The notes below the pieces were generated by a model. It was not told the DNA's origin, made no database searches, and saw nothing but the letters and a program-made list of their open reading frames with translations. This document shows positions 1-64,000 of a DNA stretch of 64,000 bases, piece by piece; positions within the stretch are counted from its first letter, which is position 1; each line of letters starts with the position of its first letter. Origin of the DNA: a virus (Duplodnaviria; Caudoviricetes). The stretch covers positions 10,757 to 74,756 of the IMG/VR virus record IMGVR_UViG_3300032272_000007. One strand, 5' to 3'. Both the position numbers and the translations under genes were made by a program.

Positions 1-864
1 CTCCTTTACCTTCTTTTCCTCGGCGGTCTCCACCGCATCAATATCCAAAGTCATTTGCTTCTCATCCAGATTGGCCAGGATGGTTTTTCCAACCTCTTCT
101 TTATCTTGAGCATACACCCCTAGCTTGGATTCCTTGGTTTTAGGCAGTTTCTTGGCCAGCTGCTTGATCGTGGACTTCATCCACATCCACCCCATCGGAT
201 CGTTTACTACTTTCCATGCTTTACCTCCGCCCGACCCACCGTTGGATTTAGCTTCAATGGCTGCAATCTCAGAGGCATTCATGTAAACCCACGTTGGAAA
301 TTGTTTGTTTTTCAGCCATGCTATGGCATAAGCTCCCACCCTTTTGGATCCAGTATGATCCTTCGCTGGTATGTGGATTAGGTTGGGGTTAGCGCCCTTC
401 ACCTCGCTGAACTCATCAGCTTCATAGACAATTTGGCAATCGATTTGCTCTATTTCTGGGTGCCTACCAAACAACTCAATCCATCCTTGATACCCAATCT
501 GAAACTGAGCCATCTTAACCCAGGTGTTATCGACTTTCGACTTATACCCAATGATCCAAGAAAGACCAAACGGAGTGTTGGGTGTGAGACCAAGGGTGGC
601 AGAGACAAGGAATGCACCAAATAATGATCTAACCTCACACTCCAATAGTGCAGGATCATTCTTGATTCCAGTAATCACCTCCCCTATAAACTCTTTCGCT
701 GCAATTCCCTTTGATTCCAAAAGCTGGGATAGTTGATCTTCATACTTCCACATGGTGGCTTCAAAGATTTTTACTGCCACATCTTTGTCACCTCCTGGTT
801 GTAGAAGGGAGCCCTCTAATTTCGTGACTGCTACTACTGGTTTTTTCTTCTCTGTTTCAGACAT
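1..864 (-). CDS. recT: RecT-family single-strand annealing protein (3' end runs off the window)
   Basis: Translated by hand (not in ORF track): MSETEKKK...LLECEVRSLFGAFLVSATLGLTPNTPFGLSWII...AQFQIGYQGWIELF...VYEADEF...WMWMKSTIKQLAKKLP, typical RecT motifs; start overlaps the ACP stop. Confidence 0.85.
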   Translation of the reverse strand, partial: MSETEKKKPVVAVTKLEGSLLQPGGDKDVAVKIFEATMWKYEDQLSQLLESKGIAAKEFIGEVITGIKNDPALLECEVRSLFGAFLVSATLGLTPNTPFGLSWIIGYKSKVDNTWVKMAQFQIGYQGWIELFGRHPEIEQIDCQIVYEADEFSEVKGANPNLIHIPAKDHTGSKRVGAYAIAWLKNKQFPTWVYMNASEIAAIEAKSNGGSGGGKAWKVVNDPMGWMWMKSTIKQLAKKLPKTKESKLGVYAQDKEEVGKTILANLDEKQMTLDIDAVETAEEKKVKE

Positions 865-1108
865 TGATCTTTTTTTCTACAACGTTAACAAAATCATTTA
901 ATGTACGGCAATTATCCGCTTCCTCATCTGGAATGCTGATGTTGAACTCACTCTCAAGTTCCATCAAAAGCTCTACAAAATCCAACGAGTCGACTCCTAG
1001 AGCGCCACTCAACGGGTTGTCTAGGTTTTCTCTAACTTCGGTTTCTTCGAGACCAAGTTTATCAACGGCAATCTTGACTGCCTTAGTAGTAATTAAATCT
1101 GTGTTCAT
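857..1108 (-). CDS. acpP: Acyl carrier protein
   Basis: 83 aa, acidic, LGVDSLDFVELLMELESEFNISIPDEEA with the phosphopantetheine-attachment DSL serine. Confidence 0.9.
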   Translation of the reverse strand: MNTDLITTKAVKIAVDKLGLEETEVRENLDNPLSGALGVDSLDFVELLMELESEFNISIPDEEADNCRTLNDFVNVVEKKINV

Positions 1109-1719
1109 GTGCTAATTTTTAGTTTACTAATTTGATTCAAAACTATATTCTTGTGGTATAATATCTCCTGAGCAGAGGGCTTTAAATACAATTCATCTGA
1201 TTCAAACGGAATCCCAAATAATTTACTGTGATCGCTTCTACGACCTAGCTCCTCTACAATCCAAATGGATCCAGCAGAGCAGCTTACAGTATGAATATCA
1301 CTGTCACTCAGCTCCACTATTCCACCAATTGGCAAGACGTAATCGCTACAATTAATATATGTGTCACACACATATTCAAGGCCTTTTCCCTCTTCCAGTA
1401 TTGAATAATAGTCGTATTCTGGCAGTAACACATTGCCTTGAAGTGGGGGGTACATCCTAGTGGCCATGTGATGATTGATAACACCACCAAGTGGTGTTAA
1501 TCGTATTGGATACTTATGGTCATGAAGTTGAATATCAAATGGTTTTATCTCATTTGCTGAGATAAAAACTCTAATGAATTCTCCAGATTCTTCACCGACT
1601 ACAATAAGAGAAAATAGCCCCTTGGCGTGGCAATTTTTAAGACTCCTCGCCAAACAGTCTCTATTTGGGGATTTAAGTTTGTTGGATACACAATCTAGGA
1701 TGTCTTTTAGCTTACTCAT
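1105..1719 (-). CDS. Putative cupin/double-stranded beta-helix metalloprotein
   Basis: HDH motif (QLHDHKY) plus distal IHTV, beta-rich pattern; ATGA-coupled to both neighbours. Confidence 0.45.
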   Translation of the reverse strand: MSKLKDILDCVSNKLKSPNRDCLARSLKNCHAKGLFSLIVVGEESGEFIRVFISANEIKPFDIQLHDHKYPIRLTPLGGVINHHMATRMYPPLQGNVLLPEYDYYSILEEGKGLEYVCDTYINCSDYVLPIGGIVELSDSDIHTVSCSAGSIWIVEELGRRSDHSKLFGIPFESDELYLKPSAQEILYHKNIVLNQISKLKIST

Positions 1720-2888
1720 GATGTTTGAAGTTTGATAATTTGATTCTTTTCAGCCACTAACCGCTCGTTTGAGACGTGGCCATAGTATTTTTCAGTAGTG
1801 CTAACGGATTCATGACCAAGGAATTGGGACACAGCTGTTAGACTGTGCCCCCTTTCCAGCATTAACACAGCAAAACTGTGACGCAGGACATGAGGAGTCA
1901 CCTTTCGGCCCACCAACTCACTAAGTGGTCCTTTACAGAAGGCGCTGAACCTAGCATATTCAGCCTCATGTTTGCTCACAATAATCTTCCCGTCTGGCTC
2001 GAGGAAATTTCCTACCGGTAACCAGTTATTGAATGTCTTCTTGAAATCCGCCGCTAAAATCAACTCAATGATTCTATTCAATTCAGGGTATACTATTACC
2101 CTCGCCTGTACCTGAGATTTATGCCTGTTGTACACTAGGAACTTGTTACCCTCCAGATCTATGGTAAACTCGGGCTCTGTGCAGCAGTCGGCAAATGAAT
2201 AGCCTGAGTAGGCTAAGAATAGGGATAGCAGGCCGTAGTGCTCATCGGCGTACTCCCAGAGCTTGGTAATTACTTTTGGATTGATAAATTCCATAATGTT
2301 CGATTTCTTCTTTACCTGGTAGATCTTCTTTGCTTTGAATGGGTTGAATCTAATACTGTCAGGCCACTCATCCAAAGGAAAATCTTCAATGACCGTTTCC
2401 ACTACCATTTTGATGAAGTTGATGTAAATGGAAATAGTATCGTTGGCATATCCTGATCTATTCAGCCATCCACGGTAACCCTTAGCTAATGATGTCGACA
2501 ACATGGCCAGAGGAATGTCTTCCTGCGCGCCTAGCCCACTCAAATACCTTTGAAAGGCACTCTGACAGTGGCGATATGTGGTCTTGGTATGATTAGACAG
2601 TCCTTTCAGTTCATCGGTTGTTCTCACGTAGTATTCACAGGCCTGGGAGACCGTGTATGGTGCGCCCGTCTTAATAGAGGAGGATTTCATGAGTGAGAAT
2701 GCCAACTCTGGTGATGATGGAGACCCTGTTTTAATGATCTCCTCCAGCTTGCGGGTATAGTCCTTAATTTCTTGGCTCCTCCTCCAGTCTCTTTTCTTAA
2801 CTATTCCAGTGGACTTATCCTTGGTGGATCCGCAGATGGTTAGTCTGCAGTAGATGTATTTCTCACGTCTGATGAAGAAGGTGATCAT
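1716..2888 (-). CDS. int: Tyrosine recombinase/integrase (Bacteroidota type: arm-binding, SAM-like and catalytic domains)
   Basis: HVLRHSFAVLML...LGHESVSTTEKYYGH (H-x-x-R, LGH, catalytic Y); box I reads SGYSFAD. Confidence 0.9.
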   Translation of the reverse strand: MITFFIRREKYIYCRLTICGSTKDKSTGIVKKRDWRRSQEIKDYTRKLEEIIKTGSPSSPELAFSLMKSSSIKTGAPYTVSQACEYYVRTTDELKGLSNHTKTTYRHCQSAFQRYLSGLGAQEDIPLAMLSTSLAKGYRGWLNRSGYANDTISIYINFIKMVVETVIEDFPLDEWPDSIRFNPFKAKKIYQVKKKSNIMEFINPKVITKLWEYADEHYGLLSLFLAYSGYSFADCCTEPEFTIDLEGNKFLVYNRHKSQVQARVIVYPELNRIIELILAADFKKTFNNWLPVGNFLEPDGKIIVSKHEAEYARFSAFCKGPLSELVGRKVTPHVLRHSFAVLMLERGHSLTAVSQFLGHESVSTTEKYYGHVSNERLVAEKNQIIKLQTS

Positions 2889-3226
2889 TTCTTGTGTTTG
2901 TAAACTCCGTTTTCATCTGGCTCACCCCAGTCTCTCCCTTCATTAATCTCCATTTTGCTGAATGCGGCCTCTAGTAACTGGTTGGCAGTGATATTAATAC
3001 GCCTCGCACTCCCAGTCAGCAGAATCAAACAGTCAGCATACTCTTCCAGAGCTATCTCTTTGTTCATATCACCAGCTGCAAGCTCAACAATTGTTTCATC
3101 CACCTCATCTTTCAAATGACACATAGGGGCTACTGGATCATTACAATGCATAGGAAACACTCGTTTTGCAAAATCATAATTCCAGTCCATTAGGTTCTGG
3201 AGTGTTATCTCGTCTGGTCTATTCAT
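2885..3226 (-). CDS. DUF550-like dATP/dGTP pyrophosphohydrolase (MazG-like all-alpha fold)
   Basis: HLKDEVDE...EEYADCLILL...KMEINEGRDWG pattern. Confidence 0.72.
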   Translation of the reverse strand: MNRPDEITLQNLMDWNYDFAKRVFPMHCNDPVAPMCHLKDEVDETIVELAAGDMNKEIALEEYADCLILLTGSARRINITANQLLEAAFSKMEINEGRDWGEPDENGVYKHKK

Positions 3227-3440
3227 TTCCTTGTTTTATGTTGATTAATTCAATCACAGCACCCGCATCATACATTACTTCTTGATACATGCGCTCAGGG
3301 ATTACCTCCAGTGTGTTGCTTCTTGGTGCTCCTCCAACCTGAATAATTCTACAATTGGCCAATGTGGTGGCAACTTCCTCTTGACTAAGGCTGAATGTTG
3401 GGACAAATACGTACCTGAATTTTGGGGCTAGTGAGACCAT
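3219..3440 (-). CDS. Hypothetical protein, first gene of the int-ACP-RecT operon
   Basis: ORF with AACTTCAAACATT before the ATG, downstream of a TATATTTG promoter. Confidence 0.6.
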   Translation of the reverse strand: MVSLAPKFRYVFVPTFSLSQEEVATTLANCRIIQVGGAPRSNTLEVIPERMYQEVMYDAGAVIELINIKQGNE

Positions 3441-3467
3441 AATGTTTGAAGTTGATAGCTAAATTAT

Positions 3468-3517
3468 CAAATATAGTTCAATTTACAGGCAAACAAATCA
3501 AAATACTTTTAGTTTAG
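3468..3517. promoter_or_regulatory. Divergent Bacteroidota sigma70-type promoters
   Basis: TATATTTG on the minus strand (3468-3475) and TAGTTTAG on the plus strand (3510-3517); consensus TAnnTTTG. Confidence 0.55.
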
Positions 3518-3523
3518 CCACAG

Positions 3524-3994
3524 ATGAAACCAGAAACCAAGCATTTGAGCGCCCTCCTTATTAGCACCATGGGTAAAAGCATTAAGCATGTATCTGAAAA
3601 GTATTTGAAGAGGGAGTATGCGGCCTTTCACAGCCGTGTTAAGAAGGGAAAGATTCACGTCCTGGACTACATTAAGCTATCCATCTTAACTGGAAAATCT
3701 CTCGATGAGATCCTAATGCAGGATCCTAGATATGCTGATGACATCAAGAAAATACGTGAGGAGTTTGGAATTCCTGAAACTGATGATGAGGCTGTAGATA
3801 CTGAGCTGACCCCAGAGGCTCAGGATCTCATAAAGGATGTTCTTGGTCTTGGTGAGAAAAAGCCAAATTTATGTGACTCGGATGGCGCTCAAACTGCTGG
3901 AGACAACCTCCCCATCGCCCAAAAAGAGGAGGAAGCCCAAGAGGCAGGGGAAAAGGTGGAGATTAGTGATGACTTTCCTTTTGAGGATGTGTAG
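3524..3994 (+). CDS. Putative HTH-type regulator with acidic C-terminal tail
   Basis: Only sizeable plus-strand gene in the left part of this arm; N-terminal helical pattern (IKLSILTGKSLDEIL) resembles XRE domains. Confidence 0.45.
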   Translation: MKPETKHLSALLISTMGKSIKHVSEKYLKREYAAFHSRVKKGKIHVLDYIKLSILTGKSLDEILMQDPRYADDIKKIREEFGIPETDDEAVDTELTPEAQDLIKDVLGLGEKKPNLCDSDGAQTAGDNLPIAQKEEEAQEAGEKVEISDDFPFEDV

Positions 3995-4211
3995 TTGATA
4001 TTTCTTTATATCTGACTTTTGTCCAACTTCCACACTTATGACAAATAGCTTTGTATACTATTGGTAGAATATCTCCCTCATCGTTAGGATGACATTTATA
4101 GCAAAGTCGTACTGTCATTTTTCTGTTTTTTCTGTTGCGTGGTACACTCCACATCCTTCCCAAACCTCTTCCCACCACCAGTTCTCTGGATCTGGGACGG
4201 TGATCAAACAC
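3963..4211 (-). CDS. Small Zn-ribbon-like hypothetical protein (start uncertain)
   Basis: CYKC and CHKC pairs. Confidence 0.4.
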   Translation of the reverse strand: MFDHRPRSRELVVGRGLGRMWSVPRNRKNRKMTVRLCYKCHPNDEGDILPIVYKAICHKCGSWTKVRYKEISTTHPQKESHH

Positions 4212-4242
4212 ACCTGGTCTTTGACGAATTCAAATGGCTGCT

Positions 4243-4527
4243 TCATTCAAGGGTGAATTTATGTTTCTCAAAAATTGCTTTGGCTCTGTCTGAGTCAGAC
4301 TTGGGGCCACACCTATAATTTCCGTCATGATCATAGAATCCACGCTTCAAGGCCAAAAGATCTCTCTCCTTATGGATTTCTATCCACCCTCCAGCGTATT
4401 CCCCCGGTCTCCGACACCTTTGGTTCGGCTGAGCCTGGCAGTGGGGACATTCTACCTCAAAAGGTGGATCCTGTGGGAACGTGTGTCCGCAGGATGAGCA
4501 GTCAATAGGTTCTCCAATTTTACCCAT
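4243..4527 (-). CDS. Phage zinc-finger protein
   Basis: CSSC, CPHC...C...H motifs. Confidence 0.6.
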   Translation of the reverse strand: MGKIGEPIDCSSCGHTFPQDPPFEVECPHCQAQPNQRCRRPGEYAGGWIEIHKERDLLALKRGFYDHDGNYRCGPKSDSDRAKAIFEKHKFTLE

Positions 4528-4556
4528 CTATACCATTGATAATTTTTCTTTTTCCA

Positions 4557-6347
4557 TTATGCTGCTTTTTTAACATTCATAATCTCTTTCATCTTATCCA
4601 TTCTGCAGGCCACCATCGCTTTCACCAGCTTAGGAGGCACCGAGTTACCAATGAATCGCTTCTGGTCCGTCTGTGTGCCTCTGAGCTTGTACCTTGAGCC
4701 GAATCCTTGGATGTTGAGCAGTTCAGGAACTCGTAACATCCTCATCTTAACATCAGACAGCCCATGAAGAGCCATAAACAACTTGATCTTCTTGGTGTAC
4801 TCGGAGTCATCTTCGTAGATGATGATGCCATATCCTTCGATAGATGGCTCCGCCTCTACCAGAGATGGGGGAGCTTTGTCCATTCGGGCGATCAGCGTGA
4901 AGCACGGCTTATCCGCCTCGTTCCCCTTGCTTTTGTATTGAGGGTTGTACAGGAAGCACTTAGAATCTGAACTAAGTTGTTGCTTGTCTATAAATACGAT
5001 AGACAGCCTGTCTTTTGTTGTCAATGTGTCGGCAGGCCTCTCTATGTCGTGAGTTATCCCAGTACCATAGTACTTGCTTAAAAACACCACCGCATGGTGA
5101 TCCTTGGTTGTGATAGCTCCAGTGGGATCTTCAATAGACTGGCTTTGATGGCCACCTGAGAAGTACTTGGATAGGAATACTATTGAATGATGATCCTTGG
5201 TCATCAGTGTGCCTATCGTCTTATCTAACTCATGTACTCCACCATTGGAGTAATGCTCCATTAATAATTCCACCTGAGCCAGAGCTCCGCCACCAAATGA
5301 GGTAATTGATCCTAAAGGCTCATCAGTTCCTTTGACCTTACCGTTCGGTCGTCCAGAAAAGTACTTCATGATAAACTCAGGCTGAACAATAGCTAATCTA
5401 TTCTGAGTGGTTATGGTTGGAGCTGCTCCGTCGAGGTCAACGGGATTACTAACTCCTCCTCTTGTGTTGGAAAGATACTTGGAAATGAACTCGGGCTCTT
5501 TACCCTCACCTACATGCTTGATCAATCCAACGTACAGGCGCTCTAATGTGTTCTCGCTAAGATCTTTCTTCCTTCCAAATATGCTACGCCCCTTGTCTTC
5601 AAGGTTCAATGCTGGACGCACAGCCAACCACTTGCGTACCTTCTTACCAAACAGCCCGCCATTAGACTTAGATGGATCTTTGGCGTGGGTGGCCTCTGGC
5701 CAGGTATATGGTAGATATGGTTTCTTGAACTGCCCAAAGTATCGGACACGGCTAGTCCGTGCACCAAAATCAGCAGCGTTAAATATTCGATGATCATAGT
5801 CATATCCATAGTCATCACAGATGTGCTGCAGCCATCTCCTGTAATCTCTACCATTCTTCTTAGACTCTGGGATCCAGTGGTACTCGTTGTTCTGTCTGAA
5901 CTTGAGATCTGATCTGTCGACATGAGATTTCTCGCAAGCAATACGGAGAGGTCCCCAGCTCATGAACTCTACTACATTTTCAATGTCAATGTAATCTGGA
6001 TCAATGGCAGCTATGTACCTGTACAGATGTTCGGCCAACGTTCGGCTATCAGCGTCCCGGCTCTCGCCTCCCTTAGCTTTGCTGAAATGTGTGCACTCCA
6101 GGGATGCCCATAGGCAGATGATGGCATTTGGATCGTTCGCCCGTATGTTACGCACCAACCGAGCAAGCTGTTCAACATTGAACGTCTTAATGTCTTCGGT
6201 GAAGTGGAGGACATTCTTGTGATTGTCGTAGTGGCTCTTGATTGCAATAGGATCGTGGTTAATGCAGGCTATCACTTTGCCGCCAGCTCTGGCTATGCCA
6301 GTGGTTACGCCGCCAGCCCCGCAAAATAGGTCAATGTAGTAGATCAT
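4557..6347 (-). CDS. dcm: C5-cytosine DNA methyltransferase
   Basis: Motif I YIDLFCGAGG, catalytic LECTHFS, motif VI ENV, motif VIII TSRVRYF, motif X FIGNSVPP. Confidence 0.92.
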   Translation of the reverse strand: MIYYIDLFCGAGGVTTGIARAGGKVIACINHDPIAIKSHYDNHKNVLHFTEDIKTFNVEQLARLVRNIRANDPNAIICLWASLECTHFSKAKGGESRDADSRTLAEHLYRYIAAIDPDYIDIENVVEFMSWGPLRIACEKSHVDRSDLKFRQNNEYHWIPESKKNGRDYRRWLQHICDDYGYDYDHRIFNAADFGARTSRVRYFGQFKKPYLPYTWPEATHAKDPSKSNGGLFGKKVRKWLAVRPALNLEDKGRSIFGRKKDLSENTLERLYVGLIKHVGEGKEPEFISKYLSNTRGGVSNPVDLDGAAPTITTQNRLAIVQPEFIMKYFSGRPNGKVKGTDEPLGSITSFGGGALAQVELLMEHYSNGGVHELDKTIGTLMTKDHHSIVFLSKYFSGGHQSQSIEDPTGAITTKDHHAVVFLSKYYGTGITHDIERPADTLTTKDRLSIVFIDKQQLSSDSKCFLYNPQYKSKGNEADKPCFTLIARMDKAPPSLVEAEPSIEGYGIIIYEDDSEYTKKIKLFMALHGLSDVKMRMLRVPELLNIQGFGSRYKLRGTQTDQKRFIGNSVPPKLVKAMVACRMDKMKEIMNVKKAA

Positions 6348-6620
6348 TTATAGTTTTTTGTTACTGTACAAGTCAATAGGATTAGAGATGAAGTTATCAA
6401 ACCATCTGGTTTCGAGATCATCTTTGTTAAGTACTAGAAAGGTTTGAGCTACAGCCGTATCTCCTGGTAGAACATCTGCATTACAGAAGTCACAGATATA
6501 CACGCCTTCACATTCTCCTTTTACCAACATAACACGCTCATTCTCATATCTGTTTGGGTTGGGAAACCTCTCTTTTTTGGCATCATCACCACATTTTTCA
6601 CACAGTAATTCACATTTCAT
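6348..6620 (-). CDS. Hypothetical CxxC protein
   Basis: ORF with CEKC and CDFC, contiguous with the operon. Confidence 0.55.
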   Translation of the reverse strand: MKCELLCEKCGDDAKKERFPNPNRYENERVMLVKGECEGVYICDFCNADVLPGDTAVAQTFLVLNKDDLETRWFDNFISNPIDLYSNKKL

Positions 6621-6623
6621 TGG

Positions 6624-6818
6624 TTATCTAATTTGGTTGAAGAAATAGTACACAGCCGCCTTAGTAGGACCAGCCATGTTGTGGCCAGCCAACCATTGGC
6701 TAACCTTTGATGGCGAGGTGTTCACACCTTCCGCCAGAAGTTTGTTACTTACTCGCTTCTCATCCTGCATGGATCTAATCCACTCGGGGGTTACTAGGTC
6801 AAAGTCTATTGTATTCAT
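6624..6818 (-). CDS. XRE/Cro-like helix-turn-helix protein
   Basis: SNKLLAEGVNTSPSKVSQWLAG HTH signature, 64 aa. Confidence 0.7.
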   Translation of the reverse strand: MNTIDFDLVTPEWIRSMQDEKRVSNKLLAEGVNTSPSKVSQWLAGHNMAGPTKAAVYYFFNQIR

Positions 6819-6982
6819 TAGAATATTGTGAATTGTTCGTTAAACATGATGTCAGATGTGTGAATTGTTCGGTAGTGGCCATTTCCCACACGGCATATAG
6901 CCCAGTTATCATTCCATTTGTGTATGAGATGAAATAGCTTCGTTACTTTGTAGTTGCAGTAGTGTCTAGTCTTGTCCATGTT

Positions 6983-7321
6983 CTATTGTTCTAGTAAGTC
7001 AGGGGCGACATATCCACAATTACGACAAATTCTCCTTGGAATTATATCAATCTCATTATCTACAACAAATAGATGTTTTCCTGTTGAATCCTCTTTGCAA
7101 TCTGCGTCTCTCATTGCTTCTTTGGGTTTAATTAATTCGCGGAACCTTATCACCAACTCTCCTATTAAGAGGTCATAATCTTCGTCTGGTCTAGCTGGAA
7201 TGTGCATAGTGGGAACTTGGTGTGATTCACTCTTATAAATCTCGTCCGTAATTTTATCCACCTTCTTAACCAGTTCTTCGTCTGAAAGTGTGCATTTTCT
7301 AAAAGTTGCTATTGTATTCAT
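6983..7321 (-). CDS. Hypothetical protein with C-terminal Zn ribbon
   Basis: ORF; C...H and CRNC. Confidence 0.55.
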   Translation of the reverse strand: MNTIATFRKCTLSDEELVKKVDKITDEIYKSESHQVPTMHIPARPDEDYDLLIGELVIRFRELIKPKEAMRDADCKEDSTGKHLFVVDNEIDIIPRRICRNCGYVAPDLLEQ

Positions 7322-7560
7322 ATCTCTTCTTTTACTGTTTTATTGTAATCATCCTTGTGGTGGTGAAACACCTTAATTTCTTCGCCTGAGAGGAGATCCC
7401 AGAACTTAGAGTAGGACTTCTCTGGTTTAGGAGGGAAGGAGCTACCCAGCGTGAGGAACGGACGACCCTTGACGTGTAACTCACCTATGGGGTGGTGCTT
7501 GACTACTTCAAAGTAATCTTCTCGGTTATGATCACTCATAATGATCGAATTTGATTTCAA
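7318..7560 (-). CDS. Hypothetical protein
   Basis: ORF overlapping neighbours in operon fashion. Confidence 0.5.
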   Translation of the reverse strand: MKSNSIIMSDHNREDYFEVVKHHPIGELHVKGRPFLTLGSSFPPKPEKSYSKFWDLLSGEEIKVFHHHKDDYNKTVKEEI

Positions 7561-7828
7561 TTGTGTCGCCCTGCTTGTTGATGTACTTACCCCAGTTCAC
7601 TGACGGGTCAAACTCGTACACTGAGTAATCTTTACCCTCATCATCCGTGAACCATAATGTGTCAGAGGCATTCAAATAGTCTACATCTTGAAATATGACT
7701 GATTCCCCTAATTCAAAGCATTCACAAGGGCATGGTTCTGGTTTTGTTGGCGCCTTGATGGCTGAGTATATGACCATAGCTATAATTATTGCCAGGCACA
7801 CTAGTAGAATTTTGATATTATCATTCAT
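7532..7828 (-). CDS. Hypothetical membrane-anchored protein
   Basis: N-terminal hydrophobic helix ILLVCLAIIIAMVIYSAI. Confidence 0.55.
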   Translation of the reverse strand: MNDNIKILLVCLAIIIAMVIYSAIKAPTKPEPCPCECFELGESVIFQDVDYLNASDTLWFTDDEGKDYSVYEFDPSVNWGKYINKQGDTIEIKFDHYE

Positions 7829-8571
7829 ATTTCTTGATTTACTAGTTTAGTTACATTTATCAAAGCCACGTTCTCTAAATGATTGTGACCTTTAATATGT
7901 TGAATCGTTTGTTGTAGAACATCACGATGGAACAGGTCAATGAGGGACTTGGAATCGTTATCGAATTTCCCTATTAATGGAACACCTTCTGAAAATAGTA
8001 CCATATAAAGCTCATCATATTGTTCGTTAGATAGTAACTCTTTTAATCTCAATGTGTATGCCTCAACTTTATCAAATCCACCATTTTTATCAATCAGAAT
8101 TTGTGCTCTTTTCTTCATCTCTTCCTTTTCATTACTATAATTACTGTCATGAAATTCAGATAGGGCCTTTTCGAACCCGCTAATAGACTCTTTTGACCAT
8201 TTTGATGCGTCCAACACATTGGTTATTGACTTGATGATTTTTTCAGCCTTTGTTGCAACTGATTTTCGAAGTTTATCAACCTCAGCCTCAACAAGTGTTT
8301 TTTTCTCCTCTTCTTGATAGTTAAGCTGATACCTAGCTCTGGCGATCATACAGGTTTTAAGGTCAAATTTGATAAGACCTTTATCACCTTTCAGAAAACT
8401 ACCATCAGATAGTTTCACCCAAAACTCTGATTCATTGGCTTTCATTAGGGTTACGGGCTCATCTCCTGCTTGAATCTGAACCGGAGAGATAGCATAGTTG
8501 AATGAACTATTAATAAGGGCTGGAGTTAGCCCCTCATCTTGAAGTGCTTGGGATATTTTTTTGATTTCCAT
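7825..8571 (-). CDS. Hypothetical protein (coiled-coil rich)
   Basis: 248-aa ORF coupled to neighbours. Confidence 0.65.
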   Translation of the reverse strand: MEIKKISQALQDEGLTPALINSSFNYAISPVQIQAGDEPVTLMKANESEFWVKLSDGSFLKGDKGLIKFDLKTCMIARARYQLNYQEEEKKTLVEAEVDKLRKSVATKAEKIIKSITNVLDASKWSKESISGFEKALSEFHDSNYSNEKEEMKKRAQILIDKNGGFDKVEAYTLRLKELLSNEQYDELYMVLFSEGVPLIGKFDNDSKSLIDLFHRDVLQQTIQHIKGHNHLENVALINVTKLVNQEI

Positions 8572-8572
8572 G

Positions 8573-8785
8573 TCAATAGGAGGTTAGAATGTCAGTCATT
8601 AATTTGATCTTCTTGGTATCGTAACCCACAAGTGCCGCCTGAGCTTTGTCAATGTTACACTCGATGCAAACGGAGGCTGAACGCTCTCCCCTTAGCCAGT
8701 ACGGCATAATCTCGGTGGTCGCCTGATCTATGGCATTCTGGAGGCTCTCCTTGAGAACCTCCAGTGCTGATTTGTTCCTAGGCAT
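8573..8785 (-). CDS. Hypothetical protein
   Basis: ORF in the operon. Confidence 0.55.
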   Translation of the reverse strand: MPRNKSALEVLKESLQNAIDQATTEIMPYWLRGERSASVCIECNIDKAQAALVGYDTKKIKLMTDILTSY

Positions 8786-9527
8786 CTGTAATCACCCTAA
8801 ATTCAACAACCCACACCCAAGGATTCTCGTCCCATGAGTCATTACCGTTGATTGAGTCCCATAAGGATTGGAATGAAGTAGCAGGATTACTAAATGATGT
8901 CCAACCAGCATAATTTGTCCATGTGTCGGGGTGTCCTCCAGTTTTAATTCTCTCAATTCCTTCCCGTTTAGCGTCCTGCCGCGAGATCTCATTCAATCTT
9001 TCCACCCTACAATCAATTACATCCAACCTGAGCCTACATAAGTACTTAGCCATGTGTATTGATGGCTTCCACTTAACCATATCCCAGTTCCAGTCTTTGG
9101 TGTCGAGCTTCATTCCGAGAGTCTGGCCATCGTAGTGATAAGCCTCCTCTGTGCCATAGGCGATAACCTCAGACTTTCCAAGAAAGTCAGTCACCATGTG
9201 ACCTGCTTCCGCCCACTTCTCTCTAACCCATAGCGTGTCATCTGGACGAGCATACCAGTCTGGAAATGCTAGTCCAGCTCCAGCTCCAGTAGTGTGGAGC
9301 TGTTTCAATCCTTTACTAGATAATTTTCCAAGGTCTCCAGTAAACTCTTCCAATGGCATTGGGAATGTATTGGGGATTGCCTCAGGCTGGGGCTTGATAA
9401 GCCTGCGTGTCTGAGTCTTTTGTCCTGAGAGGATAGCCTTGACCATCTCAGGTTTGAATAGTATTGGCTTATCCACGTCTCGTGCGTCTGAGGAAATAGA
9501 TAACCAATGCAGTAACAATGGCAACAA
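8778..9527 (-). CDS. ASCH/PUA-like phage protein (start may be later)
   Basis: KPILFKPEMVKAILSGQKTQTRR...WKPSIHM...RVERLNEIS..DAKREG...NPWVWVVEF, a common phage ASCH-like family. Confidence 0.75.
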   Translation of the reverse strand: MLPLLLHWLSISSDARDVDKPILFKPEMVKAILSGQKTQTRRLIKPQPEAIPNTFPMPLEEFTGDLGKLSSKGLKQLHTTGAGAGLAFPDWYARPDDTLWVREKWAEAGHMVTDFLGKSEVIAYGTEEAYHYDGQTLGMKLDTKDWNWDMVKWKPSIHMAKYLCRLRLDVIDCRVERLNEISRQDAKREGIERIKTGGHPDTWTNYAGWTSFSNPATSFQSLWDSINGNDSWDENPWVWVVEFRVITDA

Positions 9528-9547
9528 GACTCCACTTAAGTGCTTTC

Positions 9548-9748
9548 TTAGCTCTCATGATTGCCCTCCTTTCCGAATAGTATTACTTGATGGACTGTAC
9601 CCTTGGCGAATAGCCCTGAATCTATTGTCTTGAGTTCTGATTTGTTTTTCCCTGTCTTGAGGCCATGAGGGCGCTCATTGTGGGATGTGACCAGAGCCCT
9701 ATCTTCGGCGCTCATCTTGCTAGTACTTGTTTTCTTGAATAGTTCCAT
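9548..9748 (-). CDS. Hypothetical early protein
   Basis: ORF preceded by two AACTTCAAAC boxes. Confidence 0.55.
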   Translation of the reverse strand: MELFKKTSTSKMSAEDRALVTSHNERPHGLKTGKNKSELKTIDSGLFAKGTVHQVILFGKEGNHES

Positions 9749-9785
9749 AATGTTTGAAGTTTAGTTTGAAGTTACGTAAAGTAAA

Positions 9786-10016
9786 CTAAAGTTTACTTAA
9801 AATCCAAATAATGGGTATTGACTTTATCTGGAACCATCTTTTGGGCTTCCATTTAGACAAGTATCTTACTCGTACAGTGTTTTTGTCAATTTTCCTTATT
9901 ACAATGGCCTCACGGATATGTGGGTAACAGAATGCCGGAATTGTACGAAATGGAAATGGAAATATGATGTCTCCCTCTTTGTACATTCCAGCTGGACGAT
10001 AAGTAATTACTTTCAT
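9786..10016 (-). CDS. Hypothetical protein, paralogue of 10013-10303
   Basis: Shared MxVIxY...LSKW...RWFQI...SIPIxWIL pattern. Confidence 0.6.
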   Translation of the reverse strand: MKVITYRPAGMYKEGDIIFPFPFRTIPAFCYPHIREAIVIRKIDKNTVRVRYLSKWKPKRWFQIKSIPIIWILSKL

Positions 10017-10303
10017 ATTTCTGTTATGTTAAAGTTTACTTTTAGAATCCAAAGAATGGGTATTGAGCTCAATAGCATCATTATCAAAGCAATGATGAAA
10101 ACGATCATTATCGGCCTGCTCCGCACCCAGTTGATTTGAAACCATCGGGAGAGCCTCCACTTGGAGAGTTTCCATACCTTGAGGGTGCAATCATCAACAA
10201 ATCCAGTGATTACGCCCTTTTGATCCTCCTTATTGAGTCGGTACATTATGATGATCTCCCCTTTATTCCATATTCCTACGGTTGTGTAGCTAATTACTCT
10301 CAT
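10013..10303 (-). CDS. Hypothetical membrane protein, paralogue of 9786-10016
   Basis: Start MRVISY at 10303; C-terminal hydrophobic helix. Confidence 0.6.
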   Translation of the reverse strand: MRVISYTTVGIWNKGEIIIMYRLNKEDQKGVITGFVDDCTLKVWKLSKWRLSRWFQINWVRSRPIMIVFIIALIMMLLSSIPILWILKVNFNITEI

Positions 10304-10491
10304 ATTTCTGTGATGTAAAATTTTGTGACTGGCCACTGACTAGAATAATGATCAGCACTCCATATCCTCATCGCTCTGAGTAGTGCCTGCCACTTGGTTG
10401 GTGCCTCCACCTGCAATACGGTGGATCTACCCTCTGACTCAACCTTAGACTCTGACTTGAGCTGAACCGTGTACTTTTTGTTTGTTTCCAT
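10300..10491 (-). CDS. Hypothetical protein
   Basis: Start METNKKY; ATGA overlap with the next gene. Confidence 0.5.
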   Translation of the reverse strand: METNKKYTVQLKSESKVESEGRSTVLQVEAPTKWQALLRAMRIWSADHYSSQWPVTKFYITEI

Positions 10492-10591
10492 AGTGTTAAA
10501 TTTAACCATTGATCAGGTTGTGGGTGCTTGTTTGAATATAATGCGTTCGTCTTAGTTAAGCCCTCCCCCAGAGAGGAGGAGGGACAATGAA

Positions 10592-10762
10592 TTAATGATT
10601 GAATGCTGCGTAATTGGATTGTCGCTTCTCATACGAGCAATAGGGCTTACCTGGCTTTACCTTGCCAGTGTGCTTTGACCTGCTTGCTGTTGAGTAACCA
10701 GTCCTTGCACAGGATCCTAGAGTGATGATGGCTATCAAAGCCAAAAAGATTGATCTTTTCAT
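10592..10762 (-). CDS. Small lipoprotein (56 aa)
   Basis: Hand translation MKRSIFLALIAIITLGSCARTGY...; lipobox LGSC; preceded by the ACTTCAAAC box. Confidence 0.65.
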   Translation of the reverse strand: MKRSIFLALIAIITLGSCARTGYSTASRSKHTGKVKPGKPYCSYEKRQSNYAAFNH

Positions 10763-10786
10763 AATGTAACGTTTGAAGTTTGAAGT

Positions 10787-10815
10787 AAAAAAATGGTAGC
10801 CCTACTTAGGCTACC
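10787..10815 (-). terminator. Rho-independent terminator
   Basis: GGTAGCC/GGCTACC stem followed by a U-tract on the minus strand. Confidence 0.6.
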
Positions 10816-11012
10816 GATTGAATCTTGTTGTCGAAGAAGATAGGAACGTCAATTGCTCTGACGGCCTCATTAAAATCATCCTCAGCTTTCTGCCATTTCT
10901 CAGCATTAGCTTGAGAAGGATCTGTCATGAACTGTTGTTCGAGATCCTTCATGATTTGCTCCTTAATTTGGAGTTTGCCAGTGTTGGCTTCTATTTGAAT
11001 TACTGTGTCCAT
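10806..11012 (-). CDS. Hypothetical early protein
   Basis: Start MDTVIQ at 11012 after an ACTTCAAAC box. Confidence 0.55.
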   Translation of the reverse strand: MDTVIQIEANTGKLQIKEQIMKDLEQQFMTDPSQANAEKWQKAEDDFNEAVRAIDVPIFFDNKIQSVA

Positions 11013-11090
11013 AATACTGCGTTTTGTTTGAAGTTGATTGTAAGATACACAAACTTTACTAATAAGCAAATTAATGGTACTTTGAGCATA

Positions 11091-11122
11091 AAAAAAGGAC
11101 TCCCCACTTTTGGAGAGTCCCC
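11091..11122 (-). terminator. Rho-independent terminator
   Basis: GGACTC.CC/GGAGAGTCC stem with an A-run on the plus strand. Confidence 0.55.
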
Positions 11123-11177
11123 TTCATTAAGCACTAGCACCAGCCAGTCGGCTAGTTTCTTCTGAGAATGTATTGCA

Positions 11178-11630
11178 TTACAGTATCTTGTTTTCTTGTG
11201 AGTAGGAGAAGTAACCATCTCTAGTCAAAATTAAATGGTCAAGCAACTCTATGTCCAGCACTTTACCCGCATCTAGTATTTTTTGGGTCATCACATCATC
11301 TTGGTGACTGGATCTTAAATTGCCGCTCGGATGATTGTGCGCTAGAATTATATTGTGAGCATTCGACTTTAAAGCAGCCTGATAGATGATTTTAGCATCA
11401 ACAACCGCAGCTGACGTTCCACCCTCGCAAACCTTCACAACTCCCAGAACGTCATTAGATCGGTTCATGAGTAATAAGTAGACAACTTCCCTGTACTCCA
11501 TCTCCTGTTCGAAGAATGGTCGGAGTATTTTGACGGCTGATGAGCTATTTGTTATCCTAAGTCTGTCGGCGGCTTTAACCGTTGTTGAGTAGGTGACTTT
11601 CACCTCTGCAACCATTGATAAATCGGTCAT
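11178..11630 (-). CDS. radC: RadC-like JAB-domain protein (UPF0758)
   Basis: EVVYLLLMNRSN...GGTSAAVVD...ILAHNHPSG...D...LLDHLIL. Confidence 0.9.
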   Translation of the reverse strand: MTDLSMVAEVKVTYSTTVKAADRLRITNSSSAVKILRPFFEQEMEYREVVYLLLMNRSNDVLGVVKVCEGGTSAAVVDAKIIYQAALKSNAHNIILAHNHPSGNLRSSHQDDVMTQKILDAGKVLDIELLDHLILTRDGYFSYSQENKIL

Positions 11631-11890
11631 TCCGCCTGAGCTGATGGAACAACAGTGAATAGAAAGATGGACGGCTTATAGGGCTGGCCGTGTAGGTCGC
11701 TAACTCCTCTGAGTTGTGACGGCTGTACCTCAACCAGAACTGCCTTAGTTCCGTGTGATGAGAATTTGTTACACTCTCTTTTGGCATCACTGGTATTGAA
11801 TATTGCAGCGCTGGATGCAATGTGCACTTTGTAGTCATCCCCATTGTAGTGGATCGTTTCGGGTAAACTTGCTCGTTTGAAGGTTTTCAT
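11627..11890 (-). CDS. Hypothetical early protein
   Basis: ORF with ACTTCAAAC box. Confidence 0.55.
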   Translation of the reverse strand: MKTFKRASLPETIHYNGDDYKVHIASSAAIFNTSDAKRECNKFSSHGTKAVLVEVQPSQLRGVSDLHGQPYKPSIFLFTVVPSAQAE

Positions 11891-11977
11891 AATTTGCTAG
11901 TGTTTGAAGTTTGAAAAAAAGGGGTCTCAGTCACCGTCATGGCTTTGCCGTCGTGGTCGAGGCACCCCTAAAAGTCT

Positions 11978-12244
11978 TTAGATTAGTGCTTTTTGATCTG
12001 TTGAACAATAGAATAGGTGGAATTGGATATATCTGCACTTCTGGTTTATGATCATCATCCGAATAATGTTCTCTCGATTGAGATATTCCAGTTTTCTATC
12101 CGACCAGTAGAGCCGCATAAACTCTTTTTTGCCCTCTCCGTCCTTGAATTTGAAGTACTCCATATTATCTTCATCAGCTTCCAGTTTCTCAAAATGGTGC
12201 TTGTACATCCGCTTGACATCTCGGTTTAATTCTTTGGTAGTCAT
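11978..12244 (-). CDS. Hypothetical early protein
   Basis: ORF coupled to the upstream gene. Confidence 0.55.
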   Translation of the reverse strand: MTTKELNRDVKRMYKHHFEKLEADEDNMEYFKFKDGEGKKEFMRLYWSDRKLEYLNRENIIRMMIINQKCRYIQFHLFYCSTDQKALI

Positions 12245-12465
12245 ATCAAATCTCCGTTTTGGTCAAAACTACCCATAACCTCCGCCTGAGTGGAGGACAG
12301 GATGTTATAGGGATCGTGTAGAACTAGGGTGTTCTTGTGACTAAGCGAAGAGTTAGCTCTTAACAGAGTCTCGTTGCTAACGCCCATAGGACAGCCGATT
12401 GATATTAGATAGTCGATGCATTGACCGATTGTTGGGAATGATTCTAAATAGTGTATTCCTTTCAT
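12241..12465 (-). CDS. Hypothetical early protein
   Basis: ORF in the operon. Confidence 0.5.
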   Translation of the reverse strand: MKGIHYLESFPTIGQCIDYLISIGCPMGVSNETLLRANSSLSHKNTLVLHDPYNILSSTQAEVMGSFDQNGDLI

Positions 12466-12468
12466 AAT

Positions 12469-12669
12469 TTAGTTGTTTGAGGGTTTGAAATATTTGGCTG
12501 CGGAAAATTGCTTTGTAAACACCACCATAGAAGTAGAGCTATCTGGAAATGAATTGACCAATCGTCTCGCCTCATTTAATGTTAGGCCACGTTCAATAAC
12601 TTGCCGTCTGTCTGAGATCCGAAAGACTCGGACTACTTTATAGGTTCCTGTGTATGTTAAATCTTCCAT
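12469..12669 (-). CDS. Hypothetical early protein, first gene behind the promoter at 12697-12704
   Basis: ORF; TATCTTTG on the minus strand upstream. Confidence 0.6.
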   Translation of the reverse strand: MEDLTYTGTYKVVRVFRISDRRQVIERGLTLNEARRLVNSFPDSSTSMVVFTKQFSAAKYFKPSNN

Positions 12670-12829
12670 AATGCTGTGTTTAGTTTAAAGATACCCAAAG
12701 ATAACATTAGTTTACTTAAAGTCAAGTATTATCAAGTTTATTTTGATTATGTTGGTGAATTCGTCCTAATTGGCTATCATTGGAATTGGTTAGGTTAAAT
12801 AGATCGGCTTGATAAACCGATCGACATGG

Positions 12830-12862
12830 AGAGCTCATCACAAAATGGTGGGCTCTTTTTTT
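12830..12862 (+). terminator. Rho-independent terminator on the plus strand (no upstream CDS)
   Basis: AGAGCTCATCA-CAAAA-TGGTGGGCTCT followed by a T-run. Confidence 0.6.
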
Positions 12863-12997
12863 AAGACACTTTCAATGTAGCGCCATTGAGTATTGACGGT
12901 TATTTAGGTAGGTAGCGCCCTCGAAGCATCCTAAATCACCGTCCAATAAGAAGAGATTGCCAATTTTAAAGACTTCGCTACCTTGGACCCATCGGAT

Positions 12998-13522
12998 TCA
13001 TTTCGGTGGGTTTTTTCGATTTCGCTTCTTACGCTTCTTAGCCTGCATCTTTTCGAGCCTTTCACGTTCTGGTCGCCTAAGACCAGTGTCGAAATGAAGC
13101 AAGGAGAAAGCATAAGGAGACATAACAGGATTGTAGTTGCAAATTCTACTCTCAACTGCATTCTTCAAACATCGAACATAATAGCCTACAATGCTCTTCC
13201 CGCTACTCTGAATGCAGTATTTGTCTATCTCATAGGCTTTCTGATTCAAAAAAAAAGCAACATTCCCCTTCGCAAGTAATCGCTTCGACGCGATCCTAGA
13301 AATATCAACGCTGTAACCAGTATATTCAGTAACCAGATAAACAGTAAAATAACCCCCATAGTCTTCACAAATAGTGTTTATAGCCAAAAGACATGTCAAA
13401 TCCGAAACAGTGAAACCATCATATCTCTTCATTGTCTCTGTTAATGCCAAACGATGCAAACTACCTATTTCAGCAATCTGAGATGTCCTGGTCTTTCTCC
13501 ATTCAGGTTTCTTATTCTCCAT
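12998..13522 (-). CDS. Putative MarR-like winged-helix DNA-binding protein
   Basis: FTVSDLTCLLAI...FTVYLVTEYTGYS...SKRLLAKG...YCIQSSGKSIV pattern; basic C-tail. Confidence 0.45.
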   Translation of the reverse strand: MENKKPEWRKTRTSQIAEIGSLHRLALTETMKRYDGFTVSDLTCLLAINTICEDYGGYFTVYLVTEYTGYSVDISRIASKRLLAKGNVAFFLNQKAYEIDKYCIQSSGKSIVGYYVRCLKNAVESRICNYNPVMSPYAFSLLHFDTGLRRPERERLEKMQAKKRKKRNRKNPPK

Positions 13523-14244
13523 GTGTTTCTTTCTTGTCTGGTCTAATCAATGGGTTTTCGTTACTACAAACCTACACACACACGCCCAGACACGCATTAC
13601 AGGCCTCATTTGCAGCTCAATTGGATTGATCATAGAAATGGTGAGAAGATCCTCGGGGATTGACGCAAGGGAATTGCACTGATCTAAGTTTCATGTACCA
13701 TCGAGTGTACCATGATGGTCAATTGTAGCGATTAGAGGCTGTTTAGGGCTATTCTAGGTTAACTTTCTGTTAATGGAGGCTATCAATGCACCCATACAGG
13801 CCCATTATAATGGCTGGAATCGGTGACCCCCTACCCCCTAAATGGATCCGTTTTCCCTTTGGGGAATTGGCAGGGGGATGGTATGTAGAAGCGACAAGTG
13901 ATCATTTACATTCTCAAAATTTTTTTTCAATATTTTTTTTGGGAGATTTGGGTTTATGTACTACTGTATACTGAAAGATGAGAATGGTCTGGAGACTAAG
14001 ATTACCGGGAGGGATGATCGTCCTGATTTGGTTCCTAGTTATTATGCTGGTGTCCTGGTGAATAGGACTTGTGAGAAATAGGGTCGAATTCGAATTGATG
14101 TTGCGAAAGGGGGTGATGTCGAAGTGTGTGTTTGCCAAATAGGTCGAATTGTTTATCCTTTGGTTTCTTGGCTGGGGTCCTCTCGCTTTGCTCGGGAAGA
14201 CGAGCGGGACGTGGATTTGTCGGGTCGAAGTGTATCTTTGAGAA

Positions 14245-14460
14245 ATGATGAACTTTGTAGTTGTTGGATCTAATGCCAGGCCTAGCGAATCCCGGCTATC
14301 GCTGGAGGAGCTGCTTACGCTGCCAACGAAAACCATCAAGTTGCGTCGAAGGAAGCTCAATCGAAAGGCTCTCATGGTGAAATCGTGGGAAAACACCTCC
14401 CCGTACTGGCTCAAGTACGAAAGCGCACGTTTGCGCCTCTATGGTAGATACGAAAATTAG
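14245..14460 (+). CDS. Small basic hypothetical protein (possibly leaderless)
   Basis: TATCTTTG ends 4 nt before the ATG. Confidence 0.4.
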   Translation: MMNFVVVGSNARPSESRLSLEELLTLPTKTIKLRRRKLNRKALMVKSWENTSPYWLKYESARLRLYGRYEN

Positions 14461-14606
14461 CGCCGAAATGAATACCTTTGAGAAATATAAGGTGATCAGG
14501 GAGAAATGTTGCGCTTTGTGGAGGTGCACCGAAGCAAAGAATTGCGGTATAACAAAAAGCGACAGGAGACCGACTCTCCCTGATCATCTTATTAACTTTG
14601 AAATTT

Positions 14607-14915
14607 TTATTCTTCATAAATACTCTTGATTTCGGTGACGAACGGCTCTTCTTTCAATTCACCATCCTCATTAACATGCTTTGGCCTTTCACCTGGCGCG
14701 AACGATACATGACCCCTGAACTCGAGAGCTCCGTACTCATACACTGAATTGAAGCCGAAAAACGTACATACCCTCTTCGCGTGGGTTTCATAGTCCTCAT
14801 TCTTCTTGAAAAAGCCGATTTTGATCATCTCTTCAATGTCGAAGTGCTCTTCCATAAAGTCCTTGAGGAGGGTTTCTTTGTCAGTCATTTCAGGTAGTAA
14901 AAAATCTGATACCAC
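14607..14915 (-). CDS. Hypothetical protein
   Basis: Natural-looking acidic ORF. Confidence 0.55.
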   Translation of the reverse strand: MVSDFLLPEMTDKETLLKDFMEEHFDIEEMIKIGFFKKNEDYETHAKRVCTFFGFNSVYEYGALEFRGHVSFAPGERPKHVNEDGELKEEPFVTEIKSIYEE

Positions 14916-15173
14916 ATTAGATTCTGGTCGAATGTGATTGATACTATGTCAATATCGGCCATCTTCTCATCGTTGACAAAATTCAGCACATCAATGGCCT
15001 CAAATGCGCGTTGGTCGTATAGTCGTCTCCTTTTCATGATTCACCTTCTTTAATTGACTCCAGTCCGCTTGAAATTCTTTGTAAAACTGTTTTTGCCACA
15101 TCTTCGAGACCGCTGGGGTAAGAGCTCTGGACACCGAAGCCCAGATCTCTCATAGTATCAATATTGATTTTTT

Positions 15174-15356
15174 TCATTTTCCCGTCATTTTCTTCTTGAA
15201 TTCCATCAGCTTGTCAACAGCATCCAGCTCCAGGCTTACTACTGGAGGGTTGTTGTGGTCATTTACCATTAATTCAATCGAAAACCCAGTAAAATGGGCG
15301 TATGCTCCGTCTCCAAGATGGACGGAGTTGGTTTCGTCTCTCATTCTTCGAACCAA
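15174..15356 (-). CDS. Hypothetical protein
   Basis: ORF with VHLGDGAYAHF motif. Confidence 0.5.
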   Translation of the reverse strand: MVRRMRDETNSVHLGDGAYAHFTGFSIELMVNDHNNPPVVSLELDAVDKLMEFKKKMTGK

Positions 15357-15790
15357 GATACGTTATCAATAAATTCAACCGAACATCCTCCTGAAATACA
15401 ATCAAGATCGATTGTGGCTATCTCCGTATAACCATCATTGGATCTTATGTAGGCATAAATGATAAGTTTCCCTGAATCGATCCCGTCAATATCAGCTGTT
15501 ATGCTCGTGGATCCATCGGGTAGGATTCTTCCAGAAAGGGTTACATCACCGATTTCGTCAGGGGTATTCAATGCATCTGAAAATACTACTGCAGAAAACT
15601 GATTGCTGTACCTTTCTGATATATTGATCAGTCCAATACCGATCGCGGAATCAGAAGGTCCGGAATCTGGGGTGATCAACGCAATGTTGTATCCATAGAT
15701 AGGACCAGGTAACTCAGGCCCATTGTCACAAGAAAAAAGAGTTGTGGCTAATAAAGCCAGTAGAAGTACTGTTGTTTTGAAAGATTTCAT
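15341..15790 (-). CDS. Lipoprotein
   Basis: MKSFKTTVLLLALLATTLFSC lipobox; start at 15790. Confidence 0.75.
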   Translation of the reverse strand: MKSFKTTVLLLALLATTLFSCDNGPELPGPIYGYNIALITPDSGPSDSAIGIGLINISERYSNQFSAVVFSDALNTPDEIGDVTLSGRILPDGSTSITADIDGIDSGKLIIYAYIRSNDGYTEIATIDLDCISGGCSVEFIDNVSWFEE

Positions 15791-15841
15791 AATTTTATGT
15801 TTAAAGTTTATGAGGTTAAATATAGTTTGGTTTATTGATAT

Positions 15842-15857
15842 AATCAAATTATATTTG
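15842..15857 (+). promoter_or_regulatory. Promoter (-7 element TATATTTG) for the tRNA-Met/ncRNA transcript
   Basis: TATATTTG at 15850-15857; identical 16-mer at 20368-20383. Confidence 0.6.
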
Positions 15858-15873
15858 ATTTAAGTAAGTATAT

Positions 15874-15946
15874 AGCGCTGTAGAGCAGATGGTAGCTCGC
15901 TAGGCTCATAACCTAGAGGTCGCCGGTTCGAGTCCGGCTGGCGCTA
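15874..15946 (+). tRNA. trnM: tRNA-Met (CAT), initiator-like; CCA not encoded
   Basis: Cloverleaf AGCGCTG/TGGCGCT, D-stem GAGC/GCTC, anticodon stem CTAGG/CCTAG with loop CTCATAA, T-arm GCCGG-TTCGAGT-CCGGC. Confidence 0.93.
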
Positions 15947-15949
15947 CAT

Positions 15950-16236
15950 AAACCAGAGAAGGGGGATGTAAGACGTGCACAGCATCCCCCGCAGAAATCA
16001 AAGGCGGAACGAACGCCAATGGGACAGCGGACATTGAATAACCATTGGAACTGAGATTTCCTAGCCACCGAAAGGTGTTTAAGCCGACTGAATCAAATCA
16101 ATTAGATGATATGCCCCTATCCGCTGGGGGGCTTTGTTGAGAGATTCGAAGACAACCATTTGTAAGACAGGCCAGACGTAGAGCTGGTATCTCGATTAAC
16201 AATAGAAAAGGGGCAGTATATCTGCCCCTTATTTCT
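15950..16236 (+). ncRNA. Candidate structured non-coding RNA downstream of tRNA-Met
   Basis: No ORF; several GC-rich stems, a CACC-GAAA-GGTG tetraloop hairpin, potential loop-loop pairing, ends in a terminator. Confidence 0.5.
16208..16236. terminator. Probably bidirectional terminator
   Basis: AAGGGGCAG-TATAT-CTGCCCCTT between convergent transcripts. Confidence 0.7.
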
Positions 16237-16283
16237 TCCCAAACTGGGTATTTACTTTCCGAACGACCTTTATTTTTTCATAG

Positions 16284-16643
16284 CTATTTCTGGTATGTTC
16301 CTTCTACATCTCGGCTTTTCCGATCAATCTGGCGCTGCAGTAGCCATTGTTGCGCCTCCTGGAGCTTAGTGATCACCAATGCACCTTCACGGCTAGGCAC
16401 TAGTCCGTTTTTGTATTGAAGGTCATGGATCATTACAGCAAGTAGGTGCTCGTGTAGCGTTCCTTCACGTTTTTCTACCTCCTCCTCATTTACTTTGGAT
16501 CCACGGACGAAATTTAGCCGTTGTTGCGCCGCTGGATCTTCCACATATTCAAGGCCTTTTCCATCCACTACTCTGTAGACTGGAAGTAAGTAAGACGTTC
16601 CTTCTTCGAGAATTTCGAAGTCATTTTTCAAATCGATTTCCAT
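16284..16643 (-). CDS. tad1: Tad1-like (Thoeris anti-defence 1) nucleotide-sponge protein
   Basis: LNFVRG...GTLHEHLLAVMIHDL...SREGALVITKLQEAQQWLLQRQIDRKSRDVEGTYQK matches the Tad1 C-terminal hairpin pattern as I recall it. Confidence 0.7.
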   Translation of the reverse strand: MEIDLKNDFEILEEGTSYLLPVYRVVDGKGLEYVEDPAAQQRLNFVRGSKVNEEEVEKREGTLHEHLLAVMIHDLQYKNGLVPSREGALVITKLQEAQQWLLQRQIDRKSRDVEGTYQK

Positions 16644-16748
16644 TGTATATAATATTTAATTGTTAAAAATTCAATCTATAAAGCCGGATCCCTATTGCAG
16701 CAACTCCAACGGTTGCGGCTACTGTATTTTTTAGAAAGTCGCGTCTTT

Positions 16749-16931
16749 TCATATCCCAGTCTTTTGTTCGTACCGTGTAATCAGCACTAAAATGAAAGAG
16801 TGGTAGTTCTTTGCTATCACGGGATTTCCTGTTAAGATGTATTCTAGCGGGCTCAGAACCATTAAGATGAGAAAAATGACAAATGCCACGATTAATAACA
16901 GAATGCCGATGATTCTAAATAGTATTTTCAT
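16749..16931 (-). CDS. Small membrane protein
   Basis: Long N-terminal hydrophobic helix. Confidence 0.55.
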   Translation of the reverse strand: MKILFRIIGILLLIVAFVIFLILMVLSPLEYILTGNPVIAKNYHSFILVLITRYEQKTGI

Positions 16932-17125
16932 TCTTCCAGTAACAGTTTTGCTGCTTTTTCAAAGGTTTCTCCAGTGAATTTTTCATCTCCAGTGGTCTCA
17001 AGTAGTTCGAATGCCTGCGGATTTTGGTCTAAAATATCCCTTTTCAGAAGTTGGACCAACTCATCATGATCACCTTGAGAATTCGCTATTAACCATTGAT
17101 GGTAAGCTGTCTTTTCTTTTTCCAT
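16928..17125 (-). CDS. Hypothetical protein
   Basis: ORF with ATGA coupling. Confidence 0.55.
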   Translation of the reverse strand: MEKEKTAYHQWLIANSQGDHDELVQLLKRDILDQNPQAFELLETTGDEKFTGETFEKAAKLLLEE

Positions 17126-17483
17126 TACTTATTTGGGTTATAGCCACATTCTCCACAATCACCCCCTTGGTAGTAGGGGTTTCCGCAGCAGTGGCAAAAG
17201 TCTGATTTTTTCATTCTGATTTGTAGTTAATGCTCTCCTGAGAGCTTTCTAGTAGGTCGAATACCTTGAAAATGGTTTCTCCAGCGAATCCCCTCTCAAA
17301 TTCAAATACTGCAGTCTGAATCCTGGCGTACTGAAACGTCTTTCGGAAGAATGGTCCTTTGCGTTACTCATGTTTTACGTTTACCGTTGGAAATACAACA
17401 AATTCAGCATTCAATTTTTTCACCTCTTCACGAAGCTGGAGGAGCTCCTGGTAATCCTCCAGTGGTATCTTTGCGTGGAACAT

Positions 17484-17771
17484 CTACATTGGCAAGTTGA
17501 AGTTCTCCATAATTCGTTCAATTTGAGCTTGTAAGTAGTGGATCTCGGATTCTAGTTCCTCTATAGCTGCAATATGCCTCGGAAATTGGCTGTTGTTATC
17601 TGTTGAATCTGGGGTGGGTTCTTTCTGAATAGCATTATCAAAAATCTCATTGGTTAAATTGTGTAAGTTTTGATTAACATTACTGATTCTATCCCGACAG
17701 CTAATAACTTTTTCAGTCTGCTCTACAATAGAGGCTAGTTTTGGTGATTTTGCATCAATTAAATCCTTCAT
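17484..17771 (-). CDS. Hypothetical coiled-coil protein
   Basis: ORF directly downstream of tRNA-Cys. Confidence 0.55.
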   Translation of the reverse strand: MKDLIDAKSPKLASIVEQTEKVISCRDRISNVNQNLHNLTNEIFDNAIQKEPTPDSTDNNSQFPRHIAAIEELESEIHYLQAQIERIMENFNLPM

Positions 17772-17793
17772 TTTTATAAATTTAGAGTGTTAG

Positions 17794-17866
17794 AGACGAT
17801 AACAGGGCTCGAACCTGTGATCAATGTTTTGCAGACATTCGCCTTGACCAACTTGGCTATATCGTC
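17794..17866 (-). tRNA. trnC: tRNA-Cys (GCA); CCA not encoded
   Basis: GACGATA/TATCGTC acceptor, AATGT-CTGCAAA-ACATT anticodon arm, ACAGG-TTCGAGC-CCTGT T-arm. Confidence 0.93.
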
Positions 17867-17909
17867 TAAAAGGGAAGAGCTCACTACACTCTTCCCACAG
17901 TTATGCTGA

Positions 17910-18575
17910 CTAATCAGCAGAAAGTGATTTCACTACAGCTATGAATAGATCATCTTTGTAGCGTTGTGATTCAGGGAGATCGGCGTAAGGAACGATGCAC
18001 GGGTGCAATTTCTTCTCAGGATCTTTCTCCTCACCGTATTTCCAACCTTCATCTACCTTATCCTTCATCCAGTTGTTGTGAAGTGAATCAGGCCCAGCTT
18101 TTGGGTTCTCCAAACGGAAAATTACACCCTTAACAGCGCTCTCTTTTTGCCAATCTGGTGCCTTTTCCCAAGTTAGCTGAGAATTGTCACCGATCGATTG
18201 GCAATAAGTTCTGTTGACTTCGTGGCAGGTTTCGGCGATCTTAGCAATGAAAGCGGCTTTTTTAGCCGCCAGGTGTTCTTTATCATCAGCTTTGCCCTTC
18301 TTTTCATCTTTATCGGCTGTAACTTTCGTATTACCAGCATCAAAAACATCTCCAGGAGACCATGACTGGTAACCATCTTCATAAACCACAAAGTATCCTC
18401 CAGCTATTGGATTATGCTTTTTGACATATAAATGAGAAACTGCGAACTTTTTACCCTTTGAGGGAGTGATAATTGCAGAACCGCCGGGTTTTAGCTTAAC
18501 GGATTTGATTTTACAAGCACGAACCACCTTGTGGCTTCTGTACTCCTGTAATTTTGAAACATCTAATGGATCCAT
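17910..18575 (-). CDS. Two-domain protein: conserved phage N-terminal domain plus C-terminal RyR (ryanodine receptor repeat) domain
   Basis: N-term YRSHKVVRA...GGYFVVYEDGYQSWSPGDVF; C-term HNNWMKDKVDEGWKYGEEKDPEKKLHPCIVPYADLPESQRYKD is the RyR signature. Confidence 0.75.
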   Translation of the reverse strand: MDPLDVSKLQEYRSHKVVRACKIKSVKLKPGGSAIITPSKGKKFAVSHLYVKKHNPIAGGYFVVYEDGYQSWSPGDVFDAGNTKVTADKDEKKGKADDKEHLAAKKAAFIAKIAETCHEVNRTYCQSIGDNSQLTWEKAPDWQKESAVKGVIFRLENPKAGPDSLHNNWMKDKVDEGWKYGEEKDPEKKLHPCIVPYADLPESQRYKDDLFIAVVKSLSAD

Positions 18576-18743
18576 ATAATTTTAATTTTTGATTAATTCT
18601 TTGCAAGGTAAATTCTTTTTTATTTCCAGCTCCTTCTGCCCCACTGGCCATATTTTGCAGATACACTCCCTTTTAGGGTCTCTCTTGCATAGTGGGGCGT
18701 GTGGGCAGAAAAACTTTACCATAACTGTTTCACGTGAAACACT

Positions 18744-18968
18744 TTACACTTTCTGAGGACCATGTGCCATACTACCATCTAATCTACTGAATGGCTGATT
18801 CTCCTTTATCGGAGGTAAGGACATACACTTACGAAGCACATTCATTCCCTCCCTGATTTCTATCTCGTTCTTTTTTAGCTTCTTACGCATATAAGGGGTG
18901 GTCTGCACCCGTATTTCATACTGAACTAGGCTTAATTTCTCTTCAAGAATTTCAATTGCTGCTTTCAT
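18744..18968 (-). CDS. Hypothetical protein, first gene of the leftward operon
   Basis: Start MKAAIE behind the promoter at 18990-18997. Confidence 0.5.
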   Translation of the reverse strand: MKAAIEILEEKLSLVQYEIRVQTTPYMRKKLKKNEIEIREGMNVLRKCMSLPPIKENQPFSRLDGSMAHGPQKV

Positions 18969-18989
18969 AAGGACTGAATCATTTAAAAT

Positions 18990-19048
18990 CAAATATAGTT
19001 TGATGATGTAGATAAAAACAAGAGATTGTCAAATTATTTTTAATTTAG
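18990..19048. promoter_or_regulatory. Divergent promoters at the early/late strand switch
   Basis: TATATTTG (minus, 18990-18997) and TAATTTAG (plus, 19041-19048). Confidence 0.55.
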
Positions 19049-19052
19049 CTGC

Positions 19053-19874
19053 ATGAAGTTCATCTATGACTATGCGGTCGTTAAATTCGACAAACTAATA
19101 CGGAATGAATCCGAAGTATCTGGAGCAAACGGACAAAAAATACTTCTAGCAATGGCTAAGGAGATGGAGCGCTATGTGCACAATGAGGGAACGGTCGTAA
19201 GCGTTCCAGATAAACTATCTGATAGTAAAGTCTTTGCTTTCAACAGGATGGGGCCTCCTTTATACTATCGATCCAGCCCACAGGAGGTAACATGGCTTGA
19301 TGTTGTTCCAATGTCCATTAAGGCTGGGGATAAGGTGTATTGCCATCATAATGCAGTAATGAATGCCCTAAAAGACTCCGAAGATGTAATACTCAAAGAG
19401 GAGTACAACAAAGAGCGGAAGGAAACAACTGTTTGGATCAAAGTGCTAATTACTGATATTTTCTGTGCGGAGCGGAAAGGAAAACTTTTCCCTAACGCTA
19501 CTTGGACATTGGTTAAGCCTGATATGGAAACATGGGAGGATATATTAGTTCCCATTCCTGAAATAGACCCACTAACTGGTCAGCAGAAGGTGGAACTAAC
19601 CAAAAAAATGGATAAAGCTGGGATCATGCAGACTACTCCGGTACCAAAATGGTTACCAAAGGAGAAGTGGATACAAACGAAACAGGCACCAGAAGCAAAA
19701 TTTCTTAGAGGGTTCATTGAAGCTATTGGAGATCCGTTGATTGGAGATATTAAAGACCTTGAAAAAGGAGATCACATCATTTTTAGAAATTTCGTTGATT
19801 TTGAGGTTAGCATTGGTGGTGTTAAATATTATTTGATGAAACAGATGAATATTAGAGGGGTTATTGAAAAATAA
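19053..19874 (+). CDS. GroES-like (co-chaperonin-related) phage protein
   Basis: EGTVVSVP...IKAGDKVYCHHNAV and a second GFIEAIG...LEKGDHIIF GroES-like segment. Confidence 0.55.
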   Translation: MKFIYDYAVVKFDKLIRNESEVSGANGQKILLAMAKEMERYVHNEGTVVSVPDKLSDSKVFAFNRMGPPLYYRSSPQEVTWLDVVPMSIKAGDKVYCHHNAVMNALKDSEDVILKEEYNKERKETTVWIKVLITDIFCAERKGKLFPNATWTLVKPDMETWEDILVPIPEIDPLTGQQKVELTKKMDKAGIMQTTPVPKWLPKEKWIQTKQAPEAKFLRGFIEAIGDPLIGDIKDLEKGDHIIFRNFVDFEVSIGGVKYYLMKQMNIRGVIEK

Positions 19875-19888
19875 TCTACCTTTGGATT

Positions 19889-19970
19889 TCGCCTCTCAAG
19901 CCTTCACTGGCTGAATCATAATGTGAGGAGTGTTTGAAGTAAAACCCTTGGATCCATTCAGGGGTTTTTT
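19889..19970 (+). ncRNA. Candidate trans-acting sRNA antisense to early-gene start regions
   Basis: TACCTTTG at 19877-19884, terminator at 19941-19970, contains CATAAT and TGTTTGAAGT. Confidence 0.5.
19941..19970 (+). terminator. Rho-independent terminator
   Basis: AAAACCCTTG-GATCCATT-CAGGGGTTTT followed by further Ts. Confidence 0.7.
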
Positions 19971-20033
19971 TGTACCTTAGCACTGGTGGTTTATTTTTTC
20001 AAGGCTCAGTATGAGTTTTTAAGTATGAGCGTC

Positions 20034-20066
20034 AAAACCTCTGGGATTTTCTCAGAGGTTTTATTT
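20034..20066 (+). terminator. Rho-independent terminator
   Basis: AAAACCTCTGGG-ATTTT-CTCAGAGGTTTT. Confidence 0.65.
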
Positions 20067-20197
20067 TCGAGAGGATCAGGATGTTGAGATCAAGCATTCG
20101 TGGGAGTGGTTGAAGGCCACAGCTGGGCAATTCTCTTTGCAAGATCATCCAGCCGTTCTGAAAAAGCCCACAGTTGAATTATGCCCTCTCTGCAAGG

Positions 20198-20234
20198 AAG
20201 TCCCAGCGCTACTATACTGGGCTTTCTTGTTTTT
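20198..20234 (+). terminator. Rho-independent terminator
   Basis: AAGTCCCAG...CTGGGCTTT followed by CTTGTTTTT. Confidence 0.55.
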
Positions 20235-20237
20235 CTA

Positions 20238-20299
20238 ATCCCCTTTGTATCCCCTCAGTATGGTCATACTAAGGGGATGTATATCCCCTTTGCATCCCC
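20238..20299. repeat. Direct repeat ATCCCCTTTGYATCCCC flanking a near-perfect inverted repeat
   Basis: 17-mers at 20238-20254 and 20283-20299; palindrome at 20249-20278. Confidence 0.75.
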
Positions 20300-20388
20300 G
20301 CTTGTATGGTATTGATATACTATAACAATACACTATTAATACAATATCTACTAGTAGCAGTAAGGAGAATCAAATTATATTTGTTTCT

Positions 20389-20673
20389 ATGGAAACAAAT
20401 ATAAAACCCAGATTCGATTGCGCTCTTGTTGAATTACTACCTGATAAAGATCATTTCAGTAAAGATGCGGACATTATTAAACCAGACAATGCTAAAAACT
20501 CTGGTAAGATGCTTAGAGGTAAAGTTCTAAGATTTGGATCTAGCTGCGAGGGATTGACGGAAGGAATGATCGTTGGTTTCCGGAATGGAGCTGGAGAGAA
20601 AGACATCGATGCTGAAAATGCCAATTTAATGTTGATACGCGATAAAGACCTAATGATCACCTATGACGACTGA
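20389..20673 (+). CDS. groES: Co-chaperonin GroES (Cpn10)
   Basis: IKPRFDCALVE...IIKPDNAK...GKVLRFG...LTEGMIVGF...LMLIRDKDL. Confidence 0.8.
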   Translation: METNIKPRFDCALVELLPDKDHFSKDADIIKPDNAKNSGKMLRGKVLRFGSSCEGLTEGMIVGFRNGAGEKDIDAENANLMLIRDKDLMITYDD

Positions 20674-21352
20674 AACCGAGGAGCGATTTAGTAAGCTCAG
20701 GTTTCCTGTGCATAAAATACCGCCTGAGAAAGATCTTACTCAGGCGGTACCTAATCTATTTGTGTACAATGAATTCAAGAAGTTCGCCCATGAGCATAAA
20801 TCACTCATCATTCGATACATCTGCTTTTTGTATGATCCAGGATCTGACCTCATCACTGACTTTCAAGAAGACATGGAAGCCAGACGAAACGCTGCTGCAG
20901 TTGCGGCGGGAATAGAAAGAAATGGAGATAAGTGGCCTAAGTGGTTTGAACTATCCATCAACTTTGAAAAAGAGGAGGTTAAAAAAGTTTTAGTAGAAGA
21001 GGGTACTGACGATTCAAAACCCATATACAAAAACGAGAGGAAAATTACTCGAGACAAGGATTTGATCATGATGATCCTACGTTTCATTAGAATTTTCCGA
21101 AATAGAATTTGGATTGAGATCTGCACCCTTGAGGTGGAATACGATCGTATGACCAAACAGCGATGGGAAGGAGTTGGACTTAATGATCCACAGAAAATCA
21201 AGCAGGCGGCTGATTTATCTAATGTTTGTGATGGTCACCTGGTAAAGTTGAATTCCTTCTACAATGAATTTTTTGGAGACAAGGATCTTGAGGATAATGT
21301 TATTGAAATGATGACTCCTGAAAATTTAGATAGACTTAGAAAAAGCGGATAA
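20663..21352 (+). CDS. Hypothetical protein, possible terminase small subunit
   Basis: Position immediately before, and coupled to, terL. Confidence 0.4.
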   Translation: MTTETEERFSKLRFPVHKIPPEKDLTQAVPNLFVYNEFKKFAHEHKSLIIRYICFLYDPGSDLITDFQEDMEARRNAAAVAAGIERNGDKWPKWFELSINFEKEEVKKVLVEEGTDDSKPIYKNERKITRDKDLIMMILRFIRIFRNRIWIEICTLEVEYDRMTKQRWEGVGLNDPQKIKQAADLSNVCDGHLVKLNSFYNEFFGDKDLEDNVIEMMTPENLDRLRKSG

Positions 21353-23601
21353 TGTATCACGAGGTAGAGGGAGGAACAGAAATCACAATAAAACACGGAT
21401 ACAAGGTTTGGATTCCTCCAATGCCAGAAAAAAGCGCTATTCATGGCTTTGAAAAACTAAAGAAAGATCAGAAGTGGGAAAGAACCCTTCTTCCAGACTA
21501 TTGGGAAGATCGACGCGAAGAGGAAATCTTCAAACGCGAAGAGTGGGAGAAAATGGTTAAAGATGGGAAGATTGATAGGAAAAAATCTCATCCGTTTGTA
21601 GATCCAGTGCTTGAAAAATTCAGAAGACAAGAATTTGCTCGACGCGAAGAGGGATTTTGGTTTTATAACAATGGGGAACCGACCTATATTAATGGATCTC
21701 ACTACTATTACCTGAACTGGACCAGGTGGGATCACGTGGAAAACGATGGTTACCCTATTTTCTATGAGAATCAAATACATCGATTTTACTTCCGAGAACT
21801 TTGTGAGACAGATCCAAGATCGCTAGGCTACCTCATTATCGGACCAAGGGGATTTGGTAAGTCCTGTGAGGAAATTTCGTGCATCATAAACCGCATCACA
21901 AAACCACCACGTAAAAAGTGGGCTGCAATCCAGTCAATGACTGAAAAGGACGCACAGGATGTACTTTTCATTAAAAAGGTTGTTCCTATGTACAACGACC
22001 TTCCAGATTTCTTCAAGCCCATCAATGATCATGGAACCAGTCCAGTATCATCACTTTCATTCAAAAGAGACCGAAAAACAGGAAAAGCTGCCCATAAAGT
22101 AAAATTTGATCCAGAAGATGAACTAAACAATCTTCTATCATGGGTGGGATCCAAGGAAAAAGCACTAGATGGTGAAACCCTCCAGGACATCATGCAGGAT
22201 GAAGTTGGAAAAACAGAGGATCACATCGCAAATGTGTCAGTACGTACTGGGGTCAACCGAAATAGTGTTTTCAGAAATAATAGAAAAATTGGTATTCAGC
22301 GATGTACTACCACTATTGAGGATATGGACTCTGGTGGAGCTGCATGTTTAGAGCTCTGGGATGACTCAGATCCAGATAAGCGCACCGCCAACGGGCAAAC
22401 CCTCTCTAGTTTGTATAAATGGCTAGTTATAACTCAGGAGTGCGACCGTAGGTTTGCTGATGATTATGGTCGGATTGGTCCAGACCGGGAGATACCAATT
22501 GAAGATATTGACGATCCAGACAGGAATGGAGTAGGAAAACTAAGTGGTAAAAAAATGTCCCTTCTTGAATACCACGGGAATGAGCGAAAAGCTAGAATGC
22601 ACGACCCTATCAAATTGGCTAATTGGGTTCGTAAGCATATCATGAGTGAGCAAGACATTCGAATTAAGAAAGGAGGAGCAAGTACATTCAACCAGATGAT
22701 TATTAATAATAATCGAACGGAATTAATGCTTCTTAAAACCCCTCTTTGGGTACGAGGTAACTTCCATTTCGAAGGTAAGCCGTTCAAAAGCAAGGTTTAT
22801 TTTGAAAGAGATGATCATGAAGGAAGGTGGCAAGTTAGTTTACTATTGGATCCAAATGACTCCAATCGGTTTCATTACGAGGAAGGTCTTAATGGAAAAA
22901 AATTATTGGTACCGAATAACTCTTTAAAATTTGGAGCTGGAGTCGATCCTATCAAAGATGTTAAGACTAAAAATCCTCGTGCATCAAAGATGTCCGCCCA
23001 CTTCAAGTACAAGTATGATGACAAAATTGATAGAGGAAAACCAGTAGAAGAATGGGAGTCATGTAGATATGTTGCTAGGTATCACTTCCGTCCAGATGAT
23101 TCAAAGGATGCTTTTATGGACGTAGCAATGGGGATGTTGTATTTTGGATGTTGGGCAAATATTGAGGGAAACATTGGAGAGTTTACGGGATGGCTAAAGT
23201 CTAATGGAATGGATAAATTCATTATGACGGCGGCAGATTTTGATGAGCCTTCCTTTGAGTCAAAAAAGAGCCTAGAGAACAGCTTGGTATCCACCGTAGA
23301 GGTGCAACAGGCGTATATTAGTAAAATTCGTACCTTTATCGCAAGACATCTCCACAGGAGAAATGCTTTACCTTTTATTGAAACGAATGACCAATTGTTG
23401 GATTTTGAGATTGAAAAGGTAACTTTCTTTGATGATGTCGTAAGTTTGGGGTTCTGTGAACTTGGTGACGATGCTATCGTTATTGAACAAGAAGTTCCCG
23501 AAACAGAATCAAGTGATTGGTTTCCGGAGTTTGATATTAGCGAAGACACCCCCGTACTGGTAGAAAATTACGATGATGAATTTTGGAAAGATTTAATGTA
23601 A
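21352..23601 (+). CDS. terL: Terminase large subunit
   Basis: Walker A GPRGFGKS, Walker B IMQDEVGK, nuclease GAGVDP...FDDVVS. Confidence 0.9.
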   Translation: MYHEVEGGTEITIKHGYKVWIPPMPEKSAIHGFEKLKKDQKWERTLLPDYWEDRREEEIFKREEWEKMVKDGKIDRKKSHPFVDPVLEKFRRQEFARREEGFWFYNNGEPTYINGSHYYYLNWTRWDHVENDGYPIFYENQIHRFYFRELCETDPRSLGYLIIGPRGFGKSCEEISCIINRITKPPRKKWAAIQSMTEKDAQDVLFIKKVVPMYNDLPDFFKPINDHGTSPVSSLSFKRDRKTGKAAHKVKFDPEDELNNLLSWVGSKEKALDGETLQDIMQDEVGKTEDHIANVSVRTGVNRNSVFRNNRKIGIQRCTTTIEDMDSGGAACLELWDDSDPDKRTANGQTLSSLYKWLVITQECDRRFADDYGRIGPDREIPIEDIDDPDRNGVGKLSGKKMSLLEYHGNERKARMHDPIKLANWVRKHIMSEQDIRIKKGGASTFNQMIINNNRTELMLLKTPLWVRGNFHFEGKPFKSKVYFERDDHEGRWQVSLLLDPNDSNRFHYEEGLNGKKLLVPNNSLKFGAGVDPIKDVKTKNPRASKMSAHFKYKYDDKIDRGKPVEEWESCRYVARYHFRPDDSKDAFMDVAMGMLYFGCWANIEGNIGEFTGWLKSNGMDKFIMTAADFDEPSFESKKSLENSLVSTVEVQQAYISKIRTFIARHLHRRNALPFIETNDQLLDFEIEKVTFFDDVVSLGFCELGDDAIVIEQEVPETESSDWFPEFDISEDTPVLVENYDDEFWKDLM

Positions 23602-23608
23602 ACTCAAC

Positions 23609-25969
23609 ATGGCTCAAAGTGAAACGATAGGAACTAGCAACTTTCCATCGGATCTATGGGATCCTAAAAAGAAGCAGGGCAAAGACTATTCTCTCAAATA
23701 TGGCAAGGCGTTCCTCCATGAACATGAAAAAGGACTGACCAGTAGTTCTTTTGGATTTAGGGGGAAAAGTTTTGAAGGTGATGATATGACTCGTTACCGA
23801 ATGTACGCCAAAGGAGAGCAGCCCACCGATAAATACAAAACCATTTACTCCCACCAAAGAAACGTTGGGAAAGGCAAGCGAAACCTATCACATACCGCCA
23901 TAGACTACTCGATATTAGCAGTAGCTCCAAGAATAGTCCAAAATCTAGTTGGAAAATTACTAGGCCAGGACATGACGGTAAACATCAGCGCAGTAGATCC
24001 CATCTCTGTCAGCGAAAAAAACAAAACCAAGCACAAAATTGTCACCTACCTACACAATAAAGGGTTTTTAGAAAAGATTGCCGAAAAAGCCAATTTTGAT
24101 GTTCAAGATTTATCTCCAATCCCAGAAGGAGTACCTGAACCAAGCGATCAGCTCAACCTAGACGACTACACAGATTTATTTTTTAAGAACAAGTGGTTGA
24201 TGGAGATGAAAGACTTCATCACCCATAACTACGAGGTGAATGATGCTGATAAACTGCTGGAAGAACTTGCAACCGATCTTGTAGAGGTCGGAGCTGGCGG
24301 TATCCGCGTCTGGATGGACAGACAGGGTAATGTCAAGTTCAGAAGGTGTGTAGTTGAGGAGACCGTAGCAAACAATTGTCGATTTGAAGATTTCAGAGAT
24401 CTTACCCGGGTGGGGGAATTCATATATGTCACCATCGCGGAGTTACGTAGCCTATGGCCAGGCCAGCCCGAGCAAACCTATTTGGACATCGCTAACGGCG
24501 CAACATCAAAATATAGCAGTAGCGCCAATCATTATACCTCGAGATACCATGAAAGCGGATCCTTTCCCTACGACGATGAGCGGGTGCGAATATTTGACTA
24601 CACTTGGAAAAGTTCTGACCAAGTATCTAAGGTCATCAAAGAAGACACAAAAACTGGCCACCAAGATGTATTTAACAAACCCTACAACTGGGCGGCAAAA
24701 ATCAATAGAGAGGAGTACAAAGAGAGATTTCCAAACAGAGAGATCATCGAGCGGGTAGATGAGAACTGGTATCAGGCCAAATTAATTGTGGGAACCAATC
24801 ACATTTTTGATTATGGACTAGCTACCAATATCATTCGTGAAGGATCTAACATGTCAAGGACTAGACCAAACTTTATACTGCAGCGTACCCCCCCGATCAT
24901 GAAGCACATCATTCCAGTGCTTGATCAAATACAATTGAACTTCTTGAAATGGCAACAGCATGTAATGACCTCTATGCCAAGACAGATGTCCATCGAGATG
25001 ACAGCCTTGGAGAACATCTCTCTCACCAAAGGGGGCAAAAAAATGACCCCTAAAGAGGCGTTAGCTCTTTATTTCGAGACTGGAATCATACTATGGAGAC
25101 GAACTAACTGGAGAGGGTCTGAGGCGCAATTTAAACCAATCGAACACCATCCTGGAAATATCAGTCAACTGGCCGATCAGCACTATGGATTTATTATTAG
25201 CGGAATTGATCTTCTTAGGTACCTGGTGGGACTCCCAGAAGTTACCGACTCCACGGTACCGAACCCAGAGATTGGAAAAGGGGTGATGATGGAGGCTATA
25301 TCCAGTGTGGCGGACACCATGAGAAGGTTATACAATTCTTGGAAATTTTCATACAAGGCACTTGCTAGAAATGTTCTTGATTTGACGGTAGATTCTGTTA
25401 TTTACTTTGGAGGAGATCAATACGTCAATGCACTTGGTATCGATTCTGTAGTATTTACCCAGCTAGTGCAAGAATTAAGCTCTCGGGAACTTGGTATAAT
25501 AATCGAGATAGGTCCAGACTCGGAGAAGAGGGTATTCTTGCAGCAGATGATCATCAAAGCTCAGGAAAACCAACAAATAGATGCAGAAACCGCATATATT
25601 CTCCAGCACGAGAAAAACTACCTCCGCGTAGTGTTGATTCTAAAACAGAAAGCCGTTGAGGCACAGAAAGCGCAATCACAAGCGGTTCAGGAACAGACTA
25701 AAGCAGAACTTGACAAAAATGCTGCGTCTACAAACATTGCCAATGAGGGCGAAATTAACAAGCTGATAAAAGAAAATGAGTTGGCGATCAAACTAGCGGA
25801 TCATAAGCACCAATTGAAGGTTATTGAAGATGATAATATTGCCAAAAATGATATTATCTTGAAGAAACTGGAGCATGACCAAGAATTGGACGAGAACGAG
25901 CAGAAGTTCGTTAATGACGCTACGTTGGCGGACAAAAAAGAAGCCTCAACCGCGATGGCTGAGGCCTAA
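23609..25969 (+). CDS. Portal protein
   Basis: 786 aa after terL; Bacteroidota phage portal pattern, coiled-coil C-terminus. Confidence 0.85.
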   Translation: MAQSETIGTSNFPSDLWDPKKKQGKDYSLKYGKAFLHEHEKGLTSSSFGFRGKSFEGDDMTRYRMYAKGEQPTDKYKTIYSHQRNVGKGKRNLSHTAIDYSILAVAPRIVQNLVGKLLGQDMTVNISAVDPISVSEKNKTKHKIVTYLHNKGFLEKIAEKANFDVQDLSPIPEGVPEPSDQLNLDDYTDLFFKNKWLMEMKDFITHNYEVNDADKLLEELATDLVEVGAGGIRVWMDRQGNVKFRRCVVEETVANNCRFEDFRDLTRVGEFIYVTIAELRSLWPGQPEQTYLDIANGATSKYSSSANHYTSRYHESGSFPYDDERVRIFDYTWKSSDQVSKVIKEDTKTGHQDVFNKPYNWAAKINREEYKERFPNREIIERVDENWYQAKLIVGTNHIFDYGLATNIIREGSNMSRTRPNFILQRTPPIMKHIIPVLDQIQLNFLKWQQHVMTSMPRQMSIEMTALENISLTKGGKKMTPKEALALYFETGIILWRRTNWRGSEAQFKPIEHHPGNISQLADQHYGFIISGIDLLRYLVGLPEVTDSTVPNPEIGKGVMMEAISSVADTMRRLYNSWKFSYKALARNVLDLTVDSVIYFGGDQYVNALGIDSVVFTQLVQELSSRELGIIIEIGPDSEKRVFLQQMIIKAQENQQIDAETAYILQHEKNYLRVVLILKQKAVEAQKAQSQAVQEQTKAELDKNAASTNIANEGEINKLIKENELAIKLADHKHQLKVIEDDNIAKNDIILKKLEHDQELDENEQKFVNDATLADKKEASTAMAEA

Positions 25970-25991
25970 CAAACTGTATGAAAAAGAAATT

Positions 25992-26543
25992 TTAAGTAAG
26001 AGCAGTTGTAACCCACTCACCATCTACCACGCAAGCGAAGTATACAGTAGAAAAAGCAGCAACAGCTTTTACTGCATCAGCAGCAGCGCCATCAATAGTT
26101 TCCCCAGAAGCAGGATATATCTCCAAAGCAACTGCAGTAGCATTTTTGATACAATGAACACCACCTTGTAGGGCAGCTGGAAGATCCAGAGCCTCCGCAG
26201 AAGTAGCAGTAGCAGTAGTTACATTGTTAAAATACTTGGTTACATCGTAACCATCTCCCTGGGCAGTTCCAGTAGCACTAATAGCCGCATCAATAGCGTT
26301 TTGAACATGTAAATCAGTAGAAAGAGGGTTTTCAGCGGCCTTTACCTCAAGAGGAGATTCTAATACCCGAACCTCTCTAGCGTTACCACTTTTGCTCATC
26401 TTTAGAACGGATCCAAAAGTAGCCTGATGTACTTCTTCAATAGCATCTCCAGGAAGTACCTTCACAACTGGAGTTTGCATGTCTAAATCTTGATTTATGG
26501 AAGGACCGTCCTTCACAACAACCAATGGAATGAAATTTTGCAT
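25992..26543 (-). CDS. Putative virion decoration/fibre protein encoded against the late operon
   Basis: C-term LDLPAALQGGVHCIKNATAVALEIYPASGETIDG resembles fibre tip domains; own TATATTTG at 26568-26575. Confidence 0.6.
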   Translation of the reverse strand: MQNFIPLVVVKDGPSINQDLDMQTPVVKVLPGDAIEEVHQATFGSVLKMSKSGNAREVRVLESPLEVKAAENPLSTDLHVQNAIDAAISATGTAQGDGYDVTKYFNNVTTATATSAEALDLPAALQGGVHCIKNATAVALEIYPASGETIDGAAADAVKAVAAFSTVYFACVVDGEWVTTALT

Positions 26544-26628
26544 ATGTTAATTTGTTTTTAGTTTGATCAAATATAGCGAAAAGTAGGAATTCACTATAAA
26601 ATGATTATTTTTGATCAAACTATTTGCA

Positions 26629-27939
26629 ATGGATGGAAATGAAGTAGCAGAAGTCGAGACGGATGACAGTTCGTCAGGAGGATTTTCAGATCTAAAAAAA
26701 GATGATTTTGAATTTGGGGCTGCAACCCCATTTAAAGAGGATTCCGATTTAGGTGAAGGCGGTGAGCCCGATGGGGCTGACAAACCAAAAGGTGATGAAA
26801 AACCAGCAGGTGATGAAAATCCCAAGGGCGATGAGTCCAAAGGTGATGAAAAACCAGCAGGTGATGAAGAACTAGCGGGTGACGCTAAACCCAATGAATC
26901 GGAAACTCTAGAGGGAGAAAAACCCGAAGGAGATGAAGCCTCATCCTCTGATTCTTCCCTGTCAGATAAGCCAGGGGTAGATGATGCAGCGGTAACACAG
27001 CAGATTGAGTCAACACTACAGGAATTAAGTGGAGGAACAATCAACAACGCTGAGGAGCTAAAAGCAGAATTACAAGAATTAGAGAGCCTCCGTCAAGAAA
27101 AAGCTAATCCCAAGGAACCAGAATTTGAAAATAAAGCAAAACAAAGGTTATGGAGTTTTGTTCAAAAACATGGTGACGGGACGGATCCAAAAGTAGCAAA
27201 TACGTATCTCAATCTAATGCAGATTGACGCGAGTAAACTGGATGGCCGAGAGGTATTATTCCAAGAGTTCAAAATAGAAAACCCAGACGTTGAAGGTGAA
27301 CGGGCAAAGGCCATTTGGGAAGAGATGAACGAGGATTACTCCGAAGATGCATTGGAGGGAAGTGAACTGAAAAAGTATGAGTTTGAGAAGAAGGTAAAGG
27401 AAGCCAGAGAGAAAATCACTACTATGCAGAGTGAATTTCAGGAAGGACAGCCTAAAGAAGAGGAGCCCAGCGTAGAGCAGGTGGCCATGGAAGTAATTCG
27501 TAACGACATCAAGGCACAAGTAAAATCCTACGAAGGGACGAGTTTGAGTTTCACGAAAGGTGCTGACGGCACTTTTGAGTTAGCTCCAGCTGATCCCAGC
27601 AAGCCAGTAGGTAATTTCACAATGAAATTAAGCGCAGAAGATTTACAGAATTTTGAAGAGCAAGCTATTAGTCCAGAGAAACTCTGGTCTGAGCTAGTCA
27701 AATTTGATGATAAAGGGGTAGCCGATTATGGAACATATTTTGATGTTCTGAATTACGCTAAAGATCCCCAAGCGTTCAAAACCAACTTATACAGTTTTGC
27801 CTATAATCAAGGTAAAATTGCCAATGAGAAGGCCGCTAAAAACATTGATGATGAAAAACCACTTCCTGGTGGAGGAAACAATACCGAAGGGGTGAGTGAC
27901 GTAGTTCAATCAATTCGAGATAATAGAAGATCTGCATAA
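26629..27939 (+). CDS. Capsid scaffolding protein
   Basis: Very acidic, GDEKPA-type repeats, lies between portal and capsid; ATG at 26629 preferred. Confidence 0.7.
   Translation: MDGNEVAEVETDDSSSGGFSDLKKDDFEFGAATPFKEDSDLGEGGEPDGADKPKGDEKPAGDENPKGDESKGDEKPAGDEELAGDAKPNESETLEGEKPEGDEASSSDSSLSDKPGVDDAAVTQQIESTLQELSGGTINNAEELKAELQELESLRQEKANPKEPEFENKAKQRLWSFVQKHGDGTDPKVANTYLNLMQIDASKLDGREVLFQEFKIENPDVEGERAKAIWEEMNEDYSEDALEGSELKKYEFEKKVKEAREKITTMQSEFQEGQPKEEEPSVEQVAMEVIRNDIKAQVKSYEGTSLSFTKGADGTFELAPADPSKPVGNFTMKLSAEDLQNFEEQAISPEKLWSELVKFDDKGVADYGTYFDVLNYAKDPQAFKTNLYSFAYNQGKIANEKAAKNIDDEKPLPGGGNNTEGVSDVVQSIRDNRRSA
26788..26868 (+). repeat. 30-bp direct repeat within GDE(K/N)P coding repeats
   Basis: AAAGGTGATGAAAAACCAGCAGGTGATGAA at 26788 and 26839. 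Confidence 0.8.
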
Positions 27940-27973
27940 GGCTAAACAGAACATTAAATGATTCGATACAGCA

Positions 27974-29365
27974 ATGCAACCGAATATAGCTGGCAGTGGC
28001 CAAGATGCCCGACTGTCATACGAACTAATTACGGCTTATGGAATTTATAAGCCTGATATAGCAGAGGAGCTCTCAATAAAAGTTCCTCGTGCAGATTCTT
28101 TAGGCTGGCTGAAAAAGCTAGCAGGAGCCGGACAAACGAGCCGGATGATTCCTAAGCGAATAGCTAGGAACAAAGTAGTATCTCACCACGAAGAGCGTGA
28201 TCACTTGAATTTCAGCGCTACAATTGCCGTAGTAGATAATGGTACTCCAGGGGAAACCAGTATCACACTTTCTGCTGCTGATCACTTTGATTCTGGAGCA
28301 AATTCACTACCGAAAGTCAGTGACTTGGTGGTATTCACCAATGAAGCCATTGGGTACGTAAGTGCAATTGTAAAGACGACCCCCAATGCTCATGTGGTAA
28401 CTATTCTGGAGCAAAACTCTACACAGGATGTACAGACACCAGCGGTGGTTGGATCCAAAGTAGTATTCTTCTCGAACGAACAAGGAGCAGCTTCCAAGAA
28501 GCGAGGTTCTCAAGTTCCTGGTTACGATAAATATGACTTTACGGTGACTACCACTCGTAGAGACATCATAATCGATGACTTTGAAATGCAGAATGCAACA
28601 TGGTTCAAATACAAAGGACAGTGGAAAGTATATGTGAAAGCACTGGATGAATTTTCAGACGCATTCAACATGAATGAGCAATTGAAACTTCTAATTGGTG
28701 AAGCATCTGAGAGTTTGACTTCTCCAGAAGGCAACCCTCTGTATTCAAGTACTCAGCTTATTCCTCAGATTACTAACGCTGGTATCAATTTCGATTACTA
28801 CGGTTCTCCAGACTTAACAACTCTTCAAAATCTTGAGTTGCTCAACGACCGGTACTATGGTGATACTGAAAACTTGATTGCCTGCGGTATTAATGCTGAT
28901 CAAGGATGGAGACAGTGGTTGTTAGAGTTCACCAAAGAGGGAGGGCGAGACCTTTCTTTCGCGGGGTTTAACAAGCAAGAAATTGGAATCAATGTTAAAA
29001 CCATTGAGATTGGATCTCAAAAGTTCCATATCGATTGCTGGAGAATTTTATCTCACGCTGGTACTTTAGGTGTTGACGGTATGCCATACCGTGACATGAT
29101 CCTCCAGATCCCTCTTGGAAGCGGAAACGCTTATGTAGAGAGTGAAGGCGAGATGAAACGTCAAAAAAGAGACTATTTCAGATGTGTTTACGCACCCCTG
29201 AAAGCTGGAAACAGAATGGTCGATGATGTTTACACTTGGGATCATGGTGCGCTTGCAGAGAACCACTCTGATGATGAACTAGCACTCAATGTCTCTATGG
29301 TTTCATATAAGACACTGGAGCTACTTTGCCTTAACAAGTTCGGAATAGCCCGAAAAATCGGATAA
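27974..29365 (+). CDS. Major capsid protein
   Basis: 463 aa after the scaffold, followed by a strong terminator; size and position fit an HK97-fold MCP. Confidence 0.85.
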   Translation: MQPNIAGSGQDARLSYELITAYGIYKPDIAEELSIKVPRADSLGWLKKLAGAGQTSRMIPKRIARNKVVSHHEERDHLNFSATIAVVDNGTPGETSITLSAADHFDSGANSLPKVSDLVVFTNEAIGYVSAIVKTTPNAHVVTILEQNSTQDVQTPAVVGSKVVFFSNEQGAASKKRGSQVPGYDKYDFTVTTTRRDIIIDDFEMQNATWFKYKGQWKVYVKALDEFSDAFNMNEQLKLLIGEASESLTSPEGNPLYSSTQLIPQITNAGINFDYYGSPDLTTLQNLELLNDRYYGDTENLIACGINADQGWRQWLLEFTKEGGRDLSFAGFNKQEIGINVKTIEIGSQKFHIDCWRILSHAGTLGVDGMPYRDMILQIPLGSGNAYVESEGEMKRQKRDYFRCVYAPLKAGNRMVDDVYTWDHGALAENHSDDELALNVSMVSYKTLELLCLNKFGIARKIG

Positions 29366-29380
29366 TATTAACCAATGGAG

Positions 29381-29416
29381 TGGGGGGCCATGTCGGCCCC
29401 CATTTCTTCTTTTTTT
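29381..29416 (+). terminator. Rho-independent terminator after the MCP
   Basis: TGGGGGGCC-ATGTC-GGCCCCCA plus a T-rich tail. Confidence 0.8.
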
Positions 29417-29436
29417 CACACTTTTAAAAAACGGAT

Positions 29437-30318
29437 ATGAAACCGAATCAAGTCCTTCACAAGGAGCTTCACGTTAAGCCCCTAGATGAAGGCCAAACCG
29501 CAACATTCCGACTTATTGGAGCTAATAAGCTGGGAAACAAGTACAGTAGTGGGGGCAGAAGGCTGCCAATCAACCCCGCTGTAAAGCAAGTGCCAGGAAT
29601 GGCATATTTATACGATCCACACAAGAAAACACGTGTTAGGATCGGTAATGTAGTTGGTGAAGAACCGAACGAGGAGAATGGTAAAACGGTATTTAAGCAG
29701 ATTACTGCCGCCATTTTAATTGAAAACGGAGAGATCATCTTTAATGCTGAGCAGAATGATTCTTATTGTTTCATGATGCGACATCCGGGGTGTAAAACTA
29801 ATCCTTGGCACGATCGGAAAAAGAAGCCGATTTTTGAACTTATTGACAAAGCCGCCGAAAGGCAAAGTAAAATTGCTTACGATGCGGTTGAGGATGATGC
29901 AATTATCTTGCTACGTGACTCAGGACTGGATGAACTTTTAGCAATAGCCGAAAGCCTTCATGAAGATTATAAGTCATTAGTTAATGTCGACAATTCAGTT
30001 GATGAAATACGACATGATTTAAGGAATATCGTCAGGAAAGGAAATCCAGAAGTCATTATTCGGGCGAGTGATTACAAATTTGGAAAGATGAAACTCCAAG
30101 TAATTGAAAGCGAGAAATGGCTTATTCTGAAAAGAATTGTAGCAAACCGAGCTTGGCATTCAATTATGGGGGACCAGAAGAAGGAGTTGATGACCGTAGA
30201 GCCTGGAACCGATATGATCACAGCGTTGATCCATTGGTTTACTCAGGATGATGATGGTAAAGCGTTCTATCAGAAGGAACTATTACCAAGATTGAAAGCG
30301 TATAAAGCGAACGTATAA
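29437..30318 (+). CDS. Conserved post-capsid hypothetical protein
   Basis: 293-aa ORF in the late operon. Confidence 0.6.
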   Translation: MKPNQVLHKELHVKPLDEGQTATFRLIGANKLGNKYSSGGRRLPINPAVKQVPGMAYLYDPHKKTRVRIGNVVGEEPNEENGKTVFKQITAAILIENGEIIFNAEQNDSYCFMMRHPGCKTNPWHDRKKKPIFELIDKAAERQSKIAYDAVEDDAIILLRDSGLDELLAIAESLHEDYKSLVNVDNSVDEIRHDLRNIVRKGNPEVIIRASDYKFGKMKLQVIESEKWLILKRIVANRAWHSIMGDQKKELMTVEPGTDMITALIHWFTQDDDGKAFYQKELLPRLKAYKANV

Positions 30319-30330
30319 TATTATGGAGAG

Positions 30331-31011
30331 ATGCTGATACCACAACTAAAATTACTCATCGATGTAGCCGGAGATGTTATCTGGATACAAGACGACACTG
30401 GTGTTTATGATGCTAATAACATTGGCGGTTGGGGAGATCCCAACCAAGAACGCAATGAAATGGCTCTGATGATCCACGCTAAACGCACTGATGATGTAGA
30501 TGTGGTATCAACACTTCTTTCTGATCAAATTGTTTGGAATGCAGGTCTGGCAAATACAGATGTTTCTGAGTTTCAGATTACTCTTGATCAGGATGGAATC
30601 TATAATATATACCTCTTTGTCTTTCCTGTCACCACAGATGGAATAGATGACCTAGAAGGGACTACTATTGTATCTGGCGACATTGTTTTCTACAATGGAC
30701 TGCTACAAACGTTCAATGGTAGCATATTTACAGAAGTAGATCCTTCTTTCTACGATCAATTTATCGACGATGTGAATATTCCTCAAGTTTTTTGTGAGGA
30801 CATTATTATGCCAAACATCATCATTAAGTACAATGAACTGTACAAGACGTACCGACAAAAAAGGCTAGAGAATTGTGAGGACATATCAGATGATAGAGAA
30901 CAATTATTCGATTTAAGAATGAGTATCGAGGGTACAGAATATGCATTCAGAAGTAATTTGAAAACCCAAGCCAGAACTAACCTTGAAGCACTTCATAATG
31001 AGTACGACTAA
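30331..31011 (+). CDS. Putative virion structural protein
   Basis: Acidic beta-rich ORF in the late operon. Confidence 0.55.
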   Translation: MLIPQLKLLIDVAGDVIWIQDDTGVYDANNIGGWGDPNQERNEMALMIHAKRTDDVDVVSTLLSDQIVWNAGLANTDVSEFQITLDQDGIYNIYLFVFPVTTDGIDDLEGTTIVSGDIVFYNGLLQTFNGSIFTEVDPSFYDQFIDDVNIPQVFCEDIIMPNIIIKYNELYKTYRQKRLENCEDISDDREQLFDLRMSIEGTEYAFRSNLKTQARTNLEALHNEYD

Positions 31012-31886
31012 TGTCACAGAACCCACAGACACCCACTTATGCTAAAACCATCCCCAAAAACGGATGTGCTCCACAGGGTTTTAATAAATTCTACATACCT
31101 TCTTGGGTAGATCAGATAAAAGCACTCGAAGTCACCACTAATGACTCTCAAATTGTAATTGTAGACAATTCCAATGTTAACAAACATAGTTTTGCTATTG
31201 ACTTTGTTCCGCATGAGGCCCTATCTGGAAATCTTTCCTTAGTTGCCCAGCAATCAAGTGTTCCGGTAGCAACTCCAGTACTCAAAGGAGAAACTATTGA
31301 TGAGGTGAACCTGGTTTGGTCTTACAATAAATCGATTTCTGTCCAAACACTTGTTTCTGATGATGTTGGGATTACAGACCCCACACTGACATCTGGACTA
31401 AGACTTTACGATTACACATCCCTTTCCATTACAGAGGACACAGCATTTACACTAGACGCAGACGATGGGCAAGCTCTTCCTGACTCCACCCTGCAGTTAG
31501 TAAAGTCAATTCTTTTTGGTAACTACTACTACTATGGTGATGGGGCCAGCCTTCTCGGGTCATCCAGCTCTGGAGTTCAGGCATTTCTTGACGGAATAAA
31601 TAAAACAATCGAGACAGATAAGGTCAGAAACCTACTTGCCACTGGTGGTGCGGATGAGCATTTCTTTTTTGCTTTCCCTGCATCATTTGGGCTTCCAACA
31701 GAGATCAAGAAAGGCCTATTTGCTGGAGGATATGTTCGACTACTTAATGTGGGCGGCACACTATTGACATCTGGTAGTGAGAGTGATCTTAATATCAATA
31801 ATGGGAATGTATCAGAGCCTTACTACCTGTATATGAGTCTTTTTGACAATCAAAACGATCCAAACCAAGCGGTTGAAATATCATGA
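31011..31886 (+). CDS. Putative Ig-like virion/fibre-base protein
   Basis: C-terminal domain similar to that of 35807-37234. Confidence 0.55.
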   Translation: MSQNPQTPTYAKTIPKNGCAPQGFNKFYIPSWVDQIKALEVTTNDSQIVIVDNSNVNKHSFAIDFVPHEALSGNLSLVAQQSSVPVATPVLKGETIDEVNLVWSYNKSISVQTLVSDDVGITDPTLTSGLRLYDYTSLSITEDTAFTLDADDGQALPDSTLQLVKSILFGNYYYYGDGASLLGSSSSGVQAFLDGINKTIETDKVRNLLATGGADEHFFFAFPASFGLPTEIKKGLFAGGYVRLLNVGGTLLTSGSESDLNINNGNVSEPYYLYMSLFDNQNDPNQAVEIS

Positions 31887-34800
31887 GTGACGGAAAAATA
31901 GAAATTCATGCACCGTTAAAACCCCTCAATGACAATGAACGAATGTTTATTGTTGAGCAGAAGTATGTAAAAGGAGCAGATCAGATATTTTCTAACCTTG
32001 CCGAACTGGTAGCCTTTCATCCCGACCGAATGCAGCAGGGAATGACCGCTAGAGTGGCCAATTACCCAACAATTGGTGACATCACCGAATACTACCTTAA
32101 TGAAGATCCAGCGGCAATGATTGACGGGAGTCTTGATTCCATTGTTACTATTGACAATTTTGGTACCTATTGGTCAATTCTAACCCAGCAAAACTCAGGA
32201 GCAGTAACCATTAGGGAGTATGCTCCAAGTAAAACAGGCGGGGCTCGACCATCGTACCCATATGCCCCATCAACAGAGGTTCCCGATGGATGGACTGCAA
32301 TCTATGATCCACAGCTCGGGCATAAATGGATGCGTTTCCGTACAGATGATGTTGACGTTAACACTGATGGGGTTTTTGATAACTGGAGTATACCAGTACA
32401 AATAGGCACTCAGTTCGCCGCAAACGACTACATAGAAAATAGATTTATTCGTCAAGATGCCGATTTAACCATAATATCATCGGAAGGAGGACTGCAGCTT
32501 AATGACTTCTATATAGTTGTATCTGGAAATGTTGACGTAAACGGAGTCAATAAGACTAAGGGAACCATATTTGAGCATGTAGGAGGAAACACCTATACCT
32601 TTAATACCGCCACAGTACAAGAAACCGTACCTCCTCCTCCCTCTACTGATGGATTAGGTGCTCCAAACAATGAGCCAACAGGATATTCCGACACTATTCC
32701 GGTGGGGAGCGCAATGCTATGGGTTATTGAGGGCCAAAAAACAGCATACGGTCAACTAAAGTCCGATTGGGTAATCCGAAGGATCAATGAAGATCCTAAC
32801 TACATACGATATTCAAATGCTGCAACTCCAGATCCCAATACTATTGTTGACATCAACACTAGTGCGGCAGCAGCTACCCAAGGCGATACCGATTTAACTA
32901 ATGCTGGCTGGGCTAACGTATTTAGTGGGGAAAACTTCATAGCTACTCGCCAAGACGACAACGGAGGAAGTCCGGGACCACCATTTCTTCCCTGGAAACT
33001 GGAGAAAATTAACGAAGAGTCTGGTGAGTTTGTAGATTCCGTTTTTAAGCTATTTGATTTCAACCTTCCAGTGGGAGATCCCCTGTTGGTAGCACCAACG
33101 GAGGCAGATCCAACACTTGAAGGATGGTTTGATACAATTCAGCCAGAGACCGGCCAGCAAAAAAACTTTATCTCCTCAGCAAGGAAATTCATTGATGGCA
33201 CACTCAAAACCGCATGGAGTGACCCAGCTCCATTTACAGGATTTGACATCTATGTTCTGAATGTAGAGAGTGATAGTGATGATGATTTCAAAACTGATAA
33301 GGACGGAAATGTTGTTCCAGCGACTATCCAGCTTGATGCAGAGTTATTTAAAGGTGTAGTAAGACTATGGGAAGACATAGATGTGCCGTTGACATTCTCT
33401 TGGAAGAGAGTATATGACAATGGATCCGCGATCGATGAAGCAGCTGACTTTGACACAGGAGACGACTTCTACCTTTTAGCAGATACAGGAACACCAGGAC
33501 AAGATGGATATAAATACTCCGGACAAAGACTCATAGTAAAACCTGATGGGGTTACCGGAAAAGCCATATTCCGAGCGCAGGTAATTGTGACCATGGCGGA
33601 TGCTCCAGACATAACAATAACCAAAGATTTAAGTTTATTAGATGTTTCTGATGGACTTGACGCGAAAGACATTAGCATTGGTGTAGATAATCCAACAACA
33701 ATTTATGACACGGTAAATACCGTTCATGTACCAGCAGCGGTAAATCTTACGTCCTTTTATTCTAACATTGGCTCACCAACACTTTATTGGTATGTAGAGA
33801 CCGCACCAAGTACTTGGACGGCAATAGTCACAGCTGGCGCATATACAGTAAATGGAAATATTCTTAATATTGACACCTCAGTGCTTTTTGCCGCAGATGG
33901 TACCGCAGAAGAATTTAGATTTGCTGTTAGCACTCACGCTACTGACCCTGATTTAGCAAATGGGGACACAATCCACACCGATTACAAGACCGTTGTTAAA
34001 CTAGGATCCGCAGGAGTTGGGGCTCCGGGAGTGGATTCGGTCATTTCCCTACTCGATAATGAGGCCGCTACAATTGTTCTTGATAAGGTATCGATTCAGC
34101 CTGTTCCTAATGAGACTGGTGCAGCAGGTAGGGTGATAACCAAAGTTCAGGTTTACGATGGGGCAACTAAGAAAGTTTATGGGGGAGGTAACGATTATAC
34201 GATAGTAGTTTCTCCAACAGCTGGAGACATCCAGTTCGGTGTTCAGGCAGACGGAGCTGACGCAAGAGTCTTTATTGCAGCATGGACCAGCTCTGTAGCT
34301 AGAAGCGCAACGTGTACAATCACTATCACCTACGGAGCTCTAACTCTTGAAAAGGTGTTCCAGATAGGGAGTACATTGGATGCACCAGGCGCAATCGTTC
34401 TTGATGTAGACTCAAACAAAGGATTTGCCTTCACCCCCCAAGATGTAACCGATAAGACCTTAACGGCCAGCCTCTACGACACGAACGAGGATCCTGAGCT
34501 ACAAACATCTGGATATGAGTATAATTTTCAGATAGCAGGTATTTTTCAGGGGTGGACGGCTGTAAGAACTCAGTTATTGACAAGAAATGATATTCTAACG
34601 TCTGGAGACGTAGTGGTACAGGTTCGACCGACTGCTGGATCCGTCATAAGGACTAGGACACTTAAATTCTATGACATTGTTGATAGTAGAATTATAACGA
34701 TGCTGACCGCTTCTGACCCAGTTGTCATAGCAGATAAAATACCTACCAATCACGTAGACAACAGCAATATAACCGTTAATTCAGTTGATTGGAAGGATGT

Positions 34801-35803
34801 TAACAGTGTGTTTTGGGACACAAATCCACCAATATATGCTTGTTATGGAGAGCAAGACCCAGCGGATCCGGCTGCTTTTATATGGTCAAACCCTTTCCGA
34901 ATTAAAGGAGAGAAGGGAGATCAAGGGGTTAATGGGAACTTCTTCTTCAACATGTATAAGCAAGCAGGGACAGCACTTCCAAACGGTGATACTTCCACAT
35001 TAGGACAGATGACCGGTGCGGGGTGGACAGCAAACCCGCCAGGCACAGACAATGTGTATGTAGCACAAAGGCTTTGGACGGGAGAGGGAGTCACATTTGA
35101 TGTAAATAATTTACCTAGCACCGGACCCGTTGGAGGAACCACATGGTTGGGACCAATCGTTTTTTCGGGAATAAGCGGAAATGATGGCGCAAACGGGAGT
35201 AATGGAGCAGACGGAGATAAGGGGTGGAGTCAGGTTATAGCAATCGTATCAGACGGATCAAGAAGAGTTCAACAATTATCCGACTGGGTAGGAGGGGAAG
35301 GCACAAAGCCCGGTAATGTGGGAAACTACATAGGCCCATCAGGATATGTAACCTCAATAGGTTCTGCGGTAGATGTAAGAGGAGCTACCGGAGCTACCGG
35401 AGCTCAAGGTGCTGGATTTGATTCTCTTGGGGCTCCGTATCCCGTTGGAAGTGCTCAAATAGCAATGGGAAGTGGTTCTGCTAATTTTAACAACCTCATT
35501 CTATGGCAAAAAACAGGAGCAATAACATCTTTTGCTGCGGGGCCAACCGATAATGATGATCAATGGGGATCTTTCTTTCTTGCTCATAATTTAGGAAACA
35601 CTAACTACTACTGTACCTTTAGTTCTTGGAACCCAAAAACAGGATCAGCTACCGCCACGGCTAAAAAAGTACAAGAAGATGCGATCTATGCGGTCATGTA
35701 CGATAGACAAAACTCTAGTTTTAGAGTAGTTTTTAGGGAAATGTTCAGTCTCAGTCAGGAGAATCCACAACACCTATTTGTAACCCTTTGGAAAATCCCA
35801 TAA
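31883..35803 (+). CDS. Long tail/head fibre protein with collagen-like segments
   Basis: 1306 aa, G/T/D-rich, GxxGxxG runs (GEKGDQG, GNDGANGSNGADG, GATGATGAQG). Confidence 0.7.
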   Translation: MSDGKIEIHAPLKPLNDNERMFIVEQKYVKGADQIFSNLAELVAFHPDRMQQGMTARVANYPTIGDITEYYLNEDPAAMIDGSLDSIVTIDNFGTYWSILTQQNSGAVTIREYAPSKTGGARPSYPYAPSTEVPDGWTAIYDPQLGHKWMRFRTDDVDVNTDGVFDNWSIPVQIGTQFAANDYIENRFIRQDADLTIISSEGGLQLNDFYIVVSGNVDVNGVNKTKGTIFEHVGGNTYTFNTATVQETVPPPPSTDGLGAPNNEPTGYSDTIPVGSAMLWVIEGQKTAYGQLKSDWVIRRINEDPNYIRYSNAATPDPNTIVDINTSAAAATQGDTDLTNAGWANVFSGENFIATRQDDNGGSPGPPFLPWKLEKINEESGEFVDSVFKLFDFNLPVGDPLLVAPTEADPTLEGWFDTIQPETGQQKNFISSARKFIDGTLKTAWSDPAPFTGFDIYVLNVESDSDDDFKTDKDGNVVPATIQLDAELFKGVVRLWEDIDVPLTFSWKRVYDNGSAIDEAADFDTGDDFYLLADTGTPGQDGYKYSGQRLIVKPDGVTGKAIFRAQVIVTMADAPDITITKDLSLLDVSDGLDAKDISIGVDNPTTIYDTVNTVHVPAAVNLTSFYSNIGSPTLYWYVETAPSTWTAIVTAGAYTVNGNILNIDTSVLFAADGTAEEFRFAVSTHATDPDLANGDTIHTDYKTVVKLGSAGVGAPGVDSVISLLDNEAATIVLDKVSIQPVPNETGAAGRVITKVQVYDGATKKVYGGGNDYTIVVSPTAGDIQFGVQADGADARVFIAAWTSSVARSATCTITITYGALTLEKVFQIGSTLDAPGAIVLDVDSNKGFAFTPQDVTDKTLTASLYDTNEDPELQTSGYEYNFQIAGIFQGWTAVRTQLLTRNDILTSGDVVVQVRPTAGSVIRTRTLKFYDIVDSRIITMLTASDPVVIADKIPTNHVDNSNITVNSVDWKDVNSVFWDTNPPIYACYGEQDPADPAAFIWSNPFRIKGEKGDQGVNGNFFFNMYKQAGTALPNGDTSTLGQMTGAGWTANPPGTDNVYVAQRLWTGEGVTFDVNNLPSTGPVGGTTWLGPIVFSGISGNDGANGSNGADGDKGWSQVIAIVSDGSRRVQQLSDWVGGEGTKPGNVGNYIGPSGYVTSIGSAVDVRGATGATGAQGAGFDSLGAPYPVGSAQIAMGSGSANFNNLILWQKTGAITSFAAGPTDNDDQWGSFFLAHNLGNTNYYCTFSSWNPKTGSATATAKKVQEDAIYAVMYDRQNSSFRVVFREMFSLSQENPQHLFVTLWKIP

Positions 35804-35806
35804 AAA

Positions 35807-37234
35807 ATGGATGTAAACGAACATATTGCCGATTTTTTGAGAGACGCAACTTATAGGTTAGCGGAAATAACTAATGAGCTGGAGGGTACAATTATAGACA
35901 AGGATGCAGCTGAGTATAAAAAACTCAACGGATACCGGCAGGATATTTGGCTTTTCTCTAGGGTAATATTCTATGGATCACACTTCATTTATCAGGCAGA
36001 AAAAAGCGGCTTCACAAACGATTGGACTGATAATGAAATAATTGAAGAGATAGAGTATATCAGAGATAGGGTTGGTATTAGTGAAATTCCTTGGGTTAGT
36101 TACACCAACTACATGCCAAATCTGATCGTAAGAGCATCAGGAGGAGGAATTGAGGTTGAAGAAGATCCATTTATTAAAGTAGGGCAAGAAGGGGACTTGG
36201 TTGAATACGACCAAGATCAAAAAACCCTTCGTCCAATAAGTAAACCAGTCTTACTTGGATTTTCTGGAGACATAGCGACCTATTATCAGAGAGCCTTAGC
36301 TTATGGATACATACTAAATGGAACTTTTACAGAAGCCGAATGGGCTGGTGAAAATCCTCTTTTGTTGTCTGGAGAGATGGGGATTGCTATTATTGGAGGA
36401 TTAGGAACCAAATTCAAATTAGGACCAGGAAGGTGGAATGATCTCAATTATTTCACGGAAAAATATTCAATTGGGGATGTAGTCACTAATCCGATCGGTG
36501 ACGCAATCAATACAGCTGCAGTACAGGATGAAAGTATAGAGAGTGTAATTAAGTTAATGTTGAGTCCTTATGCTGAACCAGTTATTCAGAATTTACAGAA
36601 TGACGCAGGAGGAGGCTATCTCTCTGAATCAATTATCATCTTAGGGAATACAATTTCAGGAGGAATTAACATACAGTTCACTGTTTCTAATTCAGCGAAC
36701 CTCGATGGAGCTACACCAATCAACGTGACAGCAGGAGGAGTATTTTCCAATGAAGGAGATTTCGCTAATGGAAGCCCCATCAACCTAACTCTTGCATCAG
36801 ATCTAACACCTACTCAGCTCACCAACATTGAAATAAAGGTGAAGGCGACTCACACCAACGGGGTGACCCAGGAGTTTAGCACTTTCATCCGATTCCGTCC
36901 GGAGATTATATGGGGAGTTTCTGCATTGAACTCATTGACAGCCTCCGAACTAGCAGCCATCACAGCAAAGCAGCTATTGACAACCGAGGAGTATGCTGGA
37001 GAATATGACTATACCCAGTCTGGGTACCTTTATTTAGCTATTCCAGTAACCCTTAGCCCGTCTAATTTGTTTTTTGCAGACACAACAAACCCACTGATAT
37101 CACTACCAATCGATATGGTAGATCTAGGCGTTGTGACAAATGTCAACCCGTCTGGAGCCGGAGCGTACAATTATCAAGTTTTCAGAACCCAATATTCAAT
37201 CTCTGAGAATTCAACTAAAATAACGATTCAATGA
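35807..37234 (+). CDS. Virion protein with an Mtd_N/hyaluronidase-N-like anchor segment
   Basis: WAGENPLLLSGEMGI...KFKLGPG.WNDLNY motif. Confidence 0.6.
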   Translation: MDVNEHIADFLRDATYRLAEITNELEGTIIDKDAAEYKKLNGYRQDIWLFSRVIFYGSHFIYQAEKSGFTNDWTDNEIIEEIEYIRDRVGISEIPWVSYTNYMPNLIVRASGGGIEVEEDPFIKVGQEGDLVEYDQDQKTLRPISKPVLLGFSGDIATYYQRALAYGYILNGTFTEAEWAGENPLLLSGEMGIAIIGGLGTKFKLGPGRWNDLNYFTEKYSIGDVVTNPIGDAINTAAVQDESIESVIKLMLSPYAEPVIQNLQNDAGGGYLSESIIILGNTISGGINIQFTVSNSANLDGATPINVTAGGVFSNEGDFANGSPINLTLASDLTPTQLTNIEIKVKATHTNGVTQEFSTFIRFRPEIIWGVSALNSLTASELAAITAKQLLTTEEYAGEYDYTQSGYLYLAIPVTLSPSNLFFADTTNPLISLPIDMVDLGVVTNVNPSGAGAYNYQVFRTQYSISENSTKITIQ

Positions 37235-38205
37235 GTGATACAGTAAGAGCTTTATTGAGATCAGCCGGTAACTACCCCATCTTCCAAGATTGGGACAAGA
37301 AAGGGGGTATGTTCATTGTTAAAAACAAAGCTGCCAGAAATGCTATACCCGCTCAATTTAGAGTTTTAGATACCGATAGAACAACAATGTGTTATGTCGA
37401 GGGAGATGAGATCTATTATCTAAACAATAATCCAGCAGGAGATCTTACAGCGGATACTGACTGGGAAATAGCGGTTACTAAGGGTGTTCCAGAGACACTT
37501 ATAGGAACATGGAAAAGTGACAATACGGATCCAGTCCTACTAGATACTGATTCAACCACCGATAACAATGGGGATTATTATTTTGTTAGAGGAGCACCAA
37601 CCGATCAAATGGTTACCCATACAGGCTTGTTTGAGGGAAATACCGAAACCGTGAAGAACGGCGACATGATCGTTTCAGCGGCAGGAAAGTGGGTAGTTAG
37701 AAGATTTGATCCTCAAGTAAATATTCCAGAGGAGCTTATTGTGCGTCAATATGTACAAGACATCACAGAAAGAGACAATCTCGACCGGTGGGAGGGAATG
37801 GCCGTGGTGGTTAAGGATATTGGCACAGGATTCTCCGCTGAGTATTTGTATAAGCCATCTTCGGTTGATGCAGATGGACAAGGATTTGTATTGCTTACCA
37901 ATCCTAACCTAAATCCAAGCGGACAGGTGGTAATTACTTCTGATAATGCACTAGCGATCACAGGACCAGGAATATATGTTTATGTGGGCGCTGGAGATGC
38001 AAACTGGACGATACCATCTATTGGATCCGCGATTCAAGGAGGCATAATTATGTGCAAGAATAGATCATCAGATGAGGGTAATCTTATCATAAATGCAGAT
38101 GCAGCGGGGGAAATATACGATACTGACGGGACATACGACACTAAATTGATATTCCCAGAGGACAAATTTGTTAGCTTTATAGCAGAAACTTATTGGACAA
38201 TTTAA
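37231..38205 (+). CDS. Putative fibre protein
   Basis: N-term similar to 31883-35803; C-term tip-like domain. Confidence 0.55.
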   Translation: MSDTVRALLRSAGNYPIFQDWDKKGGMFIVKNKAARNAIPAQFRVLDTDRTTMCYVEGDEIYYLNNNPAGDLTADTDWEIAVTKGVPETLIGTWKSDNTDPVLLDTDSTTDNNGDYYFVRGAPTDQMVTHTGLFEGNTETVKNGDMIVSAAGKWVVRRFDPQVNIPEELIVRQYVQDITERDNLDRWEGMAVVVKDIGTGFSAEYLYKPSSVDADGQGFVLLTNPNLNPSGQVVITSDNALAITGPGIYVYVGAGDANWTIPSIGSAIQGGIIMCKNRSSDEGNLIINADAAGEIYDTDGTYDTKLIFPEDKFVSFIAETYWTI

Positions 38206-38209
38206 TATT

Positions 38210-39997
38210 ATGAAGAAACTATTTATATCATTATTGCTCATCCTGACCTCATTGGCAGGATTTGGCCAGACGTACAAAGTAGTACGGGCAAAAACACTTC
38301 TTCCTCTACCAGTAGCGGCAAGAGGTAACGACACGCTGAATATTAGCGGGAAGATCAAGATCAACAGTCTGCTATTTCCTAATGTAGACGGAACCGCAGC
38401 ACAGTCATTACTTACAGATGGTGCAGACTCCCTTTACTGGGGAACGATACCAGTACTGAACAACATCGCTGATGATGCCGCAAATAGTCTTTTACTAGGC
38501 AATGCAGGAACAGCAGGAAACATTGATTTAACAGCACAAGGATCAGACGCAAATGTCGGGTTCAATTTTGTGCCGAAAGGAACAGGTCAGATACTAATAC
38601 CAGACGGAACATCCGTATTGCCTTCTTTGGCCTTGGCCTCTAGTCCTACCACTGGAATGTTTTTAGATGGTTCTGTTTTAACAATAAAAACAGGTTCAGG
38701 AGGAGGTGACCTAGCGTTTCAATCTTGGACAGGAATTATCAGACCACAATCATCCAATACTTTTGATTTAGGGTCTTCTGGGTTTTTATGGAAAAGGGGA
38801 TTTTTTGCGCAAGATGTTGCTATAGGTAATCTCAATTTAGTAGGCAACACTATATCATCCACAGATACAAATGGAAACATCAACCTAACTCCTAATGGAA
38901 CAGGCAACATCGTTCTGGGAACAACTACACTCGATGCGGATCAAGTATTAGGAGCGGGTCAAGATAATTTCGTACTAACTTACGATAACGGAACAGGATT
39001 AGCTTCTTTTGAGACTGCGGCTGGCGGAGGTGGCGTCACATTTGGAACTGATAATCAAATTCCAGTAATGAACGCAGGGGGGACAGATTTTGAATACACT
39101 AGTAATCTTCAGTACGCTACTGGTCTATTCCAAGTCACAAACACGTCATCTGAACAGGTAAGAGGTTTGTATGACGGAAATAATTATGCCGAATTTGACG
39201 CATCAAGCGGAGTTGTACAAATAACAGCTAGGGCAACAGGAAACTTGTTCACTAATCTGAGCCAGACAACAACCAACGCAGGGATTGATTCAGATATATC
39301 CAGCGCCTCAGGGAGTGCTTTTTGGAGTGTAAATGGTGACAACGACACAGGAACAACACCTATTTATTCAATGGTAGCTTCCATTGGTGCAGCTCCGTTT
39401 GCGACAAGGCCATTATTTAGAATGACGAATTTCTCAACGGACGTATACGAAATACAAGCAGATGGAGATTTTGATTTTCTAAATCATAACACAATAGGTA
39501 TTAGCTCAATATTTTTAACCGAAAAAGCAGCAGCAGATGCTGACGTAGCGGGTAGTGGCCAGCTTTGGGTGAAAGACGATGCGCCAAACACCTTAATGTT
39601 CACCGATGATGCTGGAACAGATTTTGAACTAAGTCAGACAACCACACAAACAACGACGACCACGGGAGCAGGGGGGTCAGCGAGTATTGACATACCCTTA
39701 AACGCCTCTAGCACTTATCTATTAGAAATTTCGGTAGTTGGGGGTGAGACAGATGCAACACCCACTATGTATGCTAGTCGTACTTTTGAAGCCCTGTATC
39801 ATAGAGTTGGATCTGGTAGTGCTGTTGAAGATGGAGAAAACGCTGGAACATTCATTGAGGTAGGGGGTGGAAGTATGGGAATATCCCTTTCACCTAATGG
39901 TAACAACGCGAGGGTTGTATTGTCTGGTCCAGATATTACCAGTACAAACATGAGTTGGAGGGTTACCGTTAAGAGCACAAGGGTAGCTTCAAATTAA
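38210..39997 (+). CDS. Fibre/spike-like protein carrying an N-terminal Sec signal peptide
   Basis: MKKLFISLLLILTSLAGFG-Q; GNINLTPNGTGNIV and PSSSNTFDLGSSGFLWK fibre motifs. Confidence 0.7.
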   Translation: MKKLFISLLLILTSLAGFGQTYKVVRAKTLLPLPVAARGNDTLNISGKIKINSLLFPNVDGTAAQSLLTDGADSLYWGTIPVLNNIADDAANSLLLGNAGTAGNIDLTAQGSDANVGFNFVPKGTGQILIPDGTSVLPSLALASSPTTGMFLDGSVLTIKTGSGGGDLAFQSWTGIIRPQSSNTFDLGSSGFLWKRGFFAQDVAIGNLNLVGNTISSTDTNGNINLTPNGTGNIVLGTTTLDADQVLGAGQDNFVLTYDNGTGLASFETAAGGGGVTFGTDNQIPVMNAGGTDFEYTSNLQYATGLFQVTNTSSEQVRGLYDGNNYAEFDASSGVVQITARATGNLFTNLSQTTTNAGIDSDISSASGSAFWSVNGDNDTGTTPIYSMVASIGAAPFATRPLFRMTNFSTDVYEIQADGDFDFLNHNTIGISSIFLTEKAAADADVAGSGQLWVKDDAPNTLMFTDDAGTDFELSQTTTQTTTTTGAGGSASIDIPLNASSTYLLEISVVGGETDATPTMYASRTFEALYHRVGSGSAVEDGENAGTFIEVGGGSMGISLSPNGNNARVVLSGPDITSTNMSWRVTVKSTRVASN

Positions 39998-40028
39998 TTT
40001 TTAGGTTAACTTTAAACAAAAAAATTAA

Positions 40029-40208
40029 GGAATCGCAGGAGGAATAAAAGCAGCTTCTATAAACATTTCTGTCAGTGCGGTAGTAGCCCCTCTTTGGACT
40101 CCTTCGTAATTAGGGGCGGCTGTAGTTGGGGATATAGAATTTAGGTTTGTTGCTACTGGCACAGGTGTAACCACATTTCGATTCTCGGGACAATATCAAG
40201 TTTTATAA
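40029..40208 (+). pseudogene. Remnant of a fibre-type C-terminal domain
   Basis: No start codon; reads GIAGGIKAASINISVSAVVAPLWTPS*LGAAVVGDIEFRFVATGTGVTTFRFSGQYQVL* with one internal TAA. Confidence 0.4.
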
Positions 40209-40236
40209 ATTTTCTAAACCATATAAAAAAATCAAA

Positions 40237-40587
40237 ATGGAACAATTAATTAAAGATGTATCGGTCAAATTTGATGACCAACTAGACTTCACTGAATTAG
40301 TAGGTGGACTTTCTGGACAAGCAATCGAGTGGGTAGATGGTAAAATCATCCATGGTGGGCTTTCTTTTGGTGTCTCTAAAGTGCCAGAGGAATATCACTC
40401 GGATGTAGAAGCTGTTCTTAATGCTTATCTGAACGATGATCTAGTATCATTATCGGAGACAGTTAAGAACCGAATGAATGAGTGGATTGATATACCTGGT
40501 ATTGATGAGACTGATGAAGGTTTGATCTTCGGCGCACTTGGTACAGCTATTTTCACGATCTTGCAGAGGAAAATAGAAAACGGCTAA
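40237..40587 (+). CDS. Hypothetical protein
   Basis: ORF with an A-rich start region. Confidence 0.6.
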   Translation: MEQLIKDVSVKFDDQLDFTELVGGLSGQAIEWVDGKIIHGGLSFGVSKVPEEYHSDVEAVLNAYLNDDLVSLSETVKNRMNEWIDIPGIDETDEGLIFGALGTAIFTILQRKIENG

Positions 40588-40770
40588 GTGAAACTCATTT
40601 ATAAATTCATTTTCGGAGCACTTAACGGGACCATTGGCGTGGATCTCGTTAAGATCTTCGATGCTGATGGAAACGGGAAGGTCTCTTTTAAAGAGATACG
40701 GAATGCTTCATTGGATAAATGGATAAATTTTCTATTTTCAGTTGCAATTAGCATAAAAGCATTTTGGTGA
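40588..40770 (+). CDS. Small EF-hand-loop membrane-associated protein
   Basis: DADGNGKVSFKE canonical 12-residue loop; hydrophobic termini. Confidence 0.6.
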   Translation: MKLIYKFIFGALNGTIGVDLVKIFDADGNGKVSFKEIRNASLDKWINFLFSVAISIKAFW

Positions 40771-41156
40771 ATGAAGAAACGCACTATATAGACGAAGTAA
40801 TTGAATATTTACAACATCCTTTCTATATGATGATTGGAGGTCTAATAGTGTACTTTTTTATCAAGTGGGGAGTGATGAGAAATCTTAAAAAGATCCCAGA
40901 AGCAGGTTTTTTCTCTGATCAGAAAGATGAAATGGGCGTTGGGTTAATACTTGGACTGTCCTTCATAACATGGGATGATGAAGTCCTTGCGGCCTATTAT
41001 AAAACACAACCAGATGAGGTACCAGAATTAGAATTGTGGATGTATTTTTTTGTAGGAGTTGCGGGTGAAAACCTGTACCAACTCTTTCAGGTGGCCTATC
41101 TTGTTAAAAGTAAGGTTGTTAGCCTGCTGAAAAAAATTAAAATAAAGATGGACTAA
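40764..41156 (+). CDS. Holin-like membrane protein
   Basis: Two to three hydrophobic helices, basic C-terminus. Confidence 0.45.
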   Translation: MVNEETHYIDEVIEYLQHPFYMMIGGLIVYFFIKWGVMRNLKKIPEAGFFSDQKDEMGVGLILGLSFITWDDEVLAAYYKTQPDEVPELELWMYFFVGVAGENLYQLFQVAYLVKSKVVSLLKKIKIKMD

Positions 41157-41791
41157 TGCCCAAGAGAATCAAGGAGATCGTTGAAAAAGTACAGTTTTAC
41201 TACGGTAAGAGAGAAACGGGTTATACATCTCCCGATGAGATAACCAGAGAACTTAATGTAGAATCAGGCAACGTATTCACCGATCTAATTGAAGAGTACG
41301 CCATAACCCGCCGTATTTCAGAATACCTACAAGGGTTTATGGTTCCATCCGAAGAGATTGGACTCAACCTATCTGGGGAAGGCGATAAACCCACTGATTT
41401 TGCTCATGCCATCTCTTTCCGCCTGGATGACGACACTGCAGGAGAAATTCTGGAAATTGCTTTCTGGAGAGAACGGTTAAAGCACCCCAACAAACCCCCA
41501 TCCGCTGAATTTCCGATCGCCAGAATGGTTGGAACTAAAATAGAGGTCCGCCCAGCGGACTCAACAAAGATATTTTTGGATTACTTTCGTTTTCCCACAA
41601 AGGTCGTATATGACTTTATTGTTCAAAATGGGGACGAGTATATCTATCAAGACCCCACTTCGGTGGACTGGGAATGGCCTGAAACTATTGAGGATCGTAT
41701 AATTAACCGAGTATTAGCTAATCTTGGTATACCTAATAAAGACCGGGACTTGATGGGATACTCTCAAAATGAGAAATTTCAAGAAAAATGA
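41156..41791 (+). CDS. Head-tail adaptor/ring protein
   Basis: Position before the nozzle; DYFRFP...Y...WEWP pattern of podovirus ring proteins. Confidence 0.6.
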   Translation: MPKRIKEIVEKVQFYYGKRETGYTSPDEITRELNVESGNVFTDLIEEYAITRRISEYLQGFMVPSEEIGLNLSGEGDKPTDFAHAISFRLDDDTAGEILEIAFWRERLKHPNKPPSAEFPIARMVGTKIEVRPADSTKIFLDYFRFPTKVVYDFIVQNGDEYIYQDPTSVDWEWPETIEDRIINRVLANLGIPNKDRDLMGYSQNEKFQEK

Positions 41792-42432
41792 CAACCCTTA
41801 ACTCCATAGCGCACTTAATTAAAGATCGGTTAGCGGGGGGAAACTCCTCTGTAGACAACCAGCTTGACGAACGGGATATTATTATTAGGATCCGCCAGGT
41901 AATCAATCAGGTACTCAGAATTTCATTCTTTGAAAACATGGGTATTGGCGATAGAAATGCGTCAAACCTTTACATTGTTTCATACGAGGTATCTATCATG
42001 GAGGATACTGCTGAAAAGTACAAGTATATAAAATTACCAGATGTGCTGGCAAATCTGCCTTATAACAAAGGGATCCACTCAATGCACCCGAAGGGGTCTC
42101 CAGACGAAACTCTCATTAGAGCTAACAATCACTATGTAACAAGAAATTTAAGATCGAGTCAGATGGAGGGTAAACCCGCCTACTTTCTGGAAGGAGATCG
42201 GCTAGTTATGAGAAAGAAGAACTGGAAATCATCATGGACAAAGATGATTGTAAAATTGAAATTGGCGGCTCCAGATAAATTTGGACTAGATGACCCTCTT
42301 CCAGTCTATGCGGACCAGATAAGCCAAGTTGTAGAGATTGTAACAACATATTTTGCTCCTCCAGTGATTCAGGATGTGTTAAATGATGGAAACAAAGACC
42401 GTGTAGTAAATATTAGAGATGGCAAAGGATAA
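41788..42432 (+). CDS. Tail ring protein
   Basis: Paralogue-like size and position. Confidence 0.55.
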   Translation: MTTLNSIAHLIKDRLAGGNSSVDNQLDERDIIIRIRQVINQVLRISFFENMGIGDRNASNLYIVSYEVSIMEDTAEKYKYIKLPDVLANLPYNKGIHSMHPKGSPDETLIRANNHYVTRNLRSSQMEGKPAYFLEGDRLVMRKKNWKSSWTKMIVKLKLAAPDKFGLDDPLPVYADQISQVVEIVTTYFAPPVIQDVLNDGNKDRVVNIRDGKG

Positions 42433-43204
42433 CAAAAGTTGGTATACGGTTAGCGAGGCAGCTTACGATGCTCTTGATGATATAGGAGAAACTGAGGCTC
42501 GTTTTGACGTTTTCCTCAAGTGGGCGCTTAGGGCAGCTAGATCATGGCATATTGATCAAGCCAAGGAGGTGAAGACTAAAATCCTAAAGTTGACCAAACA
42601 CAGGTCCATTGTATTACCAGATGATTATGTGGATTGGGTTAAAGTGGGGATTAAGTGTGGAGATACGGTCAAAACGTTTACGCACGACACCAGTATAGCA
42701 AGTCATTATGATTGTGTCGCTGGAGAGAAGCAGGAGAATATGCCCTGTTACGATGATGTAAATTTATTTGAACTAGACATCAGTAGTGATAAATACCTGT
42801 TTCACAACATATTAAGTACTGATTATGGAGTTGATACTCCAATATTTGGTCTCGCCTACAAGAGCAATGGTCTTGGATACTTCACGGTTCATCGAGAGGA
42901 AGGAGAGATTCAGTTCAGGGCTATAATGCCAAGAAACAGCGATATATACCTTGAATACATATCAAATGGATGGGATCCAAACAAGGAAACCGTCATCAAT
43001 CCACTAGCTTATGACTTAATTATCCAATTCATTCATTGGCAAAATCTCCGCTTTAACAAAACCATTGCCCGATCACACGTAAAAGAGGCAAGGAAGGAAT
43101 ACTGGGATGAATTTGATAGGGTTCAATACAGACTGTTAGATCTCACTATAGAGGATGTGCAGGAAGTAGCTAGAGAGGCATTTATCCCAACCGTACAAAC
43201 CTAA
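42419..43204 (+). CDS. Tail ring protein
   Basis: IVLPDDYVDWVKVG motif; position. Confidence 0.55.
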   Translation: MAKDNKSWYTVSEAAYDALDDIGETEARFDVFLKWALRAARSWHIDQAKEVKTKILKLTKHRSIVLPDDYVDWVKVGIKCGDTVKTFTHDTSIASHYDCVAGEKQENMPCYDDVNLFELDISSDKYLFHNILSTDYGVDTPIFGLAYKSNGLGYFTVHREEGEIQFRAIMPRNSDIYLEYISNGWDPNKETVINPLAYDLIIQFIHWQNLRFNKTIARSHVKEARKEYWDEFDRVQYRLLDLTIEDVQEVAREAFIPTVQT

Positions 43205-43206
43205 AA

Positions 43207-46200
43207 ATGAGCTTTTTAGAGAAATATACATTTAAGGGGATCAATAAAGACGTTCACCCTCAGTCTTTAAGCACAGACGGCCAGAGGAGACTTACTCCTG
43301 GAAACGTGTTTCATGTCGAGAATGGTAGATTAACTAGCTCAGAGGGGAATAATAAGGAGTCTGTTGAAAGTATTCTCGGTAACGAGGAGAGGGTAAACGG
43401 AAATTTACCAAACGGAGCAAACAAGGTTGTGGGAGTCTATGAAAATATTGAAGACTACTCATTGATCTATTTCATGTGGAACGGTGATGGAAATCACAGC
43501 ATACATCGATACAATGGCAGTTCCTCCACCTTCGAATTAATAGTTGAGTGGTCAGGGTTGAATTTTTCTGGAAAGCCACTAACAGGCATTGGCAGAGCTG
43601 GAGAGAATGTTTATTGGACAGATGGTGAAAACCCATTGAGATACATAAATCTTGCGGAGCTCTATCCAGTTTTAAATGAGAAACTAGCTTCATTATACCT
43701 CCACCCACCATCCAGGCCAGCAACCACTACATTTGGGACAGATTCCAGCCTACCCGTTAACAGGATGAATGAAGATAGCTGGCAGTTTACCTACCGATAT
43801 GTCTATAATAATGGAGGATTATCGAGATTTGCGCCCTACTCAGTACTCATGGAGGCTAAAGACTTTCCATTGTCATTCGATGATTCGAACAACTACATAG
43901 ATGTAAGGGTGTTCATTGAGGATGACATTGTAACCCAGCTGGACAAGGTTGAAATCTTTTACAGGAAGAATAATTCAGAGGTCATATACTTCTTTGATGA
44001 AGTTCTTGACCCATCAATATCAACATTCTTTGATGTTAGATTTGATAATTCATTCACTGGTTATGTGGTGCCACAGGAGGAGACAAGTAGATCGGATGAA
44101 TCAATTCCTGTTTTATCGTCAGCTCTGGCTTACTTCAAGGATCGACTATTTGTTAATGATAGTGTGGTGGGAAGAGATGTAAATGAGGGTAACTACACAG
44201 CTACCGTAACTAAATTTTCAGATGCAAAGAGATCTGGTCTACAGAATAAGGAGGGAGGATCCTATAGTTATGGCTTAAAGTTCACCGATGGATCTGGAAG
44301 AAATACTCTTGTAAAGAAAATTGGATCTCTACAGTTCGACAGGCTAACACCATCATTCGCCTCAGATGAGGAGTTTTCTGTAAATCTTACCGCCAAGGAA
44401 TACGCAAGAGTTCAGGTAAGCGGAACCGCACCCATCTGGGCAACTCACGCACAAGTCGTCATGACGGGTGAAACATCTATTGGAACTTACATGCAGTTTG
44501 TTGGATATGCAGCATTCTTGGATAATTTCAATGCAGACGGGGCAAAAACGCCAATTGCTCCAGGCGATCCAGATTTTGAGGAGCATGTATCCTCTGGAAG
44601 AATTTATCTAAACCAAAAGCTGGGTTTTCGATCGGACATACTACATATATTCTGCCCTAAAAACCTACCCTTTGAGCCAGAGGAGGGCATGTTCATCCGT
44701 CTAGCATCAATCGCTAATGGAGAAATTGCCATATTAAAGATTGCTGCATTCTATGGGGATGCTATTGAGGTATTCGGCCAAATTCCACAGGTAGCTACTG
44801 CGGGTCAAAACTGGGACACTCAAAATATAAACACAAAACTATATTGTGAGGTTTTCACTTTCTCCGAGCAATCAAAGGAGCAATTATTCTATGAGATTGG
44901 AGATAGATACGTCATACCCTCTAACCAACAGATGAATATTGACGATATTCTTGAGGGGGACACGCATATATTAGATGACAATTCTTTGATAGGTGGTAGC
45001 GCCCCAATAGCAACAAGGCAAGGGGTTTATCATGATTACGACCTTCGAACGGTGGATGATTCTGATTACGGTATTGCAGATAATTGGGAAGATCCAATAT
45101 TTGCCGTTATTGAGTCACAAACACCCACCAGTAAACAGGTACACACCGCACAGGATGATCTAAATGTAAGTGTAAGTACGGTTACTACCATTACCCCAGA
45201 CCTAACTAAAATCGCGTGGAATCAGGGTCGGGCATTTGTGTTACAAGAGGATAATGGTGTAGATCAACAGCCTACACGTATATCATTTAGTGATACATTT
45301 ATTCAAGACAGTAATATTAATGGAGTTCATAACTTTGATTCTTCCAATAGAAAGAATATTCCCAGAGAACTAGGTCCAATAACCAAGTTTTTACCAATTG
45401 GAGGGAATGTAATGCTGGCTATTCATGAGCGTGAGTGCTCGAGTCTAAGTATTGGAGAGGGGTTCATCAAGGTTGGGGACAATAATTTTATCCTTCAAAA
45501 GACAGAAAGTGTTGTTGGTGATGAAAGAAGTTTGCTTGGTGGGTTCGGGACTATATTTCCAGAGACCGCACAGTCTTTTGAGGGAATGGGGTTTTTCTAC
45601 GACATCTACAAAGGATCTATTGTCAAATACACCCTCAATGGACTGTTCCCTGTTTCTGATTATGAGATGAAAAACTATTTTGAGCAGAAATCTAAGCAAC
45701 TAATACCGTATATAGGCCAGATTAATGTGATTGCTGGTATCGATCCTTACCACAAAGAGTACATTATTACATTTCCAGCTATCGACAACATTCCAGCTGA
45801 GACGTGGGCTTTTAATTTTGTAAAGAATAGATGGAATTCTCAATACCCGTATGTTCCAGAGATGTATTCCAAGCTAGGAAACAAGTTGATCACCTTCAAT
45901 CAGGGTCGACTATACGAGCACCACAGGGGAGCTACTTATAACAATTTCTATGGTGTTCAGTATGATAGGAAGATAATTTTTTACGCCAATCCATGGGTAA
46001 CTAAAACAAAAAAACTACTCAACATCAGCATTATGGCTAAGGAACTCGCTAAAGACAGCGATCCTGAATATAAGGTGATGGTAATTAGAACCCCATCAGG
46101 ACAGGAGACGTATTTGAAGTTGAAACACTTTGAAAGGAAAGAACAAACATTCTATGCACAGGTTTTAAAAGATATTAATTCTACCGCTGATCAAGGAAGG

Positions 46201-46329
46201 GTTGCCCTTCTTGACGGTGCAGATATGAGAGACAAATATTTCGAGATTGAAATCAACACCAATCTCACAACAGAAGCTCTTTTACACGAGGTTACCACCG
46301 TAATGGTAGAATCAGAGTATAGTAGGTAG
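43207..46329 (+). CDS. Tail nozzle/stabilisation protein (P22 gp10/T7 gp12-like)
   Basis: 1040 aa, N-term FKGINKD, beta-propeller-like, C-term VIAGIDPYHKEYIITF...MRDKY. Confidence 0.75.
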   Translation: MSFLEKYTFKGINKDVHPQSLSTDGQRRLTPGNVFHVENGRLTSSEGNNKESVESILGNEERVNGNLPNGANKVVGVYENIEDYSLIYFMWNGDGNHSIHRYNGSSSTFELIVEWSGLNFSGKPLTGIGRAGENVYWTDGENPLRYINLAELYPVLNEKLASLYLHPPSRPATTTFGTDSSLPVNRMNEDSWQFTYRYVYNNGGLSRFAPYSVLMEAKDFPLSFDDSNNYIDVRVFIEDDIVTQLDKVEIFYRKNNSEVIYFFDEVLDPSISTFFDVRFDNSFTGYVVPQEETSRSDESIPVLSSALAYFKDRLFVNDSVVGRDVNEGNYTATVTKFSDAKRSGLQNKEGGSYSYGLKFTDGSGRNTLVKKIGSLQFDRLTPSFASDEEFSVNLTAKEYARVQVSGTAPIWATHAQVVMTGETSIGTYMQFVGYAAFLDNFNADGAKTPIAPGDPDFEEHVSSGRIYLNQKLGFRSDILHIFCPKNLPFEPEEGMFIRLASIANGEIAILKIAAFYGDAIEVFGQIPQVATAGQNWDTQNINTKLYCEVFTFSEQSKEQLFYEIGDRYVIPSNQQMNIDDILEGDTHILDDNSLIGGSAPIATRQGVYHDYDLRTVDDSDYGIADNWEDPIFAVIESQTPTSKQVHTAQDDLNVSVSTVTTITPDLTKIAWNQGRAFVLQEDNGVDQQPTRISFSDTFIQDSNINGVHNFDSSNRKNIPRELGPITKFLPIGGNVMLAIHERECSSLSIGEGFIKVGDNNFILQKTESVVGDERSLLGGFGTIFPETAQSFEGMGFFYDIYKGSIVKYTLNGLFPVSDYEMKNYFEQKSKQLIPYIGQINVIAGIDPYHKEYIITFPAIDNIPAETWAFNFVKNRWNSQYPYVPEMYSKLGNKLITFNQGRLYEHHRGATYNNFYGVQYDRKIIFYANPWVTKTKKLLNISIMAKELAKDSDPEYKVMVIRTPSGQETYLKLKHFERKEQTFYAQVLKDINSTADQGRVALLDGADMRDKYFEIEINTNLTTEALLHEVTTVMVESEYSR

Positions 46330-46357
46330 TTATGTAGAAATCATTAACTTTATCCCC

Positions 46358-47029
46358 ATGCCAGCATCAACAGCATTAGCATTCGTTCCATCAGCGTTCC
46401 AATTTTTTCAAGGCATCCGCCAGAAACAATTGGCAAAAAACCTTAAACAGGATACCTACATCCCTGGAGCTCTAAGAGAGGCTGAGGCTAGAACCAGAAC
46501 CAGAGCTGGTGTAACAAAGTTACCCGGTCAAGATCGCGCTGAGGAGAAAATCAAATCCACTACAGCCAATACGATCGCGGTAACCCGAAGGAACGCCAAA
46601 GACTCCACCACTGTTTTAGAAAAAACACAGCAAGCGGATGCGGTATCAAAAGCTGCAGTAGGAGATATGAATGCTCGAGTTGAGGGCTACAAACTAAAGA
46701 ATGAGGAGAAGCTAAATCAGGTATTGAGCCAAAAGGCCAGTTATCAAAAAGCTAATAAGGATCAGTTTGACGCTGCAAAATCAGCATTAGAGGGAGCCTC
46801 CTCGCAAAATTTTTATAATGCAGCTACCAACGCTGCTACAGCGGGTATAATTACTGGAGCAAATAAAGGTAGTGCGGCGAAAGGAGCAATCGGAACAGGT
46901 GTACCACCCACAACTCCAGCGGCGGCGGGAACAGAAAACACACCCCCTTTTCTGGATGACCCCACAAATGTGTTCTATAAGGCATTAATGCAGCGCTATG
47001 GTGTAACGCCGCAGAACCCAATAAAGTAA
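46358..47029 (+). CDS. Internal virion/ejection protein
   Basis: Ala/Gln/Lys-rich helical protein after the nozzle. Confidence 0.6.
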   Translation: MPASTALAFVPSAFQFFQGIRQKQLAKNLKQDTYIPGALREAEARTRTRAGVTKLPGQDRAEEKIKSTTANTIAVTRRNAKDSTTVLEKTQQADAVSKAAVGDMNARVEGYKLKNEEKLNQVLSQKASYQKANKDQFDAAKSALEGASSQNFYNAATNAATAGIITGANKGSAAKGAIGTGVPPTTPAAAGTENTPPFLDDPTNVFYKALMQRYGVTPQNPIK

Positions 47030-47036
47030 AATCAAA

Positions 47037-48509
47037 TTGGCAGGTAATACAGCATCAAATCTAGTATTCAGAGGAGCAGAAGGAACTGGTGCCGCACAGA
47101 TCTTCGGAAGAGAGGGAAATCCACTCAAGGCCTTAGCTCAGGTCAAAGCCAACGAAGCCAACCAGGCAACGCTACTCCAGAAGAGAAAGGAAGCCAGAGA
47201 CAAGAAAATGGCCGATTTAGCGGAATGGGCTCCAGACGAACGATGGGCTCCATTTGACGAGCAGGTTCGAACGATGGCTGAGGACCTTATGGGGTGGGAA
47301 GTGGAACAGATACAGGCTGGAGCAGACACATCCGATGTGGGATTTACCCGTCAAGTAAAATCATTGCAGAATAAGGCTAATTTGGTCGCCTCTAAATCCA
47401 ACCACATGAAAACTGTGTTTGATGACGTAAGAAAAACTTACACCGAGGGTGATAAGAAGGATTATTTCCAGACCAAGCATTATGATGAGTTGCTGAATGA
47501 CGTTTTCATGGATGAAAATGGCAACGGTAATCCGATAGACCAGATTAATCTTGATGACGCACGATCAATATTGGATGATCCAGAGGGATATAATATCACA
47601 GCTATTACCAATGATTTCATTGCCGAGCTTCCAGAGAAGTCTAAAGAATTTTATAGTGGTCTCGCCACCAAGCTAGGCCAGGGTTTTGAGCAATCTAAGT
47701 TCATGACTAAAGTACTTCAATTTGCTCCAGACGGAAGTTTGGAGTTTGATGATAACAACCAACCAGTGCTAAGACTGGCTCCAGAGGTTATTCGAGAAGC
47801 AATGAATAATGACCTTCTGGGTCGATGGGTCGACTATGAAACAGGTAGGGAGGTTGAGAAACGACTACAGACAAGAGGATTGTTAGATGCTGCTGGTGTT
47901 CCTTCAACAGACATTGATCCAGTAGAGGAGCAGGAAATTCAAAAAGAAATTTTGAGGGGACTACTCATCCAGCGGGATCCAACTAGCATGAGCAAGAAGC
48001 CAACGGGTATGCTCAAGCATGATACAGCTGGCGGGAGAGGGTTTTCGGTACAAGAACCATTGGTTGATGTCAGGTATCGAACACTTAGGAAAGCTATCTA
48101 CAGCCTTGATGAGTCCGCTCTAAAGGAAGCAGCACAAGCGGCCGGAGGTATTCAAATAGAGTTTCTTGGGGGGGAGCCGGGACCAGGAGGAAAACTGGTA
48201 GACGAAGCATCTCCTGATAGAATACGTGTAACCATCGACCAGAAGGGGTTCGAGGATCAGAAGAGGGGACAAGAAGGAGAGAAAATCGGAGTTAAGCCAA
48301 AAGTAAAAGACATTTACATTGGTGACAATAAGTCAAGGGAAGCGGCAATATTTGAACTCAATCAATTGATGGATGAGGCTCAGGGGGCAGCTAAACTCAG
48401 AATAGGTAATGATAACATCCGCCTATTTCATGAGAGATGGCTAAAAAAGAATTCCAAAAATCTAGGATTTGGAGGAGATAATGGGAAAGTAACATTTGGG
48501 TTTAAGTAA
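47037..48509 (+). CDS. Internal virion/ejection protein
   Basis: Helical 490-aa ORF between the ejection gene and the giant protein. Confidence 0.55.
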   Translation: MAGNTASNLVFRGAEGTGAAQIFGREGNPLKALAQVKANEANQATLLQKRKEARDKKMADLAEWAPDERWAPFDEQVRTMAEDLMGWEVEQIQAGADTSDVGFTRQVKSLQNKANLVASKSNHMKTVFDDVRKTYTEGDKKDYFQTKHYDELLNDVFMDENGNGNPIDQINLDDARSILDDPEGYNITAITNDFIAELPEKSKEFYSGLATKLGQGFEQSKFMTKVLQFAPDGSLEFDDNNQPVLRLAPEVIREAMNNDLLGRWVDYETGREVEKRLQTRGLLDAAGVPSTDIDPVEEQEIQKEILRGLLIQRDPTSMSKKPTGMLKHDTAGGRGFSVQEPLVDVRYRTLRKAIYSLDESALKEAAQAAGGIQIEFLGGEPGPGGKLVDEASPDRIRVTIDQKGFEDQKRGQEGEKIGVKPKVKDIYIGDNKSREAAIFELNQLMDEAQGAAKLRIGNDNIRLFHERWLKKNSKNLGFGGDNGKVTFGFK

Positions 48510-51500
48510 TGGGAAAACAGAAGGAAAAAAAGCCAAATAATGTAATGAAGGAACTATTCTCCTATCTACAGGAGTCTGGATCTTCTGATGACCTGCCTGA
48601 TAACATTGATGTTTTTCAGGCTCAAATGGATGCCGATACCGCAATTAGTAGCAATATCTATGATTTTCTCAACAAGTCTGCCAAGGTTAATGACCTGCCT
48701 GAAACACATATTGCATTTAGGGAAGGTCTCGGGCTTACTGTAAAAAAAAAAGACGATTCACCACTGGATTCACCAGATGGTGCACCAATATCTACCGAGG
48801 ATTCAGAAATTATTTCAGAAGAACCCATCGATCAACCTAGTGAAGAACCAGGAAGTGAAATCAAAATAGACGGTATTGAGGATTTAGGCATTGATGCCCC
48901 AGAAGGTGAGCCACCTTCTCCAGTAGTGAATCCAGAAATGGCGCAGCAGGAGAAGGACTTCCAGCCACAAATCCAAAGGTTGATTACTCAACCAGAGCTT
49001 GATGAGCAGCAAATACAACAAAGAGCTAGTGACCCTATTTTAAGCGGCATAGATAATATTGTCGGCAGTGTTCAGGACAAACTATTCCCGGTATGGGAAG
49101 AAGCGGCTCAGGCGGCTCAGGCGGAGGCTGTGAAGCTAATAGACATCCAATTCGGTGAGTGGGTCAAAAAGAATCCAAAAGCCAATGAGAAGGAGCAACA
49201 AATCAAGTATCAGGAGCTTGCTGCTAAATTTCAAGAGGGGCCTTTCAAAAATCGATTGAAGGGAATTGAAAATCAGTTCAATAAAACTATCACAAAGGAG
49301 ATCGAAGAGACCATTGAAGGATTCATTGGTATCGAGAAGTGGAAGCAGATGGAAGATGGCCCAAATAGGCTGCAGACTTACCTTAGTCAATTTACCAGAA
49401 CATTCTACGAGATACCTGGTACTCTGTCCAAGGGTTATGGCATTCTGGTCGGCGATGAAAATATTCAAGAGTTTGGTACCGCATGGCAGAACGTTGTAGA
49501 TGAATTCCACCCATCTAATCCTAAATATGCTGAGGAAATTGCCGCACAACTTACCCATGGCCTTGGTCAGGTAACGTCATTAATATTTATGGGAGGGGTA
49601 ACGGGGATGGGCAAGACCGGCACAAACCTACTTCTCAAGAAAGGAGCTAAGGATGTTGCTAATATGTCTTCCAAGCAGATCCTTTACGAGTCAGGAAAGA
49701 ATATGATGAAAACCTTGTCATCAGCTCCAGCCGTACTTGGTGCTATGCAGATGGCCGTTCCTGAGTTTGAACAAGCAATTCAGAAAGGAGCTACCGATGA
49801 TCAGGCGTTTGAGGTGTTCGTTAAAAACGCAATTGTAGGAAGTGTTTTGGAGCAGGCTCCAATTCTTCAATTCTTTAAGCGGCTAAATCAGGCCACAGCT
49901 GGCGGACTAAAAACATGGATGCTGGGCAAGGGTAAAGCAGCCTTCAAGGGCGGACTCGAGGAGGGGTTCACGGAATATCTTCAAGGAGTTTATGCCAACT
50001 GGACCGCTAAGGAGGTGTACGATAACTCTGTTAAAATACTCGATGGTGTAGCTGGAGAGGGAGCTCTTGGATTTGGAGTTGGTTTCATTATTAATGCCAT
50101 TGGTGCCAACATCAAGATCGCCAGGCAACAGAATAAGGGAGACGAGTGGATTGATAAAGCGGAAGCTCATCTGGAGCAAAAGAAAACGGAGTTTGACCCA
50201 GAAGCCACCATCACAAAGGATCCAGCGGTAGAGAAACCAAACGTGATTGATCTTACCGAAAGTAATGCTAAATCCATTCAAGAGAAGATTACAAAAGGGG
50301 ATGAACTAAGCCCCCACGAGCAAAAGGAGAGAGAGCAATTTGAGACCGAAGGGAAAGAGTTTACAGAACCAAAACCACCAAAGGAGGTAGAGGAAGTGGA
50401 TAAAGTGGTAGAAGATCCGTTGGAATCGGAAGAAAAACAGGAAAAACCGGAAGCATCAGACTCAGAGATTGATCAGGAAATACTTGGATACAAAGGCGGG
50501 TTTATCAAGGATCAGAAAAATATTTTAAATACCCGTATTGTCGATATAAAAATCGATGGAGACAAAGTAATACTTAATCAAGGTCAGTCCTCATTTGAGA
50601 AATCGATGACCAAACAGGAGTTCTTGAACATGGTCGATAAAAAAGACCCAAAATTTGAGATCACTATTGCAAGAAAAAGTGAGATAGAGCAACCCCCCAA
50701 GGCGGAGAAACCAAAGGTCAAAAGCGTAAGGAAGGGGCCTAGAAAATTCCCTATACCAAAACGACATCAGCCGGCAGTGGACGCTACCCCGGACACACTG
50801 CGTCAATCAATAATGCAGTCGATTATTGGGGGTGTTCGCTTTGAAACACAACGATTCAAGAAGGAAACAGGTCGTAAGATTGATGGTAGCGTATTGGGAA
50901 TGGTCGCCTCCAAGGAAAAGGGAGGTATGGACATGGATCAATTCATTCTGAATTTAAAGGATGAGTGGGATACTCACGATGAAGGTGAAATCCGAAATGA
51001 AATACTTGATGTGATCAACTCCTATGGATCCAAGGAAGACATGTTCAATTCTCTGATGGATGAAATAGGAGTAGAGGGAGAAGCCATAGCGGATCCAGAT
51101 GAAAGAGCTCTTCGGAAACAAGAGGCAGAAATGGCTAACCAAGCCCTATCTCAGTTATCAGAAGAGGAACGGCAATTGCTAGAAAATAGCCCTGAAATTC
51201 TACCAGATAGTGTTTTTTCTCTGTCAGATGAGGAGGCACAGCAACTTTTAGATGATAATGAAGCATACGAAGCGTACTTAAAAAATTTAGATAATGGAAC
51301 AGAAACCGCAAGTGAAACTAGCCCTGAAAGTGATCAGGGACAAGTTGAAAAAACAAGACAAGAAGAAACCACCTCCAAAGAAGGAGTAAGAAAGTGGATA
51401 AAGGACATCCCCAGACGTGGAAAAACGGAAATATCACTCAATCCAGCTGAACAAAAAGCCCTAAAGGAAATTAATGGCACCACCACTAAAAGCAAACTCT

Positions 51501-54500
51501 ATTTAAGAGGAGAAAAAGGACTTTCAAACAAGTATGGCGATGACACTATTCAAATGCTCAGGGATTATGAGTTAATCTTATTTGGAGCAGATGGTAATAA
51601 ATTCTCAGCAGTAAGTCAGGTCGGTAGAGAAATAGCGGATGACATCACCCAAGAAGTAAAGCGGGAAGATAAAGGAGATAGATTTTTGGTTCCAGAGGAA
51701 CTTGATACGAAAAAATTCAGAAAAACCCTTAACAAAATACATGATCAGTGGGAGAATGATCCAACTGGTGAGCTAATTAATGATGATGATGCGAGAAAGT
51801 TCATCACCGACACCGCTAAGGAAAAGGGCTTTATAACGGGTGTTGAGAGGGATGGATACGGGAATGAGAGAATTACCTTCACCAAAAATGAAGAACAATC
51901 CCCCAAAAAGGATAAACTAGCTCAGAAAGAAGAGAAAATCAAAGATGAGTTAGCGGATCTATGGAGCCAGTTTGGAAAAGCAGGAGCAAATACCGCAAAT
52001 ACGGGGATCACTCCAGAGCAATTTGAGCTAGCGGCCAAGATAATAGCTAAATCAGCAGAATTAGGATTTGTCAAATTTGAACAAATCATTGAGTTCGTCC
52101 GCGATAATATCGGAGAGAACGTACTTAAAGAGAATTTTGATGCATTCAAAGCCGCATACGTGGCGAATAAAGTTACTGAGAATCCAGAAAATGAGGATCT
52201 CAATTCCATTGCATCACAGAACCCAGAAAATTTTATTAAACCAAAATCAAATGAACTCCCTACCACAAACAATCTGGAACCAGATAGCACAGATGGAGGA
52301 TCTATCGACCCAGTGGGCAAAGAAGATGTTTCCGATCGACGAGGATCAGATCGACGTGGAACTAGAGAAGGATCACGACAGGATGAAAAAGACGGGAATG
52401 AGCGACAAAGCGATACTGTCATTTCAGACGATAGCGATACTACACCTGGAACACAAAGCAATCAGAAACTTTCTGAAACAGAGCGAGGAGAACGAAGCAC
52501 TCCAAATGATCGCACTACCGGAGACGGTAGAGGAAGTAATCCAAATAGCAGGCAAAGAATATTGGATGGAGGAGAAGGACGAGCAGAATCTACGAAGCCT
52601 GATAACAAAACACTCACTAAAAAAGAGCGCCTAAAAGCTCAGAAAGCAGCTGAATCTATTGAAGTAGTATTCAATGATCCTAACAATGTCCGAGAAACCC
52701 TACCATTGCTTTTCCCAGAGCAACAGGACGATGTAATCAAGATAGAAAGGAGATTCTCAGAGGACCCAACCTCAACAGATCCCAAAAAGGGAATATTATT
52801 TACTAACGGAACTGGTACGGGCAAAACCTTCACGGGTTTAGGAGCAATCAAGAGATTCCAAAAAAGAGGACTCAACAACATACTGATTGTAACAAAAGCA
52901 AAAGTCACCAGCGTTTGGCAAAACGAAGGGAAACTTTTTGATATTGACATCAATAAGTTAGAGGGAATTAAGGACAGGGGCAAAGGGGTTAGGGTGACTT
53001 CATTTGAGAACTTCCGAGCGAATGAGAGCATAAAACACGAGAAATTTGACCTTGTTATTTATGATGAAAGTCATAAGCTCATGAACAACAAGCGTGGGGA
53101 GGGAATGGCGACAGCCCAATCTCACTATACCATTTCCAATAAGGACACCTCTTATGCAAAGAAGCGCTTAACAGACGTTCATCCGCTATGGATGAAGAAA
53201 AGAGACATTGAGGCTAAAATAGAAGCTGAGTCAGCCTCAAGATCATCATCCGACATGATGCAAAGTCTGTACATGGATTCCCTCCACCGAGAGCAGGCGC
53301 TTGAGGAGAAGCGGAATAAGGTTATGGACGAAATCAGTCTTGTAGAACCCGGGATAAACGAACAGGCAGAAGAGGCTGCAGCTCACACAAAAACGATATT
53401 CCTATCAGCTACTCCATTTAAGTTTCATTTCAATTTGAGGTACGCTAACGGCTATCTTTTTGATTGGGGCAATGAAACCACCAATAAGAACAATAGTCGA
53501 GGACAAGCCAGGCGATTAGATGCTGAAAGTCGATTCTTCTTAGAAAACTTTAGTGCTGCCTACGACTTCCAGAATCATTTGCAGTCACGGTCAGACGCAA
53601 ACCCAGAGGCCATCGCCATGCAGGAGATGAAGTTTGCTGACAGACTAATGGAAAATGGGGCAATGTCTGGTAGAAAAATAACCAGTGATTTCGATTATAG
53701 CAGGGACTTCCCTATCGTATCTGGATTTAACGCAGACTCCTTCAACCAAGCGTACAATGATATTTACAATTTTGATACTAAAGAATTTGATGAACTAAGG
53801 GATGGAGCCAAAGAGGTGTTTGGGAGGTATGAAAGCGCACTAAAACTGTATGAGGCTCTCAGAACCGCTCAATCTATACCAAGAATCAAGGAACACCTAA
53901 AGTTAGGTAGAAAGGTGATTGTCTTCCACAGACGGCACAAGGAGGGCTCACAACCCCCATTTGAAGCAATACTCAGGCATACGGAGGGACAGGGCAGAGA
54001 TTACATAGATCTTGGTTTGGACCCTGAGAAAGGGCAAAAAATGCTTAATCAGGCGGATTTATTCCGAGAGAGGTACGGAGATCTACTAAAATATGAGCAA
54101 GAACTAAACTACCGATCTACGGTAAACCAAATAACAGAGGCTTTTGGAGAAGATAAGGTACGATTTGTCAACGGTCTAGTTAAAGACAAGGACGGAGCGG
54201 TTATCGATTTCAATAATGATGACAGTGAGGCAAAAATAATAGTACTTCATGAGGATGCTGGAGCGGAAGGAATATCCTTACATGACACCACGGGGAATAG
54301 CCCAAGGGTTATTATGTCGATGTCACTACCCAATTCAACCACAACAACCCTCCAAATAGAAGGAAGATCGTACAGAATTGGAAATATGTCCGATGCGATC
54401 TACGAGTACCCTATTTTAGGTCTTGATGCCGAGCTTGCCCACTTTGGCCAGACAATGAATAAGGCTCTTAGCACCACAGAGAACCTATCATTAGGATCCA

Positions 54501-57500
54501 AAGGTAGAGATCTACTCAGCTCCTTCGCCAGAGGGATCATTGTGAACAGCTCTACAGATGCTCCGAGTGCCAACCAAGGAAAGGGAGGCAAAGACTTAGA
54601 TAGGAAAGAAAACGACACCAAAACAGCTTTCGAGAATGCCAAGCTGGAGTACGCCACTAATCTGAAAGGTAGAAAACTAGATTTAGGAGAAGATTTCTTT
54701 TCTACACCAGAGCCGTTAGGACAAAAAATGGTGGAATGGTTGGGTTTAAAAGCAAGCGAGAGCATGTTGGAGCCAGAAGGAGGATGGGGAGCTATCGCAA
54801 TGTGGGCACCTAAGCACTCAACGCTTAAAGTGATAGAGAAGTCCTCAAAACTTGTTTCCATGCTACAAACAAGGGTAAATCACGGAAGCAGAGATATTGA
54901 GCAGATGGCATTCGAAGACTACAATAAAATCAACAAGTTCCATGGAGTAGCTATGAATCCTCCATTTGGTCACGCTGGTAGTTTGGGTTGGGAGCACACC
55001 ATTAAAGGACTTGGACACCTTAAAATGGGAGGACGACTTGTGTCAATACTACCAAGTTCATCCGCCCTTGTTAAAGAAGGAGGAAAAATAGAGCAGTGGC
55101 AAGAATCGAAAGACGGGAGAGAGTATGCTATCCGAGGCAAGGTTAAGCTGCCATCAGTTACCTTTGATCAGGCTGGGACTAAAGTGAATTCATTTGCTCT
55201 CATTATTGATAAAGTCAACTGGAGAGATGAATCTATCAGAAACCTATCCTACCAGGAGTTTGATTTAACCCATATCAAGACAGTTGATGAGTTTTTTGAT
55301 GCCATAGAAGATATGAACTTCGCTGAAAGGTATCAGGATGAAACGGCTCAGGCTCAAGAAGAGCCCACCACACGCAAGGCGATTGATAATTTAATTGATC
55401 AGTCTAGGAAAAAAAGGCTCCAAACCAGCGAGAACACCGATGGTTCAGCTACTCTTGGGGAGTCGACACATGAAAAAACTGGAGCCAAGCAATTTTTAGT
55501 TAAGCTAGGAACCAGAACAGAACCAGATGTATTCCAAGCCTTCAAAAAGAAATCCAAAGAACTAGGGAAGGGGTTCTGGTATCGAGGCAAGCAGGCATTC
55601 ATCTTCCACACCCTGGAGGATGCTGAACAGTTTAGAAACTGGGTAAACAACAATGAGGCCAAGACAGATAGTCATCAGTTCCAGATTTCCAGAGGAGATG
55701 GCAGGACATTTAAGCAAATGGACATCGCCGCAAGGAAGATAGGCAAGTCAGAGCTAGATGGATTAGTGAGGAGGCTGAAACAAGCCCTACCGAGCTTTAA
55801 AGTCCACACATCAAAGCGATCATTCGAGAATGCTTACCAGAGGTACCAAGAGGGTAACGGGGATGCGTTATTTCAGAAATCTAGCCCCAATCAAATGGGA
55901 ATGTTTGCTAGTGACCCTAATATGACGGAAGGGTTACCCGAAACTAAAAGAATAGAGATTCTCAACAAGCTAAAAGAAGCGACCAAGCGGATCAACCATT
56001 TAAGAAAACTACCACCATCAGCCAAAAGCAACCTCGTGAAAGAGGAGGTGGAATGGCTCCAGAAGGACATCATTCGTCTAAATAACAAGCTAGATGACAC
56101 ACTCAGAGCGGATAAGGCTAGAGAGGGGGGAGATCAGCAGTCACTATTCCAGCTAGGTCCAGACAGGACACCAGCCGCCTTTGTCTATAACGATGAAATT
56201 TATATTAATCCTGAGCTAGTCCGAGCAGATACTCCAATACATGAATTTGCTCATATCTGGTTAAGGCTGGCGAAATTCAAACACCAGCCATTATACAAAG
56301 CAGGGCTCAGTCTCGTTAAAAACTCAATCTATCACGAGCAGGTGAAGAATGATCCATATTACTCTACCCTACCTATTGTGGATCAGTTGGAGGAGGCACT
56401 AGCAATTGCCATTGGTGAAAAGGGAGCTCTGATGGAAAACAAGAACGCTTTTTCTAAATGGATTAGCCGCTTATGGACATCGATGAAAGTGTTTTTTGGA
56501 GCAAAAACTAGACTGGACATATTCAATATGTCTCTTGATCAATTTGTAAAAGCATCTGCCAAGGATCTACTTTCGGGGATGGAGATTTCACAGCTGTCTT
56601 CATTGCGAATTCCAGAGACGGCCACAATGGGATTAAGAACCTTCAAAACGTCAAAAGACGCATGGAAGGACTATCAGGATAGATTGGAGGTGAACAAACT
56701 AATTTCAAGCGCTCCGAGGTCATGGATAAAAGCAAGAGAGTCGGGTATTAGAAATATCTGGAATCATTTCATGCAAGGAATCCAAGACAACACCAGGCAG
56801 GTGGCGGTTGTCCAGGAGGAGATATATAATAATTTCGTTAAAAATCTGGATAAGGAGATAGATGCGAAAAACATTCCTGATGATCAGAAAAAGGCACTTA
56901 AAAAATCAGTACTATCCAGCAGAGCGAAGATAAAAGATGTGGCCTTAAAGGGTAAAGACGTTCATTCAGCACTCGATGTTAAGACTGGCAGGATCCAAAA
57001 CGCTCAGGAATTAATGAGAAGAAAGTTTTTTGGAGACCATTCGATAGGGACAGGAATGAGCATAGTTGATTGGTTGACCAAAAAAACCCACAAAGGAGCG
57101 GAAATATTAGATGCGGATAGTGAGTCGGGAATACTGAAAAAAGATGGATTAACGCTATTGGATGTGGGTTTCTATGCTTATGTAAAACACGCTAAAAACT
57201 TCAATGAGAGAGTTCATGAAATATCTGTAAAAAGAGAAGATGAACTGGAGATTACAGATGGTTCGGGGATGACCGACGAGCAGGCCGACTTACTCATGGA
57301 TAAAATGGAGGAAACCGGCAAGATAGAGGCTCTGGAGAGAGCATGGAAGGTGATGAGGGATGAGCTTGTCAAAAAACCTCTTGACCTAAAGCTAGAAAAG
57401 GGGATCATTACTCCTGAGCAGTATGAAACCCTCACAAATCCAAAGATAGCTGGAGATTTCGCAAACACCTATGTCCCACTAAATGTGTCTCCAAAAGCAT

Positions 57501-59434
57501 TCACCTCCAGTTCGTTTGGTAAAAAGGTGCTGGGTAAGGGGATCAATAAAATCAAGGGTACCAGCAAATACAAGTATCAGGATAGGGTAAACCCAGCGCT
57601 ACAACTGATGGCCAACTACGACAAGGCCATGTATGATGTTGAAACCAATGACGCTCTATTGAAACTCTATAAATTGGTTCAAGACAACCCAGAACCGACA
57701 TATTGGGAGATCATTAAGCCAAGATATAAGGCATCCAAAAACATTGCGACAGGAGAGATTGAGCATGATATGGTTGTCTCACCAGAAGTAATAGAGAATT
57801 CAGTGAAAGTATTAGTTGAGGGCAAGCCAATCTATGTACACCTCAAAGATCCTCAGCTAAAAAATGTATTCAAAATCGCTGGAGGTAATTCAACTAACGA
57901 AGCAGGAAGAATGGTGGTCAGTTTCTTAATGGGTACCAATGCTTATTTCAGGTTTGTCTTCACCATGGGAAACATTGATTTTGCAGTTCCAAACTTTTTC
58001 CGTGACACCGGAGACGCTGTTGTCAATCTAAGTGAGCACGAGGTAAAGAACCTAAAAAGGAAAGTACTCAAGAGCATACCGCAGGCAATGAAGGGTATCC
58101 GTGATTTTGAAAAGGGAAACTATGATACGGAGTGGGCAAGATGGTACGGAGACATGAAAAAAAACGGGGGAGAGATCGCCTGGCTAAACTTCGTGAACGC
58201 TGAAAAACAATACAAAACCCTAGAAAGCGAGGTCAAGAGGTATCAGTCAGACCCTAGCTTGGCTCATAAGGCAGCTAACTACACAACAGCCATCCCGAGG
58301 ATGCTTTTAAGAACTGTGCTACTGACAAATAAGATGATCGAGATGAACCTACGTCTAAGCACGTACAAAACCCTCGTGCAGGCAGGCATCTCAAAAGAAC
58401 AAGCTGCAATTGCAGCTAAGAATGTTACCGTGAATTTCAACAAGCACGGTACATGGGGACCAGCAATGTCCGCTATCTGGTTATTCTCCGGAGCGCAGGT
58501 ACAGGGAGTTTCAAGACACCTCACAGCACTCTATCGATCTAAAGCAGCCAGAGCAACCGTATTAGGCTTTACGGCGGCTAACGTAGCTCTTAATGGGTTC
58601 AACGACTTAATGGATGATGATGATGAAATGGATAATCTGTTAACGGATTACGACAGGGAGAACAATCTGATTTTCTACAACCCATTCAACCCTACGGTTC
58701 CAATCACAATACCTATTTCATACAATTTGAAGATTTGGAAGGCTCTCGGAGATAATTCCTACCGTGTTTCCACAGGAAAGACCACTGCTAATGAGGCTAC
58801 AAAAAACATAGTCAACTCCATAGGGGAGACTTTAATTCCTTTCTGGCAAAACAAGGGGGTTCCAACCGTAGCGCAAATACCTGTTGAGATTGCTACAAAC
58901 ATCAAGTTGTATAATGGACAGCCAGTAGGTCCTACCAAGTGGGATCCAAGCAAGAAGGATAGCGAATTGTTCTATAAGAGCGCCAGACTATCCAGTGTGG
59001 GAGCTGCTAGTTTCCTTAGTGACCTTTTAGAGGGCAATGACGACATCTTGGAAATCAGTCCTAATACTATCGACCATGTATTGAACTGGGGACTGGGAGG
59101 TATGAAGTCCATCCTAAGTACTGGTGATGAGCTTTACAAAGTGATTAATGAGCCTGGAGACGGAAATACAGACTGGAATAAAATAGCCGTACTCAGGAGG
59201 TTTGTCGAGGACATGGAGGATCAGGAGTGGAGACATGGAGTTAAATACTGGGAAATCTACAACAAAGGGATGGTAGATAAGATTTCAGATGAAGAGAAGA
59301 AAAGAATAAATGAACTAGGTGATTACATGACCAAAAACTCACTAATAGACCGTAAAAAACACTTTTCTAACCTCAAGAAACTGTTTAAAGTGCAGTCTGA
59401 GGACTTCAATAATGGGAAGAATATTTACCAATAA
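48509..59434 (+). CDS. Giant polyvalent (DarB-like) virion protein: SF2 helicase, N6-adenine MTase, zincin-like peptidase, LPD38-like C-terminus
   Basis: GTGTGKT and YDESH helicase motifs; FFSTPEPL, LEPEGGWG, MNPPF MTase motifs; PIHEFAH (HExxH); NVTVNFNKHG...N...G.PV C-terminal pattern. Confidence 0.85.
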   Translation: MGKQKEKKPNNVMKELFSYLQESGSSDDLPDNIDVFQAQMDADTAISSNIYDFLNKSAKVNDLPETHIAFREGLGLTVKKKDDSPLDSPDGAPISTEDSEIISEEPIDQPSEEPGSEIKIDGIEDLGIDAPEGEPPSPVVNPEMAQQEKDFQPQIQRLITQPELDEQQIQQRASDPILSGIDNIVGSVQDKLFPVWEEAAQAAQAEAVKLIDIQFGEWVKKNPKANEKEQQIKYQELAAKFQEGPFKNRLKGIENQFNKTITKEIEETIEGFIGIEKWKQMEDGPNRLQTYLSQFTRTFYEIPGTLSKGYGILVGDENIQEFGTAWQNVVDEFHPSNPKYAEEIAAQLTHGLGQVTSLIFMGGVTGMGKTGTNLLLKKGAKDVANMSSKQILYESGKNMMKTLSSAPAVLGAMQMAVPEFEQAIQKGATDDQAFEVFVKNAIVGSVLEQAPILQFFKRLNQATAGGLKTWMLGKGKAAFKGGLEEGFTEYLQGVYANWTAKEVYDNSVKILDGVAGEGALGFGVGFIINAIGANIKIARQQNKGDEWIDKAEAHLEQKKTEFDPEATITKDPAVEKPNVIDLTESNAKSIQEKITKGDELSPHEQKEREQFETEGKEFTEPKPPKEVEEVDKVVEDPLESEEKQEKPEASDSEIDQEILGYKGGFIKDQKNILNTRIVDIKIDGDKVILNQGQSSFEKSMTKQEFLNMVDKKDPKFEITIARKSEIEQPPKAEKPKVKSVRKGPRKFPIPKRHQPAVDATPDTLRQSIMQSIIGGVRFETQRFKKETGRKIDGSVLGMVASKEKGGMDMDQFILNLKDEWDTHDEGEIRNEILDVINSYGSKEDMFNSLMDEIGVEGEAIADPDERALRKQEAEMANQALSQLSEEERQLLENSPEILPDSVFSLSDEEAQQLLDDNEAYEAYLKNLDNGTETASETSPESDQGQVEKTRQEETTSKEGVRKWIKDIPRRGKTEISLNPAEQKALKEINGTTTKSKLYLRGEKGLSNKYGDDTIQMLRDYELILFGADGNKFSAVSQVGREIADDITQEVKREDKGDRFLVPEELDTKKFRKTLNKIHDQWENDPTGELINDDDARKFITDTAKEKGFITGVERDGYGNERITFTKNEEQSPKKDKLAQKEEKIKDELADLWSQFGKAGANTANTGITPEQFELAAKIIAKSAELGFVKFEQIIEFVRDNIGENVLKENFDAFKAAYVANKVTENPENEDLNSIASQNPENFIKPKSNELPTTNNLEPDSTDGGSIDPVGKEDVSDRRGSDRRGTREGSRQDEKDGNERQSDTVISDDSDTTPGTQSNQKLSETERGERSTPNDRTTGDGRGSNPNSRQRILDGGEGRAESTKPDNKTLTKKERLKAQKAAESIEVVFNDPNNVRETLPLLFPEQQDDVIKIERRFSEDPTSTDPKKGILFTNGTGTGKTFTGLGAIKRFQKRGLNNILIVTKAKVTSVWQNEGKLFDIDINKLEGIKDRGKGVRVTSFENFRANESIKHEKFDLVIYDESHKLMNNKRGEGMATAQSHYTISNKDTSYAKKRLTDVHPLWMKKRDIEAKIEAESASRSSSDMMQSLYMDSLHREQALEEKRNKVMDEISLVEPGINEQAEEAAAHTKTIFLSATPFKFHFNLRYANGYLFDWGNETTNKNNSRGQARRLDAESRFFLENFSAAYDFQNHLQSRSDANPEAIAMQEMKFADRLMENGAMSGRKITSDFDYSRDFPIVSGFNADSFNQAYNDIYNFDTKEFDELRDGAKEVFGRYESALKLYEALRTAQSIPRIKEHLKLGRKVIVFHRRHKEGSQPPFEAILRHTEGQGRDYIDLGLDPEKGQKMLNQADLFRERYGDLLKYEQELNYRSTVNQITEAFGEDKVRFVNGLVKDKDGAVIDFNNDDSEAKIIVLHEDAGAEGISLHDTTGNSPRVIMSMSLPNSTTTTLQIEGRSYRIGNMSDAIYEYPILGLDAELAHFGQTMNKALSTTENLSLGSKGRDLLSSFARGIIVNSSTDAPSANQGKGGKDLDRKENDTKTAFENAKLEYATNLKGRKLDLGEDFFSTPEPLGQKMVEWLGLKASESMLEPEGGWGAIAMWAPKHSTLKVIEKSSKLVSMLQTRVNHGSRDIEQMAFEDYNKINKFHGVAMNPPFGHAGSLGWEHTIKGLGHLKMGGRLVSILPSSSALVKEGGKIEQWQESKDGREYAIRGKVKLPSVTFDQAGTKVNSFALIIDKVNWRDESIRNLSYQEFDLTHIKTVDEFFDAIEDMNFAERYQDETAQAQEEPTTRKAIDNLIDQSRKKRLQTSENTDGSATLGESTHEKTGAKQFLVKLGTRTEPDVFQAFKKKSKELGKGFWYRGKQAFIFHTLEDAEQFRNWVNNNEAKTDSHQFQISRGDGRTFKQMDIAARKIGKSELDGLVRRLKQALPSFKVHTSKRSFENAYQRYQEGNGDALFQKSSPNQMGMFASDPNMTEGLPETKRIEILNKLKEATKRINHLRKLPPSAKSNLVKEEVEWLQKDIIRLNNKLDDTLRADKAREGGDQQSLFQLGPDRTPAAFVYNDEIYINPELVRADTPIHEFAHIWLRLAKFKHQPLYKAGLSLVKNSIYHEQVKNDPYYSTLPIVDQLEEALAIAIGEKGALMENKNAFSKWISRLWTSMKVFFGAKTRLDIFNMSLDQFVKASAKDLLSGMEISQLSSLRIPETATMGLRTFKTSKDAWKDYQDRLEVNKLISSAPRSWIKARESGIRNIWNHFMQGIQDNTRQVAVVQEEIYNNFVKNLDKEIDAKNIPDDQKKALKKSVLSSRAKIKDVALKGKDVHSALDVKTGRIQNAQELMRRKFFGDHSIGTGMSIVDWLTKKTHKGAEILDADSESGILKKDGLTLLDVGFYAYVKHAKNFNERVHEISVKREDELEITDGSGMTDEQADLLMDKMEETGKIEALERAWKVMRDELVKKPLDLKLEKGIITPEQYETLTNPKIAGDFANTYVPLNVSPKAFTSSSFGKKVLGKGINKIKGTSKYKYQDRVNPALQLMANYDKAMYDVETNDALLKLYKLVQDNPEPTYWEIIKPRYKASKNIATGEIEHDMVVSPEVIENSVKVLVEGKPIYVHLKDPQLKNVFKIAGGNSTNEAGRMVVSFLMGTNAYFRFVFTMGNIDFAVPNFFRDTGDAVVNLSEHEVKNLKRKVLKSIPQAMKGIRDFEKGNYDTEWARWYGDMKKNGGEIAWLNFVNAEKQYKTLESEVKRYQSDPSLAHKAANYTTAIPRMLLRTVLLTNKMIEMNLRLSTYKTLVQAGISKEQAAIAAKNVTVNFNKHGTWGPAMSAIWLFSGAQVQGVSRHLTALYRSKAARATVLGFTAANVALNGFNDLMDDDDEMDNLLTDYDRENNLIFYNPFNPTVPITIPISYNLKIWKALGDNSYRVSTGKTTANEATKNIVNSIGETLIPFWQNKGVPTVAQIPVEIATNIKLYNGQPVGPTKWDPSKKDSELFYKSARLSSVGAASFLSDLLEGNDDILEISPNTIDHVLNWGLGGMKSILSTGDELYKVINEPGDGNTDWNKIAVLRRFVEDMEDQEWRHGVKYWEIYNKGMVDKISDEEKKRINELGDYMTKNSLIDRKKHFSNLKKLFKVQSEDFNNGKNIYQ
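51294..51389 (+). CDS. Candidate nested small basic ORF (+1 frame within the giant gene)
   Basis: MEQKPQVKLALKVIRDKLKKQDKKKPPPKKE after A-rich TTAAAAAATTTAGATA. Confidence 0.3.
   Translation: MEQKPQVKLALKVIRDKLKKQDKKKPPPKKE
52251..52634 (+). CDS. Candidate nested 127-aa helical protein (+1 frame within the giant gene)
   Basis: Natural globular composition; A-rich upstream region; host frame here is a low-complexity linker. Confidence 0.5.
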   Translation: MNSLPQTIWNQIAQMEDLSTQWAKKMFPIDEDQIDVELEKDHDRMKKTGMSDKAILSFQTIAILHLEHKAIRNFLKQSEENEALQMIALPETVEEVIQIAGKEYWMEEKDEQNLRSLITKHSLKKSA

Positions 59435-59454
59435 AATCAAACTATCTTTACATT

Positions 59455-60087
59455 ATGGACATAAATGTAGGTTACAAGCCCATCAGAGACGCTTACAAAA
59501 AGCTAGGGCATAGATTCTTTGCAAATGGTGACTACAATCTAAACATAGGAGGCATTCGATCGGAGAACAGCACCAGTGACAAGTTTGATGATCTCGTATT
59601 CGCGGTATACTTCATTGGAGGTAAGCCTCATTTTCACACGTGGCCAGCCACCACGGATCCCGGCAAGCACTGGTTACTAAATCCTTTTAGTAAAGATGGA
59701 ACCGCAATATTGGTTCCTGGACAACATCCCGGAGCATACAAATTAGGGATACACGGAAGAACTGGAAAATATCCGTACAAGGCGCTGGAGCAGGTAAAGC
59801 CGATGTCATACGTTCGAGATGATAACAGAGACCACATACTTGACTTTAACCTCTACAGGGATCCAGAACTGCTAATAAAGCACCTATTTAAAGCTGTGAT
59901 CAAAAGCAACATCCATCGAGCAAGTAAATGGAGGATCCTACAGTTGATAGGCAGATACTCTGCTGGATGTCAAGTGCTACAGAGTGCTGCAGATTTTGAT
60001 ATGTTGATATACCTAGCTGAGAAATCAGCAAAAACGTGGGGCAATTCGTTCACTTATACGTTATTTGAAGAAAGAGATTTCCAATGA
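59455..60087 (+). CDS. Putative endolysin, L,D-transpeptidase(YkuD)-like
   Basis: TTDPG...LVPGQ...NIHRA...YSAGCQV (His/Cys catalytic-type motif); start of the lysis module. Confidence 0.65.
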   Translation: MDINVGYKPIRDAYKKLGHRFFANGDYNLNIGGIRSENSTSDKFDDLVFAVYFIGGKPHFHTWPATTDPGKHWLLNPFSKDGTAILVPGQHPGAYKLGIHGRTGKYPYKALEQVKPMSYVRDDNRDHILDFNLYRDPELLIKHLFKAVIKSNIHRASKWRILQLIGRYSAGCQVLQSAADFDMLIYLAEKSAKTWGNSFTYTLFEERDFQ

Positions 60088-60821
60088 AAGATTTGAAAAC
60101 AAGAGACCTCATCTTGATGGGGATTATCGCGATTCTGGTAGTATTTATGTTTACGCAACGTGGCCAGAACAGTAAGCTAAAGAGGCTTGCTAACTCCAAT
60201 ACGGAGATTATCAACGAGAAGCAGGCGGAGATTCGTAGGATCCAGCTGGAAAACGGTCGACTGAAACAGGAGAAGCCAAGCGCACAGGGGGGTATATCCA
60301 AGAAGGAACTTGCTTTGATTGAGGAAAATTACCAAGAGGAGATTGAAGATCTGAAAAACAACCACAATGTTAAGGTTAGGGATCTTCATTCATACTACAA
60401 AGGAGAGCTTAGGACTGTGGGATCCGGAAGGGGACAAGTGAAAGATACCACTATCTTTCTGGGAGGAGAACCTGTTGACTTCGCTTATGTGAGTTTCTTT
60501 GATGAATACCTTGATTTTGCAGGGTGGTATCAAGCATCAATCGACTCAATGTTCGATTATCAATATACATACGAGGATGATCTATCGATCGTCTACCACT
60601 GGACGACAAAGGGTATATGGCCATTTAAGAGGAAGGATGAGTTACTGGTCAGCTTTAGCGCTAGTAATCCCAATACAATTCTAAATAATGCTACATCATT
60701 CTCTATCGTAGATAAGCGGAGGACACGGCTAACCATTGGTCCTTACATCGGGTATGATCCGTTCAATGCCTGGTCGGTGGGGTTGTCTATTCAGAAGCCG
60801 TTGATTCGGATCCGTTGGTAA
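60084..60821 (+). CDS. Spanin-like membrane-anchored coiled-coil protein
   Basis: N-terminal TM helix, coiled coil, coupled to the endolysin. Confidence 0.55.
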   Translation: MKDLKTRDLILMGIIAILVVFMFTQRGQNSKLKRLANSNTEIINEKQAEIRRIQLENGRLKQEKPSAQGGISKKELALIEENYQEEIEDLKNNHNVKVRDLHSYYKGELRTVGSGRGQVKDTTIFLGGEPVDFAYVSFFDEYLDFAGWYQASIDSMFDYQYTYEDDLSIVYHWTTKGIWPFKRKDELLVSFSASNPNTILNNATSFSIVDKRRTRLTIGPYIGYDPFNAWSVGLSIQKPLIRIRW

Positions 60822-60822
60822 T

Positions 60823-61155
60823 TCAATTTTCTCCAGCCTTTTTTCTTAGGCGGTAAATTTCATCATCCTTCATCTTCTTGATTTCCGTCTGGAGCTCGTC
60901 GTTTCTGGAAAGAAGGAAGCGGATAAATTTCAGCAAAATGTAGATTCCGGCCAATGATAAGGCCAGGGCCCCAAAGGGTCCAATAATTTGATCAACGATA
61001 CTGTCTGTTGTGGGAGTTTGTAGAAGGACGATGGACATTGACGCATTTACCATCGTTACGACGAGGAAGGACACTATGAAGGTTAATACTCGGACCATCA
61101 GGTTACGGTTCTTAATGCTTTCCATATACTTGGTATCAAGTGCTATTGCCTGCAT
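60823..61155 (-). CDS. Membrane protein (holin/antiholin-like), convergent with the lysis genes
   Basis: Two TM helices and a charged C-terminal coil. Confidence 0.5.
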   Translation of the reverse strand: MQAIALDTKYMESIKNRNLMVRVLTFIVSFLVVTMVNASMSIVLLQTPTTDSIVDQIIGPFGALALSLAGIYILLKFIRFLLSRNDELQTEIKKMKDDEIYRLRKKAGEN

Positions 61156-61258
61156 GGCGAGAGTGTCATTTGATAATAAAGGTATCTATCCCCATCTCTC
61201 AATCCAAATGCTGACTGAATTGTTTTCACTAAAATAGAGTACTGACGTGCTAGAAACA

Positions 61259-61288
61259 AAAAAAGCCCCTCTTGTGGAGGAGCTTTTT
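61259..61288. terminator. Bidirectional terminator
   Basis: AAAAAAGCCCCTC-TTGTG-GAGGAGCTTTTT. Confidence 0.6.
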
Positions 61289-61304
61289 ACGAATCTTGAC
61301 CACC

Positions 61305-61616
61305 CTAAGTGGCCCGAAAGGGGACTTCGTTTCCATACAAACCCTTTACACAAAGCAATTTCACTGAATTATAGTAGCCGACTGGGGCGGGATACTTTCC
61401 AAAGGATCGCACCACAAAGTCTATTGACACACTACCATCAAATGATAATTGCTCAGGGACATCTGAAACGATGTCAAAGGCAGGAGCATCCTGGTCAAGG
61501 GATACTACGCAGGAAACAAGATCTTCTTTATCGACTCCAGCGTTCGTAGGACTGGAGATCATCAGGCCAATGCCTAGCAAGAGCCCAAAGATTGTGATAA
61601 AAATTCTCGTCTTCAT
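61305..61616 (-). CDS. Secreted/membrane hypothetical protein
   Basis: Signal peptide MKTRIFITIFGLLLGIGLMISSPTNA. Confidence 0.55.
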   Translation of the reverse strand: MKTRIFITIFGLLLGIGLMISSPTNAGVDKEDLVSCVVSLDQDAPAFDIVSDVPEQLSFDGSVSIDFVVRSFGKYPAPVGYYNSVKLLCVKGLYGNEVPFRAT

Positions 61617-61636
61617 ATCAGTAATATAATAAAAGT

Positions 61637-61903
61637 CTACTTAATGGATTCGATCTCCGCTCTGAGGAAAGCGTACTTCTTCTGAAAGGAATCCAGTAAT
61701 TGGCCGATCTTCACCAAATCATAGTCCTCTGGGAGTTCTTTCATCTTCCGGAGAGTAGATGCGTAATCTAGTGCTGGAATTTTCTGTCCAATCTCTACAT
61801 TTCTACTACTATCTTCTCCAGACACAGCATTTAGTACCTCCTCTACCTCCTTTTTTGAGGCTGATATGATGAATCCGTGATCAGTTTTTGCAATAATGTT
61901 CAT
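61637..61903 (-). CDS. Hypothetical protein
   Basis: ORF. Confidence 0.55.
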   Translation of the reverse strand: MNIIAKTDHGFIISASKKEVEEVLNAVSGEDSSRNVEIGQKIPALDYASTLRKMKELPEDYDLVKIGQLLDSFQKKYAFLRAEIESIK

Positions 61904-62074
61904 TGTTATCGATTTATGTTTGAAAATTTATTTACTTATTCCAAAACCCATATTCGGGCTTGATGAACCTCCCGTTATCGTCTTTGGAGCCGTCCATTGT
62001 AAACTCTTCGACCCACTTAACGAATAATGGATGATGAAAAGCAGGGTAATCGTATTTGATCGAACCTCCCATCT

Positions 62075-62464
62075 TTAGAGGAGGCTTTGTAGATCATCTA
62101 GCCAAGTATCAAGAAGGTCGCTCACTCGACCAGCTGAATGAGCCTCATCTTTGATTTCTTTGATGTAATCAATATCCTTTTGGATCATAGCAGCAGAGTT
62201 TCGGTCCTCTTCGTTTATTCCATTGCCGTACCGATCCTTTAAATCGGTGGCCAGCTGAGGGATGTGGTCTTTTATCTTCTCAGAATACCGTAGTACTGCA
62301 GCCTTACATGCCTCAATGTGGTTTGGGTCGCTTCCGCCATCATCAAGGCGCAGGACAAAGTACTCGGATCCGTACTCAACGGGGCTTCCGTCAGCTTTTT
62401 CAATGCGATACCTCTGATGTAATCCATCAGGATTTTCGTCTTGTGTTGGGATTCTTCCTTCCAT
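62075..62464 (-). CDS. Conserved phage hypothetical protein
   Basis: GLHQRYRIEKADG...YFVLRLD...DP...A...Y pattern common in phages. Confidence 0.6.
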   Translation of the reverse strand: MEGRIPTQDENPDGLHQRYRIEKADGSPVEYGSEYFVLRLDDGGSDPNHIEACKAAVLRYSEKIKDHIPQLATDLKDRYGNGINEEDRNSAAMIQKDIDYIKEIKDEAHSAGRVSDLLDTWLDDLQSLL

Positions 62465-62466
62465 GA

Positions 62467-63261
62467 TTAAACTATTTTTGATTGTTGTTGAATTATTTTT
62501 GATTTAAACTCTTTAGGGATCTGTCTGATCATTAGTTCTGCTGGGATCTCCTGCACCTTATCAATTTGCTTGAAGAAGTACGGTACCTTTTGATCTGCGC
62601 AAATATTTCTCATTTTATGAGCCCATTCGATGTCAAACGGCCTCTTTCTGGGGCCACTCTCTCCGCCCTGAATGACCCACTTGATACCAGAAAGATCAAT
62701 ATTGTCAATAGATCCTACTTGAGGCTCGACAGAGAGAAACTTATTTCCATCGAACCGCATGTGATAAATGATGTTATCAGCAGTCTCTTGATCGGAGAGG
62801 GACGTTCCAAACCACACGTTTGAGGGAGGGGTCTCCTTCCATGATGAAGGAATTGCCCACGGTATCAACTCAGGACGTTTGGTCAGGAATAGAAAAATGA
62901 TGTTAGGATACAATCCAGCATCAATCTCTCGGAATAGATCCATTCGCATATTGTGGGTTGTCAACCAATTTCCACTAGGGTTGATCAGATCCTTACCTGC
63001 TTCAAATAGGTCCATCATTGATCCAATGAATACTCGAGTCCTTACTCCTGCCACTTCGGCTTCACATTGAACCTTCCAAAGTACCTTGAATGCGGACTTT
63101 ATACGCCTCCTACCAGCCTTCTCTCCCCAGAGGTCATTGTTGTACCTGGTATCGGAAAGAAACTCTGCATAGCAGTTCTTACAACCGGTGTGAACCTTCG
63201 CGCAACCCCACCAGAGGTTCACGGTATGGTCACACCATTCTATTTTGCTATTCTGTCCCAT
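62467..63261 (-). CDS. Phage Gp37/Gp68 (DUF5131) radical-SAM-like protein
   Basis: SKIEWCDHTVNLWWGCAKVHTGCKNCYAE...LTKRPE...FLSVEP...WVIQGGESG...VPYFFKQ. Confidence 0.9.
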   Translation of the reverse strand: MGQNSKIEWCDHTVNLWWGCAKVHTGCKNCYAEFLSDTRYNNDLWGEKAGRRRIKSAFKVLWKVQCEAEVAGVRTRVFIGSMMDLFEAGKDLINPSGNWLTTHNMRMDLFREIDAGLYPNIIFLFLTKRPELIPWAIPSSWKETPPSNVWFGTSLSDQETADNIIYHMRFDGNKFLSVEPQVGSIDNIDLSGIKWVIQGGESGPRKRPFDIEWAHKMRNICADQKVPYFFKQIDKVQEIPAELMIRQIPKEFKSKIIQQQSKIV

Positions 63262-63671
63262 TACCGCAAAAGTTTATCCATTTGGTGATTAGAGTACCCT
63301 GAATGATGAACAAATACATAGGGCTCATTCATGTTGTGGGCTTGGTATTTCAAATACTCATGAGCAGCTTCACTAGTAAGAAATACTGCTTTATACTCAT
63401 CAATATAGAATTGGGTGACTTCCTCTGGTCCTTCCATGTCCTCGTCTGATAACTTAAATTCAGGCTCATCTTCATAACTATCAATATATCCGCGCTCAGG
63501 CTCTTTCCCTTTGTGGTTGGTGGCTCCTAAGTATTCAGAGTGACCCTCACACGCCATATCCCGAAGAGAGTATACAAAGTAAATTGGATTGGTTGTGGCA
63601 AGGTTTTTACCGTCCTTGATCTCCTGTTCCCTGACAGGAAGAATCTCATTTTTAAGGTATTCTAAGTCCAT
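63261..63671 (-). CDS. Ead/Ea22-like protein
   Basis: NLATTNPIYFV...VFLTSEAAHEYLKYQAHN..EPYVFV...N.QM. Confidence 0.55.
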   Translation of the reverse strand: MDLEYLKNEILPVREQEIKDGKNLATTNPIYFVYSLRDMACEGHSEYLGATNHKGKEPERGYIDSYEDEPEFKLSDEDMEGPEEVTQFYIDEYKAVFLTSEAAHEYLKYQAHNMNEPYVFVHHSGYSNHQMDKLLR

Positions 63672-64000
63672 TTGTTTGAAGTTTGATTTAAAAATTCATT
63701 TATAGCAGTGGGATGTTCTGATCTCCAGTCAAGGTCTAAGTACCCCTCTTTCTCAAGGAAATGCCCAAATTCATCCAGTAATGTGAGATTATCTCCATTG
63801 GCTTTCAGATACTTAGCCATCAGATCACTGTAGTCCTTCCTCTTCTTATTATTTTTATCCCGTAGGTTTTTCAGCTGGAGTTTTTCTCCCGGGTCTAGCT
63901 TACCAACCTTGAAGCTGAGTAGCTCCTTGGTTAGCTCATTGACGCGATCCTGTAGGAGTTTATTTTCCTTTAGGATCACACTATTATGCAGCTTGGCCAA
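63662..64000 (-). CDS. Hypothetical coiled-coil protein (5' end outside the window)
   Basis: Open frame to the window edge. Confidence 0.55.
   Translation of the reverse strand: MAKLHNSVILKENKLLQDRVNELTKELLSFKVGKLDPGEKLQLKNLRDKNNKKRKDYSDLMAKYLKANGDNLTLLDEFGHFLEKEGYLDLDWRSEHPTAINEFLNQTSNKWT

Follow-up and report, generated by a model that had tools for sequence, protein, structure and literature searches.

An undescribed ORF-free stretch behind tRNA-Met in a temperate Bacteroidota phage: a possible trailer and termination region of a self-contained tRNA unit

The tRNA-Met unit and its surroundings

The DNA analyzed here, referred to below as the window, is a 64-kb stretch that covers most of a 74.8 kb IMG/VR record estimated to be 93% complete. 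It encodes a large terminase (TerL), a portal protein, a 3641-aa ORF and, at 1716–2888, a tyrosine integrase (PF00589 and PF13102). The species genomes that contain TerL relatives belong nearly all to Bacteroidota (Chryseolinea, Flavisolibacter, Terrimonas, Lacibacter and Hymenobacter), and some of these relatives are integrated in Bacteroidota chromosomes; it follows that this is a temperate phage of Bacteroidota. Its gene layout is crAss-like, a term used here as a descriptive label only. The TerL homologues P0011, P0033, P0035, P0038 and P0043 are ~1090–1100 aa long and carry Hint/intein and LAGLIDADG-type domains (PF05203, PF05204, PF14528), and by this domain content they are predicted to be intein-containing terminases within the phage group.

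The tRNA-Met gene and the ORF-free stretch behind it are located in a leftward (minus-strand) accessory region (Table 1). Together they form a single plus-strand unit with its own promoter match and terminators amid minus-strand genes. The lipoprotein-like ORF on the upstream side has no match in Pfam or PHROG and no homologue beyond the same phage, and a Tad1/Acb2-like gene converges on the unit from the other side. A gene for a RyR-domain protein also neighbours the unit. The Tad1-like and RyR-domain genes enclose a hypervariable region (window 15341–18575 compared with L002:1767–3288, L002 being a locus from a relative with 61% TerL identity). The spacing is 124 bp in that relative versus ~1.3 kb of small ORFs and tRNA-Cys here, and the gene set beyond the Tad1-like gene differs between the two phages.

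Table 1 Features of the tRNA-Met unit and its neighbours, in window coordinates.
Feature	Position	Strand	Description
Lipoprotein-like ORF, 149 aa	15341..15790	-	Signal (…LFSC); divergent from tRNA unit; from ORF list, start refined by reading frame
Bacteroidota-type promoter match	15826..15857	+	TTTG-N20-TATATTTG; ends 16 nt upstream of tRNA-Met
tRNA-Met (CAU)	15874..15946/7	+	CCA not encoded; ARAGORN; Rfam RF00005, 65.8 bits
Candidate 3′ trailer	15947..16112	+	ORF-free, purine-rich; without Rfam match or homologue
Hairpin 1	15961-15968/15983-15990	+	GGGGGATG/CATCCCCC; 8-9 bp G+C-rich stem, 12-14 nt loop, U-tract absent; inverted repeat I20
Hairpin 2	16016-16022/16042-16048	+	CCAATGG/CCATTGG (7 bp); loop contains CAGCGGA
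Hairpin 3	16066-16077	+	CACC-GAAA-GGTG; 4 bp, GNRA loop
Hairpin 4	16113-16117/16128-16132	+	GCCCC/GGGGC (GCCCC…GGGGGC); loop contains TCCGCTG
Intrinsic-terminator-like site	16113..16139	+	Hairpin 4, then TTTGTTG; terminator scan
Spacer between the two terminator-like sites	16140..16207	+	~70 nt; fold z = -1.34, unremarkable
Bidirectional terminator (predicted)	16208..16230	both	9-bp stem, better T-run on minus strand; scan of both strands
Tad1/Acb2-like protein, 119 aa	16284..16643	-	Convergent; phrog_2428 at 1.2e-18; PF24729 at E = 0.0034, below cut-off

The promoter match in front of tRNA-Met follows the consensus TTTG-N19-21-TANNTTTG, which is that of Bacteroides sigma-ABfr promoters. The consensus has a single full match in the window, at 15826–15857, and 1.27 matches are expected by chance, so that the match is telling because of its position before the tRNA. 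As the sole full match, it may represent the strongest host-type promoter in the window.

The D-arm-to-T-arm core of tRNA-Met (15883–15938) differs by one base from bacterial tRNAs with the 5′ ends GCGGGGTGGAGCAG; bacterial tRNAs from other metagenomes almost match it over this core but not in the acceptor stem. The core and an A11:U24 pair make the tRNA look initiator-derived. Position 1 pairs with position 72 as A-U, however, and there are two, not three, G-C pairs in the anticodon stem, so that by general initiator-identity rules it may work as an elongator or in an unusual role. Neither ARAGORN nor RF00005 to E <= 10 identified a second or degenerate tRNA gene in the stretch; only 15874–15946 was detected. 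The second tRNA of the phage, tRNA-Cys (17793–17866), lies within a minus-strand operon with spacers of only 21–43 nt.

The sequence-only reading had reported no ORF behind tRNA-Met, and the stretch is indeed non-coding: the plus-strand ORFs reach at most 31 aa and none is credible. A 51-aa minus-strand frame runs antisense into tRNA-Met. The GC content of the stretch (0.46–0.52) lies above the coding and genome average of 0.42 and the 0.22–0.27 of the AT-rich spacer that carries the promoter match. Its plus strand is rich in purines, and the adjoining minus-strand genes show the opposite skew.

The terminator scan found no terminator-like site between tRNA-Met and 16113, and two beyond. A G+C-rich hairpin followed by a T-rich run, which defines an intrinsic terminator, is present at 16113–16132 on the plus strand and at 16208–16230 on both strands, the latter 50 nt beyond the stop of the convergent Tad1-like gene. 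Counted from tRNA-Met, the trailer thus runs for ~165 nt before the first terminator-like site is reached and for ~260 nt before the second; the first (16113–16139), with its hairpin and T-rich run, is where the tRNA transcript is likely to end first. As in a 3′ external transcribed spacer (3′ETS), the stretch is contiguous with tRNA-Met, on the same strand, and joined to it by a terminator-free junction.

Comparison with known RNA families and search for homologues

The stretch was compared with the 4227 models of Rfam 15, which include GOLLD, ROOL, tmRNA, RNase P, 6S, ribozymes, C4 and CRISPR repeats. Only the two tRNAs pass the family gathering thresholds. When the search was extended to E <= 10, it returned only terminator-type look-alikes at ~16114–16310, with scores of 15–20 bits versus cut-offs of 44–56 bits. 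No tmRNA was identified by ARAGORN in the window and genome, nor by Rfam. Bacterial RNase P RNA (type A, RF00010) was sought across the entire phage record and did not match at E <= 10, and it was detected in the control genomes. The HDV-like architecture was searched with a strict descriptor that allowed zero mismatches and specified a nested double pseudoknot with a P1 of 6–7 bp, a P3 of 3 bp and a closing P2. The descriptor yielded 0 solutions for HDV-like or theta ribozymes with starts at 15930–15989, and the HDV-like Rfam families showed no match even at E <= 10. The motif AACCATTGGAA may bear some likeness to a Bacteroides type II-C CRISPR repeat, and this likeness enters none of the readings below.

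The stretch is thus undescribed and fits none of the described RNA families. This agrees with the sequence-only reading, which could not assign it to tmRNA, RNase P, GOLLD or theta ribozymes, and the Rfam 15, ARAGORN and descriptor searches extend that result to the other described families. GOLLD and ROOL are structured RNAs often located beside tRNA genes in phages and prophages; they are 500–800 nt long and conserved in many genomes, whereas the stretch is shorter than 300 nt, unique and without an Rfam match. Theta ribozymes occur within ~5 nt of phage tRNAs, often tRNA-Met (PMC10879173). The stretch differs from these minimal HDV-like ribozymes in that their nested P1/P2/P3 double pseudoknot cannot be drawn from any of the starts covered by the descriptor.

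Homologues were sought at increasing distance from the phage. By BLASTP identity of TerL, the closest relatives with usable contigs share 61%, 50%, 49% and 47% (loci L002–L007); they contain no tRNA and nothing that resembles the stretch. In the 61% relative the Tad1-like counterpart is 75% identical, and an unrelated gene lies 8 bp further, without tRNA or trailer. Among 80 more distant IMG/VR relatives, tRNA clusters are found upstream of TerL and the stretch is absent. A blastn search with 'distant' settings matched only the tRNA part in 50,697 GenBank phage records and found no homologue of the stretch in 72,556 plasmids. Up to ~150 fetched loci (1.7 Mb) were searched with both nhmmer and blastn and gave no homologue, nor did a scan of IMG/VR with four k-mers from the body of the stretch and one 20-mer anchored in the tRNA. 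One k-mer match, in locus L148, could be extended to 29 nt; it lies inside an HNH gene and was dismissed as chance. The tRNA-anchored 20-mer has 15 matches in JGI metagenome contigs, all in high-GC coding DNA and 0 in tRNAs. BLAST against five genomes with related prophages and 401 Bacteroidota genomes returned chance matches only, 17–34 nt in length. A single-sequence covariance model reached 21 bits at best over 100 loci (1.3 Mb) and 151 genomes, with the top match falling on a hairpin-1 look-alike downstream of an unrelated gene. In the Logan run index the stretch appears only in the source sediment DNA sample and is covered by no RNA run; four other runs cover only the tRNA core, 15874–15945.

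A conserved structured RNA is recognized by homologues with compensatory changes, and no homologue was found in the collections searched. The stretch is a singleton from one sediment sample. The proposal that it represents a class of non-coding RNA is therefore unsupported: none of the collections searched yielded a second member, and the stretch is missing from the nearest relatives sampled. The rest of the phage genome contains no antisense complementarity of note to it, and a 13-nt match of 15949–15961 to A-rich start regions of early genes is at chance level.

HNH genes and tRNA genes are neighbours in distant relatives as well as in unrelated phages. In the distant relative L059, a 114-aa HNH ORF (L059:269–613) is located between tRNA-Met and tRNA-Arg, directly behind tRNA-Met, and in L148 an HNH homing-endonuclease gene (L148:3186–3962) lies ~380 nt from tRNA-Gly.

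Fold strength and the loop-loop pair

The four stems, the terminator and the 7-nt complement between two loops are all present where the sequence-only reading had placed them. The whole 293 nt folds at -88.9 kcal/mol, with a z score of -3.45 on the plus strand versus -1.34 on the minus strand, and the stronger plus-strand fold supports the plus-strand orientation. The z score falls to -1.81 for 15948–16205, in which the terminator hairpin is left out, to -1.07 for the central domain 15991–16112 that holds stems 2 and 3, and to -1.34 for the 3′ spacer 16133–16207. Plus-strand windows of the same size over the first 30 kb have a median z score of -0.8, and a score of -3.45 or below is seen in 3 of 75. 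The thermodynamic signal stems mainly from the terminator and one hairpin. Two plus-strand windows, 20001–20293 (z = -4.5, -99 kcal/mol) and 12801–13093 (z = -4.3), outfold the stretch, and no Rfam family matches either of them. The former sits in a 514-nt ORF-free gap (19875–20388) and also has a 7-nt loop-loop configuration (20015–20038/20249–20278).

In the nested ensemble, hairpin 1 (p = 0.99–1.0), a GGCG/CGCC pairing at 16003–16017, hairpin 4 (p = 0.93–0.95) and the terminator are firm, all with p >= 0.93. Stem 2 (p = 0.03–0.06) and stem 3 (p = 0.08–0.09) are minor because CAGCGG can pair with CCGACTG at 16084–16090. Hairpin 2 also competes with the GGCG/CGCC pairing and with a CAATG/CATTG pairing.

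The segment CAGCGGA (16025–16031) in the loop of hairpin 2 is the exact complement of TCCGCTG (16120–16126) in the loop of hairpin 4. When the pseudoknotted model of the sequence-only reading was forced, it cost 2.3 kcal/mol and the loop-loop duplex was worth -11.1 kcal/mol, which makes the pseudoknot physically plausible. A loop-loop complement of at least 7 nt occurs in 0.55% of shuffles of the stretch, and the stretch holds 8 complementary 7-mer pairs versus 2.3 in shuffles. A kissing loop defined in this way was found 6 other times in the real 64-kb window, three of them within the TerL gene and the giant ORF, so that a reader who scans 64 kb is expected to meet one. The fold and the kissing loop are no better than chance in this window. 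The observation of the sequence-only reading is thus partly confirmed, being real in the sequence and not beyond chance, and the description of the stretch as a structured RNA with a kissing loop is not supported: the signal arises mostly from the terminator and one hairpin, and the loop-loop pair is within chance for the window.

A trailer with two terminators and the alternatives

We put about even chances on the stretch belonging to a self-contained, moron-like tRNA-Met unit of the accessory region, as its 3′ trailer and termination region. Transcription together with tRNA-Met, as the sequence-only reading had proposed, is probably the natural reading because the stretch is on the same strand, directly behind the tRNA, joined by a terminator-free junction and preceded by a host-type promoter match; this part of the proposal stands on anatomical grounds. 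Both the better plus-strand fold and the purine skew fit transcription of the plus strand. Host RNA polymerase would start at TTTG-N20-TATATTTG, ~10 nt before the tRNA, and read into the trailer. Most transcripts would end at the hairpin-plus-U site 16113–16139 and the remaining ones at the bidirectional terminator 16208–16230, which would also stop the convergent Tad1-like gene and so separate both transcripts. Since CCA is not encoded, the tRNA is proposed to be freed by an RNase Z-type cut behind its discriminator base, which would leave a trailer RNA of ~170–280 nt as a by-product whose decay may be slowed by the stable hairpin 1. This start, these ends and this processing, and a trailer without a function of its own, are what we infer from the arrangement of the unit.

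The placement of the promoter match, the layout of the terminators, the 6 other kissing-loop instances and the lack of homologues in the collections searched favour a trailer with terminators, as does a fold signal that collapses without the terminator and lies within the background of the phage itself. Lengths of ~165 and ~260 nt are, against this, long for a dense phage genome in which the tRNA-Cys spacers measure only 21–43 nt. A GC content above the coding average, the excess of complementary 7-mer pairs and the energetically competitive pseudoknotted model also count against it. The absence of the unit from the 61% TerL relative and three further relatives, together with the orphan status of the lipoprotein-like neighbour, indicates that the unit is a lineage-specific insertion in a variable region. 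The unit resembles phage morons, which are likewise autonomous units with promoter and terminator between operon genes, absent from close relatives and of higher GC than their surroundings, but its cargo is a tRNA with a long non-coding trailer, not a protein gene.

The same length, raised GC content and plus-strand purine bias could also be expected of a functional, discrete structured RNA of ~190 nt (15948–16140), released from the tRNA precursor, shaped by the 7-bp loop-loop contact and with a role in trans such as that of a decoy or regulator in a counter-defence island. Such an RNA would agree with the strong promoter match in front of the tRNA, with the surplus of 7-mer self-complementarity and the rarity of the kissing configuration among shuffles, and with a pseudoknotted model that lies ~2 kcal/mol from the nested optimum before the -11.1 kcal/mol of the duplex is counted. 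The Tad1/Acb2-like and RyR-domain proteins would be fitting neighbours, and T4 offers a precedent in RNAC and RNAD, non-coding RNAs of no known role that are transcribed with the phage tRNA genes (PMC3014915). The likeness to these RNAs, one of description and not of compared sequences, lies in a non-coding RNA in a tRNA context; they differ in being demonstrated stable species, and the stretch is known from DNA sequence alone and is carried by no relative. We nonetheless regard a functional RNA as unlikely, at something like one chance in a handful. It has no second member in the collections searched, no conservation and no covariation, and it is missing from the nearest related phages sampled. 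Without the terminator its z score is -1.1 to -1.8, genes of the window contain equivalent kissing configurations, the nested ensemble gives hairpins 2 and 3 only minor weight, and notable complementarity to the rest of the phage genome is lacking. This last point also separates the stretch from the tRNA 3′ETS RNAs. The E. coli 3′ETS-leuZ sponge is likewise freed by processing from the 3′ side of a tRNA precursor, as is proposed here, but it is short and has known targets and a known sponge function, whereas the trailer would measure 170–280 nt and a search of the phage genome revealed no complementary target. The most specific form of the proposal, a one-of-a-kind RNA of ~190 nt that is cut from the 3′ side of the tRNA-Met precursor, holds the 7-bp loop-loop pseudoknot, is driven by the strongest host-type promoter of the region and acts in trans from a counter-defence cluster, for instance by regulating the phage or by decoying a host defence directed at RNA or tRNA, is improbable.

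A GC content above the phage average could also mean foreign origin, and the stretch would then be inert filler: DNA captured along with the tRNA gene from a bacterium or another phage, or a decayed small gene such as a homing endonuclease. The near-identity of the tRNA core to bacterial tRNAs and the lineage-specific character of the entire neighbourhood are consistent with capture, and the HNH ORF right behind tRNA-Met in L059 is consistent with a decayed gene. A tblastn comparison with 10,851 ORFs of 91 related or fetched loci and two HNH proteins revealed no similarity, however, and the six frames all contain scattered stops, without a long interrupted frame. No match was found in 401 Bacteroidota genomes, and a tRNA gene with the same 3′ half is absent from IMG/VR and the JGI metagenome contigs, so that no donor is visible. 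Inert filler is accordingly a poor prospect. At the DNA level, the tRNA and its flank could be the attP of the tyrosine integrase, and the repeats would then be protein-binding sites rather than RNA helices. Tyrosine integrases often target tRNA genes, the phage encodes such an integrase, and relatives are integrated in Bacteroidota chromosomes. The integrase gene, however, lies at a distance of 13 kb, and the tRNA is complete, with a promoter match of its own. An attP core would be expected to have the 3′ 20-mer of this tRNA in common with a host tRNA, but no tRNA gene of IMG/VR or the JGI metagenome contigs contains it. Arm-type direct repeats are absent, with just short two-copy matches present, and an attachment site is very improbable indeed.

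The locus has cautionary value in that convincing hairpins and a perfect 7-nt loop-loop complement arise by chance several times in 64 kb, and most of the fold z score is due to the terminator hairpin. If the trailer were stable and functional, it would be a counterpart, in a Bacteroidota phage, of the unexplained RNAC and RNAD of T4 and a possible RNA-based counter-defence factor beside sponge-like proteins. The tRNA unit itself, which is lineage-specific, carries the sole full match to the host promoter consensus and is located in a variable accessory region, is possibly of greater biological interest than its trailer.

What the first reader, a model, noticed from the sequence alone, without database searches (positions are those of the whole stretch)
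19877..19970. Candidate multi-target sRNA antisense to the shared start region of early genes (phage 'early-off' switch)
Seen: a consensus promoter TACCTTTG (19877-19884) and a U-tailed terminator (19941-19970) bracket an ~80-nt plus-strand unit with no ORF. Just before the terminator it reads CAUAAU-GUGAGGAG-UGUUUGAAGU (19917-19940), the reverse complement of the bipartite ACUUCAAAC(A)...AUUAUG motif that covers the start codons of minus-strand genes at 1719, 3440, 9748, 10762, 11012, 11890 and 63671. For 11890 the match is 12+6 nt; for 3440 and 9748 the 15-nt target pairs fully with one bulge. It is the only copy not in front of a real ORF (the minus strand gives just MIQPVKA) and the only one with antisense transcription signals. 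Known: trans-acting sRNAs repress translation by pairing over start codons using a seed next to the terminator. Inference: one late-strand sRNA silences a whole early regulon, including the integrase operon. Alternative: an emptied terminator-box cassette on the minus strand.
Basis: partly seen in the sequence, partly recalled or inferred. Interest (0 to 1): 0.85.

Follow-up and report, generated by a model that had tools for sequence, protein, structure and literature searches.

The report
Phage small RNA mirroring gene starts
An uncultured ~75-kb phage of Bacteroidota carries a conserved ~83-base non-coding RNA gene whose exposed stretch mirrors a 9-base tag just before the start codons of 7-10 of its own genes, so one RNA probably damps their translation together, although no transcript has been seen.

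Summary
ACTTCAAAC occurs 10 times in the window, always on the minus strand (0.68 expected). Every copy lies 0-13 nt before a start codon. The copy at 19932-19940 is followed only by a 7-codon ORF.

On the plus strand that copy sits between TACCTTTG (19877-19884) and a strong U-tailed hairpin (19941-19972). The promoter motif alone is at chance frequency in this genome. Relatives decide the matter. Seven related phage contigs keep the same unit at the same place, just 3' of a core GroES-like gene: a TAnnTTTG box, then 45-90 nt, then a mostly unpaired stretch abutting a plus-strand-only terminator.

In the closest relative the seed block is 30/33 identical, while the 5' part and the terminator sequence have diverged. 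In four genomes the unit's sequence matches that phage's own start-region tags, and the tags differ between phages.

Best reading (about 0.6): a trans-acting anti-start-region sRNA. It works like the P1/P7 c4 RNA but is not a member of that family.

The 'late' timing, the 'early-off switch' and 'whole regulon' claims are unsupported. No RNA data exist. The main rival is a same-sense repeated gene-start cassette.

This scan has noted similar units in other Bacteroidota phages.

The parts
19053..19874 (+). GroES-like gene (273 aa, C-terminal Cpn10 domain). It is a core gene of the clade, and the unit lies directly 3' of it.
   Evidence: Pfam Cpn10, E 4.7e-07. Orthologues sit in the same place in L120, L204-L207, L269 and L271.
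19877..19884 (+). Bacteroidota-type -7 promoter element TACCTTTG (TAnnTTTG).
   Evidence: A TAnnTTTG box is present 50-95 nt before the terminator stem in all 7 orthologous units. Only 4 of 120 other terminator-like sites have one. The consensus is from PMC7366714.
19890..19972 (+). Predicted small RNA of about 83 nt. The start is inferred as about 6 nt after the -7 box; the end is the U-run. It has no ORF.
   Evidence: Fold. Rfam gives no match at E<=1. The 5' end is an inference.
19909..19941 (+). Conserved seed block GGCTGAATCATAATGTGAGGAGTGTTTGAAGTA. It holds the anti-start CAUAAU and the anti-tag GUUUGAAGU.
   Evidence: 30 of 33 bases are identical to L271, while the 24 nt before it (5 identical) and the terminator stem have diverged.
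19941..19972 (+). Intrinsic terminator: a 12-bp hairpin plus U7.
   Evidence: The structure is kept with a different sequence in every relative.
63669..63682 (-). Tag ACTTCAAAC plus AAATG. Start of a 136-aa gene, internal to an operon.
15788..15807 (-). Near-cognate tag ACTTTAAAC plus ATTATG, behind a TATATTTA promoter-like box. The C-to-U change keeps a G.U pair.
12667..12691 (-). Degenerate tag TCTTTAAAC ... ATTATG behind the promoter box TATCTTTG.
12463..12491 (-). Near-cognate tag ATTTCAAAC ... ATTATG. The C-to-U change keeps a G.U pair.
11888..11910 (-). Tag ACTTCAAACACT plus ATTATG (12+6 nt match), directly after a hairpin and T-run. Start of an 87-aa gene upstream of RadC.
11010..11034 (-). 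Tag plus ATTATG. Start of a 68-aa gene.
10760..10786 (-). Tandem overlapping tags (TTTTACTTCAAACTTCAAAC) plus ATTATG after a terminator. Start of a 56-aa lipoprotein-like gene. It is the best-ranked start region.
9746..9772 (-). Two tags plus ATTATG. Start of a 66-aa gene.
3438..3452 (-). Tag fused to ATTATG, 15 nt downstream of the promoter box TATATTTG. It is the first gene of the operon that holds the integrase.
1717..1731 (-). Tag plus ATCATG inside the 3' end of the integrase gene. Start of a 204-aa gene.
20034..20070 (+). Second hairpin with an AUUUU tail, 60 nt downstream. It is either a tandem terminator or part of a second conserved non-coding element.

Best explanation
The element is most likely a phage-encoded, trans-acting base-pairing small RNA of about 83 nt. 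It would be transcribed on the plus strand from its own host-type promoter (-7 box TACCTTTG), possibly also as the 3' end of the GroES-like mRNA, and it would end at the intrinsic terminator.

The stretch just 5' of the terminator is CAUAAU-GUGAGGAGU-GUUUGAAGU. It pairs with a tag (ACUUCAAAC) and the AUUAUG start context of 7-10 minus-strand genes. Most of these head small transcription units, including the operon that holds the integrase. Pairing over positions -24 to +3 would block 30S binding and lower translation of those genes as a set.

Shown here:
- the sequence anatomy;
- strand-exclusive enrichment of the tag at start codons;
- conservation of the unit's position, promoter box, seed and terminator in seven relatives;
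- phage-specific matching of unit and tags.

Inferred: that the RNA is made, that it pairs, that the effect is repression, and when it acts.
For: 1. The tag has 10 copies, all on the minus strand (0.68 expected). The bipartite tag+ATTATG has 6 copies (0 expected). Tag position follows the start codon, not promoters. Two copies lie inside upstream coding sequence (1731, 63682).

2. Orthologous units lie 3' of the GroES-like gene in L120, L204, L205, L206, L207, L269/L211 and L271. The TerL proteins on these contigs are 40-61% identical to the window's, where one was recovered; L271 was found through its GroES-like gene, which is 74% identical. Each unit has TAnnTTTG, then 45-90 nt, then a G/U/A-rich stretch, then a hairpin and a U6-8 tail.

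3. Of 127 terminator-like sites in 7 genomes, 11 have a -7 box 20-110 nt upstream. Seven of those 11 are these units.

4. Window against L271: the seed block is 30/33 identical, the 5' part 5/24, and the terminator keeps its structure with a new sequence.

5. No ORF is conserved on either strand. The minus strand gives MIQPVKA here, MTAL in L120 and no ATG in L206.

6. In the six relatives the hairpin has a U-tail only on the plus side.

7. Matching is phage-specific:
- L204 CAUAAUAUUGAAAAGUUUGUUA matches four minus-strand sites over 12-13 nt. All four sit at an ATG, and three of those ATGs open ORFs of 40 aa or more.
- L205 AAAAAUGUUUGUU matches 12 nt and 14 nt at two starts.
- L206 AAAAGUUUGAU matches 11, 10 (integrase) and 9 nt.
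- At k>=12 the genome-by-seed matrix has start-region hits only on the diagonal, apart from L207's near-identical seed. 0 of 300 shuffles reach the observed start-region counts in the window, L204 and L205.

8. Among 106 start regions of the genome, tagged ones take 5 of the 6 best duplex energies.

9. The two single-substitution tags found at gene starts are both C-to-U, which keeps a G.U pair.

10. The layout of 5' hairpin, single-stranded linker and terminator recurs. The seed is mostly unpaired in L204 (0.88), L205 (0.81), L207 (0.62) and L120 (0.56).

11. [quoted passage not shown]
Against: - No RNA evidence exists. The only public run holding this DNA is a DNA run.
- TAnnTTTG is at chance frequency in the genome and there is no -33 element.
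- In the window's own predicted fold the seed is only 36% unpaired.
- The contiguous core pairing is 9-13 nt, which is short for an AT-rich host without Hfq.
- All tag copies, including the one in the unit, are in the same orientation. Concerted evolution of a same-sense repeat would therefore also produce the matching seen between phages.
- The same early region has at least five other repeated gene-start junction families (J1-J5), and no orphan copy of them was looked for, so repeats at gene starts may arise without an antisense partner.
- Support is weaker in L206 and L269/L211, where the latter has one 11-nt match.
- More distant relatives (L212, L217, L218, L220, L270) lack the unit.
Confidence: 0.6

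Rival explanations
1. The tag belongs to a same-sense repeated gene-start cassette. It would be a duplicated translation-initiation or recombination junction, like the other junction families of this early region. The copy at 19932-19940 would be an orphan junction, and the plus-strand RNA would be just the 3'UTR and terminator of the GroES-like gene. The antisense complementarity would then be a by-product with no regulatory role.
For: All 10 copies have one orientation. Copies at 11910 and 10786 also follow a hairpin and T-run, and share 12-13 nt plus ATTATGA with the orphan. Five further repeated start-spanning junction families (J1-J5) exist in the same arm. Gene conversion among copies would mimic co-variation. 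An HNH gene sits at this spot in three relatives, which fits an insertion-prone site.
Against: An empty junction has no reason to be kept at one position in eight diverged phages. It also has no reason to keep a plus-strand -7 box, found at 7 of 7 orthologous units against 4 of 120 other terminator-like sites, or a plus-only U-tail. The seed is the best-conserved part of the intergenic unit between the window and L271. No ORF remnant follows the tag in any relative.
Confidence: 0.2
2. The tag is the binding site of a protein. This could be a phage translational repressor in the manner of T4 RegA, or an operator. It co-evolves with that protein. The copy in the unit would be a further site, such as a decoy or an autoregulatory site, and RNA-RNA pairing would play no part.
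For: Tags are tied to start codons, as RegA sites are. Tags differ between phages as specificity determinants would. For the analogous start-associated sequences of Cluster K mycobacteriophages, the authors left open whether the ligand is RNA or protein (PMC3203893).
Against: No candidate protein was identified. The minus strand of the unit has no evident promoter in the window, L206 or L207, so an RNA-level site there would not be made. This reading does not explain the conserved plus-strand promoter and terminator, or the extension of the match to the start codon (CAUAAU / AUUAUG).
Confidence: 0.1
3. The RNA is real, but its main targets are host mRNAs, with the phage tags being secondary. 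Alternatively, it activates rather than represses.
For: Published phage sRNAs often act on host genes (PreS, DicF, VpdS). An unrelated viral contig, L114, carries the same 9-mer in a similar arrangement.
Against: The host is unknown. The tag+ATTATG pattern is rare in five Bacteroidota genomes that carry related terminases: 6 hits against 2 for the reversed control. Pairing that covers the start codon argues for repression.
Confidence: 0.07

Closest known systems
c4 antisense RNA of phages P1/P7 (immI; Rfam C4) and the CI RNA of satellite phage P4 (my own knowledge; Rfam scan)
   Same: It is a small phage RNA acting in trans on several repeated complementary sites in the phage's own genome. It covers a ribosome-binding region, and RNA and targets change together between related phages.
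   Different: There is no sequence or structure match to any Rfam family. It has its own promoter and terminator, on the strand opposite its targets, rather than being processed from the leader of the operon it controls. It has 7-10 targets dispersed over more than 25 kb in separate operons, instead of two sites in one leader. The host lineage does not use Shine-Dalgarno pairing.
Start-associated sequences (SAS) of Cluster K mycobacteriophages (Pope et al. 2011, PMC3203893)
   Same: It is a short asymmetric tag a few bases upstream of the start codons of many non-structural genes, in one orientation, on unrelated gene families, and absent from structural genes.
   Different: SAS contain an SD-like AGGAG, and no antisense partner RNA has been described for them. 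The authors left the ligand open (RNA or protein). Here a candidate RNA ligand is encoded next door and the tag has no SD character.
GibS and other intergenic sRNAs of Bacteroides thetaiotaomicron (Ryan et al. 2020, PMC7366714)
   Same: It has a Bacteroidota -7 promoter and an intrinsic terminator, and an AT-rich single-stranded seed pairing across start codons in a host without Hfq or ProQ.
   Different: GibS is chromosomal with a 5' seed and two validated targets. This unit is phage-borne with a terminator-proximal seed, and its targets share a repeated tag.
Promoter-early stem-loop (PeSL) repeats at gene boundaries of T4-type phages (my own knowledge)
   Same: These are repeated regulatory cassettes at the boundaries of unrelated early genes, some right after a hairpin.
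   Different: PeSLs are promoter plus stem-loop recombination modules. Here the conserved part is the tag plus start codon, and one copy is embedded in an oppositely transcribed unit.

Membership tests
Canonical trans-acting intergenic sRNA | Own promoter / transcription start | tested here: inconclusive
   The -7 box is conserved in 8 of 8 units, against 4 of 120 control terminator-like sites. There is no -33 element and no RNA data. 3'UTR origin cannot be excluded.
Canonical trans-acting intergenic sRNA | Rho-independent terminator at the 3' end | tested here: met
   A 12-bp hairpin plus U7. The structure is kept with a changed sequence in all relatives.
Canonical trans-acting intergenic sRNA | No conserved ORF | tested here: met
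   No shared ORF on either strand across the units.
Canonical trans-acting intergenic sRNA | Conserved, accessible seed | tested here: met
   30/33 identity to L271 amid diverged flanks. The seed is 0.56-0.88 unpaired in four relatives but only 0.36 in the window.
Canonical trans-acting intergenic sRNA | Complementarity to target start regions that changes together with them | tested here: met
   Caveat: same-sense concerted evolution would give the same pattern.
Canonical trans-acting intergenic sRNA | The transcript exists and regulates its targets | not testable with these tools
   No RNA run holds the sequence.
P1/P7 c4 RNA family (Rfam C4) | Sequence/structure match to the family model | tested here: not met
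   The Rfam scan of 18900-20500 at E<=1 gave no match.
P1/P7 c4 RNA family (Rfam C4) | Processed from the leader of the operon it represses | tested here: not met
   The unit lies on the strand opposite its targets, with its own promoter box and terminator.
Start-associated sequences (Cluster K type) | Asymmetric tag within a few bases of the start codons of many non-structural genes | tested here: met
   This is an analogy only; there is no sequence relation (SAS is GGGATAGGAGCCC).
Repeated recombination junction (PeSL-like) | The same junction flanks different gene cassettes in related genomes | not tested
   Only the presence of other junction families was verified.

The most novel reading that the evidence does not exclude
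Phages of Bacteroidota, whose hosts do not use Shine-Dalgarno pairing, may commonly encode a 'master' small RNA that reads a short phage-specific tag at the start codons of a chosen gene set. RNA and tags would co-evolve like an immunity specificity. One RNA would then set the translation of many dispersed operons, including the integration module, at once. This locus would be one member of a widespread, undescribed class.
Probability: 0.4. Interest if true: 0.8.

Novelty: new variant of a known kind. Interest (0 to 1): 0.66.

Why it matters
If real, one ~83-nt RNA would coordinate the translation of up to ten dispersed phage genes through a repeated start-codon tag. Phage antisense RNAs described so far act on one or two sites. 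No phage sRNA has been described for Bacteroidota; a 2025 review of phage-derived sRNAs never mentions the phylum.

It would also supply an RNA ligand for the unexplained class of 'start-associated sequences'. The naturally differing RNA/tag pairs of the relatives could serve as orthogonal translational switches for Bacteroidota genetics.

Tried and rejected
- RNA evidence: the look-up of sequencing runs listed only one DNA run (sediment metagenome) and no RNA holder.
- Close relatives were absent from INPHARED and IMG/VR by DNA, by the GroES-like protein, by TerL and by seed patterns.
- The scan of IMG/VR for tag+ATTATG gave about 119 single chance hits. Only L114 was of interest.
- The metagenome contigs and genome-contig scans with a TerL alignment returned mostly relatives of 25-36% identity, too distant for this element.
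- The unrestricted sliding-window duplex-energy scan of the whole genome did not separate tagged sites cleanly from long imperfect duplexes. Ranking restricted to start regions did.
- A crude screen of all fetched loci for terminator-proximal stretches complementary to start regions found only the known units plus about 3 hits, at the level of the reversed-seed control.
- MAFFT could not align the units, so no covariance model was built.
- The idea that the tag is a crAss-type virion RNA polymerase promoter was dropped. The tag follows start codons, one copy lies downstream of a host-type promoter, and no early motif is known for phi14:2.
- The idea that the non-coding stretch 19976-20388 is a decayed copy of the relatives' HNH gene was rejected.
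- The genome search could not reach the Logan/ENA contigs.

Full report
**Context**

The window is bases 10757-74756 of a 74,756-bp single-contig virus record whose ends overlap. It encodes a large terminase, a portal, a 3641-aa virion-type protein and a tyrosine integrase. Its terminase is only about 24% identical to those of Cellulophaga phages phi38:1 and phi40:1. It is 36% identical to a copy inside a 275-kb Chryseolinea contig. The phage is therefore an uncultured, probably temperate phage of Bacteroidota.

Minus-strand (non-structural) genes fill window 1-19000 and 60800-64000. Plus-strand genes run from 19053 to 60821.

**Check of the observation**

- ACTTCAAAC occurs 10 times, all on the minus strand. 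Dinucleotide shuffles give a mean of 0.68 and a maximum of 3.
- ACTTCAAAC-N0-14-ATTATG occurs 6 times, against none in 100 shuffles.
- Each copy ends 0-13 nt before an ATG that opens a real ORF. The exception is the copy at 19932-19940, which is followed only by MIQPVKA.
- Two copies (1731, 63682) lie inside the coding end of the upstream gene.
- One copy (3452) lies 15 nt downstream of a host-type promoter box.
- Three copies (19940, 11910, 10786) follow a hairpin.

The tag is therefore tied to the start codon, not to promoters or terminators. That points to a role in translation.

I found three further near-cognate tags at gene starts. Those at 15807 and 12491 are single C-to-U changes that keep a G.U pair with the proposed RNA. 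The third is at 12691.

One weakness: TAnnTTTG occurs 65 times in the genome, about what composition predicts, and mostly inside genes. No -33 element is present. In this genome alone, the simplest reading of 19875-19972 is the 3'UTR and terminator of the GroES-like gene 19053-19874.

**Relatives**

No close relative is in INPHARED or IMG/VR. Protein searches and contig look-ups gave eight syntenic contigs:

| Contig | TerL identity to window |
|---|---|
| L120 | 61% |
| L204 | 50% |
| L206 | 49% |
| L207 | 49% |
| L205 | 47% |
| L269/L211 | 40% |
| L271 | found through its GroES-like gene (74% identical) |

All have the ~270-aa GroES-like gene at the divergence point. In all of them a small unit follows on the plus strand. 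It consists of a TAnnTTTG box, 45-90 nt with a variable 5' hairpin, a G/U/A-rich stretch, and then a strong hairpin with a U6-8 tail.

The box and the stretch before the terminator in each unit:

| Contig | -7 box | Stretch before the terminator |
|---|---|---|
| window | TACCTTTG | GUGUUUGAAGUA |
| L271 | TAATTTTG | UUGUUUGAAGUA |
| L120 | TAGTTTTG | GAAGUUUUGAUGU |
| L204 | TATATTTG | GAAAAGUUUGUUA |
| L205 | TATCTTTG | AAAAUGUUUGUUAA |
| L206 | TATATTTG | AAAAGUUUGAUAUA |
| L207 | TATATTTG | AAAAUGUUUGUUAA |
| L269 | TATCTTTG | (a different stretch) |

The box travels with the unit rather than with the stop codon. It is 80 nt after the stop in L204, and behind an extra ORF in L205.

Among 127 terminator-like sites in seven of these genomes, 11 have a -7 box 20-110 nt upstream. 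Seven of those 11 are these units.

In the six relatives the hairpin has a U-run only on the plus side, and the minus-strand mini-ORF is not conserved.

The window-L271 alignment shows the pattern expected of a base-pairing RNA:
- the -7 box is kept;
- the next 24 nt are 5/24 identical;
- the block GGCTGAATCATAATGTGAG...TGTTTGAAGTA is 30/33 identical;
- the terminator stem has a different sequence but still folds.

More distant relatives (L212, L217, L218, L220, L270) lack the unit.

**Do unit and tags change together?**

I extended three relatives leftwards and searched each genome with the reverse complement of its own unit.

- L204 (target form TAACAAACTTTTCAATATTATG) has four minus-strand sites with 12-13 nt perfect matches. 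All four sit at an ATG; three of those ATGs open ORFs of 40 aa or more, and two matches include the ATG itself.
- L205 (AACAAACATTTTTA) has a 12-nt match behind a promoter box and before an ATG. It also has a 14-nt match before a small ORF.
- L206 (ATCAAACTTTT) has an 11-nt match behind a promoter box, a 10-nt match in front of the integrase gene and a 9-nt match at the first early gene.
- L271 keeps both the window's seed and an ACTTCAAAC...ATTATG tag.

At 12 nt or more, the genome-by-seed matrix has start-region hits only on the diagonal. The one exception is L207's seed, which is nearly the same as L205's. None of 300 shuffled seeds reaches the observed start-region counts in the window, L204 or L205. 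Off-diagonal long matches lie inside coding sequence.

Within the window's genome, tagged start regions take five of the six best duplex energies among 106 start regions.

**What this does not settle**

All tag copies, including the one in the unit, have the same orientation. Concerted evolution of a same-sense repeat would therefore give the same matrix.

Earlier notes of this scan pointed to other repeated start-spanning junction families (J1-J5) in the same arm. I verified their sequences. Whether any of them has an oppositely transcribed orphan copy was not checked, so repeated gene starts may well arise here without any antisense partner.

The features that single out the ACTTCAAAC family are the conserved orphan copy, its plus-strand promoter box, its plus-only terminator and its seed-like conservation. 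A protein ligand for the tag cannot be excluded either.

There is no expression evidence: only one DNA run holds the sequence. In the window's own predicted fold the seed is only 36% unpaired, against 56-88% in four relatives. Rfam has no match.

**Mechanism and comparison**

The best-supported reading, at about 0.6, is a trans-acting anti-start-region sRNA. It would block ribosome loading on 7-10 tagged genes: small proteins of unknown function, a lipoprotein-like peptide, the gene ahead of RadC, the first gene of the integrase operon and the gene after int.

Timing is unknown. The unit follows a gene with its own near-consensus promoter at the divergent region, and terminators separate it from the late operon. 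'Late' and 'early-off' are therefore unsupported.

It works like the c4 RNA of P1/P7 and the CI RNA of P4, but it fails membership:
- it matches no Rfam model;
- it is not processed from the target leader;
- its targets are dispersed.

The tags resemble the start-associated sequences of Cluster K mycobacteriophages, whose ligand was left open by the authors (PMC3203893). Chromosomal Bacteroides sRNAs such as GibS show that pairing over start codons works in this phylum without Hfq (PMC7366714). A 2025 review of phage sRNAs has no Bacteroidota case (PMC12197685).

This scan has noted similar promoter-seed-terminator units that mirror start-codon tags in other Bacteroidota phages. Those notes are unverified and were not used as evidence.

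**Verdict**

This is a new variant of a known kind, and a strong candidate that needs a northern blot and compensatory-mutation reporters.

Noticed in passing
window 19976-20235: This non-coding block, just after the unit, is about 85-90% identical to L271, while its neighbours have diverged. It includes a second hairpin (20034-20070). Indels break every reading frame between the two phages, so it is probably a second conserved RNA or DNA element.
   Followed up: partly
window 20240-20403: Repeats ATCCCCTTTGTATCCCC and ATCCCCTTTGCATCCCC lie here, together with a perfect 28-bp palindrome TATATTTGTTTCTATGGAAACAAATATA that puts a -7 box on both strands right at the first late gene. Relatives have their own repeated motifs at the same place (L207 AGCCCTTAC..., L120 CCCCC/GGGGG). 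These may be regulator or packaging sites.
   Followed up: no
L114 7780-8020 (IMGVR_UViG_3300002448_000116): This viral contig is unrelated by tblastx. It has TATATTTG + ACTTCAAAC + ATTATG at one gene start. About 100 nt away on the other strand it has TATCTTTG ... GAGGAUUAGUUUGAAGU plus a U-tailed hairpin. This may be an independent instance of the same arrangement, or chance.
   Followed up: partly
L120 5442-5822, L204 7785-8174, L205 7610-8020 (minus strand): Three relatives carry an HNH-endonuclease-like gene (CxxC...DH...CxxC) between the unit and the late operon. The window, L206 and L207 lack it and show no remnant of it.
   Followed up: yes
window 20376-20391, 18980-18997, 19042-19055: Several genes have the -7 promoter box only 4-7 nt before the ATG, so their mRNAs would be leaderless or nearly so.
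   Followed up: no
genome 2988-17894 (window up to 7138): The junction families J1-J5 reported by earlier notes are real. They are 18-31-bp repeats spanning the start codons of unrelated minus-strand genes.
   Followed up: partly
window 59433-59457: The plus-strand start region AAUCAAACUAUCUUUACAUUAUG of gene 59455-60087 ranks third for pairing with the proposed RNA (ACAUUAUG plus UCAAAC). It is a possible target on the structural strand.
   Followed up: no
L270 4625-6170: In this relative (TerL 42% identical) the GroES-like gene is followed by about 1.5 kb of G+C-richer non-coding sequence. It contains the repeated motif CUAAGACAUU and a tRNA-like stretch near 6050-6125.
   Followed up: no
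L269 2047-3422: The L211/L269 phage has strong SD-like GGAGGGG sequences in front of several early genes despite Bacteroidota-type -7 boxes. Its unit has a different seed (CAUAAUAAUAGUGGGAAUACAAAG).
   Followed up: no

What the first reader, a model, noticed from the sequence alone, without database searches (positions are those of the whole stretch)
51294..52634. Overprinted genes nested in the +1 frame of the giant protein's disordered linkers
Seen: where the main frame becomes a low-complexity G/R/D/S linker, the +1 frame opens with an ATG after an A-rich start context. 52251-52634 encodes a natural-looking 127-aa amphipathic helical protein (MNSLPQTIWNQIAQMEDLSTQWAKKMF...; frame open from 52068), and 51294-51389 a 31-aa basic peptide. 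Both are in the same frame, and the longer one stops just before the helicase domain. Inference: dual-coding linkers hide small partner proteins such as a chaperone, an inhibitor of the helicase-MTase, or a translational coupler. This would be missed by standard annotation and could explain the odd linker composition of polyvalent proteins.
Basis: partly seen in the sequence, partly recalled or inferred. Interest (0 to 1): 0.75.

Follow-up and report, generated by a model that had tools for sequence, protein, structure and literature searches.

The report
Hidden gene inside giant phage gene
A real, conserved 127-codon gene for a small folded helical protein is written one base out of frame inside the floppy linker of this phage's 3,641-codon DarB-like gene, just before its helicase part; it is unannotated in six cultured phages that carry it, and its function is still unknown.

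Summary
The longer ORF (52251-52634, +1 frame of the giant gene 48509-59434) is real. The same ~125-aa ORF sits in the same frame and place, 11-35 codons before the helicase module, in 22 of 24 related loci (GC 0.42-0.69). These include six cultured phages (Serratia Parlo, Pseudomonas Skulduggery, Klebsiella ZX1, Ruegeria 45A6, two Vibrio phages); in the three records inspected it is unannotated.

- **Start signals:** the ATG is conserved, and a Shine-Dalgarno core precedes it in 19/24 loci.
- **Selection:** it acts on the nested frame (dNN/dNS 0.43). The host frame has no amino-acid constraint (dNN/dSN 1.10) but is kept open: 0 of 20,000 recodings were stop-free.
- **Structure:** the nested frame folds with pLDDT 93 (seven helices, no known fold or family). 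The host frame over the same DNA is disordered (pLDDT about 27).
- **Distribution:** a profile finds 501 protein clusters, all unnamed.

Function is inferred, not shown. The gene co-occurs with this helicase subfamily in 12/12 helicase-based retrievals, and a complex prediction gives only weak support.

The 31-aa ORF (51294-51389) and the antisense ORF look like chance.

This scan has reported similar hidden genes in giant DarB-like genes on other DNA. I found no paper describing them.

The parts
52251..52634 (+). Nested gene X: 127 codons plus stop, in the +1 frame of the giant gene; encodes a seven-helix, mildly acidic protein (pI 5.1)
   Evidence: Translation. Homologous ORFs in the same frame and place in 22 of 24 loci. 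Purifying selection on this frame. AF2 pLDDT 93, pTM 0.85. 501 clusters of homologues.
52226..52250 (+). Start context of X: A-rich, no Shine-Dalgarno, like the other genes of this phage
   Evidence: A position weight matrix built from 37 gene starts in the window gives 7.4 bits. That is above 95% of real starts (leave-one-out) and in the top 0.3% of 363 ATGs. In higher-GC relatives a GGAG/GAGG/AGGA core lies at -18..-4 in 19/24 loci, against 13.8% at random positions.
48509..59434 (+). Host gene: 3,641-aa DarB-like polyvalent protein (N-terminal modules, linker, SF2 helicase, then NPPF and HExxH motifs)
   Evidence: Single open frame. Pfam ResIII at aa 1402-1528, E 1.4e-8. Cultured-phage homologues are annotated 'DarB-like antirestriction' or 'PLxRFG protein'.
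52241..52609 (+). Host-frame linker (about aa 1245-1367 of the giant protein) that shares its DNA with X: a disordered spacer kept open but not constrained in sequence
   Evidence: AF2 of window 51920-52906 gives pLDDT 25-36 and no secondary structure for residues 108-230, with flanks at 85-91. dNN/dSN = 1.10. None of 20,000 synonymous recodings of X leaves this frame stop-free; mean 8.9 stops.
52640..54499 (+). Helicase module of the giant protein, directly downstream of X's stop; the constant neighbour of X
   Evidence: Alignment A4 with invariant LP.L..Q..DV, GTGTGKT and DE motifs. The helicase N-lobe query finds exactly the 8 phage records that X finds. Complex prediction with X gives weak support only.
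51294..51389 (+). 31-aa basic +1-frame ORF from the finding: probably a chance ORF
   Evidence: One of eight ATG ORFs of at least 31 aa in the +1 frame; the open run is only 32 codons. No homologue aligns here in any frame.
51922..52461 (-). 179-aa antisense ORF overlapping X: a chance by-product
   Evidence: Listed. No Pfam match. No antisense phase is consistently stop-free across the 24 loci.

Best explanation
52251-52634 is a genuine protein-coding gene, here called X. It lies wholly inside the giant DarB-like polyvalent gene, on the same strand, in the +1 frame. X is translated by internal initiation at its own ATG and gives a free ~125-aa, seven-helix, mildly acidic globular protein of a widespread but unnamed family. 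In the shared DNA, X is the frame under amino-acid selection. The giant protein reads the same bases only as an open, disordered spacer joining its N-terminal modules to the helicase-MTase part. All of this is shown at sequence level, about 0.95.

Inferred, about 0.4-0.5: X works with the helicase module encoded directly downstream, as a separately made accessory subunit (assembly or packaging helper, or regulator). In role it would resemble the small Ulx protein that acts with DarB in phage P1.

Inferred, about 0.7: X is the older gene and the linker frame was laid over it.
For: **Conservation.** Giant-gene homologues found with the helicase region (L001, L003-L005) and 19 further loci found with X itself carry a 120-141-aa ORF. 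In 22 of 24 loci it lies in the +1 frame of a long open host frame. GC ranges from 0.42 to 0.69.

**Own start.** The ATG (once GTG) is at the aligned position. An SD core lies at -18..-4 in 19/24 loci against 13.8% background. An in-frame stop lies 0-9 codons upstream of the start in 13/24 loci, directly adjacent in L008 and L028. The window's start context is in the top 0.3% of ATGs.

**Selection.**
- Nested-frame identity exceeds host-frame identity in 105/105 pairs (37.7% against 23.9%).
- Per-site rates over 12 close pairs: NS 0.468, SN 0.181, NN 0.199. This gives dNN/dNS 0.43 for X and dNN/dSN 1.10 for the host frame.
- The most variable codon position is host position 3 in both flanks and flips to host position 1 (= X position 3) in the overlap in 8/8 pairs.
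- The host frame is nevertheless kept open: 0/20,000 recodings were stop-free.

**Fold.** X gives pLDDT 93 and pTM 0.85. The host frame over the same DNA gives pLDDT about 27.

**Family.** 501 clusters at E <= 1e-3, most 120-130 aa and starting at residue 1. A gene caller preferred X to the host frame in L022.

**Link to the helicase.** 12/12 helicase-based retrievals carry X (against 54). X-domain genes also sit 67 nt upstream of an hsdM-hsdS-darT-macro-hsdR operon and next to SNF2/PLD helicase genes. The complex prediction of X with the helicase module gives weak support: score 0.55 against best control 0.00, runs agreeing in at least 87% of contacts, partner pLDDT at least 81. That mark was reached by 58 of 80 solved complexes and 2 of 110 mismatched pairs. 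A score of 0.60 or under was seen in only 7 of those 80 and in both passing mismatches.
Against: There is no direct evidence of translation: no peptides, ribosome footprints or mapped start.

Function rests on gene context and one weak prediction, which the tool itself says is more often wrong than right unless the guess was already likely.

X-family genes also occur with no helicase nearby. Examples are small integrase islands (L033, L036), an island with an ArdC-like gene and stand-alone copies (L019, L025). X may therefore act on its own.

There is no similarity to P1 Ulx (hhalign probability 0.2%), so that analogy is positional only.

The order of origin (X first, linker second) was not tested with a tree.
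Confidence: 0.8

Rival explanations
1. X is a real embedded gene but an independent effector, such as an anti-defence or regulatory protein. It would be one more 'module' of the polyvalent arsenal that happens to be expressed separately, and it would not bind or serve the helicase-MTase.
For: X-domain proteins occur without any DarB-like helicase. One has two copies plus DUF6794 in an integrase/excisionase island (L033). Another is in a Bradyrhizobium island with an integrase (L036). Another is in an island with ArdC-N/MPTase-PolyVal. Others head a type I R-M/DarTG operon or stand alone (L019, L025). The complex prediction is only weak.
Against: In phages X is never found apart from this helicase subfamily, and it always sits 11-35 codons before it (12/12 and 8/8). 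Several of the other contexts also involve SF2 helicase/N6-methylase machinery.
Confidence: 0.3
2. X is not made on its own. It would be the C-terminal end of a frameshift product: ribosomes translating the N-terminal part of the giant gene slip into the +1 frame and terminate at 52634.
For: In the window the +1 frame is open for 62 codons upstream of the ATG. In one clade (P0109, P0130, P0143; L034) the upstream domain is in frame with X and the helicase frame starts inside it.
Against: In 13/24 loci an in-frame stop lies 0-9 codons before the conserved start, directly adjacent in L008 and L028. That leaves no room for entry from upstream. A conserved ATG plus an SD core in 19/24 loci points to initiation. 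Conservation begins at the Met, not before it.
Confidence: 0.04
3. The ORF is a compositional accident. A T-poor linker with few Leu/Ile/Val/Met codons cannot produce +1-frame stops, so the frame is open but not translated into anything useful.
For: The region has the highest AT skew of the gene (0.50) and fewer L/I/V/M codons (12.6% against 21%). +1 stops need NTA/NTG codons. An antisense ORF is open here too.
Against: Given the host protein, P(run >= 189) is 0.0007. The composition is itself explained by X, since a stand-alone copy yields the same text in its -1 frame. The protein-level conservation, the position-3 substitution pattern, the SD and ATG, the confident fold and the 501 homologous clusters cannot arise from composition.
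Confidence: 0.01

Closest known systems
Rz1 embedded in Rz of phage lambda (spanin genes); also phiX174 B-in-A and E-in-D (from general knowledge, not tested here)
   Same: A complete gene with its own start lies wholly inside a longer gene, on the same strand and in the +1 frame, in a tailed-phage late gene. In Rz/Rz1 the two products form a complex, which is what is suspected here.
   Different: The sequence, fold and function are unrelated. Here the host is a 3,641-aa multi-enzyme virion protein, and the overlap coincides with a disordered spacer that carries no amino-acid constraint. The embedded frame is the conserved, folded one, and it also exists as an ordinary non-overlapping gene elsewhere.
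Ulx of phage P1, the small accessory protein of the DarB anti-restriction system (PMC12810830; gene next to darB)
   Same: A small protein (146 aa against 127 aa) is encoded right beside the helicase-methylase anti-restriction gene. In P1 it acts in the same protection pathway as DarB and is packaged with it.
   Different: There is no detectable sequence relation (hhalign probability 0.2%), and the X profile finds nothing in P1. ulx is a separate downstream gene, not embedded. Whether X is packaged or needed for the giant protein is unknown.
Polyvalent proteins of phages and conjugative elements (Iyer et al. 2017, PMC5512222) and DarB-like giant virion proteins of Bcep22-like phages (PMC9144972)
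   Same: The host gene is of this class. X-domain proteins turn up in the same kinds of mobile elements, next to ArdC-like and restriction-related genes.
   Different: That paper has no mention of overlap or frameshift, and its one use of 'reading frame' refers to separate neighbouring ORFs (term search). X matches no Pfam, PHROG, NCBIfam or PADLOC model. Bcep22's giant gene holds a different +1-frame ORF unrelated to X.
Viral overprinting in general, where one frame of an overlap is usually disordered (review PMC8227390)
   Same: Two frames of one DNA stretch, with one product ordered and one disordered.
   Different: In the textbook case the new, embedded protein is the disordered one. Here the embedded protein is ordered and widely distributed, and the disordered product is a stretch of the host protein. 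This suggests the host frame was extended over a pre-existing gene.

Membership tests
Embedded same-strand out-of-frame phage genes (Rz1-in-Rz type) | ORF wholly contained in a longer ORF on the same strand in another frame | tested here: met
   52251-52634 lies in the +1 frame of 48509-59434. The same layout holds in 22 of 24 loci.
Embedded same-strand out-of-frame phage genes (Rz1-in-Rz type) | Own translation start signals | tested here: met
   Conserved ATG; SD core in 19/24 loci against 13.8% background; stop directly before the start in L008 and L028. The window's start context is in the top 0.3% of ATGs. This is sequence-level evidence only.
Embedded same-strand out-of-frame phage genes (Rz1-in-Rz type) | Both frames maintained by selection | tested here: met
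   X: dNN/dNS 0.43 and the position-3 substitution pattern. Host frame: openness only, 0/20,000 recodings stop-free and dNN/dSN 1.10.
Embedded same-strand out-of-frame phage genes (Rz1-in-Rz type) | Both proteins are actually produced | not testable with these tools
   Needs ribosome profiling or proteomics.
TnpV (PF14198), the family named for nested genes in earlier notes of this scan | Match to the Pfam TnpV model | tested here: not met
   No TnpV hit in 103 X-family members at E <= 0.001. No hit in the window's genome or four carrier phage genomes at E <= 10.
P1 Ulx-like anti-restriction accessory protein | Sequence relation to P1 Ulx | tested here: not met
   hhalign of the X profile against Ulx gives probability 0.2%.
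P1 Ulx-like anti-restriction accessory protein | Required for, and packaged with, the DarB-like protein | not testable with these tools
   Only co-occurrence (12/12) and a weak complex prediction (0.55 against control 0.00) are available.
Programmed-frameshift C-terminal extension | Alternative frame reachable only from the upstream frame, with no independent start | tested here: not met
   In-frame stops lie 0-9 codons upstream of the conserved ATG in 13/24 loci, and an SD is present.
Polyvalent / DarB-like giant virion protein (host gene) | Several effector domains in one polypeptide, including an SF2 helicase with an adenine methylase | tested here: inconclusive
   The helicase is confirmed (ResIII E 1.4e-8; alignment A4). 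The methylase (NPPF) and HExxH motifs were seen only by eye. Homologues are annotated DarB-like.

The most novel reading that the evidence does not exclude
The floppy linkers of giant injected 'polyvalent' proteins are standard hiding places for separately expressed partner genes. X (here) and an unrelated +1-frame gene in Bcep22-like phages would be two independent cases. The embedded protein would be the non-injected or stoichiometric partner (chaperone, packaging adaptor or safety catch) of the helicase-methylase encoded just downstream. The linker itself would have arisen when the helicase gene was extended across a pre-existing small gene until it fused with the upstream gene.
Probability: 0.3. 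Interest if true: 0.85.

Novelty: new variant of a known kind. Interest (0 to 1): 0.7.

Why it matters
Gene finders forbid genes inside genes, so this protein family is invisible in phage annotation. It is unannotated in the three cultured-phage records I inspected, and all named members of its clusters are called 'hypothetical'.

It also changes how the giant anti-restriction proteins should be read. The 'linker' before the helicase is not a designed spacer. It is the shadow of another gene, and that gene dictates its odd composition.

The locus is a clean natural example of a folded protein sharing DNA with a disordered one, with measurable selection on each frame.

If X proves to be the helper or regulator of the DarB-like helicase-methylase, it would fill a gap noted for these phages: no accessory Dar proteins have been found in them (PMC9144972). 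The question is directly testable in cultured phages of laboratory hosts.

Tried and rejected
- **Word-based search with X:** no hits. The full HMM search was needed.
- **Family libraries:** Pfam, PHROGs, NCBIfam and PADLOC scans of X and its longer relatives found no family.
- **Solved structures:** the PDB sequence profile search gave nothing below E 0.02.
- **Fold searches:** Foldseek against PDB and BFVD gave no hit with E <= 0.001 (best 1.5-2.1). VIA-align against 48,161 chains gave a best Z of 4.4, below the level expected for unrelated helical proteins. I conclude only that no relative was recognised, not that the fold is new.
- **ESM Atlas:** no usable hit.
- **blastn of the region against phages:** no match, so there are no close relatives for a within-species synonymous-site analysis of the window itself.
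- **Sequencing runs:** one DNA holder (sediment metagenome, probably the source sample) and no RNA holder listed.
- **P0109 contig look-up:** not on record.
- **DNA-mimic idea:** X is only mildly acidic (median pI 5.06, net charge -4). That is weaker than classic mimics (from my own knowledge), so I did not pursue it.
- **X profile and TnpV model against P1 and Bcep22:** nothing found. The tool warns that an empty answer there proves little.
- **Antisense ORF 51922-52461:** not conserved.
Full report
**What is in the sequence.** The window is part of a 74.8-kb, 93%-complete viral contig. A single ORF, 48509-59434, encodes a 3,641-aa protein with an SF2 helicase (Pfam ResIII, aa 1402-1528, E 1.4e-8). 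Cultured-phage relatives are annotated 'DarB-like antirestriction' or 'PLxRFG protein'.

In its +1 frame there is an open run of 189 codons, 52065-52631. The second item, 51294-51389, encodes 31 aa.

**Is the long ORF more than chance?** The obvious null is composition. +1-frame stops need NTA/NTG codons (Leu, Ile, Val, Met). The linker is poor in these (12.6% against 21%) and has the strongest AT skew of the gene.
- Even so, with the host protein fixed and synonymous codons shuffled, the longest +1 run averages 91 codons. It reaches 189 in only 0.07% of trials.
- The ATG context is A-rich without a Shine-Dalgarno sequence, like the other genes of this phage. It scores 7.4 bits on a matrix built from 37 gene starts in the window. 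That is higher than 95% of real starts and in the top 0.3% of 363 ATGs in 43.2-60 kb.

**Homologues.** Searching with the main-frame protein around the linker found four loci at about 30% identity (L001, L003/L004, L005). In each, the longest or near-longest +1 run lies at the same place. Its translation is plainly homologous to the window's ORF (M..IWNxIA..W.KKMFP ... PLLLE..AIS.Y ... ALPE), with the Met at the same position.
- A search with an alignment of these ORFs found 12 further distinct viral contigs and 6 MAG contigs.
- tblastn found six cultured phages and one Comamonas plasmid-like record: Serratia phage Parlo, Pseudomonas phage Skulduggery, Klebsiella phage vB_KpnP_ZX1, Ruegeria phage 45A6, and Vibrio phages D274 and 1.232.O.
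- In 22 of 24 distinct loci the 120-141-aa ORF lies in the +1 frame of a long open host frame. GC ranges from 0.42 to 0.69.
- In the three cultured-phage records I inspected, only the giant CDS is annotated.

**Start signals.** The start is ATG (GTG once) at the aligned position.
- A GGAG/GAGG/AGGA core lies at -18..-4 in 19/24 loci, against 13.8% at random positions. Among the exceptions are the two low-GC loci with A-rich contexts, including the window.
- An in-frame stop lies 0-9 codons upstream of the start in 13/24 loci. In L008 and L028 it is directly adjacent.
- This argues for internal initiation and against entry by frameshifting.
- The ORF always ends 11-35 host codons before the helicase motif P.L...QQ.DV.

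**Which frame is selected.**
- Nested-frame identity exceeds host-frame identity in all 105 pairs (37.7% against 23.9%; BLOSUM62 1.68 against 0.63 per column).
- I classed substitutions in 12 close pairs by their effect in each frame. Changes that alter the host protein but not X occur at 0.468 per site. Changes that alter X but not the host occur at 0.181, and changes that alter both at 0.199. This gives dNN/dNS = 0.43 for X (purifying selection) and dNN/dSN = 1.10 for the host frame (no amino-acid constraint).
- In 8/8 close pairs the most variable codon position is host position 3 in both flanks. It flips to host position 1, which is X position 3, inside the overlap.
- The host frame is nevertheless held open. 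Recoding X synonymously with the phage's codon usage gives a mean of 8.9 host-frame stops, and none of 20,000 trials was stop-free.
- Both frames are therefore maintained: X for its sequence, the host frame for continuity.

**Structure.** With a 103-sequence alignment, AlphaFold2 folds X into a compact seven-helix domain (pLDDT 93, pTM 0.85). The host-frame translation of the same DNA, modelled with its flanks, has pLDDT 25-36 and no secondary structure exactly across the overlap. The flanks reach 85-91.

A stand-alone copy of X (L019) gives the same G/D/E/S-rich text in its -1 frame, there interrupted by stops. The 'odd linker composition' is therefore a by-product of X.

**The family.** A profile of four sequences finds 501 clusters (at 50% identity) with E <= 1e-3, and 349 with E <= 1e-10. 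Most are 120-130 aa and start at residue 1. Where sources give a name it is 'hypothetical protein'. No Pfam, PHROG, NCBIfam or PADLOC model matches. No solved or predicted viral structure is recognisably similar. Members are mildly acidic (median pI 5.06).

Not all copies are embedded.
- L019/L020 and L025 are stand-alone genes.
- P0102 has two copies plus DUF6794 in an integrase island.
- P0130 is in a Bradyrhizobium island.
- P0146 is near an ArdC-like gene.
- P0111 is next to SNF2/PLD helicase genes.
- P0036 lies 67 nt upstream of hsdM-hsdS-darT-macro-hsdR.
- In one clade (P0109, P0130, P0143; L034) the domain that precedes the linker is in frame with X, and the helicase frame begins inside it.

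**What it probably does.** This part is inference. In phages the tie to the helicase is strict.
- All four helicase-based metagenome hits carry X.
- The helicase N-lobe query at E <= 1e-10 returns exactly the eight phage records that X returns.
- The upstream domain varies between loci, but the helicase does not.
- A complex prediction of X with the 620-aa helicase module gave weak support: score 0.55 (runs 0.53, 0.55, 0.65) against a best control of 0.00. The runs agreed in at least 87% of contacts, and partner pLDDT was at least 81. That mark was reached by 58 of 80 solved complexes and 2 of 110 mismatched pairs. A score of 0.60 or under was seen in only 7 of those 80 and in both passing mismatches, so the tool rates such a pass as weak.

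In phage P1 the DarB helicase-methylase works with small accessory proteins, including Ulx, whose gene adjoins darB (PMC12810830). For Bcep22-like phages, PMC9144972 notes that no such accessory homologues have been identified. X shows no sequence relation to Ulx, so the parallel is one of position and size only.

My reading is that X is a separately expressed accessory of the helicase-MTase module (about 0.4-0.5). The main rival is an independent effector that merely travels with it (about 0.3).

X is folded, widely distributed and also exists unembedded, while the linker frame is unconstrained. I therefore think X is the older gene and the host frame was extended over it (about 0.7, not tested with a tree).

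**The other items.** The 31-aa ORF is one of eight ATG ORFs of at least 31 aa in the +1 frame, five of them longer. Its open run is 32 codons against a mean stop spacing of 16.7. Its start context is fairly good (5.4 bits), but A-richness and lack of stops both follow from the same T-poor composition. No homologue covers that stretch, so it has no support. The 179-aa antisense ORF is not conserved.

**Known or new.** Genes embedded out of frame in phage genes are a known kind (Rz1 in Rz, phiX174; from general knowledge). I found no paper describing a gene inside DarB-like or polyvalent genes. In the polyvalent-protein paper a term search found no 'overlap' or 'frameshift', and its single use of 'reading frame' refers to separate neighbouring ORFs.

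Earlier notes of this scan report similar hidden genes in giant DarB-like genes on other DNA, some called TnpV-like. I tested that lead. X is not TnpV-like. Bcep22 gp75 does hold a different +1-frame, SD-led 107-aa ORF that is unrelated to X and has only a sub-threshold TnpV hit. That hints at a recurrent theme with more than one gene family, but I did not test conservation of the Bcep22 ORF.

Noticed in passing
L005 about 3700-4500 (Ga0209727_1000293): The helicase Walker A motif of this homologous giant protein (GTGTGK|...) is interrupted by an intein-like insertion carrying a LAGLIDADG-type motif (..YILGVLLGDGC..).
   Followed up: no
L039 8338-8661 (Burkholderia phage Bcep22, NC_005262, inside gp75 DarB-like gene): A different +1-frame nested ORF of 107 aa with a strong GAAGGAGG Shine-Dalgarno sequence. 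It has a sub-threshold TnpV hit (E 0.045) and is unrelated to X (hhalign probability 0.5%). Its conservation was not tested.
   Followed up: partly
L037 8529-16423 (GCA_964625505.1 contig): A 362-aa protein with an N-terminal X domain lies 67 nt upstream of a type I restriction operon (hsdM, hsdS, hsdR) that has a DarT-macrodomain pair inserted between hsdS and hsdR.
   Followed up: partly
L034 1-908 (Logan SRR28468966 contig): A variant layout: the domain that normally precedes the linker is in frame with X as one 203-aa ORF. The linker-plus-helicase frame opens only about 25 codons before X's Met. This could be a frame change in that lineage or an assembly error. Two other cluster representatives, P0109 and P0130, show the same fusion.
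   Followed up: partly
L025 1-1200 (Desulfamplus MAG JADFZJ010000049): The stand-alone X gene (414-815) is flanked by several copies of a short repeated element, seen as the recurring ..PMRGYE../..PHEGL.. in translations. It could be a repeat array or a miniature mobile element.
   Followed up: no
L022 1-1444 (JGI 3300078278): On this contig the gene caller split the open giant frame into three genes and called X (105-479) in preference to the host frame. Many of the 501 database entries probably arose in this way.
   Followed up: yes
L026 605-16045 (Verrucomicrobiae MAG, 442-kb contig): A 5,147-codon open host frame carrying X inside a bacterial chromosome-sized contig, presumably a prophage or integrative element.
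   Followed up: no
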